Assembly (NCBI RefSeq): GCF_026210795.1
Contig: NC_089431.1
Span: 1,240,001 to 1,304,000 of the forward strand
Length of the DNA stretch: 64,000 bases
Origin: Rhizophagus irregularis
Taxonomy: Eukaryota
Reading direction: 5' to 3'
In this document: piece after piece, positions 1 to 64,000 of the stretch
Layout: the number at the start of each line of letters is the position of its first letter
Position numbering within the stretch: the first letter of the stretch is position 1
Made by a program: the position numbers and the translations under genes
The notes under the pieces: model-generated
Seen by the model: the letters and a program-made list of their open reading frames with translations, nothing else
Told to the model about the DNA's origin: nothing
Databases searched by the model: none

Positions 1-87
1 AATAGCAATTTAATATTTTTAATAATTATAATTATTTTATTGAATTTTTGTAGTTAAAAATATTAATAAGTTTTTGTCTATTAAAAG

Positions 88-1966
88 ATGCATGTTACAA
101 TTTCTACTATTGATTCAACTATTAAATCAGAAAATGTAGATGAAAGAGTAGTTTATATAGAAGATTTAGAAAAAAGAAAACAAGCATATGGAATATGTGG
201 AGAATGTAAAGAACCTGGTACAGGAGAATATTGGTGTCAACCTTGTAATGCTAAAAGATTTAAGGATAACTTTAAAAATTGGACTAGTGGAAATAAAGAT
301 ATTGATGAATTTATACAACAATCACAACTTAATGCTGTACATTGTTATAAATGTCTTGAATGGATACCTTTTGAAAAATTTCAAAATATCACTTATATTG
401 CAGAAGGTGGTTTTGGAAAGATTTATTCAGCAGAATGGCCTGAAGGATTTATTTCTCATTGGGATATTGAAAATCAAAAATGGTATAGATACAAAGATTC
501 GGATAAATATGCATTAAAAAGTTTGAATAATTCTTCTGATATATGTTCAGATTTTTTAAATGAGGTAATTTAAACTTACTTTGTCTTATATATAAAGATT
601 GTTATTTGCATTCATTTATTAATAAAATTTTTCTTTTTTAATGATAATTAGATTAACTCTCATCTTCAAATTTATCTTAATGATATTGTTGAATGTTATG
701 GAATTACTCAAGATCCAAATAATAAAGAGTATATGATGGTTTTAATTTATTGTAAAAATGGAAATTTGAGAAATTATTTAAATAAATCAAATAATTATAT
801 TAATTATAAATCAAAAATTGATCAATTACAACGAATTGCAAGAGGACTTTTAGATATTCATAATGCTGAAAAAGTTCACAAAGATTTTCATTCAGGTAAT
901 ATTTTATTTAATATTTATCCATATATAAGTGATTTAGGAATGTGTCAACCAGCAAATAAGCAAAAAGTTAAAGAAGAAGGAATTTATGGAGTATTACCAT
1001 ATATGGCACCAGAAGTTTTACGTGGATACCAATATACAAAAGCAGCAGATATTTATTCATTTGGAATAATAATGAACGAACTTCTTTCTGAAGAAATTCC
1101 TTTTAATGATATTCCTCATGATGATTTTTTAGCTATTAAAATTTGTAAAGGACTTAGACCAACAATTTCTAAAGACATACCAAAGTTACTTGCAGATTTA
1201 ATAATAAAATGTTGGGATGCTGAAATAAAAAATAGACCAACCACTAAAGAATTGTATCAACTATTAAAGAAATGGTATGATGAGATTGAAGAGATTGAAG
1301 GTAGTGAAGATAGTGAAGATAGTGAATATAGTGAAGATGATGAAGATGGTGAAGATGGTGAAGATGGTGAAGATGGTGAAGATGGTGAAGATGGTGAAGA
1401 TAGCAAAGATAGTAAAGATAGTGAAGATAATGAAGATAGTGAATATAGTGGAGATAGTGAATATGGTGAAGATAGTAGAAATGGTGACGATAGTGAAGAT
1501 GTTAAAGATAGTGAAGATGTTAAAGATAGTGAAAATGCTGACAATAGTCAAATTAGTGAAATATATTTTCAAATAAAAGAATGTGATAAAATTAGAAAAG
1601 AAAAATTCAAAAATAGATCAAATGAAGATAAATCCAAAAACTTCAAAACACATCCACAAGCAATTTATACTAGTAGACTTTTAAATTTCAAAAATCTTCC
1701 AAACCCAGTAAATTCTTCAGATGTACCATCATTTCAAGTTAATTCAGGTAAATTTTCCATTTTAATTAGTTATGAAAAAATCTTATTCAAGTTTTAACAA
1801 TATCAACTTTTTTTTAATAATAGATGATGTCCCATCAGTATCAACAAATCTAAGTAAGTATAATCATTAGTAATAATACTTTTTGTAATTATAAATTTAT
1901 ATTTTATTTTAACATTATTTTGTTATTTAATTTATAGTTTCAGAATGTTTTGATTATAGAATTTAG
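88..1966 (+). CDS. TKL-like Ser/Thr/Tyr protein kinase (Glomeromycotina expanded family), copy K1; first exon lies upstream of the window. Exons 88-564, 652-1747, 1824-1853, 1938-1966
   Basis: CGECKEP..WCQPC knuckle, AEGGFGKIY Gly loop, ALK, HKDFHSGN, DLG, YMAPE, DIYSFG. GT-AG introns at the same positions as paralogs K2/K3. AG acceptor at 86-87 directly precedes 88. Confidence 0.9.
1285..1545 (+). repeat. In-frame 9-bp coding minisatellite (GAAGATGGT/GAAGATAGT) encoding an acidic EDG/EDS tract in kinase K1
   Basis: Repeat is read directly in the sequence; absent from K2 and K3. Confidence 0.95.
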
Positions 1967-2863
1967 TGAATCAGGTAAAATAATTTATTTAAAGTTATTT
2001 ATTATTTTACTGATAATAATTTCATTTAATTGTTTTAATAATAGATCACAATTAAATAGGTAATTTAAATGATGAGTCTTAAATTATAGTAGGTTTTTCC
2101 AGTAATTGCATAAATATACGATATTTGACCTATTTTTTAAAAAATTGTATAAAAATATATAGAATTTAACCAAAAATTATCAACTTATATACATAATTAT
2201 TATATAAAATAGTATTTGTAGTTAAATTGAATGATCGATGTGTGTTAGTAATAATTTCGATAAAGGTAATTTGTATAAATACTTTAAATACATAATAAAT
2301 TTGCAAGTGACAAAAAATTCACAATTATAATTGTAGATCGAATTTCGTACAAAATCACGTGACTTTGTAGAATATCATTCGGATAAATATTTTTTCATAG
2401 GGTGTGTGTCACAAAGAAAACAATATGTATATGATATGCATAGAATGTTCATTACATCTTATCTTATCCTAAAAAGTTTATTAATTAATTAAATTTATGC
2501 GTACGTATGTGTTCGTGACAATATTTTTATAACCTTTGACCTTTGTTGTTGAATTTTAAATATTAATAAGAAGACAAATTTCTTAATGTCAAATATCGCA
2601 AAAAATTTCATTGGCATACCAAGGAATTTCTTTGTTCATAAGCCGCATTAACCTTTTCTTTTTTTTTTTGGATATTTTCGCAAAGATAAAATATTGTAAC
2701 ACACGTTATGTGGAACAATAAACCCTGTTAAACATTCTGATAAATAGTTACATAAAATACATAAATACCAATTAAATCATCATTCTATAAATAGATGAAA
2801 CCGTCCTTTATCCTTAATAGAGTATTCAATTTAATAAAGTTTTATGCGATTGTTCCGTCTAAG

Positions 2864-4126
2864 AATTAAAATCACATTTCAAAAATAAACGATCAACAAT
2901 AAAAAAAATTCCGAAATTTGACCAAATAGAATCGGAACAAGAGAGACATGAAAAGATATTGAGCTATTTATCATCGAATGATTTCGATTCTATTGATAGA
3001 TTACATATGTATCATTTTCTTAAAAGATATATATTTCAAAACAATTTTTCTTCCCCAATTGAGGATAAGTTAATTAAAGGAGGGTGTAAAGTTTTGGATG
3101 CCAGGTAAATGATATTTTTCAAATGAACTTCCCAAATATTTCGAAGAATTTTATGGTGCATATATTTACTTAAATAATTATTTAATTTTTAAGGAGCGGC
3201 ACTGGTACATGGTTATTAGATTTATCAAACAAATATGAAAATTCTTATTTTTTTGGAGTCGAAAATATACCATTATATCCACAAGAGGTAATAAAACTTA
3301 TAAATTTTTAATTATGAAATAAAACCGAAAATTTGATCCTTTGTCCTATATAAATTTGATAGATAAAACCAAATAATCTTGAATTCATCGACGCCAATGT
3401 AACTAAAGGATTATCATTTCATGATAACGAATTTGATTTTACACATTTAGAAAATATGGGTCTTGTTTTAACACCAGACCAATGGGATTTTGTTCTTTCT
3501 GAGCTCATCAGGTATTTCTTTATTTTTTTATAAAAAAAAAGAAAAATTATCCACATAAAGATATACCAAATTTTGTTAATATACTGTATATATACTGTAT
3601 ATATTTTTTTAACAGAGTAACGAAACCAGGAGGATACATTGAAGTATCTGATAGACGGAATAGTAATAATGGCGAAGGTCCGATTCTTCGTAAAGTATCA
3701 GAAGCATGTAGGTATATTCTGATCTCGTGTTTTATTGTAATTATAAGATACCAAATTCTCACTTTCTACAAATGAACATAATCAATTCCAGTTTGGGCAA
3801 CTCGTTCGAAACAAAATGTTGATTTTAAATTGATATATAATCTAGATTCAAAATTTGAATTACAACCAAATATAGGGAAAGTTCATCGAATTGAAAAAGA
3901 TCTCATTATGGGTCCCAATGGTGGTAAAGCTGGTTTGGTTATGCAAGATATTAGTATATCTTTTTATGCATCAGAATTGGCAGTTAAAAGCCTAAGTAAA
4001 GAAATAGGAATTTCCGAAGAAGAATACAAAAATATGGCAGAAAAAGATCTAATTGAGGAATACAAACAAACCAGTCCTGTGATTACTCATGTTCGATTTT
4101 GGGCCCAAAAACAATTATCGCAATAA
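2864..4126 (+). CDS. Class I SAM-dependent methyltransferase (LaeA/Methyltransf_23-25-like). Exons ~2864-3104, 3194-3287, 3363-3511, 3616-3707, 3792-4126; start codon unresolved
   Basis: Spliced translation gives IDRLHMYHFLKRYIFQNNFSSPIEDKL..KVLDARSGTGTWLLDL..FFGVE..FHDNEFDFTH..LSELIRVTKPGGYIE..HVRFWAQK. All junctions are GT-AG. Confidence 0.8.
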
Positions 4127-5097
4127 TAATGGTTATTTTTTTTCTTATGAATAAAAAAAAGATACGAAAGAAAATTTTTTTTCAGAAATCTAGTGTAGTT
4201 ATTGTAAATGGATTAAATCACTGATCCGTCTAAGATTGTGCACTATCGTTATATTAAAAATTGGGATAAAATTTAACGTTTCGCGGTCAATTGACAATAT
4301 ATACACGAACACTATAATTACGAAAGATTATTTATATTTTGTATAAACATAATACATTGTATAAGAAAATAGAGTAAGCAAAAAAAGCTACACATTTTGT
4401 TATGGTAAAAAAGAGTTTACATTGTGCAATTATGATAGTGCCGCCAGTTTATAACTGGCGAAATACCAATTAGTAGCCAGGTGATAAAATACGACAGGCT
4501 GACTAGACTAGTCTGACTTTTAACAGATTATCTAAAAACGCGTGATATTTTCGATAATTACAATAACTATTGATTAATCATTGACGCGTTTTGTAAATAA
4601 TTATGTAATTATAACGCCAACGCCAACTTTCATAAGCTTAACCAATCAGAATTTGAGGATAATACACATATATAACCCATCTATGCGAAAATTAAAAATC
4701 TCAAGCCTTTTTTATTTATTTGCTGGCAATATAAAAAAAAATGGCTTATCGACATACTATTCTTCCTCTCTATTACAACCCAGGCCTTTCACCATGCAGC
4801 AGGACTGTATGGTTTCTTACTGGGTTTCTTTTCGGTACTTTGGTTGTGTTGGCCTTTGGAAGGCCATCACTTTTTTATGATTTCTTTAATTTTCTTTTTA
4901 ACCCAAAGATAAGATTTTCTGGTAATTTTTATCTTTAAGGGGAAAAAATTTTAGTCGATCATCCCATTTTGACCAGATTTTCGCCAAAATTTTCCCATTC
5001 CATTTTTAAAAATCACCACATGCACAGTTGCCGTGGATACGAAAAAAATTGCCTTTTTGGTAAAAAAGTCTCCAGTTAATCTTTATATTATTATGTA

Positions 5098-5170
5098 CTT
5101 GTACATGTACATGAACATGAACATGAACATGAACATGAACATGAACATGTACAGTACATGTACATGTACA
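5098..5170. repeat. (CATGAA/CATGTA)n microsatellite
   Basis: Seen directly. Confidence 0.9.
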
Positions 5171-5304
5171 GAGAAAGTGAACATTCACTATGGAAACTTT
5201 TTGCGCTGAGTTTAACTGTGCTGCTCAAAAAGAATGTTAATTTGACAGATCATGAAATAGTATGTTGATCATTTTTTATTAAAATGTGAAAAAAAAAAAA
5301 TTTT

Positions 5305-6600
5305 TTTTTTAATCAAAAACGTCAAAAATTTGATGTTTTTGTAATTGAAAAATCAAAAAAAAATTAATTTTTTTTAATCAAAACGTCAGACTTGACGTTT
5401 TTGTGATTGAAAAATCAAAAAAAATTGATTTTTTTTAATCAAAAACGTCAGACTTGACGTTTTTGTGATTAAAAAATCAAAAAAAAAATGATTTTTTTAA
5501 TCAAAAACGTCAGACTTGACGTTTTTGTGATTAAAAAATCAAAAAAAAATGATTTTTTTAATCAAAAACGTCAGACTTGACGTTTTTGTGATTAAAAAAT
5601 CAAAAAAAAATGATTTTTTCAATCAAAAACGTCAGACTTGACGTTTTTGTGATTAAAAAATCAAAAAAAATGATTTTTTTTTGATTTTTATTAGCTAAGA
5701 ACATCAGACTTGACGTTTTTTTTATTAAAAATCAAGAAAATTTGATTTTTATTAGCTAAGAACGTCAGACTTGACGTTTTTGTGATTAAAAAATCAAAAA
5801 AAATGATTTTTTTTTGATTTTTATTAGCTAAGAACGTCAGACTTGACGTTTTTGTTATTAAAAATCAAGAAAATTTGATTTTTATTAGCTAAGAACGTCA
5901 GACTTGACGTTTTTGTTATTAAAAATCAAGAAAATTTGATTTTTATTAGCTAAGAACATCAGACTTGACGTTTTTGTTATTAAAAATCAAGGAAAAATGA
6001 TTTTTATTAGCTAAGAACGTCAGACTTGACGTTTTTGTTATTAAAAATCAAGGAAAAATGATTTTTATTAGCTAAGAACGTCAGACTTGACGTTTTTGTT
6101 ATTAAAAATCAAGAAAATTTGATTTTTATTAGCTAAGAACATCAGACTTGACGTTTTTGTTATTAAAAATCAAGGAAAAATGATTTTTATTAGCTAAGAA
6201 CGTCAGACTTGACGTTTTTGTTATTAAAAATCAAGGAAAAATGATTTTTATTAGCTAAGAACGTCAGACTTGACGTTTTTGTTATTAAAAATCAAGGAAA
6301 AATGATTTTTATTAGCTAAGAACGTCAGACTTGACGTTTTTGTTATTAAAAATCAAGGAAAAATGATTTTTATTAGCTAAGAACGTCAGACTTGACGTTT
6401 TTGTTATTAAAAATCAAGGGAAAATGATTTTTATTAGCTAAGAACGTCAGACTTGACGTTTTTGTTATTAAAAATCAAGGGAAATTGATTTTTATTAGCT
6501 AAAAACGTCAGACTTGACGGTTTTGTTATTAAAAATCAAGGGAAAATGATTTTTATTAGCTAAAAACGTCATACTTGACGTTTTTGTTAGCTAAAAATCA
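5305..6600. repeat. Tandem array of ~21 units, period mostly 61 bp, each built around the hairpin AACGTCA-GACT-TGACGTT
   Basis: GACTTGACG core counted ~20 times, e.g. 5901 to 6511 spans 10 periods. Confidence 0.95.
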
Positions 6601-6607
6601 AAAAAAA

Positions 6608-8087
6608 TAGTGTACTTTTGTAAAAGTATACTAATAAATTAATAAAAGATTTTTTTATAAACAATAGATTGTGTTTAGTGAGATTTATAAAAAAATTTAA
6701 TGAGACTTTTTTTTAATAATAGTTTGGTATAAAAAAATTTTCTAGGATTTTTTTTTTAATAATATAATGGTATAGTACAATAGATAGATATAATAAAATT
6801 TTCTGGAATTTATTTTAATAACAATAGGTATGATAACATTTTTGGTGATTTTTTTTTAATATTAAACAATAGATTGGTATCATAGTACAATAGATTTATT
6901 TAATAAGATTTTTGTGATTTTTTTAATAACAATAAATTGGTAATAACAATCATTAACTTATTAAGTTAATAATTGTTTTTTAGTAAAATTTTTTCCAGTA
7001 ATACTAATACTACTAATAGGTAATAGATAACTTAATAAACTTTTATAAAATAGATTAAGATATATAAAAAAAATTTGAGATTTTTTTAACAATAGATTGG
7101 TATAGTACAATGAATAGATATAAAAAAATTTTCTGAATTTTTTTTTTTAATAATAGATTGATATAAATATATTTTCTGAACTTTTTTTTAACAATAGTCA
7201 TTAGATCAATATAAAAAATTTTTTGATAACAACAGATTGGTATGTTATAACTTATAATGGATAGATATAAAGAATTTTCTAAGATTTTTTATTAATACAA
7301 TAGATCAGTTTCTGGAATTTTTTATGACAAATTAATTGGTATAGTACAAAAGATACTAGGTATAAAATTTCTTGGGATTTATTTTAACAACAATAGGTAT
7401 GATAAAATTTTTGGTGACTTTTTTTTAATAACAATAGATTGGTAATAGACAATTATTACTGCGACTAGTAATTATTGAAAACCAATATGATTTGCCAATT
7501 CATTATCAGTTCAGTTTTTAATGTTTTTGCAACATTTTTTATTGTCTATTACCAATCTATTGTTATTAAAAAAAAACACAAAAAATTTTATTAAATCAAT
7601 CCATTGTACTATACCATCCATTGTACTATGATACCAATCTATTATTGTTATTAAAAAAAAATAATCACCAAAAATTTAGCATACCTATTGTTATTAATAT
7701 AAATCTCAGAAAATTTTATTATATCTATCTATTGTACTATACCATTAAAAAAATCTTGGAAAATTTTTTTATTAACCTTATTAAATGTAATCTATTGTTT
7801 TATTTATATTACTTATCAGTAATATTAGTGTTACTGTGAACTATAAAAAAAATCTTACTAAAAACAATTATTAACTTCAGTTAATAAGTTAATTGTTTAT
7901 TACCAATATATTGTTATTAAAAAAAAATCATAGAAAATTTTTTTATACCAAACTATTATTAAAAAAAATCTCATTAAATTTTTTTATAAATCTCACTAAC
8001 ACAATCTATTGTTATAAAAAAATCTTTTATTAATTTATTAGTATACTTTCAAAAATAAACTCACTCACTATATCCAAAAGTACACTA
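6608..8087. repeat. ~1.5-kb imperfect inverted repeat (foldback) made of degenerate subrepeats such as TAACAATAGATTGGTATAGTACAA
   Basis: TAGTGTACTTTTG (6608) pairs with CAAAAGTACACTA (8075-8087). 6622-6760 pairs with 7935-8050; 7420-7453 pairs with 7541-7575. Confidence 0.85.
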
Positions 8088-10022
8088 GTTACTCTTTATC
8101 ATTTAGTTCTAGATTTTTATAAATCGGAAACTGGACAACGAATAGTTATTTATATCAAGAAATTATACAATAACTATTCGGATTTCTGCTCTATAAGAAA
8201 CTTGAAAGAACTAATGGAAAGGGAAATCACATGGTACCTTCCCTTTTCATTTGGATTTTTCAAGAATATCCTGAGTCAGCTGGATGTTTTTTCAGAAGGT
8301 TTAATCTGATTGCACTTAATGTGATGTATAATAAAATTTCAGATTACCTTTTGGATTGTGTATGTATTAATTTTAATATTTATATTTAAAATTAACTAAT
8401 TTACTTAATTCATCATATTTGCTTTTATAGGCAGCTGATTTCTTGCTTCCTAACTGGATATTCCTTAAAGACTGGAGTAAGAGTATGACAAAAAAAGTAT
8501 TGATTTATGTATATACTAAATTTATTATTCCTCGCATTTTTCTTCTAGGTTACCAAGTATTTTAGAAAGCATAGATTAACTCCCGAGGACATGGTTTAAA
8601 TGGATCCTTTTCTTTAATAGAGCAGAATTGTCCAGTTTCTGATTATTCTTTTTTTATTTTATTTTGCCTATTATTCGTTTGATACCTGGCTTATGATTGG
8701 GGCAGCATCCAGGAAATATTTAATTTTATAATGTTAAGGAATGTATTATTTATTATTGTATTTCGAAGGATTAGGGGTTGGAAACTTCAAATTTTGATTT
8801 TTGGAAGTGACAGAATATGGCGAGAGTAGGGGCCATAGTTTTGAATTAATAAATGCAGGTAATTTTGCAATGTATGAATTAAAATTTTTTCAGTTTTCAT
8901 AAGTGTATTAACAATGTTCAATTATTTTTGTGAGATCAAAAAAACTCATATATTGATTTGAATTATAAAGTTTAAATATACAATATAATTGAAGGTAAAG
9001 AAACAAGCAACAATGCGTAATGAGCATCTATGAATTTTTTTTGAGTGAAACATTAAAGGTATGAAGCTTAAATTTTTTTTGTAAATCCTATTTAAAGTGA
9101 TAATAATTAAATACAGTACATAATGTTAATTACCGTTAAGACATTCAATTTATACATTTGTTATAATGTCTTCTGAATGAAAACAATACATTTATTCTTT
9201 AGAAGACGTGAAGTTTTTCATATTACAGCAGTATTATGGGAGGATGTCACCTATAATTTCTTTAAATTACAAATTATACCAGCTGATTTTTGTTTCTCAG
9301 AATTATCATCTTGATGATCTAATGGTTGTGAATTAAAGAATGCTATTAATCCGATATCTTAATTATTTCCGCTAGGTACATTATTTGCATGTAAAACATC
9401 TCTACGTAATTTAACTCCAAAAGCCTTTACAAAGCTATTAATTTAAAAACTTTTAATATAATTTGATTATAAATTTTATAATAAGAGAAAATTATGCCAC
9501 GTATATAAATAATGTAATCTTATGTAGGCTGAATAAACGTAAAATTTTTTATTGGTTGACTCTTAACCATTCAAGAAGGTAATTAAGTTATATCATAATA
9601 AATTGTGAATGGCTTAGTTATATACAACTTGCAGTGGCTAACGTGGCGATCTTCAATTTATTGGAAAAATCAGAACTTGAATAATTATTAATTAATTATC
9701 AAAACGTGGTATGAATTATTGTGATGATAACACCAAAACGTTGATATTTAGAATGTATGGCTTAGTAAAGAATAGAACATTCATTATGCCACGTATATAA
9801 ATAATGTAAGCCTGACAATGCTAAATAAATGTGGCTTATTTACGGACGATCTAATTCATTATGTAAGTACTCTGTACACTGCCACAATCACAATGATATT
9901 CGTTGAATATATAATCACAGTAGTATATTTTGTAAAATATTCCAAAATTTTCATATTTCAATAAAACAAATTGAATAAATCGAAATATAATCCTTTACAA
10001 CATCTCAAACTTTTTAAAAATA

Positions 10023-10238
10023 ATGAATGTCAAAGCTCTTTTTACTAGTATTTTCGTGATCGTAACCATTTCAGTCCTAGCGTCAGTTTCTGGAGGTTAA
10101 TAATTAAATAAAGCTTATTATTTTATTACTGTTCAATTTTTCTTTCTTTTTTTAAAAAAATAATAATTTATTTTTCAAGATGGTGATGATGGTTCTTGTT
10201 CTCATGGATGCTTTTCTAAATTCGGGTGTGGATGTTAA
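10023..10238 (+). CDS. Putative 43-aa secreted cysteine-rich micropeptide; exons 10023-10095 and 10180-10238: MNVKALFTSIFVIVTISVLASVSG|DGDDGSCSHGCFSKFGCGC*
   Basis: Signal peptide with basic n-region, hydrophobic h-region and V-S-G cleavage site. A phase-1 GT-AG intron with a polypyrimidine tract falls at the cleavage site. Four Cys in a 19-aa mature peptide. TATA-like AAATATAA at ~9983. Confidence 0.7.
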
Positions 10239-11353
10239 TGAATTAGGTTATTATAAAATATTGGTAATTATAAAAATATCAGTAGCTTCATTGGTAAGCA
10301 CTATACCTTATTATTTTTCATTTTATAAATGTAAATTTACATATTTTTTTTTAATTATTAGAGATTTTAAATAAAGCCAACTACTTTGAATCACGAAATT
10401 ATTATTAATTAATAAAAAATTATTTAGTCTTTTTTTTTTTTTGTTAACGAAAGCCGAAATGAAATTTTGACGTTCTTAATAATTCTAGATTCATATTCAC
10501 TGTTTCAGTGGCTTATCCAAATTATGAATTAAAAAATTCTATTTCCAGAAATTTCAAAAATCTTCCAGTCATTTTCTTATTTCATAAAAAAAAATGGAAA
10601 TAAAATAATGTAATAATGTAATAATGTTCTAATTGGAAATTATTCGACTTTTAGATGACATCAATTTAAATAAAATAAACATATTAAGCACATTATAGCC
10701 AGTATATTCAGATATTTTTATTTTATTATAAAAATTAAAATAAATATTCGCACCACCACCACACCGCACTGTAACACCACCATTATTACCTCCATTATAT
10801 CACATCACTACAATTAATTACTTACTTAACACATCATGACATATCGATCCGCTTCAATATAGTTTTCTGGTTGCGGTCTTGCCTGGAAAAATTTTTGATG
10901 ACAGGCCATCGGTAAAATCACGGGATAAATTTTTGCTTTGCGGGACCGTCTCAGAAATTTTTTGGTATGTTGACTTGAAAGTTGAATAAGATCGGATAAT
11001 AATGGAAAATTATTTTTATTAACTATTTTATAAAGAAATATTCCAAGTTTGCCACAATTTAATAACATTATGTAATCGATTCTCTTAAGATTGCCTGATA
11101 TTTAAGAAAATTGATCAATTGTTTTTCGTTTATATAGGCTTTTAAAAAAATTGGCATTCTGATTTCCTTACATTTAACATAATTATTATAATATTGAAAA
11201 CTTCCTTGCACAACAAAAAAGACATTAATATTATTGATTGATTGGATTTATTATAAGTAATAGTTATTTTACGGGAAGCATGAGATTGAGGCTGATTCGT
11301 GAAATAACCATGCTTATCCTTGACGACTATTAGGAAACGTGGTATAATACAAG

Positions 11354-13363
11354 TTATCCCCTGATCGACACCATTTACACGTTTATGCAAATATAGTTAT
11401 ACCTACTGGGTAGCAAATTTTATATGTATTTATTTATCCGTTCCTAGGAGATTTTGCACTAAAATTAGCTACTATTTTATACTATTGATTATTATACTAT
11501 TATTTATGCTACAATAACAAGTTATTTATTAAAATAACAAATTATAATAAAAATTATTCTTTTGTAATATTAATGGTAATATTAGCACATTTAATGAATT
11601 TAAGCTTAAAATTTTCAGCCAATTCTAAGTTTTTATCTTTACGTTTCAGAGGAATTGAAATATTTTGAATTTCAGAGAGTGTTTTTCTTGAAGATGAGTG
11701 AAATTCATTATTAGAGTCAACTTTATTTATATTTTCTTCATCACTGTCTTCGTGGACATACCCTGCAATATTGTCGCTAACCTTTTCTGTATCCTATTAA
11801 TATAATAAATATTATGTAAATTAAAAAAGAAATTATAAATATATTAGAAAAAGAAAAATACCTTGTGTACGCCTGGAAGTGTTAGTTTCGCAACTTCTAA
11901 TTTTTGAATTTCATTTTGTGAACGATACCTAAAAATACAGTGTGATTATAAAAGTTAAATAAATAAAAAATTATTATGAATTGGAAAAATAAGATACTTA
12001 CGAATTTAACCCTGCTAAAGATTTATGCAATGTTACATTCATAATAGCCTGAGGATCCAACCCTTCATCATTTAATTTTTGGGCAGTACGTTTTCGTAAG
12101 GAATGATTTACGACTCTTCTATTTGTACAATCAATACTAGTAATGGTGCAAATTTCTTTTAGCATTCTGGATAGTTTATCTCGACCCATATGCTGTGAAG
12201 AATACCACTTTCCCAGTTTAATATCTAATAGTATAGATTAATAAGCAATTAAAAATTAATTACATTAATAACATATCTCAATAAAAATAATATTACCTTC
12301 AGGATCTTTATTAACATGAAGAAAAAAATTTTTTTCAGCATTTTTTGGTCGTAAATTAAGATATTTTTTAATATCATAACATGCGCCACATTCTTTAGAT
12401 TCATCTGGAGGAATAATATGTGTAGGTGTTTGATTAGAGGTTGGTCGATGATAATAGCCCCCCTGATGGGTTTTATCATGAATTGTAATAATATCAAAGC
12501 CTCCATCATCACGTTCCTTAAAATGTTCAGCCATAAGATTATAATACGACCCTCCTCTTTGCGCTGTACAACATCCTACCCATAGAAAAACTCTTTTAAG
12601 TAATCCATCTGGCGTTTCATTTGACATGTTAGGATGCTCAAAGATCTTGACCATTTCATCATCTGTAAGAGCATCAGCACCATTATATTTACCATTGTTA
12701 ATATCTTCAAGCTCAATCATTCTAGTATGTAATGTATCACGAACTGCCCCAAATTCAAAGTCTTCATGTATGTTAAATGGCTCTTTATCTTTAAACAATT
12801 CTTGGTAACATCTATTTATGGCACAAATTCCATTGTATAGAGAATTTGCTTTATAATCCTTTTTTTCTCTTGTTTTAATAATTACAATAAATTCGCATAA
12901 CAACATTGCAATAACCTTCTTATCATAAAGAGTTAATAAATCAATATCTGGTTGTGTGTCATTCACAAATTCCTCAAATCTGGAGAACCATAATCTAGTA
13001 TTTTTCTTGGTATTTTCAGGTTTTGCTTTAGTGACATATCTTTGTAGAGTTTTTAAAGAAGGACGTTCATATGATTCTTTGGGAATAGATGGCTTTGAAA
13101 TTTCGTGTATATTAGAAATATTTACATTCTGCAAATGAGTAAAATTTTCTTTTAATTTATCTGTAACGTCAATATTATTTTTTGAGTGTAATAGTTCTGA
13201 AGCTTTTTTAAAATTTTGACTCATTTTTTAAAATGGAAAAATAGAAAATAGCGGGTGAAAGAAATTAGGATGCAACAATAAACTATATTTTATAATTACT
13301 GATTAACACGTGATATACTACAATAAAACAAATTTTTAATATTGTGTAAATGGCAGGGGATAA
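11354..13363 (-). mobile_element. Autonomous Crypton-like element bounded by inverted repeats TTATCCCCTG[ATCGACA]CCATTTACAC / GTGTAAATGGCAGGGGATAA
   Basis: 20-bp inverted repeat at 11354-11380 (with a 7-bp insertion) and 13344-13363 enclosing the recombinase gene. Confidence 0.75.
11554..13224 (-). CDS. Crypton-type tyrosine recombinase (DUF3504 / ZMYM-KCTD1-QRICH1-related), ~485 aa; exons 13224-12297, 12224-12002, 11928-11862, 11793-11554
   Basis: Spliced ORF of 1458 nt is open throughout. Motifs: NTKKNT..W..F, AQRGG (R), DKTHQGG (K), WYSSQHMGRDKL, NHSLR (HxxR), TLHKS (H), SYR (Y), C-terminal FIKCANITINI. Confidence 0.9.
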
Positions 13364-13368
13364 ATCAA

Positions 13369-13491
13369 TTATATCCTGGCTAATTGGAATAGTAAAATTT
13401 TACTTTAGAATCGGAACATGATCAGCCTATCGGCTGATCATTTATCCGATCCTAGTAAAATTTTACTTATTCCTAATTAGCCAGGATATAA
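13369..13491. repeat. 123-bp near-perfect hairpin module abutting the Crypton end (TTATATCCTGGCTAATT...ATGATCAGCC-TATC-GGCTGATCAT...AATTAGCCAGGATATAA)
   Basis: Palindrome read directly. Confidence 0.9.
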
Positions 13492-14165
13492 CTAATACTT
13501 ATACTCATATCTTTGAAACCATCAATAAAATCTCCCTAATTCTGTATAGAATCATCATTTATACGTAGAAATTTTATTTTATTAGTATTATTCTTTTGAA
13601 ATACAAAATAAGTAGATTAACTTTTACATTTTGCAAAGATTTAGTGTTTCAAATATAATTTCTTAACGTTTTTAATGGTATTATCATATAATTAAATAAA
13701 TATTGGTAAAAGTTCATTTAAAGTTTTACAAAAGATGACTAATAATTTGACGTATATACTTAATATTAGGATAAAACGGCTGCGCCATTTTATTTTTATT
13801 ATAATCAATTACAATAATATGTAAATATCAATATCACATGATTTAATGAATCTTTAAAACTTTGTATATAACTAATTAACTAGGAAATAATTTAATGTGT
13901 GTGAACCATTAATAAAATTATATTATAATTAATTTAATTATGACAGATGTATGTATTCTTTTAAACAAGTTGAATGCTTTATAATGTAAAACAAATATAC
14001 AAATAAGTTTTTTCTAATATCATAATATAATGTTAATATTAGCTGATATAAAGAATTATATATAAAGGAATCATTTATCTTGATGAATTTTAAAAAATTT
14101 TTAAACTCATTGAAATAATACCTATAAAAAAATTAATAAAGAAATTAAATATTAAAATAATAATC

Positions 14166-14672
14166 ATGAAAAAGGAACTGTCGGCAGCTTCTTCAATACT
14201 ATCAACATCCTTAAATACACCCACTACTATTACCATTACAGAAGAAGAATTAGTTGATTGGTTTCTGGAAAAAGATATTTGTAATCAATGTAGTGTGTCA
14301 AATGATAATATAAGAAAAAGAGGAAATGCATGGGATGCTTCAAGATTATGCACTTTATGCTATGGACAAGAAGAAAGATTAGCTGCTGCAAATACGCCCA
14401 CTATTACCACTACAGAAAAAAAATTAGTTGATTGGTACCTGGGAAAAGATATTTGTAATAAATGTGGTGTGTCAAATGATAATATAAGAAAAAGAGGAAA
14501 TGCATGGGATTCTCCAAGATTATGCACTTTATGCTATGAACGAGAAGAAAGATTAGCTGTTGCAAATACACTCACTACTATTACTATTGCTACTGCAGAA
14601 TATAGGACTCCTAAAATTCTTATAAAACAAAAATGTGAAAGAGTTCAAACAGTCTTTAATCTGATTACCTAG
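14166..14672 (+). CDS. 168-aa protein with two tandem 58-aa repeats, each containing a C-x2-C-x19-C-x2-C putative zinc finger
   Basis: ICNQC..RLCTLCY and ICNKC..RLCTLCY; 174-bp DNA duplication; open ORF starting at ATG. Confidence 0.6.
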   Translation: MKKELSAASSILSTSLNTPTTITITEEELVDWFLEKDICNQCSVSNDNIRKRGNAWDASRLCTLCYGQEERLAAANTPTITTTEKKLVDWYLGKDICNKCGVSNDNIRKRGNAWDSPRLCTLCYEREERLAVANTLTTITIATAEYRTPKILIKQKCERVQTVFNLIT

Positions 14673-15825
14673 TTAATAAACCATTTTGGGGACAATCTCA
14701 AGATGATTCAAATATTCAAATAAAAGTTCACAATTCAACTTCTTTTCTCACCTTCACACTTATACCTCACCTATTTCCTCCTACTAAACCAAACTAACTA
14801 TTATTTAAAAATATATATATACTGTTATAGTACCCTGGTTATGGCTAAATTGATTTTGCTTTATATTTTTTTTATTAGTAAAACTATTTTTTATCAAAAT
14901 CTTTATCAATGCCTACTCTTACAAAAATTTAACATACGAAAAGTTAATAAATTTGTATATTTGTAGTTGACAATAAAATATTTGTAAAAACGTTTGAAAA
15001 TGTAAAATTACCAAAATAAAATTGAATTTTAATTTTTTTAATTATAATTTTCAGAACTATCCGAAAAAGTTATAAAACCTGTTACTTTTTATGATGCATA
15101 GTGATCCAACAGCTGGACATTTTGCTGCAGATTTGAAAAAATACATTCAGAGATATTATTGGTCCAAATGTATTAAATATAAGATCATATGTCTGGTCTA
15201 GACGCTTAAGTGATAACTTAGGATATTCTCCACGCACGCTTCCTATTTTTTTTCGAGACAGTTTTCAAGACTATCTTCGTTTTTTGATTTCTTGTAGTTT
15301 GTGTATTTGGTATATTGGGTTGATGGGATGGTATAACAATTGAGGAACTTCTCAGGTGAAATGCCTGATGATATAGGTCCTAGTCCATTTGATCATCCTT
15401 ATAACCCTCAAGATGATATTTATCTTATTCAGGCATCTAAGACAAAAGATAGCTTAAAGAACTTAAGGAAGCTAAAGATAGACGTGATGATAGGATGATA
15501 AACCCATTCTCAGTATCATATAAAGAATAAATAAAATTAAATAATAACGACTAAATATTAGTATACAAAGAGAGACTTTTTTTTAAAAAAAATCTCGCTC
15601 TATATAACAAACATATGCCCTTATAGAAATTCTATCGATCACATGCAGATCAGCTATTAATTTCGTTACAATTGTTACTGGAATCACCGAGCAATATATA
15701 AATAGGTAATAAGAGGGCAGCACATTTACTACATTTACTACTGTATTATCTCTTCAAGGGCTAGAATTACGTAATGCCGCCTGGAATTATCCAAAAAAAG
15801 AAGGATCTACACATCATTCTTGTTA

Positions 15826-15991
15826 GGGCAATGACAGATATTACCTAATATCAGTTTATTATAAGAGCTTACCCCCCCTCCCCCAGGTAAGATATATTAT
15901 ATATGTAATTTCCTTATATAGTATATATGTAACCTAAGATTTCCAATTACCCCCCTTCCCCTAGAATATTAGGTAATATCTGTCATTGCCC
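15826..15991. mobile_element. PIF/Harbinger (Tourist-like) MITE
   Basis: 26-bp TIR GGGCAATGACAGATATTACCTAATAT with TTA target-site duplication on both sides. Confidence 0.85.
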
Positions 15992-17224
15992 TTACCTTTT
16001 TATGTATTGCTCAATTAATTAAATTTATCCGGCTGACACCAATAGTTTTACAAATACTTTTCTTTTACTCTCACTATGTCTTGTTCAAAATATTCTCGGG
16101 AGAATTACAAAAATTAACATATGATATTTAAAGTATTTTAAGAATGATTTTTCAACTTTATATTCATGTATTTTAGTTAACAGATTATGGTGTCCATTAT
16201 TATGGGAAAACCCATTTTCAAATCCTACAAAAAATTATAACTTTATTGAAATTTATTTACATAATTTAAATGGAGATTTAATAACAGAATTAAATGAATA
16301 TAGAATTGAGGATAATTTATTTCCTTCAAATACACTTTTCAATTATTCTAGTCTTATAAAGTATTTGAATACATGGAAGATTCTTCCTCCTATTTCTGAG
16401 TGGACCAAAAATGCTGTTAAAACTTTGAAACCTGAGAAAAGATATTCATGTGAGGTTGAAAATTTTCAAAGATTAATTCAAATGTTATTATTTAAACTGA
16501 TTATTGATAATGAAGCAAATTTACATACTCTTGAAATTGAGATCTTTTATACTTGGAATTCTCACTTAGATAATATTTTAGAATTAATTTTACAAAATCC
16601 AAATTTTATTCACAAAAATTTAAATTTTTATATTCGAAAAATTTCTTTAAATGGTAATGACTTTCTTTATCAATCATTATTATTAATAAAAGATTATAAT
16701 TGTTCAAACACTTTAAATACTAGTATCATATTATGTAATGTTAATTTTAAAGACATAATCAATTTAGATAAAATATTTGATCAATTAGAAGTTTTAGAAT
16801 CTGTTCATCTCATTTTTTGTCATTCCTTAAATACTAATTTTATTCAATAAATTATTAATTTAAATAGACCACTTAAATTAAAATCTTTAATTATAGACGA
16901 GGGATCACAAATTGATGATTCATCATTTCAATTATTATTACAAAATGTGGCAGTTATTTAGAGAATTTTGGGAATGAATTTGAAGTTCAAAGTGAAATAT
17001 TACTTGAATCAATTATACAAAAAAAAACAGCCGTTTTAGGAGTGGTGTCTTAGTATTTATAGGCATAAATAGATTTCTGAAGTGCAGAAGAGTTTTGTGA
17101 GAGAACATAAAACTAATTCATATGTAATAAAAATTGTCTATCTGCGAGTTTTGAATTTACTTAACTTCAAACTCACTTTTAATTATTCTCAAAAAGTTCT
17201 CTCTCTCTCACACATAAAGTAAAT

Positions 17225-17720
17225 ATCAACAACAATTTCTTATTTGGTGCCATATGAAATGTAAGAACATTATTAATCAAATCTTCAGGTAATATTATAC
17301 TTTTAAAAGAAAATCTTCCAAAATTTATATTATAAAATCTAATTAAGGGATAAATCTAAGAAGGGCTCTTTCCATAACCATGATTTCTCCTTATTCTTCT
17401 TTTTAACATCTTGCTGAATAAAAGGATACTGAGAAAAACACCATTTAATCAAGTTGTCCATATATCGATTTCGTCCAATTATAAATCTTCTCGTTTTAAA
17501 AGTAATTCTAGTAAAGGTACCTCTAAATTAATAAATTTATCAGATTTAAATAATATAATATATCTGGTTACGTACAAATATCAATCTTTAAAATCTCATG
17601 TTTATAGATTGTTCAAAAATTTCTAGAATTCCTCAAACTTTACCTCCATTAAGTTCGAATTATATTAATGCAATACATACTGACATATTGTATAATGCTT
17701 ATCATTTACAAATCAAGTAT
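17225..17720 (-). pseudogene. BTB/POZ-BACK(-TLDc) family fragment inside the insertion
   Basis: Piecewise minus-strand translation: ILFKSDKFINLEVPLLELLLKREDL*LDEIDIW..LIKWCFSQYPFIQQDVKK..MERALLRFIP..LPEDLINNVLTFHMAPNKK. Confidence 0.7.
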
Positions 17721-18237
17721 GCCGTCTTTATTTAACAAATAACAACTCGCTATAGAATAAATAAATATAATGTAGACATAATTTCAAATTTTTCGCATAA
17801 AAAATCAGAAAAGTATGTAAAGTAGAAGAAAAATCTGAAAATAATAAATTTCTGGTTTATTCATTATGGTTAACTTTTCATAATCATCATAAACATTTTT
17901 TTATTAGGATTAGGATTTGATAAAAAATAAAATTATTTGCACAAAAAATTCAGCTGCTGCACAGACCTTGTTGTTGTGATCATTTGTTTTGTAATAATCA
18001 GAGAAATTAATTAACAAATAGGAAGACATTATACAAACCCAATGGGAAACTGGAAAAAAAGAAGACAGACTAATTAGTAAGAAAATCACCTCCAAGAATT
18101 GAACTTGAACACAGAAATTGTGGAACCAACGGTGATGGATAATTGTTGAGTTGATAAGTTATTAAGGAAAGAACTCAACAAAGGAATGAAATAAAGGATA
18201 TCACATGTGAAGAAGGAAATCACATGAGATAGATCAA

Positions 18238-18485
18238 ATGATCAAGAAAAATAAATTTTACAAGACATAGGATCTCTCTGACACCAATTAGCGTGGTGCA
18301 ATGCTTCATGGGCGATGCAAATGATCCCCTTGTAAAATTTATCTATCTAAGAATGGTCAAATGATCAAAAAAGGGTAAATTTTTACGAGACAAAGGATCT
18401 CTCTGACACCAATCAGCACAGTGCAATGCTTCATGGGCGATGCAAACGATCCCCTTATAAAAATTATCTATCTAAGAATGGCCAA
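18238..18485. repeat. Tandem dimer of a ~123-bp, relatively GC-rich unit with an internal inverted repeat
   Basis: GGATCTCTCTGACACCAAT..GTGCAATGCTTCATGGGCGATGCAAA.GATCCCCTT occurs twice. Confidence 0.85.
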
Positions 18486-20586
18486 GTATTCCCGAGTTGA
18501 CCAAAGGGTAAAGATTACGTCTCCATGCTATATTTGGTAAGCAATGGACCTAGCTACGTAATATAAAATTATTTAATTAAATAATAATGTCTAAACTATT
18601 GGGAATTAAGGGTATTTTTTAAATTAACTATTGATTCAATGTTATGTTTGTAAAAAGAAAGTAAAGATAAAAGAAATAATATTGTATAATGAGTAAACTC
18701 ATAAATAAAATAAAGAAAATAAAGAATAAAATCAAGAAATGAAAGAAAAATTGATAAAGTATAATATGAAAAATTTGAAATAAGGAAAGATTTGAAAAGA
18801 GAGAGATTTGATAGGAGGAGAAGAGAAAGATTTGAGAAAGAGAAATTTAGGGAAAGGTAAAAGAATATTTGAATTATATATTTTATCATAATAAAGAATA
18901 AAACAAGTATATGGTTGAGAAGGTTTGTATATATAATTAAAAAAGCAAAAGAATGTATAAGTAAGTAATGAAAAATGGCAAGTATTGAAATGTAAATGGT
19001 CCAGTTTGGAGATGAGAAGGAAAGCATTGATCAATAGGAATGTTATTAAAAGGAGTATTAATGAAATTTGGACACATTTGGAAAGACATTTTGTATTATT
19101 AGAATTTAGAAGAAATTTAAAATTTGAAGAAAATTTGTTGCTTGACTTGAAAGTAAATTTGAAAAATTTGATTTGAAAATTTGTTGCTTGAAAAGTTGAA
19201 AATAAATTTGATTTGAAGTTTGAATTTTAATTTTTCCTTGAAAAAGTTTAAGGGTATATATATATTTTTAAAAACCTTTTGAATACATAGTAGCTAATAA
19301 TAAAATAGAGTAACTTATTATGATTCATAAAAAAAAATTTAGATCATGCATGAGTCACATCTATTACATCAATTAATTTATAGTTATTTATCCTTAAACT
19401 AGTAATATGAGTTAGCTTAATGATGACTAATACAGTAGTGATTTCTGAAGATGATTAATTTAAAATAAAAAATTCTTTTTGATTAAAGTATTTTACCACC
19501 AGTTTTGTATCAATTAAAAATAAAATATAGGGTAAATTTTTTCTGGAATTGTCAACAAAACAATTGGTAAAATATCAGTTATTTATAATGAGTCATAGGA
19601 CATTATCTATCTATAATCATGATTAAAAAGAATTTTCATCTATTAGATCAGTGGAACTCATCAACATTTATCTAAATTTGGTAAAATATTGTAAAGATAT
19701 TAAATCACTTTACTTAAGTAAATTTATAGATCAGATTATTTATTTATTATTCGATCTGATTGAAAATATGAAGCAAAGTCTTAATTATCTTACAATCAGT
19801 ATATCGAGTTGTGAAAATTATATTGAATTTAGTTCAATTGTATTACAAAATTTAGGACAAGTCCTTCCTTTTAAATTAGAATATTTAGATTTGATTCTTC
19901 ACATTAAAAAGAGTGATTTTGAAGTATTCTTGAAAAATTCACAAGATACTTTTATTAAGAAATTGTTGATCAATAATTTAGAAGGACAAGATATTTTACC
20001 TTATATAAAAGAATATATTAGGAAAAGAAAAGAGTGAAGTATTTGGCTATTATGGATTCCTTTGAAAGTTCAGATGATGAAAACTATGACTATAAGGAAT
20101 TGGCTTCATTGAAAGATGAAGTGGCGAAATTTCAGTTGTATGATATTAAAGTGCTAAGACATTATGGCTCATGGATAAGTTTTTATAAATTTACTCGGGA
20201 TTAATTATTTAGTGGAGTGGTAATTTTAAAATATCAGACTTATAAATTTATTATTTTAAAATAAAAATTAATTAAAGTAGGTATAATAATCGTTTTTTAC
20301 AAAATGTGATAAATAAATCAATACCCACTTTACTATGTATCTTTGGCTCTTTACAAATAAATGAAATATATAATGAAAATTTCGCTTATTAATAATTTTT
20401 AAGATCTTATCACTAATTAGTGAAATTGTTGCCTTCTGAAAACTACAATATCAATTGATTTTTAGTATTCGTCAATAATTTATGCTAACATTACAAATTA
20501 CAATTGAATCTTGCTAATTTGCTCTCCGGGTGAAAATCACCCAGACAGGTGATTTCACCATAATAAATCACGTGTATAAAATTTTT

Positions 20587-21046
20587 GGTTACGCCGAAGT
20601 CTATTTCGCTGATACCTATTTTGCCGAGGTCATTTCACATGAGGGAAGTTTCACTGAAGAGATATTTCGTCGAATGGACGTTTTACCGAATAGACATTTC
20701 GCCGAATCCTTTTCCCTGAATCGTTCATTTTGTCGAAGAACATTTTGTTGAAAATATTAGTGATCAACATAATTCCTTAATCAATACAAAGAAAATAAAC
20801 AAATGCAACTTGTAATGTGTAAATAATTCGTTTGTCTTATAAAAAGAAAAAGGGAAACTGAAAAATTTCATATCTTCTCCCTTCGTCAAAATGGCTTTGG
20901 CGAAATATCCTTTGGTAAAATGGCCATTCGGTAAAATGTCCATTCGGGAAATGGCATTTCAGTGAAATGGTACTTCGGTGAAACATCCCTTCAGTGAAAT
21001 TGCTTCGGCGAAATGGGTTTCGGTGAAATGGACTTGTCCAGATCCC
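20587..21046. mobile_element. Non-autonomous Mutator-like (MULE) element with subterminal CATTTCGCCGAA repeat arrays in inverted orientation
   Basis: Perfect 9-bp TSD AAAATTTTT (20578-20586 and 21047-21055); G...C termini; mirrored repeat arrays. Confidence 0.75.
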
Positions 21047-21213
21047 AAAATTTTTAATTTGATCTGCATATAAAAATAAACTTTTACGAATACATTTATT
21101 GTGAATGGAAAAATCTATAATCACGCTACATCATATATATATATGGTTCATATGATAACCCTTGATACTATCATTAAAGTTAAAAATAATCGAAATTATA
21201 ATGAACCAAAGTA

Positions 21214-21601
21214 TACATGTCGCCAAAATAATTTTTTAATTTCGGACCAATTTCGGCTTTGTGGCATAACTCCACAGTGTGTAAACGTAATCATCTGAAA
21301 TTTGTCAGAAGATTTCACTGGATTTCAGAGAGTGTAGAGAAGTTCTTAAATAATTTCGACTTTATTGACAACAATTTCAGCCAGGTTTGTGTATATTTCG
21401 GACATATAAAGGGACGAAGGTAAATAAGCTTAGCTGAAATTGTTGCCAATAAGACCGAAATTATCTGAGAATTCCTCTATATTCTCTAGGTTCTGGCAAA
21501 AATTTCTGCCAAGTTTCAGCTGGCTACTTTTGTACACTTTGGAGTTATGCCACAAAGCCGAAATTGGAACCGAAATTAAAAAATTATTTCGGCAACATGC
21601 A
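21214..21601. mobile_element. MITE with long (~170 bp) TIRs, TA-flanked (Tc1/mariner-like)
   Basis: TACATGTCGCCAAAATAATTTTTTAATTTCGG..GTGGCATAACTCCA pairs with TGGAGTTATGCCAC..CCGAAATTAAAAAATTATTTCGGCAACATGCA. Confidence 0.8.
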
Positions 21602-24600
21602 TAATAAACCAAAGATAAAATTAAATGAGATTAAATGAAATCAGAAATAAAAATATATAAGAACCGAAACAAAAGATAAAATAAATGAGAAGATAATTGA
21701 ATAACCAAAATCGTATCAAAAATGAAATCACAAAGTAAAAGTATAAAGAAAATAAAAAAATCCCAACCAAAGGAAAAGAAACCAAAAAAAACCCCAAAGA
21801 AAAAATCAAAAAAACCGAAGAATACAGCACAACGTTCTTTATTTGATTACTAGTACAATAAACCATAAATTTTGGAGCTCATTATTTTTACAATAGAATT
21901 AAATAATATGTAAAATAGTATTTAAATAATGTTTGAATGATCTAATTTTTTTTCGATCCAAAATTATAAGGATTTATTCAAATAAGCTTAAAGAGCTATG
22001 TATAGGATTAGAAATTATTATAGTATTATCGAGTTACAATAACAAAAATTATTTGGCTTAGATAATGAAAATCAAAATTGTTAAAGAAAAAATCAGAATA
22101 TATCTGTAATTTTAAAAAATATTACATTAGAATTATTAATGTTAAGCAATATCAAAATATCTTCATAAGTTTTTTATTAAATATATTTAATCTAATTATT
22201 ATCAAGTCATGATCTAGCAGTATGAATGGTTTGGATCCGATTAACGATAATTAATTAACCCTATCTCAAAAAATTGGTCAATCGATTAAACCATAATTCT
22301 GGTCAAATTATATAATGCGGATGACATAAAGCCCAGCAATTGTGAATATCGATCACGAGATCGTCCTTTTAAATTACAATGACGCTAATGACGCTAATGA
22401 CTTCAATGCTAAATTTATATCACGCACGTCATTCAAACCCAAATTTTTATTAATTTTTTAATAAGGCTTTTTACTCTTCACTAATCCTCTTCAACATTTA
22501 TTAGTTGGACGTCGAATAATTTTTTACGCTTTGTTGATTTTTATTTTTTCCCCGTTAATTCTTTTCGTTACAATCTGATTTTAGATTTATAGCTATGACC
22601 CTGTTCATTAATTATAAATTAATAATTTTTATATATGTTTTATTTTAGTTTTCTTCACTAAATGTATTATACGATCCTTCGTTATAAATAAAATAAAATA
22701 AAATACAAAATCGATTAATAAGACTTTCTCCACAACTAGATATATATGAATTAGTACAATTCGATTAAAAAAAAAATATTTTTTTTTAAAAAATATTAGC
22801 CAATTAATTTATCGGGTTAATAAGACCCTTGGTTAATTTGTTTTTCAGTTTTTTCGGTCGATTTTCAACCTCAGAAAACTTACTTATTATTTGATAATTC
22901 TTAAAATAATTATAGACGATGGAAAAATTTTTATGGTTAATCGAACTATCGAACTTTCTAAAATCTTTCATATTTAAAGGTAACCCACAACGAGTATATA
23001 GATAAGTATAATCCTATGATATAGTATCAAATAATTATATACAGTAGATATACCAAAAAATTAATTGATTTACTTATTTTATTATAAATATGTTTATTAT
23101 TTATCAATCATGTAATTTTAACAATTAGCTATTAGTTTGTTAACCCTTTGCTTTGCAAATTATTTTCAAGTTTCTCCTTCTCAAATTCAGAGTCCTCCTT
23201 GCGCAAAAAAACTCTATATAGATGCAATCCGTCTATCCGCTACGCGCGGATCATTGGGGTGCGTCGTTAACTATGTAAATCAAAACTATATCAAGTCACC
23301 TAAGATTTTATATAGTTAATATTTTAGAGTCTAAATTTGATAGACGAAATTTCATAGGTACACAGATCGAACAATTTCTCAAATATTTTCGCACTTATTA
23401 GCTTCTTCAAACTATCTTTACAAAATTACGAAGTTTTTTTTACATTTACTGATAAATTATTTGAGGTCTGATTATTTTTTTTTGGTATTTTATTATTAAC
23501 ACACAAAATGGTCTCGTAACTTTACTAATAAACTCATGTTCTTAATCTTAATATGCTTTTTTTTCTCAAAGTACAGAATAGTTAAAGCCACACCCTATAA
23601 AAAATTTTTATCCGAATATTTCCATTATTTCTCCGTGTCTTCCATAAAAATTCTGTGAAAATGATACATTTACGGATATCCGTGTTAGCGAGATGAAAAT
23701 TTCCATGATTTAAGGCTATAAATTCCATTAAAATGATACATTCACGGAAAAAACATGAAAAGATAAAACACAGATCAGATTTTTTACAGGGACAGTGCCA
23801 CACATCTAATATAATACAAATCATATAAACGTCATTTTCAATTAAAGGAACGAAACAGTCAAAACTCCGTTTGTCATCAGATATATAAATATATATATTA
23901 TATAAGATAATATTTCAAAAGAAAATTTAGGCAAGTTAAAGAATGAGTCAAGAAGATTACTTCAGGAAATACCGCCTCAGCTATTTGGGCCTGATATCAC
24001 TTCAGATCTTTTTAAACAAATGCTTTGCATATATAAAAAAATTAACATTATTAAATTTAATTTGTACAGTATATATTTATTTGCATTAATAAATTCATTA
24101 TTGTAACAATAAACTCATTTATTGTTATTAAAATCCTTAATTAATAATATATAACTTGATATAGTTTTGATTTACATGGATCATCCATCAGTGACGGGTA
24201 TACGTTTTTATAATATCCGTCAGATTAATCTTTCGGATATTTTCAGATATCTTTGGGTACACGGATCGAATACTAGTAATACGAGTAATACGGATAAACG
24301 GAATAAACGAATACGGATAGGCGGATGACGAATATACGCAGATTGGGAACAAACTCTTTCATTTTAATACTTTTTTAATTTCTTCCACTAACGAGAGTAT
24401 AAAAGAACAAAAATGTACAAGTACGAATGGGTATGATGTCAATTTAATAATTAATAATCTACAGTAATATCCTAATTAATATAACAGATAATTATTAATT
24501 AAAAAGATGTTCGAGCTGCAAAAAAAAATCATGAAAATCTTTGGAAAGTCATTACTTTTTATGGATACTGACCGAAATTATCATAATACTGGCCGATTTA

Positions 24601-24929
24601 CTGCCTTCCCAACCTTTATACATATATTTCGGGATCTTTTTATTACCCTTTTTATTTTTATATTTATAAACGGCTCATTTTTTTAGATTTAATTTGCTAC
24701 TAGACTTAATATAATCAGAGTACGGTATAATTTTGTACCATACTAATAATATATACACGACCGATACGGTATGATTAGTAAATGGATTATCATATTATCA
24801 TACCGGATTATGATATCAGTAAGCAAAGCTTATTAACGTAACTATGTGATACCGCAAAAAATTGATGTTTTAAACATGGCGTCTAGAATAGTTAACATTA
24901 TTTATTTTTTATTTGATCAAAAAATCAAA

Positions 24930-25205
24930 AATCCCGAGTCGACAAAAATAATCCCGAAAGTACATTACCTGACATATAATTATCCGACATACAATTATCC
25001 TGACTACCAAATAAATATTTTAGGTCTGAAATAATTGAATTAGCTATATTATTACAAAAAGTCCAAAGTTTATGTTGTATTATGAGATGTTTCTAATAAA
25101 ATAATGAAGTTTTTATGAAATTGAAATTGAAAGAATTTGTTGGAATAACAATTGTCAGGATAATTCAGGATTATTATGGTCGGTATTGTATTGAATCGGG
25201 CAAAT
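24930..25205. mobile_element. Degraded MITE with inverted subterminal repeats (ATTATCCTGAC / GTCAGGATAAT)
   Basis: Mirrored short repeats; ends not resolvable. Confidence 0.4.
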
Positions 25206-25863
25206 GAAATTTTTGATTTCGTAGCGAAACCCTTGTATTCCTTGTATTAAATGAAATAATGTGTCACGGTACTTTAAGAGTATGCAGGCACCGTTCAAAT
25301 TCAATTGTAATAATAATCTTCAGTTAGTTAATTGTTGTAACACATGACTAAATTTCAGTAAGAAAAATTAACCCACGGCAAGTCGGGTAATTTTATTTAA
25401 CTTGTAATAATGATCGAAAAAATTTGAAACATTTTAATCTGTTAAATGTAATCGTAAATATGCACTGTATTTTAATTGTAATACCATATATTATTTTATT
25501 GGGAAATTGCCGATAATGTTAAACAATGGAGTTGGTGGTTTAAAAAATGTCCAGTACATCAAAATGCAAAAAATAAATTAGTCACGTGATTTTGACTCCC
25601 TTAGAAAAACTTTTTTTGAAACCGTGTAACTATCCTGTAAATATTTGTTTTTTTGTTTATCTAAACGTGTATGTGTAATTGAACATATTTTCATTAAAAT
25701 GTATTAGAATAAATTATCACTTGAAATTCTATTCGACTAATTAGAAAAATTATAATAAATTATAAATTAATATTATGTTTACATAACAAAATATTTTTAT
25801 TTTTTTTTTTCTCTTAATCGAAATTCGAAATTTTTTTTAGAAAAAAGGGTTTTTTTTTCTTTG

Positions 25864-26033
25864 AATAATAAAATAATAAAATAATAAAATAATAAAATAA
25901 TAAAATAATAAAATAATAAAATAATAAAATAATAAAATAATAAAATAATAAAATAATAAAATAATAAAATAATAAAATAATAAAATAATAAAATAATAAA
26001 ATAATAATAGAATAATAATAATAATAATAATAA
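25864..26033. repeat. (AATAATAA)n followed by (AAT)n microsatellite
   Basis: Seen directly. Confidence 0.95.
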
Positions 26034-27449
26034 TTAAACAAAATTAAAAAAAATATATTTTTTTTACAATGAATTATTAAATAATAGAACCAAATTTGTT
26101 TATTATTAAATAAATATAAAGATTCTGGATTTCCATAGTTCATAACTCGTAATATCCGATCACTTCCGTTCCGAATATTTAGAGTAATCAGCATATTTTG
26201 TCCCCAGCGTGTTAAAAATAATGGCCATAATTAAAAAACTTTATTTTAACATGTGGATTGAAACTTATCACAAACATAACATTTGTACGAATTATAAATA
26301 TATCTCGAATGTATCGAATTTTAGTAAAAAAAAAAAGTTTCGATTTAAGAATAATCCATCTTTAGACGTTATCAAAAGGATAAAAAAAAAAATATTAAAA
26401 ATACTAATACTAAAATACTAATAGTCTAATACTAAAATATAAATATAATATATAATATATATATAATATAATATAATATATATTATATATTATTATATAT
26501 ACAGTACGGAAATATATATTGTATTATTGCATGGGGCATAAATATTTTTTTCCGTCCTTTGCAGAATTATTTATAATTGTTAAATTTATTTAATTTTCAT
26601 TGGTTTTAATTCATTTAACTTCAAACAGTAATTTTTCTACTTTATCAAAAATATACAAGTTCGGATAAACATGATCATATGAATTTTTACAAATCAAGAT
26701 ATCGAATAATATCCTACGGTAGATCCGAGAATAAAAAACAAAAAAATTTTTTTTTTTTTTCGCTACGCCTTAATTATCCTACATAATTGATTAATCATTT
26801 TTTTTTTTTATTGTTTCAAAAATGTATACCTATTTATTTATGAATAAATGTTAAAAAAAGGAATAGTAATTTATGTACGTATCGAATGATGATTACGTAA
26901 TAGAATTTCTTCTTGTAATAAATATAGTTAGAACGGAAACACTTTCCCTTTTTTTTTAAAAAAAATTAAAATTGTAAAAGAAATGTTTCTATTCGCAAAT
27001 ACTTTTTTAATATTTTGGTATCGAATAATAATAAGACTTGATGATGAATTTTTTAGTTTTGTTATAATAAGTTATCCTTTAAAGGAGTTCAAAATACCTT
27101 GATGGAGTTAAATTACATATATGTATAAATTTTTTAACGGAATCGGATTAAAAATATTTTTCCAAATTTAATTAATTTTTTCCTTAATTTTTTATCAGAA
27201 AGAAAGGAAATCGAGATTAAAACTTTTTTTAAAAAGAGGAATATTAGAATAAATGCATGCCGAAAACTTGTGTTACTTTGTGTAAAATTTTAGGGAAACA
27301 AATCAAAAATTATTGTACCAATCCTTTTTTATGGATTGATTTTCATTCATTATTTATTTATTATTATTATTATACAATATTGTAATTTTTGAATAAATGC
27401 AAATTAAATTAATGTTTATGTTGTATTTATATTAATCGAATAAAAGAAA

Positions 27450-27482
<33 letters not shown>

Positions 27483-27877
27483 CAATATAATATTTTTATT
27501 TTTAAAATTTTTATTTATATAAATTTTTATTTACTTTTAGAATAAATCATCACGTATGTAACTCAACAATTATTATATACAATTTATTACAATTTAAAAA
27601 AATTATATTCAATTATATCGGAATTTTCTTTGTGTAACCAAACAAATTTATTTCAAAATTTTTTTTTTTTACTCTTTTCTCGATTATTATATATTAAGTC
27701 ATTTGGTTGGATCTTTTTTTTTTTTTTTATTAATTTATACTACATTTAATGATACGCCAAGATTTACTTTTTACTTAAAGATAAACAAATTTCCTGCAAA
27801 ATAAAGCAAAATAATCAAAAAAATAATCAACCTTTTATTTATATTCCGGTGAATCAAAAAAAAAGTAATCGTCAGAG

Positions 27878-27908
<31 letters not shown>

Positions 27909-28245
27909 TGCAGGGTTATAAATGAGGTTATTATTTTTTATTTAAACTGTTTTCTTGTTTAAAAAAAAAAATAAAAAAAATTAATAAATAAAAATTATTT
28001 CGTTATTCATTCATTTTTTTTTTTTTTTTTCATTCATTATTCATTATTCATTATTCATTATTCATTATTCATTATTCTTTCTTTTCCATTTTCTTTGTAT
28101 TTTTTTTCTTTTTTTTTTCTTTCTTTCTTACTTTCTTACTTTCTTTCCTTCCTTTTCTTTTCCCTTTTTATTTTTTATTATTTTTTAAAAAAAAAGGAAA
28201 AAAAAACACCGCATTAATAATCCGCATTAATAAGTGATACATAAT

Positions 28246-30726
28246 ATGATAAAACAAAAGACGTCATTTGATTCTCTTATTGTAGATTCACATTCTGGTA
28301 AAGGAAAATTTTCACTTCCAACTTTACGAAGATATTCTTCTACAACAAATTTACATCAACAAGAAAATGTTAATACACCACAAATACTTCAAAGAAGTCT
28401 TTCATCAATATTTAGAAAAATACCGAAAAATTCTAACGAAAAAAGAGAAAATGATACCAATTCAATAGATGATGATAATGCATCTATAACTTCATCGGAT
28501 TCATCATTAGATGAAAATGATACTAAATATAATAATAAATTGATTTCAATATTTAGTGGTGCTTTTAATAATAAGGGTAATAATAATTTAAATAATAATC
28601 ATAATAAAAAGAAAAGATATAATTTTAATGAAATAATAGTAAGTAATGAAATAATAATTACTACTACTGATTCAAAAGATTTTAAAGATGATGAAAATTA
28701 TGGTTATATAAATCCTACCCTTACTACTTATGAAACTCATTTACATACTCCTACTCATAATTATTCTTTTTATTATCCTTGTCGAAGTAAATCCGTTCCT
28801 CTTTTACCTAAATTAAGTGAAGAATATTCTCAACTTTCTCGTCATACTTCTATTAATGAAAGAGAATTACCTACTATACCTGATGATAAAATTGTTTCTA
28901 CTTCTACTACTACTACCACTACTTCATCTCCTAAATCCTCTTTAACTATAAACGTTTCTCATGTTGAACCAACTTTATCTTTGGAAATTTTACGTTATTC
29001 TGTTTCAACTTCCCCTCTTATTTCTCCGAAACTTTCTTTACATTCTTCTTCTTCTCCTTCTCCTCCAAATTCTACTTCTCTTTTACCTTCATCATCATCT
29101 TCTCCTCCTTTACCTCCTTTACTTCCTTTATCATCTAAACCATCTACACCAGGATTATTGATAATACCCAATAATAACAATAATAATTGTAATAATAATA
29201 TCAAAACTATTACAAACATTGTTACCACACCTACCACACCTACAGAAATATCGGAATCATGGCCTTTCGCTCGTTATCCATTGAGATCAACATTTTATAA
29301 TTTATCCGATTTACCTCCTTCTAATCCTTCACCACGTTCTTTCAATAATTCAAAAATTTCTGTTACCCCACCTTTAAAACATTCCCAATCTAAAAGTTCA
29401 ACTCGATCATCTCGTTCAAAATCTGTATCACGTTCACTTTCTAAAAGTTCACTTCGTTCAAAATCATTATCACGTACTCATTCTAAAGGATCTCTTAGAC
29501 GTTCAAAATCTGAATTATTTCCACCAACTATAAAAAAATCTTATGATCCAAATCATTGTTTTTATGGATTATGTGAAAAATGTAAACAACCTCGTACAGG
29601 TATTTTATGGTGTCAATCTTGTTATACAACAATTTTTAGAAAAGATTTTGATAATTGGACAAGTGGAGATTATAATATTGATGAATTTATTAAGAAAACT
29701 CAAATAAATTCTAATAATATATGTGAATTACTTGAATGGATACCTTTTGAAAAATTTAGGGATTTACAATTAATAGGAGAAGGAGGTTATAGTATAGTTT
29801 ATTTAGCAAAATGGATTGATGGAAGAATATTAGATTTAAATGAAGATGGTAAATGGGAAAGAACAGGAGAAAATGATGTTATATTAAAAGTATTTTTTAA
29901 TTCAAAAGAACTTAGTGAAGATTATTTAAATGAACTTGACATTTATCATAAAAGTACACCAAAATTAAATCATGTATTAAGATGTTATGGAATATCAAAA
30001 GATCCTTTTGCAAAGAATACTATTATGGTAATGGAATATGCTAAAGATGGAAATTTAAAAAATCATTTAAAAAATAATTTTAATAATATTACATGGATTA
30101 AACGTATATCAATGATTAATGATATAACAAAATCATTAAAATCAATTCATTCATCTGGTTTAATTCATAAAGATTTACATTCAAGTAATATATTAATACA
30201 TGATGATTATACTTTTATTGATGATTTAGGTTTATGTACACCAAAAATTCAAAATAATAATAATAATGATTCAAATTTATTATATGGAGTTATGCCTTAT
30301 GTAGCTCCTGAAGTATTAAAAGGAAATCAATTTACCATGAAATCAGATATTTATAGTTTTGGTATGATAATGTATGAAATTATAACTTCTTTACCTCCTT
30401 ATCATGATTATAATTGGGATGAAAATTTATTACGAGATATTTGTGATGGGATTAGACCGAAAATTCCTGAAGGTATACCGAATTGTTATATAGAATTAAT
30501 GACAAAATGTTGGTCTCAAAATCCTGAGGATCGACCTAATGCGGATTATTTAGCCAAAATTCTTGAAGATTGGAAAAATAATATTTCACAAATAGAAGAA
30601 TTTAATATTGCGGAGCAATTTAGATTAAATCAATCAAATAGTATTGATATTGAAAAGTCAGTAAATTATAAAAGTAAAGCATTACCAAAGTTTTATGAAA
30701 TATTACCAACTTCATCAAATGAATAA
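28246..30726 (+). CDS. Intronless TKL-like protein kinase with a ~430-aa Ser/Pro/Asn-rich low-complexity N-terminus (826 aa from the first ATG)
   Basis: CEKCKQP..WCQSC, GEGGYS, VILK, HKDLHSSN, DLG, YVAPE, DIYSFG in one open ORF. Confidence 0.9.
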   Translation: MIKQKTSFDSLIVDSHSGKGKFSLPTLRRYSSTTNLHQQENVNTPQILQRSLSSIFRKIPKNSNEKRENDTNSIDDDNASITSSDSSLDENDTKYNNKLISIFSGAFNNKGNNNLNNNHNKKKRYNFNEIIVSNEIIITTTDSKDFKDDENYGYINPTLTTYETHLHTPTHNYSFYYPCRSKSVPLLPKLSEEYSQLSRHTSINERELPTIPDDKIVSTSTTTTTTSSPKSSLTINVSHVEPTLSLEILRYSVSTSPLISPKLSLHSSSSPSPPNSTSLLPSSSSSPPLPPLLPLSSKPSTPGLLIIPNNNNNNCNNNIKTITNIVTTPTTPTEISESWPFARYPLRSTFYNLSDLPPSNPSPRSFNNSKISVTPPLKHSQSKSSTRSSRSKSVSRSLSKSSLRSKSLSRTHSKGSLRRSKSELFPPTIKKSYDPNHCFYGLCEKCKQPRTGILWCQSCYTTIFRKDFDNWTSGDYNIDEFIKKTQINSNNICELLEWIPFEKFRDLQLIGEGGYSIVYLAKWIDGRILDLNEDGKWERTGENDVILKVFFNSKELSEDYLNELDIYHKSTPKLNHVLRCYGISKDPFAKNTIMVMEYAKDGNLKNHLKNNFNNITWIKRISMINDITKSLKSIHSSGLIHKDLHSSNILIHDDYTFIDDLGLCTPKIQNNNNNDSNLLYGVMPYVAPEVLKGNQFTMKSDIYSFGMIMYEIITSLPPYHDYNWDENLLRDICDGIRPKIPEGIPNCYIELMTKCWSQNPEDRPNADYLAKILEDWKNNISQIEEFNIAEQFRLNQSNSIDIEKSVNYKSKALPKFYEILPTSSNE

Positions 30727-32744
30727 TTGAATGATTTTTTTTTTAAAAAAAAATTTATATATATATAATAATTATTTGTAATTCTTTGACACACTTTTTT
30801 TTTTGTCAAGTTTGTTGCATGTAAATTGATAAATATAAATAAAAAAATTTATAGAGATTTTAATTTTGATCTGCGTTTTACAATGTTTAACCTTTTTCTA
30901 CCTAAAATTTGACGTAAAGATAAAAATTATTCGTCGAAATTTAAACTTTAATTTAACGTTAATTTAACGTTAATTTTAACATTAAAAAATCGTTCATAAA
31001 TTTTTTTTTTTATTATGATTATAATTTTCCTTTTTTGAATTGTTGACAGATGAGATATGATGTTGTCACGCTGATTTGTTGGTGTTAGTGGCGTTTTTTT
31101 TTTTCGGTAAATTTTATTAGACGTGTTATAATGTAATACAACAAGTAAATAAATATCCAATGATTTAAGTTAAAAAATATTTTTAAAGTCCTCTTGTTTT
31201 TATTTTGATTCATCTATAAAAAGAAATTGTTTATTTAACATTTACATACTTTATTACTATTACATCATACATACATTTCTTTTTAATCCTTCGTAGTAGT
31301 TTTTGACTATCAATATCTTTCGATGAATAATCCATGTGAATTAACGCCCATATATTTCGGGGATAATTCCGTTTTATAATGATTCGTTTGTATTATTTAT
31401 TATTTCGAGAAATACAATAATTTATAAAAAAAGAAATATTAAATTAATTTCTTTATGAGAAAAAAGTACGTTATCATATGTCATCGTATGCTATCAGGAT
31501 GTTATACATGAGGATCCTTTGTGATAGTAAAAAATTTGATTCAATTCTTCTATTATAGGAAATCAACAAAAATACACTTGTTAAAAAAAACCTAACATTA
31601 TTCAAACAATATAAATAAATAAATGATATTATGAAAATAATAATAATAATAAATTAATAATAATAAAATATATACATTATGTATATATTATGTATATATA
31701 TATATATATAATTATATATTATTTTATTGTCTTACCACGTAATTTCAATTTTTTACTTGGTCAACATAATAATATTTTTATTTTTATTTTATTTTTATTT
31801 TTATTTTCTAGAAAAATCTCACAAAAATACGAAAATATTTTATTTTCCAATTAAAATGGATGAATTTATTCTATTTTTTTTAACTGAAAAAAGTTTATTT
31901 TCTTTTTCCTTTTTTTCCTTTTTGTGAAAAGTAACACGGTAACACGGCACATTACATGTTTACCTGTTTTACATCACCTATGGTTTAGTTGAATTTTTTC
32001 ATTTCCAACCAATTACGAATGGTTTTTTTTTTAGACTATTTAAATTTTTTTTTTCAGTTTACAAAAAAAAAAAAACAAAAATATTAAGCACGTTTACGTC
32101 GTTTACATTTTTAGAATGTAAACAATCAGCAAAAAACTTTAATTTGTTCGATTTATTTACTTAATTTGTACATCATTATTATCCCTTTATAGTTAATTTT
32201 TTTTTTTTATTTAGAAACTCCGAAAAAGAATGAAATAATTTTTTATTGTCAGAATTGCATTCTAAATAAAGTATAACCCTGTCCTGTATACAATAAACGA
32301 TATGTTTTATTATATTTACTCACTGAATTTTATTTTTTATTTTTTAACCGATTAACCGGATAAATTATTCACGATACAAAATTAATTGGATAATGAGAAT
32401 ATAATAATGTTGAATCTTCGTATCGGACCCTTAATTATAAACCAATAAACATCAAATAATATGGTTAAAAATTATTTCATTATACTTCTTTATTTATTAA
32501 AATCTATCGATCTTGATGAAGTTACTCTTTTCTCAAGATCGAAATCATGTATGTACTCTTTTGAATTTAAAAAAGGAAATCGGTAATTAAATAAACAAAA
32601 AAGAAACTTGAACCAATTATCGTTTATTTAAGAATTTATTATGAAACTATTTGATATAATTGATATAGTTTATATAATTGATATAGTTGATATTTTCGTA
32701 ATTTATTTTAATTTAATTTAATTTATTTTATTACTTTATATGCC

Positions 32745-32975
32745 AAATAATAAAATTATCTTAATATAAAATATTTTATTATGTATAATAATAAAAAAAT
32801 TATCACCATACAAAATAATTTATTATGTAAAAAAATTTATTATGTATAATAAAAAATTGCCATCATATAAAATAATTTATTATGTATAATAATAAAAATT
32901 ATCATTATATAAAATAATTTATTACGCAAAATAATAAAAAATTATCATCATATAAAATAATTTACTATGTATAAT
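32745..32975. repeat. Degenerate ~42-bp AT-rich tandem repeat (AATAAAAAATTATCAYCATAYAAAATAATTTATTATGTA)
   Basis: About 5 copies visible. Confidence 0.7.
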
Positions 32976-34029
32976 CCATCCGTATAAAATAAAAAAAAAG
33001 AATTTTTGATTTAGAATTTAGAAACTTGAATTCAAAAAAATTAAAAAATAAATATAATAAAATAACTTTTTTTTTTAATATAAATAAACTGTACAACCAA
33101 TTCTAAACTTTTCCCGAGAACGCCAAGATTTTTATTCTCATTTTAGAATGGGATATTCCATCAAAGAATTTTCTAATGTAAATTTTTTTTTTCATTGATG
33201 TATAAAGACCATGATGATGTTTGGAATTTGGAATTCCATTCGCGAATTTTACTCGTTCATAATAAATATACTGTATGCAATGTCGATATATTATTATCGT
33301 TAACGTCATGTTGCGTTTGTTTATGATCTTTTGTTACACGTAACCTTTCCAGGCTTTAACTCCGTTAGAAAAAGAAAAAAATAGTAAATACGATATAGAA
33401 AATTAAATGAAATGACTAAAAAATAATTAGAATACTATTTTTAGTGACGTTATAAAGATGATTTAAACAAACATTGAAATCTATAATCTATTATTAAATA
33501 ATATTTCATAAATGGATATTATTAAATAAATTTATAAATAAATAAAATAAAATTTTTTATATCGTCTATTTAAATTTTTATAATGTAATTAATAGTTATG
33601 CTAATAAAACAGCATCTATTAATAGGAAAACAAGTAATACAAATTAAAAATTTGAATAAAATCAATTTTTTCGTCATAATATTTACTTGAAATAATTTGA
33701 ATTGATGATGAATTTGAAGAATTTTACTGGTTTGGGAAGGTTTTTGAAATTCAAAAAGTTCTACTTGTATAGATTGCTTGAGGATTTTTAATGCTTTTTT
33801 AATTATTTTCATTTGATCTATTTTTTAATTTTATCATCATATTGTGTTTATTTCCATTTTTTTTATATACCGGCATATAATTCCATAGAATTTGTTCTAT
33901 TTTCTTCTTTAGCGTTCTTTAGCGTCCCAACATTTCATAATTAAATCTGACAAAAAGTTTTGGATTATCTACAGAAATTCTTGCTCCAAGTCCTTTACAT
34001 ATTTTGCAGCCAAATATGATCATGGGGAA

Positions 34030-34198
34030 TAAGGTTGCTGGTCGTAAGTAATAATTACGACATTTCGAATTGCAACCTAGGTTGTAACCTACTAGGTTGC
34101 AACCCTAACGAAACCGTAAATATACGCGTGTTGCAAGCAGCGTAATATTACGATACTTAGGTTGTAAATGGTTGCAAACATTATGGCAGGTCACGCTA
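34030..34198. mobile_element. hAT-type MITE inserted in the kinase pseudogene; same family as 59927-60012
   Basis: 8-bp TSD ATGGGGAA / ATGAGGAA. End TAAGGTTGCTGGTCGTAAGTAA matches the reverse complement of the 60012 end. Kinase sequence is continuous once the element is removed. Confidence 0.75.
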
Positions 34199-34409
34199 AT
34201 GAGGAATATCATTAAAAAGAATTTCTTTAGAAAGGTATTCATTCATAATTATTTCAAATGAATAAATATCTGCTGTTTTTGTATATTGATATCGACATCC
34301 ACGTAAAATTTCTGGTGACATACAAGGTATACCCACGTAAATTTGTCATACACCCACGGTGCGGACATGGCTTTAGACGACCCCATATAAGGTAAACTCC
34401 TCTTTTACC

Positions 34410-35235
34410 ACAAGATGTTTCGCCGAAAGGACTTTTCGCCGAAAGTACAGTACATTTTATCGAATCCATTTCACCGAATCGTCCATTTCACCGAATCGCC
34501 CATTTCACCGAATTCTATTGACATTTCACCGAAAATGGTAGCGATTAACATTTTTTAGTCTGAAGTATAACGAGGGACTAAATATTTCTACGCAAGTTGA
34601 TATACAAGGTTCATGTCTGGATGTCCGTCCGGCAAAAGTGTCATTCTTGATATGTAATAATAAAAATATACACGTCTATCAAGAAATCATATCAAGAATG
34701 ATGTTTTTGCTTCTCACGTGACATTGTGCAACAAAAAAAACTTTAAATGGCACTTCTGACTTAATAACGGATTCCGTTTCCTAGTATAAAAAATATTCAA
34801 CGCGAAATGAAAATAAAAATATAAAAATGAAATATTTTTTTTTCCAAGATATTATCGATATTATCACTTTAGCATTTAAGTAACTGATATTAATTTTTAA
34901 GCAATAAATTAAATGTTTTCGGGAAAATAATGTACTATAACAACGTGATAATTTTAATAAATTTCATCTAATTCAAAATTTTTCTAGATGAAGATTTCCT
35001 TATGTGTTTAGTACAATAACCAAATTAGCCAAATGGAATAAATAATTTTTCAGCGAAATGTCCATTCGGCAAAACGTCCATTCGGTGAAATGGCTTCGGC
35101 GAAATGAAATTCGGTTTCGGTGAAATAGTATTTCGGCGAAATGTCCCCTCGGTGAAATACCCCTTCGGCGAAACATCCCTTCGACGAAATGGCTTTGGCG
35201 AGATGGATTCGGTGAAAAGTCCCGATCGATACCAT
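34410..35235. mobile_element. Second MULE-like element with CATTTCRCCGAA arrays (family of 20587-21046); exact ends not determined
   Basis: Arrays at 34415-34535 and, inverted, at 35050-35222. Confidence 0.6.
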
Positions 35236-35284
35236 TCTTAAATTACTACTTATATATACACCTATATCGCATAAATACCGTACC

Positions 35285-35404
35285 ATTCCGAAATTAAACA
35301 ACCATTTTTTGAACTTAATTCTGGCCAAAGTAGTCATAATTCTGGTCAAATTTGCCATAATGCGGGCCAGGGTTGCTTATTTCGGGGTTGTTTAATTTCG
35401 GAAT
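35285..35404. mobile_element. Small MITE with TIR ATTCCGAAATTAAACAACC
   Basis: Perfect 19-bp inverted repeat. Confidence 0.7.
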
Positions 35405-38158
35405 ACCCAAGTAAAAATCTTTATGGACTTTTTCAGCATTATGGATATTTAACAGTCCAAATAAATTGGTAATATTATAAATATCATTGTTTAAATAGTA
35501 ATAATTTCTCGAATTTCTACTATCATATAATCTTTGGGATTTGAATCTTGAGTTATTCTCATATAAATAACGATACTTTCAAAATAAATCTGAATATAAG
35601 ATTATTTTTATTTTAGTTACCTCATTTAAAATATCTGTAGAATTATCCAAACTTCTTAATGCAACTTGCAATATACTTATTTTTGATTCTCAACATCCAA
35701 ACTAGGAACATATCCTTCAGGCCATTTAACTAAATAAATTTTACTAAAATTTTGTTTCGCAATCCCGTGATCTTATATTGAGATAATCACGTGACAATCG
35801 GGCAATGGCGATACCGTAGCAAAAAATATTCGCTGTCTTATCACTGCACCCGATTGAATTTTACTTAATTGAAGTATTTACTATAAGAATCTTACAAAAT
35901 CTCGATATCATTTAAAAATTAAATAATGAATTTACTTTGAGAAAATAGTACAATCTAACATAGCTTATTGCCAATTACTAATAAATGAACCTCATTCAAC
36001 AAATACAATTTCTCTTTTAATTCAGGCTAAAATAATTCTTTTTTCACAAAAACAAAAAATAAGAACATTACATCATTTATATTTAAAATTGTAATCAATT
36101 AAAATATTATAACTTTTTAAACTGAATACCATTATCTCCTTTAATTTTTAAAGTTGACGATAAATAATAAATCGAATATCACGTTCTAAATAAAGTATAC
36201 AGTGTATATTATCGACAATATCGATCATTTATTTACTCCATGAATATATTTTATATTTAATTTAAGGGAGATTTGTGTTAAAAAAAGAGACGCTCAACTT
36301 TGATTACAAACGTTTGAAAGTGAAATGCTATTCTGATATCATGATAAAAATAAATTACTTGAGTTACAAATAATTATAAATTTGTTATTACTTTATATAC
36401 AGTGTATTTAAAAGTGATTTATTTTTATATTTATTATTTAGTTTAATAAGAATAATTTTTTTTTTCAAGTTATCTAAGATCCATCTAAAATTATTTTTGA
36501 GACGAGTTTAAAAAAAATCGTCAGTATATTTTCTTTCATGAAACAGAAACTACAATCGTATCCGCAGTAATCACCCCGGAAAATATTGGTTCATTTGTCA
36601 TCTTATAATTTTCTTTCATTTCATTCCAATACAATAAGTTCATAGAATATATTATGTTCGCGATCTTAGAAAACAAAAATAATATGATCAAAATTTTGTT
36701 CAACTAAGAATATTAAAAGAAATTTATCTTCTAAAATTCTTCTGCATCAATTTATTTGATTATTAACCAGTTTAATGACGAAAGTAAAGTATTTAATTAA
36801 TTATAGATCACGCTATTCATACTGGATCAAAATTAACTAATTATAAGCAAAACAAGAATGTTTGTTGGTTGCTATATTTTTTATGTAAACGTTACTATCA
36901 AATTTTATAAACGAAAAATTATTTTTAAACGAAATGAAAAAAAAATTAATTATAAGATATGTAATGAGCGTTACTTTAACAAAATAAAATACTTTTATGA
37001 TAATAAATTCAATCTTCCGACTTGGAATAAAGTATAATATGTATAATACCTTAAAAAAGTTTGTGCAATAAATTTAATAATATCGTATTAGTCATTTATA
37101 TGATATCAAGGTTCTCGAGAATCGAGGTATTGAAAGATTTTAATTTCTAGAAAACATTACATTTATTGATGAAGCAAGCAAGTAACATTCAATCAATGGA
37201 ATCATGAAAAAGATAGTAAATGTTATTCCATAACATTATTTATTAATCAAAGTATTTTAACATCCGAAATGAAATTAGGATTACGCCCGTTCTTATTACA
37301 TCGAATTCAGTTGCATAGGCGTTATATAGTACCTTATATTATAAACACTTAATTACATGTATGACATTAGATGTAATTACAGAGCATACTAAATAAATAA
37401 AGAACGATCATATCCTGCTCATTCAAGTCTTAAGTTAAAGATTCCATTTTCCAAACGTGAAAATTATTACGGTTTTCCTATATTACAGCTACTTTAGAGT
37501 TTTTGGCATCCATTCTGACAGAATAATAATGTAACTTTCTTAGAAATTGTGATCAACGAATTATTTGAATTAAATAGGCATTGGTATTACTGATCTTAAC
37601 TAAAAAATGTCTAAGCTCATTTCATATCATGTGAAAATATATTGCATTTACCCTAATCCTAACGAGTTTAGATCCATTACAAATTAAATCGACAGCATAA
37701 AATTTACTTTTATTATTATAAATATTGATTGGTACACATTTAACTTTTAATATTGAATTATCCAATGAAAACTTATGTAGTTGTCATATATTCTTCAATT
37801 TGTAAATTATATAATTTAATAAAAAAAACATTTTAAATCTCTACAATATGAAATTAGTTATCAAAATTTTAACCGATTCCTTATTTATCTAAATGGTTTC
37901 CCAGTTGTTCGATTAGGTAATAGTTTACAATAATAATGTGCGGCTGACAAAATTGTTGATTCTGATTGGTATGCATTGTGGCTTCAGATGTGCATGATGC
38001 AATTATTGCATGTTGTGCAAATTTTTGTATACATTTAGCTCTGAGCTAAACGTTCACTAAATTTGTTTCAATAATTTTCATTCATTATTAAGTAAATAGC
38101 AGTACTACACATAGTTAAATTCACCGTAGTTAACACATTTATTTCGTAATTGACAAGT

Positions 38159-40092
38159 ATGGAATTGTTAAAAAAAATATTCAAAAAAAAGCCAAGAAAT
38201 ACTAGTATGGAAATTTTGAATAAAATATCCAAAGAAAAGCCAAGAAATTTATGGAAAAGGGTTGATTTTAATGAATATCAGGTGAATGTTATTTCAACTT
38301 ATACTTTATTATAAATATTATGATTAATTAACACATATATTTGATTACTTATTTAGATTCATGCAATTTCTTCTATTGATTCTACTACCAAATCGGAAGA
38401 GATTGATGATAAAGTAGTTTATATGGAAGACTTAGAAAAAAGAAAAAAAGCATATGGTACATGTGGAGAATGTAATGAACCTGGCACAGGAGAAAATTGG
38501 TGTCAATCTTGTAATTCAAAAAGATTTAAGGGAAATTTTAAAAATTGGACTAGTGGAAATAAAGATATTGATGAAATAGTACAATATTCACAACTTAATT
38601 CTTTACACTGTTTTAACTGTCTTGAATGGATATCTTTTGAGAAATTTCAAAATGTTACCTATATTACCAGAGGAGGCTTTGGTAAAATTTACTCAGGTGA
38701 ATGGTCTGAAGGATATATTGATTATTGGGATATTGAAAATCAAAAATGGTACCGAAACGCAGGTCAAACAGTTGCATTAAAAAGTTTGGATAATTCTTCT
38801 GAAATTAGTGCTGATTTTATAAATGAGGTAATTAAATAAAAAAAAATTAATTTAATGTGCATTATATCTAAATTGTCATTGTTTTTATTAAATTTTTTTT
38901 AAAAAAATTTAATTATTAGATCAAATCTCATCTTCAGATTTATTGTCAGGGTATTGTTCTCTGCTTTGGAATAACTCAAGATCAAAATACCAAAGATTAT
39001 ATGATGGTTTTAAAATATTGTGAAGAAGGAAATTTAAGAAATTACTATTTAAATAATTACGATGATACTATAAAACTTTATAGATTATCAGCAATTGCAA
39101 ATGGACTGTTAAGTATCCATAATGCTGAAAAAGTCCATAAAGACTTTCATTCAGGCAATATATTGTATGGTGGTGCTATGTTGATAAGTGATTTAGGAAT
39201 GTGTCAACCAGCAAATAATAAAGAGAAATCAGATAAAAAAGAAGGAGTTTATGGAGTATTACCTTATATGGCACCAGAAGTTTTACGTGGATGTCAATAT
39301 ACAAAAGCAGCTGATATTTATTCATTTGGAATAATTATGAATGAGTACCTTTCTGAAGAAATTCCTTTTAGTGATATTCCTCATGATCATATTTTAGCTG
39401 TTAAAATATGTAAAGGACTTAGACCAAAAATTTCTGAAGATATTCCAAAATTTCTTGTAGATTTAATTATGAAATGTTGGGATGCTAAAGCTGAAAATAG
39501 ACCAACTGCTAAAGAATTGTATCAAATATTAAAGAAATATTGGAAAACAAATGAAATTCGTTCTCAAATGTGGGAATATGATGATAAAATTAGAGAAAAA
39601 AATTTAAAAAACAGATCGAATGACAATAAGTCTGAAAGTATTAAAACTCATCCTCAAGCAATCTATACAAGTAGACTTTTAAATTTTAAAAATCTTCCTG
39701 AACCAGTAAATTCATCAGATTTATCATTATTTCAAGTTAATTCAGGTAAATCTTCAATTTTAATTTGAATTATGAAAATTTTATTCAAGTTTTAATAACA
39801 ATATTAACAAATATCCAATTTTTTTAATAATAGATGATGTTCCATCAGCATCAGAAAATCTAAGTAAGTATAACCATTATTATTACACGGCCCTATAGGA
39901 CCATCATGCACATGTTGTACCAATATTTAGCATATCGTGCTTATAATATAATGATTTCATACCATTATTAAGCACACCCCGTCGCCTCGTGCAATAACAT
40001 ACAATTAATTTGTAATTATAAATTCATATTTTATTTTACATTACATTGTTGTTTAATTTATAGTTTCAGAATGTTTTGATTGCAAAATTTAA
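38159..40092 (+). CDS. TKL-like kinase copy K2; exons 38159-38281, 38357-38827, 38920-39745, 39834-39863, 40064-40092
   Basis: In-frame GT-AG splicing; RGGFGKIY, VALK, HKDFHSGN, DLG, YMAPE. Confidence 0.9.
39880..39997. mobile_element. 118-bp insertion in K2 intron 4 with ends TTATTACACG...CGTGCAATAA (putative non-autonomous Crypton module)
   Basis: Absent from the equivalent introns of K1 and K3; 9/10 terminal inverted repeat resembling module arms at 11264-11347. Confidence 0.6.
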
Positions 40093-42082
40093 TAAATCAG
40101 GTAAAATGATTTATTTGGAGTGATTTATTATTTTATCAATAGTTTTTTCGTCTAATTTTATTTAATTATTTTAATAATAGATCTCAATGAAATTAATCAA
40201 GATGATGATAATTTGATGATGGTCTTAAATCATGGTAGGTTTTTTCGGAAATAATCAGAATATTTAGTTTATATTTTTATTTACTTTTGTATTATATATG
40301 TCTTAGTGAAAATTTTTATAATATACAAATATATGATATAGTATATATTATGAAATATATTATTTATTGGGAGGGTTTTTGTGTTAAAAAAGACACACCA
40401 ACTTTGATTATAAACGTTAAAAGCGAAATTCTTGGCAAATAGAATTCTGATAAAAGAAAGTTTATTTGATTATCTGAATAAATTTTTAAATAAAATTTAT
40501 TCTTTCTTTTTTAGACTTTAATTGATCTGTCTGAAATTATTTTTGAGGTGAAGGTTGAAAAAAATCGTGTATTTTTTATGAAACAGAAACTGCAATTGCA
40601 TCCGCAGTAATAACTCCAGAAAAATATTAATCTTATAATTTTCTTTTATTTCATTTCAAGTTTAATTATTACGTTCACAATATTAAAAGATAAAAATAAT
40701 AAATTGATCCAATTAAGAATTTTTATCTTCTAAAATTCTCCTGCACCAATTTATTTGATTATTAACTGAACCAGTTTAATGACGAAAGTAAAGTATTTAA
40801 TTAATTATAGATCATGCTATTCACGGACTGGAAGCAAAATAAGAATGTTTGTTGGTTGTTATATTTTTATATAAACATTACTATTTAAATTTATAAATGA
40901 AAAATTATTTTTAAACGAAATGAAAAAAAATTAATTATAAGGTATGTAATGAGCGTTACTTTAACAATGCAAAATAAAAATACTTTTATAATAATAAATT
41001 CAATTTTTCATCTTGGAATAAAATATACTAATATATACAATACATTTCTTTTAAAAAAGTTTATATAATAAATTTAGTAATATTGTACCAGCCATTTTAT
41101 ATGATATCAAAGGTTCTCGATAATCGAGACATTGAAAGATTTTTTTTTTTTAGAAAACATTACATTTATTGAAACAAGTAACATTCAATCCACGGGATCA
41201 TGGAAAACGATAGTAAATACTATTTCTATAATATTATTTATTAATCAAAGTATTTTAAAATGTGTTCACTATTATACTTTCTATTAACGATAGCGTGTCT
41301 TTTAAAGAATCCGAAATGAAATTGGGATTACGCCATTCTTATTACATCGAATTGCATAGGCGTTATAAAGTAAATATAAAAGTAATCAATTTTTAATATT
41401 ATAAATAGACATTAAACGTAGTTACAGAGCATAAATAAATAAAAGAACGATCATCATGTCCCTGCTTATTCAAGTCACCATCATATTAAGTGAAAGATTT
41501 CACTTTCCAAACGTGACGGTTTTCTTATATTATAGTTACTTAGAGTTTTTTGTATCTATTCCAACAAAATAATAATGTAACTTTCTTCACGCAATTGTGA
41601 CCATCAAATATCATTGAAAATGTAACAAATTATTTGAATTAAATACACAAACTTTTAATATTTAAATATAGGAAAATTTATATAATACTAGTTATCATAT
41701 ATTCTTCAATTTGTAAATTATATAAATTAATAAAAAAACTTATTAAATATCTGAAGTATGAAATTTAGTCATCAAAATTTTGACCGATTCCTTATTTATC
41801 CAAATGGTTTCACAGTTGTTCGATCAGGTAATAGTTGACAATAATATGTGCGGCTGACAAAATTGTTGATTCTGATTGGAATGGAGATGTGCATGATGCA
41901 ATTAATGCATGTTGTGCAAATTTTTGTATACATTTAGTGAAAATAACATTACGATCTTTACGTTCACTAAATTTGTTTTAACAGTACTATACATACAGTA
42001 TATAAAATTACTGTTAATAACTCATTTTGAAATTGGTTCGAAATTGTTAAAAAAGATATTCAAAAAGCCAAGAAATACTAGT

Positions 42083-43983
42083 ATGGAAATTTTAAATAAA
42101 ATATCCAAAGAAAAGCCAAGAAATTTATGGAAAAAAGTTGATTCGAATAAATATCATGTAAATGAAATTTCAATTTATAATTTATTATAAATATTATGAT
42201 TAATTAACAAATATATTTTGGTTACTCATTTAGAAACATGTTACAATTTCTTCTATTGATTCAGCTACTAAATCAGAAGAGATTGATGATAGAATAATTT
42301 ATATGGATGAAATAGAAAAAAGAAAAGAAGTATATGGTATATGTGGAGAATGTAATGAACCTGGCATGGGAGAAAATTGGTGTCAATCTTGTAATTCAAA
42401 AAGATTTAAGGAAAATTTTAAAAATTGGACTAGTGGAAATAAACATATTGATGAATTAATACAACATTCACAACTTAATTCTTTACACCGCCTTAATAGT
42501 CTTGAATGGATACCTTTTGAGAAATTTCAAAATGTTACCTATATTACCAGAGGAGGCTTTGGTAAAATTTATTCAGGTGAATGGCCTGAAGGAGATATTA
42601 GGTATTGGGATATTGAAAATCAAAGATGGAAAAGAAACATAAATTGTAAAGTTGCATTAAAAAGTTTGGATAATTCTTCTGAAATTAGTGCTGATTTTAT
42701 AAATGAGGTAATTAAATAAAAAAAATTTAGTGTTCATTATGTTTAAATTGTCATTGTTATTTTTATTAAAAAATTTTAATTATTAGATCAAATCTCATCT
42801 TCAGATTTATTTTCGGGGTATCATTTTCTGCTATGGACTAACTCAAGATCCAAATACCAAAGATTATATGATGGTTTTAAAATATTGTGAAGAAGGAAAT
42901 TTAAGAAATTACTATTTAAATAATTATTGTGATACTGTAAAACTTTATGAATTATCAAGCATTGCGAATGGACTGTTAAGTATCCATAATGCTGAAAAAG
43001 TCCATAAAGACTTTCATTCAGGAAATATATTATATGGTGGGGCTATATTTATAAGTGATTTAGGAATGTGTCAACCAGCAAATGTGATGTCAGGTAAAGA
43101 AGGAGTTTATGGAGTATTACCTTATATGGCACCAGAAGTTTTACGTGGATATCAATATACAAAAGCAGCTGATATTTATTCATTTGGAATAATTATGAAT
43201 GAGTTTCTTTCTGAAGAAATTCCTTTTAATGATATTCCTCATGATCATATTTTAGCTGTTAAAATATGTAAAGGACTTAGACCAAAAATTTCTGAAGATA
43301 TTCCGAAATTTCTTGTAGATTTAATTATGAAATGTTGGGATGCTAAAGCAGAAAATAGACCAACTGCTAAAGAATTATATCAAATATTAAAAAAATGGGA
43401 TAAAGAAGATGAGAAATTCAATAGTGAAATTCGTTCTCAAATGAGGGAATGTTATACAAAAATTAGAGAAAAATCACTGAAAAACATTTCAAATGAAAAT
43501 AAGTCTGAAAGTATTAAAACTCATCCTCAAGCAATCTATACAAGTAGACTTTTAAATTTCAAAAATCTTCCAGAACCAGTAAATTCTTTAGATTTATCAT
43601 CATTTCAAGTTGATTCAGGTAAATTTTCAATTTTAATTATGAAAAAATCTTATCCAAGTTTTAACGATATCAATTTTTTTTTTTTTAATAATAGATGATG
43701 TTTCATCTGTATCAGAAAACCTAAGTAAGTAGTACATAATAATTAATTATTTTTGTAATTATAAAATTTACTTTATATTTTATTTTAACATTATATTATT
43801 ATTTAATTAATTTATAGTTTCAGAATGCTTTGATGTTCAATTCAGTGAATCAGGTAAAATAATTTATTTGAAGTAATTTATTATCTTATTAATAGTTTTC
43901 TCATCTAATTTTATTTAATTATTCTAATAATAGATCTCAACGAAATTAATCAAGAAGAAGATAATTTGAATGATGAGTCTTAA
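42083..43983 (+). CDS. TKL-like kinase copy K3; exons 42083-42157, 42234-42707, 42787-43618, 43695-43724, 43818-43853, 43934-43983
   Basis: In-frame GT-AG splicing; all kinase motifs as in K2; ends ISECFDVQFSESDLNEINQEEDNLNDES*. Confidence 0.9.
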
Positions 43984-45919
43984 AATAATAATAATAATAA
44001 TAATATTTCGAAATCAAATATTTTAGAAGAGCTACGACTATAATTTGACTCTCAATGTTCCTATTAATCATATTGCCATCGGTTTATTATAAATTATTAG
44101 TAGATTTTTTTCTGGATTAGTCAGAATATTGCAGTATTTAATAAACTTAAAGTTAGTATCATATTTAAATATTTTTATTTAACTTAGTTTATATTTTTAT
44201 TTATTTTAGTATTTTATATCTTAGTAGAAATTTTTATGACAGGATCAAATAAGCGAAAAATAAAATATATTAAAAATATATTATTATTGGGAGGGTTTTG
44301 CGTTGATAAAGAGACGCTCAACCTTGATTGCAAACGTTAGAAAGCGAAATGCTTGGCAAATAGCATTCTGATGATACCAGGATAAAAAAAAATTTATTTG
44401 AGTTAGCTGGTCTATTAGTAAATATTAAGAAATCTTTAAAATTATCTTTATATTTAAAAGTGATTTGTTTTTTATTTATTATTATTAGTTTTTTTATCTG
44501 AATAAATTTTTAAATAAAAAATTTTTTTTTCTTTATGTTATCTAAGAATTTAATTGATTCCTCTAAAATTAATTTTGAGGTGAGAGTTGAAAAAAATCGT
44601 ATATTTTCTTTTATGAACCAGAAACTGCACTAGTATCTGCAGTAATCACTCCAGAAAAATATTAGTTCATATTATAATTTTCCTTTCTTTCCAATAGTAC
44701 AATAAGATAAGTTTAATAAAATATATGGTCACAATCTTAAAGGACAAAAATAATAAATCGACCGAAATTCGTTTCAGTTAAAAATTTTTTATCTTCTAAA
44801 TTCCTCCTGTGCCAATTTATTTGATTAATAACCAGTTTATTGATGAAAGTAAAGTATTGAACTGACATAGACCACGCTATTCACGATTATCGGATCAAAT
44901 TAACCAATTACAAACAAAACAAGAATGTTCATATTTTTATATAAACGTTTACAAATGAAAAAATTATTTTTAATCGAAACGAAAAAAAACTATTTATTAT
45001 ATTATCTTTTATTTTCACAAAATAAAAATACTTTTACAATAATGAATTCAATTTCAAGATTTTTTCATTACATCTGAAACAAGTAACGTTATATTATTTT
45101 TTTTTTAATATCGGATTTTTAATATTAAAAGAAATAAATCGAATGAATCGACTATCATACCATTCTATTATACTTATATACTGTACTTAACGTTAATAAT
45201 AACGTACTTTTTTAAAAAAATCTGAAATAAATTGGAATTACGCTCGCTCTTATATTGAATTGCAAGTAGTATCTTCACTTAAATATAAAAGTAGTCAATT
45301 TTTAATCTTTATAAATACTTTATTATGACAACATTAAATGTAATTACAGAACATGCCTTATTCTTTGGCATCTATTCCGGCAGAATAATAATGTAATTTC
45401 TTCACGTAATTGTGACTGAAAAAAATTCCAAATATCATTTGATGGAGTAATAATGTTACTGGCCTTAACTAAAAATGATTAAGCTCGTTTCATATCATGT
45501 GAACAAATATACAATATTATTTCTATCGAGTTTTGACCTAAAATAGTGTGACTTACTACATTTAAAGCCTAAATGAATGGATCATATTGTTAATTGTCGA
45601 TTTGCCATAGAAGATAAAGTTAAATTATTCATATCAAAAGAGCAAAAAAATCGAAGTGCCAGAAAAAATAACAGTCAAAATAACGTAAAAATTAGAATTT
45701 ACATAACAACTTAACATGATTTATAACATCTTATCTTTTTCATACTGCTTTTTACATCATTATACAAACATTTTTAACAGTTCATTTAATAATAAGCGCC
45801 TATTTATTAAAAATTTATATATATATAAGATTTAATTAATTTACCAAATTAAATTAATAATATCAGTTTTTATTAGTATATATATTTATGTATATTATAT
45901 ACCACATAATCTAATTAAC

Positions 45920-46095
45920 AAGGTATATTTAAGTTCTTCTGTAAGGTCTTTTGTTATCATAATTTTATATTCTTCTTTATAAATTCCTAATAAATTTCCA
46001 TTGCTACTTCATTATTATGAAATCCTATATAAATATCTTGATTAACCATATCAATCTTACCACCATTAGGTCCTAAAATATATCTTTATAAACTA
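45920..46095 (-). pseudogene. C-terminal fragment of a methyltransferase paralogous to 2864-4126
   Basis: ILGPNGGKIDMVNQDIYIGFHNNEVAME..GIYKEEYKIMITKDLTEELKYT aligns with IMGPNGGKAGLVMQDISISFY..GISEEEYKNMAEKDLIEEYKQT. Confidence 0.75.
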
Positions 46096-46507
46096 TTGGG
46101 CGTATTTTGATTTGATTTATAGGTAAAAATGGCAGAAATCAAGCAGTTAGCAGAAATCCAAGATAAATTAGGATCATTCCTCTTCGACAAGTTTATCCTG
46201 AGAGTGTTATCAAAAGGCATATGCAAGCAATTGATTTCTGATATGTTAATGGAGACCCCAATAATCCACTTTTATATCAATATCCCTAATCCGATGTTTA
46301 AAATTACATTATGAAATAGCTTTATGTATTTGTTATTGATTTAACAATTTATGGTTTTTTTTTTATACTGGGAATGCAAAAATGTCACGTGTTGAAAATG
46401 TCACGCGATGTTAGAATGATCGATAATTCTTATATAAGCATGTTTTTGATTGTCATTTTCAGTAGGTGCATAATTTTTTTTCACAAGCACAAATACACAT
46501 AAACGTC

Positions 46508-47120
46508 ATGTCTTCAAAACTCTCCACCTTCTCCTCAAGCTTAAAAATGGAAGAAGTTTCAATGGCGGACGTTGCTAAGGGTCTAAATTACAGAAAAGCT
46601 TATCGAATATTTGCAAAAAGGCTTTAAAACTTGATGATATTAAAATTCTTCTTAGAGAGAAAATTGTTGTACCTGACTTTCTTAGCAAAAGAGAAATGTT
46701 GGTTTGGCATTAGGATCAGTAACGAGACTTGTAGACTCATTGAAGGCCTCAGCCAGAAATTATGCAATTATCCTTCATATAGATCTCTTGACGAATTGAA
46801 GAAAATTTTGTTTTAGAAATAAGGTCAATGGAGAAGATATGATAGCTTACTCCTGGTGAGTGAATACACTCTTAATATTACTTCGATTTATAATGGACCA
46901 TCGTGTATAATAATTTATTTTCTTTTCCTTGCAGCCTACGAGGAAATTCCGTTATTTATTTTGTTTTTTTCTTCATTTTATCTAGTAAACGTATTTATAT
47001 ATTAACGTAGAAATGGGAACAAGGTGAGAGACAATCCGCAAGAATTCACGAGTTTCATCGTGCGAATGATTCTTATAAACGATTGCAACATTACCAGAAG
47101 AGAATGGCCCCTAGTCCGGT
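46508..47120 (+). pseudogene. Frameshifted spliced gene with a SAM-like N-terminal domain (Crinkler-like family in AM fungi)
   Basis: MSSKLSTFSS..VSMADVAK..TEKLIEYLQK..LKLDDIKILLREKIVVPDFL; GT-AG introns at ~46856-46934; family assignment from memory. Confidence 0.45.
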
Positions 47121-48539
47121 AAGAATCTTTAATTATTTTTTAATATTTAATTAATATTCACTAAATTTACTAAATTTCTTTCTTTTAACGTTGCAAATTT
47201 ATTTTATCGATCTTTCACGCATCTATCGTATTGCAAAATAACTTACTTTCAAGATATCTTCATAGTATTACAAAATATATCTGTTGAAGAATCAACCGGA
47301 CAAATCGATTGCGCAATCAAAAGTCTGAATGACTTCCTTTATATCACTGAAGGAAAGTCTTGCGCCTTCAAAATAGGTTATGCATAGGTACTGTAATTCT
47401 ACTACTTGCGTTTTTTTTAGGAGATTCAATGACATTAACACCGACATTTTATTTCTTAGAATCTGGCACAACTTGAAAGTGTATACTAAATAAATAAGAT
47501 GGAACAAACCACGGATCAAGCATTTTGGTAGTAACAGTTATTTTGACTACTTCTGTGCTGAATTCTACAAGTGGCAGCGAGTACCAATTGTGGGTTGTTG
47601 AAGGATGGATTAGTACCGATAGTTTTCCAGCTAGCAAGAGGGCTAGAATCAAAAAAAAATCGATCAAAAAATGATGGGCATCAAAACAGATAGGCGCTAG
47701 TGAAGCGCTTCACATTTTTTTTTACTTTGCTTTCGTGTATTATCGGCTATGTCCCGACACTTGTAATTTATTTTTCATATAATAATAAAAAATTAATATC
47801 GTGTAGCATTATTTTTTTTGCTTTGGTCAACATGATAACAGGCACCTAGCAACTTTAATGCCGCTAGCATGTATTATGCGGTTATATAGCAATATGATAG
47901 TGGCTACATTTTATAAGGAAATATTTTATCAATTTACGTTAATATTCATACGGTACAGTACTATTTTTGAATAATGTTAATTTTTTCATAAATATTATTC
48001 AAAAATATTGATTTTATTATTAACTTTAATGAAAGTATGAACCGATTTTTATTTTTAATATACTTTGCAAATATATAGTAAGGATTATGCACAAGATGCC
48101 GGATCTCATAAGGCTGATTGTGGCAAAACTGAAGGATAAGCTAAAGTCTATCAGTAGTTTAAAATTGTATACGGGACGTTAATCTCAGTTATTTATCATC
48201 ACGGCTCCTCCGTGATAATTAATGATTCCCGTTAAATAACTATTACTATAGACGTTTATTTTTTTTTTATTTTTTAATGAAGGAAAGGGACGACAGACTG
48301 TTTATTATCATTATTATTTTTTTTTGTACAAGTTATTTTTATTTATATATAGTTAATTAGTGAAAGAAATTATGTACAATTTTTTTATATATATTAACAA
48401 GAAATTAAGTTGATTAAGAAAGCGAAACCTTAACAGCTACATAAAGAATAAAATTTTAATTTTCTTTAAGTTATAATTAATACTATGTACTGCAAATAAT
48501 TACAGTAATGATAAAAATATTATAATGTTGTAGAACTGC

Positions 48540-49260
48540 CCAAAAGGATCTCCTGTGCTCAAGTTAGGTGGCGTTCGGCTTTAAGATATCTTTTTGCTTT
48601 ACTAACCGCATCATATTTGTAGTCCCAATCATCGTTTTCTGAACAGAGATATAACTTAATTGTTTGTATACGAAATTCCGTTTTCAGGTCATTAGTACAT
48701 TTATTCATTGGATTAACAATCTTTTCAATTCTTTCTACGTTGATATCATCGGAGTTCTCCCATTGTTTCGCTCATTTTTCAGTTCTCTTTGTGGTTCTTG
48801 TCCATTTTTAAAAAAATGAAATAAAAGAGACGTGAATCAGCAGTTCATAAATATGACCAAACAAGTTTGCACTCAGTACTCTCAACAATAGAAGAGTTGA
48901 CTTTCAACAGACAAGTTGTTTGATGTTTAAGAAAGGTACGTAGCAGGTTCCTCCTCCTCACAGAACCAGCAGATCTTAAACCAGGAACTTGAAAATAAAG
49001 AAGCACCACTCTTTTACGGATTGTAATGGACAATACTTTCTGATTCACGAGCTCAATACTTACATCCCAATTATCAAGAATATTTTTTGCTTTTTCGCGG
49101 AGATGAGGTTTTAGTTCTTTTTTACTGAAATGTTTTAGATCTTTTCTGATTTTAATTAACACTTCACTCAGGGTTTTGTTGTCTTTATTTTTGTAGTAAT
49201 TATAGACCTCGCTATACATCCACTTCTCAGTTAGCTCATCGCTTAAAAAATTCCATAATG
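48540..49260 (-). pseudogene. Degraded spliced gene of unknown function (EKWMYSEVYNYYKNKD..LIKIRKDLKH..AKNILDNWD then a GTAAGT donor)
   Basis: Protein-like exon ending at a canonical donor at ~49063; downstream parts are broken. Confidence 0.4.
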
Positions 49261-49849
49261 AAAACGCGTAAAGCCGTAAACTTTCTAAAATCACTGATAA
49301 TAACATTTCCTTTTTAAATTTCAGGCTATTTCAATCAGTGATTGGTGTAACCCGATCAGACCCATGTGACAAAATTTTCATCTATGATTTTACAGATACT
49401 ACTGGGATACCACCCTGAAGAGCATTCCAACAATTGAGATAATAAGTTCATTCTCCACAATATTCACCGGAACCCATTCACCTATATTATTCCATATACT
49501 TTTTTCTTTATGATCTCTTTGCAAATAGGGCAGATTGCTGAATTATTAAGATTAAATCTGTCACCACATTTGTCATTATCTCTTAAAGATAGATAAGGAA
49601 ACTGCTCTGCACCAATCCAATGATATGTTTTCGTTTTTCTTCTGGGTCATCAGGTAAAATAGAAAGTCAGGATTTGTTAGATAATATTACCTAACGGGAG
49701 GAAGATATAGATGATACACTTGCTTGAAATTTGATTTGTGTGATACTGTTGGTATCTGCACCTCTACATCGGGTAATTTTCATATTTTTTTTGTGATCGT
49801 GTAGTAACTTTTGTAGTTTTGTTTGATCTTTTTTTATCTTTACGTTTTG

Positions 49850-50820
49850 TTGGTTAACTCAGCTCTTTACCAGTTACTTGACTGTCTAAACCAAATTCTT
49901 CATCATTATTATCAAGATTTTTTGCTTTTTTTAAACGTCGAAGAGATAATTCTGCTAATTGATTTTTCCTTTTACTACCTTGATTTGTTAGATTCATTAC
50001 AGATTTATGATCAATTTTATCATCACTTTGTTCTTCACTCTTGATTTTGACCTGTAGATAAAACTTTTTCAATTTCATTATCTAAAGATTTTTCTTTTTT
50101 GATAGAAATTGGTTTGTTTGTCTTAAATTTTTGGGTACGTGAAAACAAAGACTGTGATAAACTTGTATTTGGAAGATCATCAATGGAATTTTCTAGTAAA
50201 TCGATTTCTTCTTGCTTCAACAAATGGTAAATCATTTTCGCTAAGATCGCAATGAATACCAATTTACCAATTTCCAATTTTGGTGCAAGTTTCTAAAACG
50301 GGAATCTTGACCTGCATCATATACAACTTGTATTTTAAAATTTACTTTTCCTTTGTTAGTAAAGTTGAAATTATTATTATATTCCGATACATTAATTCCA
50401 AATACACAATCATCTTGTTTAGGCCTAGAATAAACTTTTCCAACAAAAGAAATATATGGTCCAGTTGATGGTATTTCATCTTCAATTAATTCTATCTTAA
50501 AAGCTGTTGATATCATTACCTTATCAATTAATAATAGAAATATTATTATTTATATCGATATGGTCATATTAGTTATTATAAAGTTTAATATACTTACATA
50601 CATATCTTTGTTATCAAAAAGGCACTTTCCACTTATCAATACGTAAATCTTTAATGTTGAATTCATGGAAAGTTAACGGAAATGTTTTGTTTTTTATAGA
50701 AGCCATAGTGGAAGTTTTTAAATATATTTGGCGAAATCATATAATTTGCCAAACAATTAACAAATCCCCATCTGGTCCTTTTGATTTGATTTGACATAAC
50801 ACAGTGACTGCTGATGGCAT
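49850..50820 (-). pseudogene. Frameshifted gene for a probable tandem OB-fold (ssDNA-binding-like) protein with a low-complexity basic tail; intron ~50599-50520
   Basis: MPSAVTVLCQIKS..VLISGKCLFDNKDMY|VMISTAFKI..PYISFVGKV..FGINVSEY..NFKIQVVY..EIGKLVFIA: a beta-rich OB-like pattern spread over several frames. Confidence 0.5.
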
Positions 50821-53114
50821 TTTTTTTTTTTTACTTAAAAAAAAATCTGAAGTAGGATGGAAAGAAAGGGGTTTAAATATATATTAGAAATTTTTTTTTA
50901 AATAATAGTAATTAATTTCTTAATTATTCTAATCTTGATCTATTTTAGATTTCTGACGAAAAAAAGAATTTAATTCTCAGACAATTGAGCCTTTTGTTTT
51001 TGATAAAAAAATTGTTATTTAATACAAAAGAATCTATTCTATTGTATCCTTTAGATTATTTCAAAAAAAAAAAAAAAAAAAATCTTCGTAATTGTTGATA
51101 TTGGTACAATTATTTCTGATGAAAAAAAAAAGATTGATCTTAGACAATTATAATTATGCCCTTTGTTTATTTTATATTTTAATGATAACATTATTACTAA
51201 AAAAGCCAGTTACTGGAAATAAAAGAAAAAATTTAATTTTCTAACCTAACCATAAAAACATTAGATCAGCCGCAGATGAATCACATTGACACATGAATTT
51301 TTTTATTACTCTTTTTAGATTATTTCAAAGAAAAAAAATCTTTCGTAATTGTTCATTTTTGATTTTTGACGAAGAGATAAATTGTTTATTATTAATTTTG
51401 CAGAAGAATTTTTATATTTGATACTAAAAAAAGTATATTTTATTGTACTCTTTTTAATTGTTTAAGATTATTTCAAAAAAAAAAAATCTTTCGTAATTGC
51501 ATGATTTCTGACGAAAAAAAAATCTTGGACAATTATAATTATGCCTTTGTTTATTTTATTTAATTAATAAAGAGAATCCTAGATAATTATTTATTATTAA
51601 TTCTGTAGAAAAAAATTGTAATATTTAATAAAAAGAATATATGCTATTGTACTCTTTTTTATTAGTATTCAAACATTCAAAAATAGCTATCTTCTAAATA
51701 CATTTCTTAACAATAATAAATCTTAATAATCGTATTAAGACTAAGAAAAAATCATATTCTTTCTAAACACATAAGTTTTTTAGTCAATATTTTATTTATT
51801 TTTATTTATTTTTTATTAGTGAAAAAATTAAATTTGATCTTATAATTTAAGCGAAAGGATTTAAATTTGATCGTTTAATGATCATTTTTATGGCATTAGA
51901 TATAATAGTGAAGTTAATTTGGCTATTAAAAAATAATTTGATTACCTAATTTAGTTAGTATTATATTTCATATCTGGTATTCCAATCAATGATCTTTTTT
52001 TAGCTTAGTAATTTTTGACGAAAAAAAATTAATTTTCTTATTAATAAAAAAAATACAATTGTTTTATTTTGTAATATTACTTTTTTTAATTAACTTATTA
52101 AAGTTAGCTTAGAATCACTATCCCACAATTTTTACAAAAGAAAAAAACTTTATATGAATGCCTCTTGTCTGACGGGTGAGATGGGCGGGCCGACAAGACA
52201 AGTATTGAACTGTACGAAACGACATATACAGTATATATACTTATATATACTTTTACATATATATAAAATTTTGTCTCTAAGTAGTTTCCTTTTTAGGATG
52301 CTGATCTTCTATATTCAGCATTGATTTACACATTATGTAATACATTTCTATTATCTCGGATTTAGACTTTTCCTTTTTTATATTAAAATCGATCAACAAA
52401 TCTTTTAGTGGTGTAATTATTCTTTTGTGTCAATGTGAATTTAATAACAAATTAATTAATCATTGAAGAAACAAGAAAGTTGTGAGAGATTAACTGCACA
52501 ACCGTGATATTACGGCAACCGTTCTTTCAAAATATGATCGATTTCATTTGAATTTCTTCTGATTTTTGCTATATATTAGAAATGGCAACTCCGATTGAAA
52601 GATATCCAGTTAAGAATAGGAATATAACATGCTTGATCTAAAAATTTAAATATATTTCGGTTGGTTTTCTTAGTTAAATGAATTAAATTACGAAAAAGGA
52701 TCAAATGAAAATGGATCTAGAACTGTACCTTTTCTTCTTCAAATTTTCTACTGGTTTAAGGATACTTGCGCTCTGAATAGTGCTCGCAATGTTACTCCTC
52801 TTTTCATCAATAAACTTACATAAAATCAGAAATAAATATCTGATAGAATTCTGGATTCTGTCGTCTTGTATATTATTTATTACACAAAATTTCGTAACTT
52901 TATGGCAAGCTTATTTGTAAGCCATTAAAGCCATTAGATTAAAATTTTGTGGCAAATCTGGTCTATAAATTTAATTAATATTGAATATAGGAGTTATTTT
53001 ATTTTTTCTTAAAAACAAAATCACATTTAACCATTATTTTAAATAAGGCTTTTTTCGTTGTTGTTATAAATATATATACATTTATCCTTAATTTTTTTTT
53101 TATTACAGAACATA

Positions 53115-53365
53115 AATCAAAACATTTACGCCAAATCAAAAAATTTCAATATCTCGAGAATAAATAAAATGTCTACACTAAATCAAAAAATTTCAATATT
53201 TTAAGAATAAATCAAATGGTCTACGCTAAATCGAAAAATTGCAATATTTCGAGAAGAAATCAAATATCTATGCTAAATCAAAAAATTTCAAGAGGAATCA
53301 ATCAAAAATTTAAGTTAAATCAAACGTCCACGCCAATTAAAAAAGTTCTCAATATTTCAAGAGGA
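53115..53365. repeat. Degenerate ~48-bp tandem repeat (AATAAATCAAA..TCTACGCTAAATCAAAAAATTTCAATAT)
   Basis: About 5 copies visible. Confidence 0.7.
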
Positions 53366-54203
53366 TCTATATGATATCAATATTTCGGGAGGATAAACCA
53401 ACCATTATGTCAAATCGAACACCTACACCAAGTCCGGATTTTGGAAATACCTTCTTCCCATCTTTTAACGATTTCTATTGTGAATTTTCTTATATCATGA
53501 GGCTTGTAGCATTTAAAATAAAATAGAATAAAAAAATTAGTATTGGAAAAGAAAGAAAAATACATTAAATATAAAAATAAATTTTGTTACAATGTACATA
53601 CTTGAAAGAAGAAATTTTTAAACTTTTGAAATGAAATTTATAAACTTTCGTATAGAAAGGAAGAGGAATAACTAGAAAAAAAAAAATTTTTAAGCAATGT
53701 AACTCCTTTCCTCTCTCCTCAACGTTGGCGATCAGGTGACAACAAGCTTTTGAAAGACTCGGCTAAGTTAGCAACAAATAGTCACTTTTAGTAAATATAT
53801 TTATAACTATAAATTAAAAATAATTAATTTCTCATCTATAATTATTATTCCGATTATTGAATTTTTAATTTTCGTTTTTGTAATAATTTCGGATGATGAC
53901 CCATTTATATACTAAACTAGATCTTTTTTATCATCCTAAGATATACTAATTGGTCCGCCAGTTTATAACTGGCGGAAAAAATCCTAAATACCAATTAGTA
54001 GCCATGTTTATATATCGAACTGTTTGTTATATAACAGCATATAATATTTAAAATTCAGATGATTACATGACTTACCATAACACTATGTTTTATCTAAATT
54101 TTATGTGATCATTAAATTTTTAAGTATTTACTTGCTATTCAATACCATATTAACAGAAATAATTTTTCCGGTAACATCCAAATAATCCAATCTTTTATAT
54201 TAC

Positions 54204-54358
54204 TCCAAAAATGGTAGCAGGATTCATTTTGCCGGGTTACATATAATATTATGTATGTGACAATTAATGGGCGACAATTTATTATAAAATTGAAGAGTGA
54301 CACTACGTGACAAATTACTAAAGAACCGGCAAAATGAATCCGGTTACCATTTTTCGGA
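54204..54358. mobile_element. MITE with ~30-bp TIR AAAAATGGTA..GGATTCATTTTGCCGG
   Basis: Inverted repeat at 54205-54237 and 54326-54357. Confidence 0.7.
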
Positions 54359-55260
54359 TATGATGCTAAGTTCGTCTACTAATTAAAAGTTATAAGATAG
54401 TTCGGTATTATTAAATACCGTTGGCCACTGCATTAGTAAGATAATTATTCCTGAAATTATTGTTTAATTTAGATAATCTTTAAAGTAAAACATGAAACCC
54501 TAATAGTGGAACCTATAAATAAATAAAATTTTTTTTATGAAAAATTTAAATAAAAGTAAATGTAATTATTACGTACTTTACTAAATTTATTTTATGTCCT
54601 ATCATTTTTACTTTGTGTCGAGACTCACGTGAATAAGTGTGCGCACTGTGCAGCAATACTTGTGTCACGTCAATTAGGTAAATCTTTTCACAACCATCAT
54701 TACTAATTAAGTGTATCAAAGAATTTTTGTGTTTATGCATGAAATATTTGCATGTATAATATGGCAAGAAGCGTGAGAAAAAATTTTCCCTTTTAAGTTA
54801 AAATAATATTTATTTAGAAACGAATACCTGATAGTTGTTTCAAGAATCATCTTTGATTTTTAAAAAATATAATGTTAAACAACCAAATCAAATAAATATT
54901 TAATATTTATATTATAAAGTATCTAATAATAAAAAGCGTAATTACTAGACAGCTTTCATTAAAAAAGCATAAAAAAGATATATAATACAAAGTTTTTTAT
55001 TATATGAATAAAAATATATAAAATTTATAAAATTACTAAGCAAAGAGACTTTATGCAAATGCCAAAGAAATAAAAAAAGGCCGACATGAAAAGACTGACG
55101 GATCACTCCGTCCCGTAAATAATACGTAAATAATAATAAATAATACGTAACACCAAGCCACATCTAGAAATAGCCTGTATAAAAAAAAATATATATATAT
55201 TTGCAAAAAAAGTTCGAATTTTATTCATCTCTTATTTAAAAAAATTGCAAACGCTTCAAG

Positions 55261-56788
55261 ATGTCTCAAATGTCTCAACACACTGGATCCAGAAAGAGTT
55301 TTGGTAAGTGTTTTGATTGCGAACGACAACGACCAGCACTAGCATGGTGTGAGAATTGCGATATTGCATTTTTAAAAGAAAATTTTAGTAATTGGACTAA
55401 ATTCTAAAATAGATGAACTTATTAAACATTCTCAGTTAAATGCTAGAGAGAGTATGGATTACCTTGAATGGATTGATTTTGATCAATTCGACTTGATCGA
55501 AAATATTAATAAACGAGGTGCTTTCAGCTCGATTTATTCAGCAGTATGGATGGATGGCCCAAAATGGAATCTTGACGAAAAAGCCGAAATATGGACTCGT
55601 ACTGGTCCAGTTAAGGTGATTCTAAAACGATTAGATAATTCTCAGAACATAGATCAGGAATTTGTAAATCAGGCAAGTAAACAAACACTTTTAGTATATA
55701 TAGACATGATTAGGAATTTAGGATTATAAATGGCACGTTAGCCAGTTCAAAATATGATGATGATTGGGAAACTAAATGACGTTATTTCTGAAAAGAACTA
55801 TAAAATTCAAGTAAATTCTAAACAAATTTAGGACGGTTAAATGTATTTCCGAGTTGAAGTCACAATCTTCGTTATCCTAACAAATCTATCTAAGAAACGA
55901 CAACTGCTAACTAAATTTCTAATTCACATGAAAATGATTAACTATTGATATTAACTCTATTATTGTTTTTTTTTCTTTTTTAATCTAATAAAGTTATATA
56001 GATATCATAAATGCTTGCAAAGTGGAGCACTTGCAGATTGTTTTGGTATAACTAAAGACCTAACATCATGCTACATACTCGTTATGAGATATTATAAAAA
56101 TGGAGATTTATACTCGTACCTTGAAGAAACTATGGAGATTCTTTGCTGGAGAGATATTGTAGACATGCTATGGTCAATATCCGCAGGTTTAAATTTTATT
56201 CACAAACATGATCTTGTTCATGGACATTTACATGGAGGAAACATATTAGTCGAAAGTAATGTGAACTCTATTGATACTAAAATCACGGATACTGGATTAC
56301 ACGGACCTTTTGATAATCAAATATTGTCCAAACAAATTTACGGTGTAATTCCCTTTGTTGCGCCAGAGATCTTTGATGGAAATACGCCAACTAAAGAATC
56401 CGATGTCTATAGTTTTGGAATGGTCATGTGGATGTTATCGGCTGGTGTGCGTCCTTATTGTGATAGACCTCATAATAAACAATTAATTCATGAAATCTGC
56501 TTAGGATTAAGGCCAAACATCGTAGATGGAACTCCACCTGTTTTCTCCAGTTTAATGTTACAATGTTTAGATGCAAATCCATCAAATAGACCAACAGCAT
56601 CACAGCTTGATGAATGTTTTGGAAATTGGGTCATAGCAATTTGTGATGACCCTAATCCATCTGATTTATCAAATCAATTTGACGCTGCTGAAGAAACTAA
56701 ATTCTCAAATTTAGAAAATTCTAATTTTAATACTTTCGCGAGTCACGAAGAAGCATTTTATTTCAGTCGTCCGTTATTAGATGCTTAA
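55261..56788 (+). pseudogene. TKL-like pseudokinase gene with one frameshift at ~55399; exons 55261-55672 and 55994-56788
   Basis: CFDC..WCENC knuckle, VILK, HGHLHGGN (catalytic Asp absent), DTG, FVAPE, DVYSFG. NWT(SG)N carries an apparent 5-nt deletion that gives TAA at 55405-55407. Confidence 0.75.
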
Positions 56789-57863
56789 AGAATGGCGCTT
56801 CTTTTTTTTTTTAATTCTCGTCGTTAAACGTATTTTCGATTTCTTCAGTTTTTAATTTTATTATAATTTATAATTTTATCGTAGATTTTAATCAGAAATT
56901 TAATTCCTTCTATCGTCAATATTTATTCGTTTATTCCGAAATCACAAACACAAACTCATACTTATAATATGTTTCATAAATTTAAGATTTTCTTTCACAA
57001 ATTAATTAAGTTAAACCCTCATTTCGTTTAAAATAAGCAAATATTATACGCAAACACAATTATTTTTTTTGAATATTTTACATCGTTATAATAAGTCAAA
57101 AATATATGACAGTAAGTTTTTAAAATAGTCTCATATGAATTTTGAATTTCTTTTTCAAAACAATGTATCTTTTCTGTTTATTCGATAACCGCAATAAAAC
57201 GAATACTGTTTACCCGTCTATTATGATAAATTAAATACTCTTACTTCTGATTAAAATTGCCCTAAAAGCGCTCGATAATTGATATTTTTAATCAAAGTCA
57301 TATTTGACCAAAATCATTCCGTAAAAAAAAAAATTCTCTTGTTTTTAACCCAAGATTATTTTTTTTTCACGTTATATTTATTTTTCTATTTTTTGGCTAT
57401 ATTTCTTTTTACATTTGAATAAGTTTTTTAACATACTGTATATAGAATTAATTTATATCACACAAGTGCCATACATTGATTGTAATTTTTTTAATTTTGG
57501 ACAATTGAATCATTTTAAACAGGGAAGATAATTGTCATGAGCCAACCAGGTAAATATTATAATATTTAAATGTTGACAAATCGGACGTTTAATATGTTAA
57601 ATTTCGAACACAATAACCAAAGAAATTCCGAATAGTACAAACAAATCATCAAATTTAACGAAAATGAAATGATTTTTTCTTGAAAATCCCACATGAATGA
57701 AGAATCTTAGCTTTTCACGCAGTAAATATAATTTACTTTGATGATCATCATGTTTATCATTTTCATGTGATGTGGCGTAAATATTTGTATGGCAAACGGA
57801 ATTGCCTCGGAACTTTATACTCCTTTTTTTTCCTCTTCTCTCTTTTTCGTTTTAATACTTTAT

Positions 57864-59516
57864 ATGGCATATTCAAAGATATTTTCAGGAGATTTACCTG
57901 AATTATTAAATGAAATTATACAATATTTTCATCATGATTATAAAACATTACATTCATGTATATTGGTTAATAGATTATGGTGTCGTTTAGCAATTCCATT
58001 ATTATGGGAAGACCCATTTTCAATTCCTACCTTAAATTGTCGTTTTATTGATATTTATTTATCTTATTTAAATGAAGATTGTAAATTAAAATTAAATGAA
58101 TATGGAATTAATAATAATTTATTTCCTTCAAATACATTCTTTAATTATCCAAGTTTTATTCAACATTTGGATACACGTAAAATTAGTAATTCTATCGAAA
58201 ATTGGGTGGCACAATTAAGTTATTCAATACAAAATAATAATTTACAAATAACAAATTTCACAAAATTAATTTATAGTTCACTTTTTTTAATATTCATTGA
58301 AAATGAAGTAAAATTACGTAGTTTGGAAGTTTCATTACTTTCACATCAAGTTTGTGAATATTTTGATGAAGCATTTGAATTAATCTTAAAAAATCCAAAT
58401 TTCATTTGTGATATCAAAAATTTGAAATTAGATTTTATTATAACAGCTGAAACTATAACAAAATTATTATTATTTCTCAATTCTAATTGTAATTCAATTT
58501 CTTCACTTTATTTTTTATTTCCATCATATTACAATAATTATCCAATAAATGAAAAAAGTTTATCCCAAATTATTGATTCTCAAGAAAATCTCAAAAAAAT
58601 TTTACTTGGTTATAATAATTTTCCTTTATATCACTCATTATTATCATTAAAGAATTCTAATTGTTCAAATACATTAAATACAATTGTATTTTATTATATT
58701 GATTTTAATAATATAATTGTTTTTAATGAAGTATTTAATCAATTGAATGTTTTAGAATCAATTCATATTATTTATTGTCATTCTTTAGATATTAAATTTA
58801 TTCAACAAATTATTAATATTACTAAACCATTTAAATTAAAATCTTTATTTTTAAATGAATTATTAAATATTGAATCATTAAAATTATTAATACAAAAATT
58901 TGGTAATAATTTAGAAGATTTTGGAATTTGTATAAGTAATATAACAGATAAATCACAACAATTAATTCAATTATTTGAATCAGTTTTAAAATATTGTCAA
59001 AAAATTAAATTTTTATATTTACCTGTTGGTTTAAATAATCAGAATATTAATTTATTATTCAATTTAATTGATAATATTAAACAAAATCTTAATTATCTTA
59101 GAATTGATGCCCTTGATTATGATAATCATTTTAGTTCAAATATATTACAAAATTTAGGAAAAATTCTTCCTTTAAAATTAGAATATTTAAATTTGGGTCT
59201 TGTAATTAATAATTATGGAAATGATTTAGAAGTATTTTTAAAAAATTCTCAAAATACTTTTATTAAAAAATTATTAATTAGAAATAAAAAGGAAGATGAA
59301 AGTGATGATATTTTCCCTTATATAAGAGAATATATTATGAAAAAGAAAAGAGTTAAATATTTGGCTATTTTAGAAACTATTGATGAAAAATGTGAAGATT
59401 TATTTTCTTTAAAAGATAAAGTAAAGGAATTAGAATTATATGATATTCAAGTTTTATATTATTATAATTTATATATTGATATTTATTGTTTTGTAAAAGA
59501 AAATTATTTACAGTAA
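57864..59516 (+). CDS. Intronless F-box-like / RNI (LRR)-like protein, 550 aa (Glomeromycotina expanded family)
   Basis: MAYSKIFSGDLPELLNEIIQYF..TLHSCILVNRLWCRLAIPLLWEDPF F-box signature followed by Leu-rich repeats. Start chosen by comparison with the paralog at 16076. Confidence 0.85.
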   Translation: MAYSKIFSGDLPELLNEIIQYFHHDYKTLHSCILVNRLWCRLAIPLLWEDPFSIPTLNCRFIDIYLSYLNEDCKLKLNEYGINNNLFPSNTFFNYPSFIQHLDTRKISNSIENWVAQLSYSIQNNNLQITNFTKLIYSSLFLIFIENEVKLRSLEVSLLSHQVCEYFDEAFELILKNPNFICDIKNLKLDFIITAETITKLLLFLNSNCNSISSLYFLFPSYYNNYPINEKSLSQIIDSQENLKKILLGYNNFPLYHSLLSLKNSNCSNTLNTIVFYYIDFNNIIVFNEVFNQLNVLESIHIIYCHSLDIKFIQQIINITKPFKLKSLFLNELLNIESLKLLIQKFGNNLEDFGICISNITDKSQQLIQLFESVLKYCQKIKFLYLPVGLNNQNINLLFNLIDNIKQNLNYLRIDALDYDNHFSSNILQNLGKILPLKLEYLNLGLVINNYGNDLEVFLKNSQNTFIKKLLIRNKKEDESDDIFPYIREYIMKKKRVKYLAILETIDEKCEDLFSLKDKVKELELYDIQVLYYYNLYIDIYCFVKENYLQ

Positions 59517-59799
59517 TAATATAAATGTAAATTTCATATTAATTAACTCAATAAAATATATTTGAATATAATTTCAAGTTTTGAAAATCTAAGCATTATA
59601 TAGGATTATATATTGTAAGTTATCAATGTTATTACCAAAACTAAAAGATTAATTTTATTAAGTATACAACTTATTATTATAATTACGAAGAATGAAAGAA
59701 TGGTATTTATTAATGATGTTACATAAAGTGAAGTATTGGAATTTTGACATACAGTATATCCTAACAAAATAATAATGTAATTTTCTTCACGTAATTGTG

Positions 59800-60265
59800 C
59801 CATAATTATAAATTCTTATTTTATTTTAACAATTTAGTAAATCAGGTAAATTAGTGATTTATTATTTTATTAATAGTTTTCTCGTCAAATTCGTCTAATT
59901 TATTTATCTCTAATAATAGATCTCAATAGTGTTGGTCTCCGTAAATAATATTACAACCGCTTAAAGTTATAATTCGATATATAATAATCGTTACTTACGG
60001 CAACCAACCTTAGATCTCAATAAAGAAGACAATTGAATGATGAGTTTTTTCGGGAATATATATGGTCAGATATTATTCGATAAATTTAAAGATAGTATTC
60101 AAAAATTTTTATTAGTAGCCTATATTTTTATTATATATTTTAGTGGCAGAACCAAATAAGCATAAATAAATAAATATATATATACTGTATATTAAATACA
60201 TTATGATAAAAGAGACGCTCAACTTTGATTACAAACGTTAGAAAGCGAAATGCTTGGCAAATTCC
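59800..60265 (+). pseudogene. Orphan 3' end (last introns/exons and downstream flank) of a K1-K3-family kinase unit
   Basis: AAATCAGGTAAA, TAATAATAGATCTCAA and GAGACGCTCAACTTTGATTACAAACGTTAGAAAGCGAAATGCTTGGCAAAT match 43850-44360. Confidence 0.7.
59927..60012. mobile_element. 86-bp hAT MITE
   Basis: Perfect 8-bp TSD GATCTCAA; TIR TAGTGTTGGTCTCCGTAA / TTACGGCAACCAACCTTA; empty site seen in paralogs at 40180 and 43933. Confidence 0.85.
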
Positions 60266-60783
60266 TCAAGATTAAATCAATTTATTTATTTTATATTTAT
60301 TATTTTTTTTTTAACTTAAAGTATTGAAAACATCTAATTAAAATGTTTTTCAAAATTTCAGACTCTTTTGTTTTAAAAAAAAGAAAATACATGAACCTTT
60401 TTTCGTGTAATAGTAGCTGGCGATTTATATTTTTCTACTAATGTTTAAATAAAATAATTTTTATTACAAAGACATTATGAGTTAAAACTGAAAGAAAGTA
60501 TAACGTTACTTTTATGATTATTGGTATACATAAATTTCTTTAGTATGGAATACTATTATACAAAAAAATTATGAGATACACATTAAGTTAAATGGGGAAC
60601 AAAATCCAATTTATATTTCAAATCTAACTCATTTCAAAATTACATACTATTGGCTTTTACAATCATACCCAAATATTTGAACTGATTTATGATAAATGCT
60701 AAATCTATTAATAGCAAAATCATACCCTAATTTAAGATATCTCAATTTGTGGGATAGCAATGAAATGTCTATGTATGGTCACG

Positions 60784-60891
60784 CAGTGTTGTCAAATGAC
60801 ACAGAAATGACATTGAAATGACATCAAATGATATTAAAATGACAAATGTCATTTGAAAATGGGCAAATGACATGGCAATTTAACAACACTG
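60784..60891. mobile_element. 108-bp hAT MITE with internal AAATGACA repeats
   Basis: TIR CAGTGTTGT / ACAACACTG; 8-bp TSD TGGTCACG / CGGTCACG. Confidence 0.85.
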
Positions 60892-61054
60892 CGGTCACGA
60901 GATTATGCCAAAAACTAGAGTATCTAAATATCAATTATTGTAAAATATTACTAAAAAAATCTTTTCATGATCATGATCTGCGAGAGTTTCATTTTTGCTG
61001 AAGCACGTGGGATCACGGATAAATCTATAAGTTGCATCATAAACAGATTCTAGT

Positions 61055-61480
61055 ATGTTAATGACGCCTCAATATAGAGTATCTAGACTTTAATAATGAC
61101 ATGCCTTTTCGAGGTGATGCAATAATTGTAGCTATCATCAGATTCTCTCCGAAATTAAAAGAATTTAGGGCTAATGGTAATGAAATTATCAGTGATGAGG
61201 TTATTGAAGCACTAGCCCTGTAGCCCATGCATGTAATAAATTGGAAGTTCTTTATCTCGTACATTGTGATTTTATTAGTGAGCTATCGATTTGTAATGTT
61301 GTTCGTTCCTGTCCAAATCTCCAAAGTCTTAACCTTAGTTACTGTAATATTACTAATGTAACTCTTGATTTAGAGGGGTGCAATAATATTAGCAAAAAAG
61401 CTGTAGATTAGCTTAATCCAAATATCCATATCGAGAACTTAAGGAAGATTATTTTGAACGGAGTAGCTCTGAGGAGAGTA
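61055..61480 (+). pseudogene. LRR (RNI / F-box-LRR) pseudogene fragment
   Basis: EYLDFNNDM..IIRFSPKLKEFRANGNEIISDEVIEALA..CNKLEVLYL..VVRSCPNLQSLNLSYCNITN..LDLEGCNNISKKAVD*LNPNIHIEN. Confidence 0.65.
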
Positions 61481-61574
61481 TGATGTTGAAGAATTTACCT
61501 ATGGTAACAATGTGTTTCTTCCAATGTTTCATGGCATTGGTAGTTCCAGTATTTTCAATCAGGTAAATCAGGTA

Positions 61575-61772
61575 CAGTCAGACCTCTATAATTGCACTCT
61601 CCATAATTGCACCCACTATGTATACCCCCTCTAAATGCACCCTCTGGTTCGGTCCCAAGCTTATATGATCTCTAATTATTTTACCTCTATAAATGCACAC
61701 CCTCTTTAAATGCACTATTTTGAAAATTATGCATATGGTCCCAAGGGGTGTGCAATTATGGAGGTCTGACTG
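61575..61772. mobile_element. Tc1/mariner (pogo-like) MITE
   Basis: TIR CAGTCAGACCTCYATAATTGCAC with TA duplication on both sides. Confidence 0.9.
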
Positions 61773-64000
61773 TAATTGGTTTTATTACCGCATTTAGTGA
61801 TTATATTTAAGTCAGTATTACCAATCAGAATTTGGCGCAGTCTGGAGCTTCACACACATTTCTGTGCAATGACATGGGTGATCACACGGGAAGGTCTGTG
61901 TAACATTTTAATTTCTAAAATACAACATGCTAATATAATTTTAGTTATTTCAGTTAGGGGTAATCCGTAACACAATTTCACGAAAGCAATAAAGATCCCA
62001 TATTGAGATTGATTTAATACAATAACAACAATTATTTTCAAACTTTCTTTATCTTCTTTTTACGGTTTGTGGTTTACGCCAAATCCTGAGAAGATAATCT
62101 AACAGGCATTTTGTAATGGCTCCGAATCTCCGATTCACTTTTATGAAAATGATAAAGTAACCCGTTGCGTTGCGGGGATGGGACTTTGCCTATTAAGCCA
62201 AGAGAGTAATCACGTGAATAGGTCTAGTTTTTTGCTATTATTATGATGGAATTAGTAAGTAATAAATGTAATAAATTTATATAATTTATATGCTTATACA
62301 AATAATAGTAAATTGTGTGTGTGTGTTACACAGTATATGAAATATTATTATTAAATAATTCAACCTTTTTTTTCGTTGATCTTGTTTGTTTCAGTGAAAT
62401 CATTATTGAAGTGATATTATGTGATATATTGATGGAAAATCAATGCAAATTTTATTTATCATATGAAATAAATGTTGCAGCACTGTGGAATTTATTATTT
62501 ATTTATATATTTACAAATTCATTACAAAAACAATTTTGAATACGTAGTCTATTGTTACAAAAAAAAAAATAATCCTTTTTTTATTTTTATTTTTTATCTT
62601 AAAAAATTCATTATAGCTACAGAAAAAAATATCTCACTAGTTACATGAAAAAAAAAGAAATCCCATAAATCACGTGTTCACAATTCAGAATTATTTTTAC
62701 AGGCTAGATTATTGCTTAAAATTATTTGATTCAATGCCATTTTCAATTTAGTGCGACCCTAATTGTGTAACCAGATGTAAATTTAATTTGATTTCCCCAT
62801 TTTTTTTCAATTGCTTCTAATAAAAGTTTCTTGTTAAGTTTTATTTCTCGTAAATTTCCCATGATTTTATAAACTTTTTATGACAAACTATACACTTACA
62901 AGGTTATAAGTACGATATTTTCCAGGTAAGAGTTGGTTTTCTAGTTATGAAGTTTTACAGATTTCCTTCGACTTTCTTTTTATGCAAAAGTTGTCTTAAA
63001 AGTTATACTTTCGAACAAAAACATTACTTTTATTTAATTATACAAAGTTAAACAAGTGTTAATTAAGTATTTTTTAATAGGTTTAAGTTTTATTGAATAA
63101 ACTATACATTTCACATAATTTATGTTATAATTAGTATTATGTCGGTATAACTATGTATAGTCATGTCAGATTAAGATAATTTTAAAGTATTAGGACAAGC
63201 TTTGTTTGTTCTTTTAGAATATTAAAAATTATTTAAATTGAATCACAGAAAAAACATAATTATTAAATTTTAAAATTATACTTGTTTCTTTTTTTTTCGC
63301 TCGAAATTAATCACGTGATACAGCTAATTTTATTGGCTTCTCACTATATGATACGCGTCCTGATGAAAAATTATGGAGGTCGCACTAAATTGAAAACAGC
63401 GATAATTATATTCGCTCAATTCTGTAAATTTTTATATTTTGACCGTTATTTGTTAAAAAAAGCAAGGTTAATCTTTTGATCTTTTGGAATATTAATATGG
63501 GTAGATCGTTATACTAAAATGGAAACAGGACGCTTGACGTTCCCTCCGTACAAATAAATTATCATGAGTGACCAGAGTCCACAGCTAGTTACACTCAATT
63601 GGTAAATTAGCCTTGCAAAACTCGGGGCAACGCCCACAACTATTATCGATTTTTTAAAAAAAGTTATAGTAATGGTAATCTGGGAAAAAATTTGTCCATG
63701 TCCTGTTTTTAAGCAATGCAAACAAAGAAATGGGCGTAATCGCATCAGTTTGATTTTATCGATTCTTTCATTAGAGATGGCCCATTCATTCTTTAAAAGG
63801 AAATCCTATTTGTTGATTATCTGATTATTCAATGGATAACGAATAAAGGTTATATTATTTCATTTTCTTTTGCTGCTGACTAATTTATTTTAACGAATTT
63901 TCTAATTGACTAACTAATTTTATTTAAATTATGATAGAATTATAACCGGTTGTTAAATAAACTATTCTTGAAATTGAAATTTTTGTTACTTAAAGGAGCA

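What the first reader, a model, noticed from the sequence alone, without database searches (positions are those of the whole stretch)
11250..13510. Tyrosine recombinase embedded in a chain of cassettes joined by dif/lox-like sites: a possible integron- or pdif-like modular system in a fungus
Seen in sequence: the Crypton gene is one of at least four abutting modules, each starting TTAT and ending ATAA. A (11264-11307) is TTATTTTACG..CGTGAAATAA. B (11314-11347) is TTATCCTTGA..CGTGGTATAA, with imperfectly matched ends. C (11354-13363) is TTATCCCCTG..CAGGGGATAA and holds the recombinase. D (13369-13491) is TTATATCCTGG..CCAGGATATAA. Every junction reads ATAA-spacer-TTAT, with spacers GTAATAG, CCATGC, TACAAG, ATCAA and CTAATAC (5-7 bp). 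Established: tyrosine recombinase core sites (dif, loxP) are two inverted binding arms around a 6-8 bp spacer, and E. coli dif itself has a CATAA-TGTATA-TTATG core. Inference: each junction is a recombination site, so modules could be excised as circles, inverted or stacked at existing sites, building cassette arrays rather than single transposon insertions. I am not aware of a description of this arrangement in Glomeromycotina but cannot verify novelty.
Basis: partly seen in the sequence, partly recalled or inferred. Interest (0 to 1): 0.88.

Follow-up and report, generated by a model that had tools for sequence, protein, structure and literature searches.

The report
Fungal transposon with fold-back recombination end
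A jumping gene of a root-symbiotic fungus has sharply defined, lopsided ends (a 123-base hairpin with a fixed seven-base tag on one side, bare host DNA on the other), and it likely inserts as a folded single strand into short dif-like sites, as the cholera phage and integron cassettes do, which would explain why related mini-elements pile up at one spot.

Summary
The coordinates and five junctions are exact, but the bare ATAA-N5-7-TTAT motif is not enriched. The gene is an intact CryptonA-type (Glomhopper-like) tyrosine recombinase, identical to a Rhizophagus irregularis protein. Seven metagenome copies show that A-B-C-D is not a four-cassette array. D (123-bp hairpin) and C are one element: D adjoins C in 6 of 6 left ends. 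D's outer 7-nt spacer is fixed and donor-borne (5 of 5). The spacer after C's other end is a variable 6-nt host sequence followed by TT; one copy interrupts a Sel1 gene. This polarity, the 7+5 internal spacers, G.T wobbles confined to one strand and a head-to-tail junction that folds into a two-armed site point to CTX-phage/integron-like single-strand integration (inferred, untested). A is a related mini-hairpin with a second copy at 48.2 kb; B is doubtful. The window is best read as one host site hit from both strands. Stacking or rearrangement at a spacer recurs in L002 and L007. The 2026 Glomhopper paper could not define these ends. No isolate or read data could be examined.

The parts
11554..13224 (-). 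Tyrosine recombinase gene, 4 exons (13224-12297, 12224-12002, 11928-11862, 11793-11554), 485 aa, uninterrupted, with R223-K251-H350-R353-H376-Y385
   Evidence: GT-AG introns and stop codon found by script against database protein P0001; R223, K251, R353, H376, Y385 at least 90% conserved in 80 homologues; model pLDDT 86, Foldseek best hit Cre E 1.7e-9
11354..13363 (-). Module C, the gene-bearing core: perfect 10-bp inverted ends (11354-11363, 13354-13363) and a second complementary 10-bp box (11371-11380, 13344-13353)
   Evidence: the box changes at both ends together between subfamilies
13364..13368 (-). Internal 5-nt spacer between D and C, invariant
   Evidence: same in L001, L002, L003, L004, L006; one change in L007
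13369..13491 (-). Module D, 123-bp imperfect palindrome forming the element's left end; predicted stem of the folded donor site
   Evidence: z = -16; 94-99% identical across copies whose 5' leaders are 53-71% identical between subfamilies; one compensatory pair
13492..13498 (-). Outer 7-nt donor spacer that travels with D
   Evidence: first six bases identical in window, L002, L004, L006, L007; seventh varies
13499..13502 (+). Host half of the target site on the right (TTAT)
   Evidence: sequence; host origin inferred
11348..11353 (.). 6-nt host-type spacer, inferred remnant of the original target site, between B and the right end of C
   Evidence: differs in every copy
11264..11307 (+). Module A, 44-bp mini-hairpin, likely a non-autonomous relative of D
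   Evidence: z = -2.9; homologue at 48 kb
11257..11263 (+). Outer 7-nt spacer of A, one mismatch from the donor spacer of D
   Evidence: identical in the 48-kb copy
11308..11313 (.). 6-nt spacer between A and B, host-type length
   Evidence: differs in the 48-kb copy
11314..11347 (.). Module B, 34 bp; a degenerate mini-element or host DNA, status open
   Evidence: no hairpin, no second copy, only its right arm scores well
11253..11256 (+). Host half of the target site on the left (ATAA)
   Evidence: sequence; host origin inferred
48183..48246 (-). Second A-family hairpin: 7-nt spacer 48246-48240, 51-bp body 48239-48189, different 6-nt spacer 48188-48183 followed by TT

Best explanation
D plus C form one CryptonA-type DNA transposon of about 2.15 kb with a fixed 7-nt spacer and a hairpin at one end and host DNA directly at the other, and it likely moves as a single-stranded circle whose folded junction is predicted to serve as the donor site for one strand exchange with an ATAA-N6-TTAT host site. 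Shown by sequence comparison: the anatomy (7-nt spacer, D, 5-nt spacer, C, 6-nt host spacer, TT), the target preference and the polarity. Inferred: in the circle the two ends of C pair with each other (10 bp plus a 10-bp box), D forms a stem, and the 7-nt and 5-nt spacers face each other between these two arms. The recombinase would cut just 3' of ATAA on the gene strand and swap that strand with the host strand, and replication would finish the job. This leaves the donor spacer on the left and the host spacer on the right with no need for spacer homology. Each insertion regenerates a site with one strong arm, so later elements would land on it. The window is then one host site hit from both strands: D-C on the minus strand, and A (with or without B) on the plus strand, tail to tail. 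How the single strand arises (lagging-strand template or cruciform) is a guess; the element encodes no Rep protein or helicase.
For: Polarity: the donor spacer is on the D side in 5 of 5 outer D junctions, and a different hexamer follows C in 5 of 5 host-flanked right ends. All 7 informative loci have this one polarity; p = 1/128 if the two daughter types of a double-stranded heteroduplex were equally likely. Target: TT at +7/+8 in 4 of 4 right ends outside the window, and in the 48-kb A copy, at a background of 0.156. L002 interrupts a Sel1 gene (E 6.8e-35), and a sister repeat in the same contig shows the unbroken ATAA-N6 site. No homology: host hexamers match the donor spacer at 3, 1, 0, 5 and 2 of 6 positions. 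The natural head-to-tail junction in L002 folds into one continuous two-armed stem, -66.2 kcal/mol on the gene strand against -63.2 on the other. All 6 D copies fold better on the gene strand; transition mismatches at 5 distinct D positions and 1 internal A position are all G.T on the strand that follows the 7-nt spacer, none A.C (p about 1/64). CTX attP has the same layout: two inverted dif-like sites about 90 bp apart with non-6-bp centres, a hairpin, one strand exchange (PMC3089051). Introns are kept in all 7 copies, which argues against a spliced RNA intermediate. Stacking on another module recurs at 2 of 6 right junctions outside the window.
Against: No single-stranded or circular DNA was observed; the L002 junction may be a tandem copy. 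Only 7 short metagenome contigs were available, and assembly across a shared 123-bp palindrome can be wrong (L001 and L006 carry the same dataset prefix). L006 and the 48-kb A copy lack the TAA expected before the donor spacer. L004's host spacer matches the donor at 5 of 6, as a direct-repeat model would predict. The strand energy differences are small for five of six copies (1.9-3.1 kcal/mol), and G.U bias also fits an RNA hairpin or strand-biased mutation. The 48-kb A copy looks like a solo hairpin, which offers only one arm when folded, and it shows no strand bias. The fold is nearer to Cre (TM 0.55) than to the integron integrase (0.41). A and B arms score poorly against C/D arms.
Confidence: 0.5

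Rival explanations
1. Same D+C element, but it moves as a double-stranded circle. The head-to-tail junction is an ordinary lox-like site that recombines with non-matching host spacers through a heteroduplex, as Tn916 and CTnDOT do, with strand-biased repair. D is a binding array, promoter or RNA hairpin and not a folded DNA site.
For: Circular intermediates are the standing Crypton model (PMC3212892) and were shown for Starships (bioRxiv 10.64898/2026.09.21.753150). CryptonF-1 of Chlamydomonas has a donor motif at one terminus (PMC9977147). Tn916 needs no coupling-sequence homology (PMC5812530). The fold is Cre-like, and Tn1549 integrase is also matched. D lies just upstream of the gene on the transcribed strand.
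Against: An even-handed heteroduplex would put the donor spacer on the right in half the copies and replace it over generations; 7 of 7 loci have one polarity and the spacer is kept across subfamilies about 70% identical. It does not explain why a second lox-like site with a 5-nt centre lies on the far side of a hairpin.
Confidence: 0.25
2. One reading: D, A and C are separately mobile, each brings its own spacer on its 5' side, and C preferentially lands on the right end of D, so that arrays grow cassette by cassette.
For: D does not follow C's descent: L003 and L004 are 99% identical in C but 95.9% in D, while L004 and L006 are 74% identical in C but 99.2% in D. L007 carries D inverted on C's right end through the 5-nt spacer. 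The 48-kb A copy looks solo.
Against: No solo D and no C without D was seen (6 of 6 left ends have D; the search was by protein and so could not find solo D). In L007 the 5-nt spacer keeps D's orientation, not C's. D exchange can equally be gene conversion or assembly collapse. Modules of 34-51 bp are probably too short for double-stranded Cre-type excision (limit about 80 bp, recalled, not from a call).
Confidence: 0.17
3. D+C is a real element, but the chain to its left is coincidence: B, and perhaps A, are AT-rich host DNA or unrelated repeats, and the odd junctions in L002 and L007 are assembly artefacts.
For: The bare motif is at background level. B has no structure and no second copy. 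Held-out arm scores are weak. Palindromes are prone to misassembly.
Against: A has a homologue with the same 7-nt spacer (0 of 100 shuffles), that spacer is one base from D's (p 0.013), and the L002 and L007 joints fall exactly at module ends.
Confidence: 0.08

Closest known systems
Glomhoppers, the DUF3504 CryptonA elements of Glomeromycota (Krysinska et al. 2026, PMC13465315)
   Same: Single intron-containing tyrosine recombinase gene with intact catalytic residues and Cre-like fold, in a Rhizophagus-type genome; a relative with the same peptide motif is among the paper's raw hits.
   Different: The paper found no identifiable boundaries or conserved terminal repeats. Here the ends are defined to the base: hairpin, fixed donor spacer, bipartite inverted ends, ATAA-N6-TT target.
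CryptonF and CryptonS elements (Goodwin model; CryptonF-1_cRei, PMC9977147; PMC3212892)
   Same: Tyrosine recombinase transposition without target duplication; a donor motif at one terminus; copy number rises; rearrangements at target sites.
   Different: Those have 4-6-bp direct repeats and near-identical targets, and are described as lacking inverted ends. Here donor and host spacers mostly do not match, C has inverted ends, and a 123-bp hairpin is attached.
CTX phage attP(+) and related elements that exploit Xer (PMC3089051)
   Same: Two inverted dif-like sites with non-6-bp centres flanking about 100 bp; a fold-back creates the donor site; target has a 6-bp centre; integration leaves a usable site and gives arrays.
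   Different: CTX uses host XerCD, needs base pairing next to the cut, and has its own rolling-circle source of single strands. This element encodes one recombinase, shows no spacer homology and has no Rep gene; its mechanism is inferred.
Integron cassettes (attC x attI; PMC4792948)
   Same: Imperfect palindrome with bulges and strand bias, little sequence homology at the crossover, one strand exchange resolved by replication (inferred here).
   Different: No gene cassettes, no fixed attI/promoter platform; the recombinase gene itself moves; fold nearer to Cre than to IntI.
Acinetobacter pdif modules (PMC13141974)
   Same: Abutting modules separated by dif-like sites, with inversions at sites.
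   Different: pdif modules carry genes, use host XerCD and rearrange between identical or nearly identical spacers; none of this holds here.

Membership tests
CryptonA / Glomhopper | Single ORF encoding a tyrosine recombinase with intact R-H-R-Y residues | tested here: met
   485-aa spliced ORF with R223, K251, H350, R353, H376, Y385; Cre-like model
CryptonA / Glomhopper | DUF3504 domain (QRICH1/ZMYM kinship) | tested here: inconclusive
   PF12012 E 3.2e-5, 24.5 bits, below the curated cut-off of 29.7; QRICH1 domain also below cut-off. But it passes the paper's looser E 0.005 filter, the family profile hits the QRICH1 structure at E 5.5e-32, and sources name relatives DUF3504 or ZMYM2-like
CryptonA / Glomhopper | Placement in the Glomhopper subclade of a recombinase tree | not tested
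   No tree was built with the paper's reference sequences
CryptonA / Glomhopper | Repeated, independent insertions in Glomeromycota genomes | tested here: met
   48 homologues, the named ones all Glomeromycota; 7 loci, with different flanks wherever a flank is held
Crypton (classical description) | No terminal inverted repeats; 4-6-bp direct repeats at both ends | tested here: not met
   C has 10-bp inverted ends plus a box; donor and host spacers match well only in L004, 1 of 5
Integron | Gene cassettes each with an attC site, arrayed at attI beside a resident integrase and promoter | tested here: not met
   A, B and D are 34-123 bp and carry no gene; the recombinase gene lies within the mobile unit
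Integron | Recombination of a folded single strand with replicative resolution | not testable with these tools
   Indirect signs only
Integron | IntI-specific domain for the single-strand pathway | tested here: inconclusive
   IntI4 is matched (E 1e-5 by profile; TM 0.41) but less well than Cre; the insertion was not mapped on the model
pdif module system | [quoted passage not shown] | tested here: not met
   The five spacers differ in length and sequence; the element has its own recombinase
CTX-type integration (works like) | Two inverted sites flanking a hairpin in the circular form, target with a 6-bp centre | tested here: met
   L002 junction and its fold; 6-nt host spacers
CTX-type integration (works like) | Base pairing between donor and target next to the cut; single-stranded circular form | tested here: inconclusive
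   No spacer homology beyond the shared ATAA; strandedness cannot be tested here

The most novel reading that the evidence does not exclude
A eukaryotic transposon family uses the single-strand, fold-back-site route known only from integrons and CTX-type phages: one recombinase moves its own gene and a set of tiny hairpin modules into ATAA-N6-TTAT sites without spacer homology, regenerates a landing site each time and so builds stacked arrays, with the hairpin end exchanged between subfamilies.
Probability: 0.35. Interest if true: 0.9.

Novelty: new variant of a known kind. Interest (0 to 1): 0.72.

Why it matters
CryptonA elements gave rise to the animal ZMYM2/3/4 and QRICH1 genes, yet no terminal repeats were found for them in animals (PMC3212892) or in Glomeromycota (PMC13465315), and their mechanism is unknown. 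Base-exact ends, a target rule and a fixed polarity make the question directly testable: annotate full elements and non-autonomous hairpins, look for circles, reconstitute with oligonucleotides. If the single-strand route holds, it extends an asymmetric reaction thought to be bacterial to eukaryotes, offers a source of rearrangement in largely clonal mycorrhizal fungi, and suggests a compact, homology-independent integrase for a short AT-rich target.

Tried and rejected
No whole genome was held and no sequencing runs could be examined, so the genome-wide motif scan, isolate comparison and empty-site check were not done. The protein alignment found no relative in viral contigs (0 of 248 stretches) or prokaryote genomes (0 of 73); it found 7 of 376 in metagenomes. 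D-end patterns gave 3 viral hits, which lack the rest of D and are chance, and 3 bacterial hits, which I did not open and take for chance. Supplements of PMC11075540 and PMC8647823 hold none of four end motifs (one file of the latter was not searched). Earlier scan notes gave nothing on this element. Rejected: the bare motif as evidence; a whole A-B-C-D unit flanked by direct repeats (the two outer spacers share a 5-base core, but A-B is absent from all other copies and the outer spacer of D is fixed regardless of flank); target-site duplication (L002's Sel1 frame needs none); hairpin-telomere flip-flop (D's loop keeps one orientation relative to the inner spacer in all 6 copies); a retro-element (introns kept). 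A third A-like stretch near 55,120 is too weak to count. L001 was left out of the junction counts because it holds no outer junction.
Full report
OBSERVATION. The four-base motif alone proves nothing in this 25% GC DNA: 75 sites against 62.3 +- 8.0 in 200 shuffles, and three sites within 110 bp in 11.5% of shuffles. The modules differ in strength. D folds with z = -16 (0 of 200 shuffles), A with z = -2.9 (1 of 200), B not at all.

THE GENE. C holds a four-exon gene on the minus strand (13224-11554, 485 aa, no break). Its first exon is 100% identical to a Rhizophagus irregularis protein, and the named ones among 48 homologues are all Glomeromycota. R223, K251, R353, H376 and Y385 are at least 90% conserved in 80 homologues, and H350 is present. 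The model (pLDDT 86) matches Cre best (E 1.7e-9, TM 0.55), the integron integrase and Tn1549 integrase less well. Pfam gives Phage_integrase above cut-off, DUF3504 and QRICH1 below. The family profile hits the QRICH1 structure at E 5.5e-32. This is the CryptonA lineage, named Glomhopper in 2026 (PMC13465315; I read parts 1-5 of 9, abstract to methods, and searched its one supplement, which is held cut). That paper could not identify boundaries or repeats.

OTHER COPIES. No genome of this organism and no read data were available, so the comparison rests on 7 metagenome contigs of 1.7-2.8 kb (7 of 376 stretches). Read in the direction of the gene: (1) D, or its last 18 bases in L007, adjoins the left end of C in 6 of 6 loci that cover it, through the same 5-nt spacer in 5 of 6. 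(2) Outside D, the 7-nt spacer begins with the same six bases in 5 of 5 junctions (window, L002, L004, L006, L007) whatever the flank; TAA precedes it in L004 and L007 but not in L006. (3) After the right end of C the next six bases differ in each of 5 host-flanked junctions, and TT follows in all, 4 of 4 without the window, at a background of 0.156 (the length 6 was chosen from three). (4) In L002 the right flank is a Sel1 gene cut just after ATAA; a sister repeat in the contig shows the unbroken site. (5) Host hexamers match the donor spacer at 3, 1, 0, 5 and 2 of 6 positions; L004 is the exception that would fit a direct repeat. (6) A and B occur in none of the loci. (7) L002 also has a head-to-tail joint (C right end, donor spacer, D), from a tandem copy or a circle, and L007 has an inverted D on C's right end through a 5-nt spacer.

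D BEHAVES ODDLY. It is 94-99% identical among six copies, while between subfamilies the adjoining leader is 53-71% and the first 300 coding bases 69-86% identical; D and C trees disagree (L003/L004: C 99%, D 95.9%; L004/L006: C 74%, D 99.2%). This means exchange at or near the D/C junction, gene conversion, or partly assembly collapse. One pair is compensatory. Transition mismatches at five D positions are all G.T on the gene strand and none A.C; all six copies fold better on that strand, by 1.9-7.4 kcal/mol. A shows the same on the strand that follows its 7-nt spacer (one internal wobble, two more at the stem end that I do not count).

A AND B. A has a homologue at 48239-48189 on the minus strand with the identical 7-nt spacer, a different 6-nt spacer and TT: the same rule as D-C. 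Its spacer is one base from D's (p 0.013). Against this, A and B arms score weakly on a profile made only from C and D arms of other copies (30%, 6%, 35%, 2.7% of background), so another subfamily's recombinase may move A, and B may be host DNA or a decayed module.

HOW IT LIKELY WORKS. The spacers fall into three classes: 7-nt donor, 5-nt internal, 6-nt host. In a circle, the ends of C meet the donor spacer and D. The natural L002 joint folds into a single long stem in which C's right end pairs with C's left end (10 bp, a 7-nt bulge, a 10-bp box), the two spacers face each other, and D forms the second arm. One strand exchange just 3' of ATAA on the gene strand, finished by replication, gives exactly the product seen: donor spacer left, host spacer right, no duplication. 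A double-stranded circle with a heteroduplex, as in Tn916 (PMC5812530 passages), should give both polarities; 7 of 7 loci show one (p = 1/128). The layout parallels CTX attP(+): two inverted dif-like sites about 90 bp apart, centres of 12 and 6-7 bp, one exchange, a functional site regenerated (PMC3089051, part 1 of 3), and integron attC sites (PMC4792948 passages). All five junctions of the window follow from one host site hit on both strands: D-C on minus, A(-B) on plus, with the host spacer left at 11348-11353. These steps are inference. I put the anatomy and target rule at about 0.8, the single-strand route at about 0.5, and the full novel reading at 0.35.

COMPARISON AND NOVELTY. It is very likely a Glomhopper/CryptonA element by its protein, though no tree was built and DUF3504 is below Pfam's cut-off. 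It fails the classical Crypton description (direct repeats, no inverted ends; PMC3212892 passages, section 8 and supplement search). CryptonF-1 has a one-sided donor motif but a near-identical target (PMC9977147 passages). Starships use a circle with microhomology (bioRxiv 10.64898/2026.09.21.753150 passages). It is not an integron or a pdif system (PMC13141974 abstract). I found no description of this end structure in searches for Crypton + tyrosine recombinase (40 of 91 listed), Crypton + Rhizophagus, CryptonA + terminal + palindrom, Crypton + hairpin + single-stranded and Eulor + hairpin, nor in passages of PMC5753468, PMC12130899 and PMC11075540. Repbase entries, the GitHub library of PMC11075540, figures, bioRxiv supplements and the cut part of the Glomhopper supplement were not seen and may hold these ends.

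VERDICT. A real and largely undescribed feature. New variant of a known kind; interest 0.72.

Noticed in passing
window 48140-48255 (-): The second A-family hairpin sits in a longer imperfect palindrome (z = -3.5) with a nested inner hairpin; a B-like start follows about 45 bp downstream.
   Followed up: partly
window 55114-55150 (-): An 11-bp tandem repeat ending in a weak look-alike of A's left end, followed by a small hairpin.
   Followed up: partly
window 5330-6608: Satellite of about 21 copies of a 61-bp unit, each with a strong internal hairpin.
   Followed up: no
window 14094-14672 (+): 192-aa frame with two copies of a 58-aa repeat bearing CxxC pairs (174-bp tandem duplication), 600 bp from D; only weak Pfam matches.
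   Followed up: no
window 20640-21040 and 34465-35400: Two GC-richer patches of degenerate 16-bp repeats of one type that fold into small hairpins; probably one dispersed repeat family.
   Followed up: no
window 85-1797, 28234-30726, 38357-39768, 42234-43698, 55376-56788; 16125-16850, 57771-59516: Several kinase-like genes and F-box-like genes, judged by eye from the translations; typical expanded families of these fungi.
   Followed up: no
window 21362-21452, 24995-25163, 35294-35395, 39880-39997, 62049-62097: Other short stretches with TTA/TAA ends and 9-10 of 10 inverted-end matches; possible small inverted-repeat elements or chance.
   Followed up: no
L007:1641-1765: This D copy has its inner arm converted to the exact complement of the outer arm, a sign of arm-to-arm conversion or of misassembly.
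   Followed up: partly
L002:2040-2050 and contig start: The copy lacks the last codons of the gene, and the contig begins exactly at that deletion point, which bears on whether the head-to-tail joint is a tandem or a circle.
   Followed up: partly
proteins P0084, P0085, P0097: Distant full-length homologues (25-28%) come from an aphelid, a chytrid and an anaerobic amoeba, wider than the fungal range given for Glomhoppers; their ends could be checked for the same hairpin.
   Followed up: no
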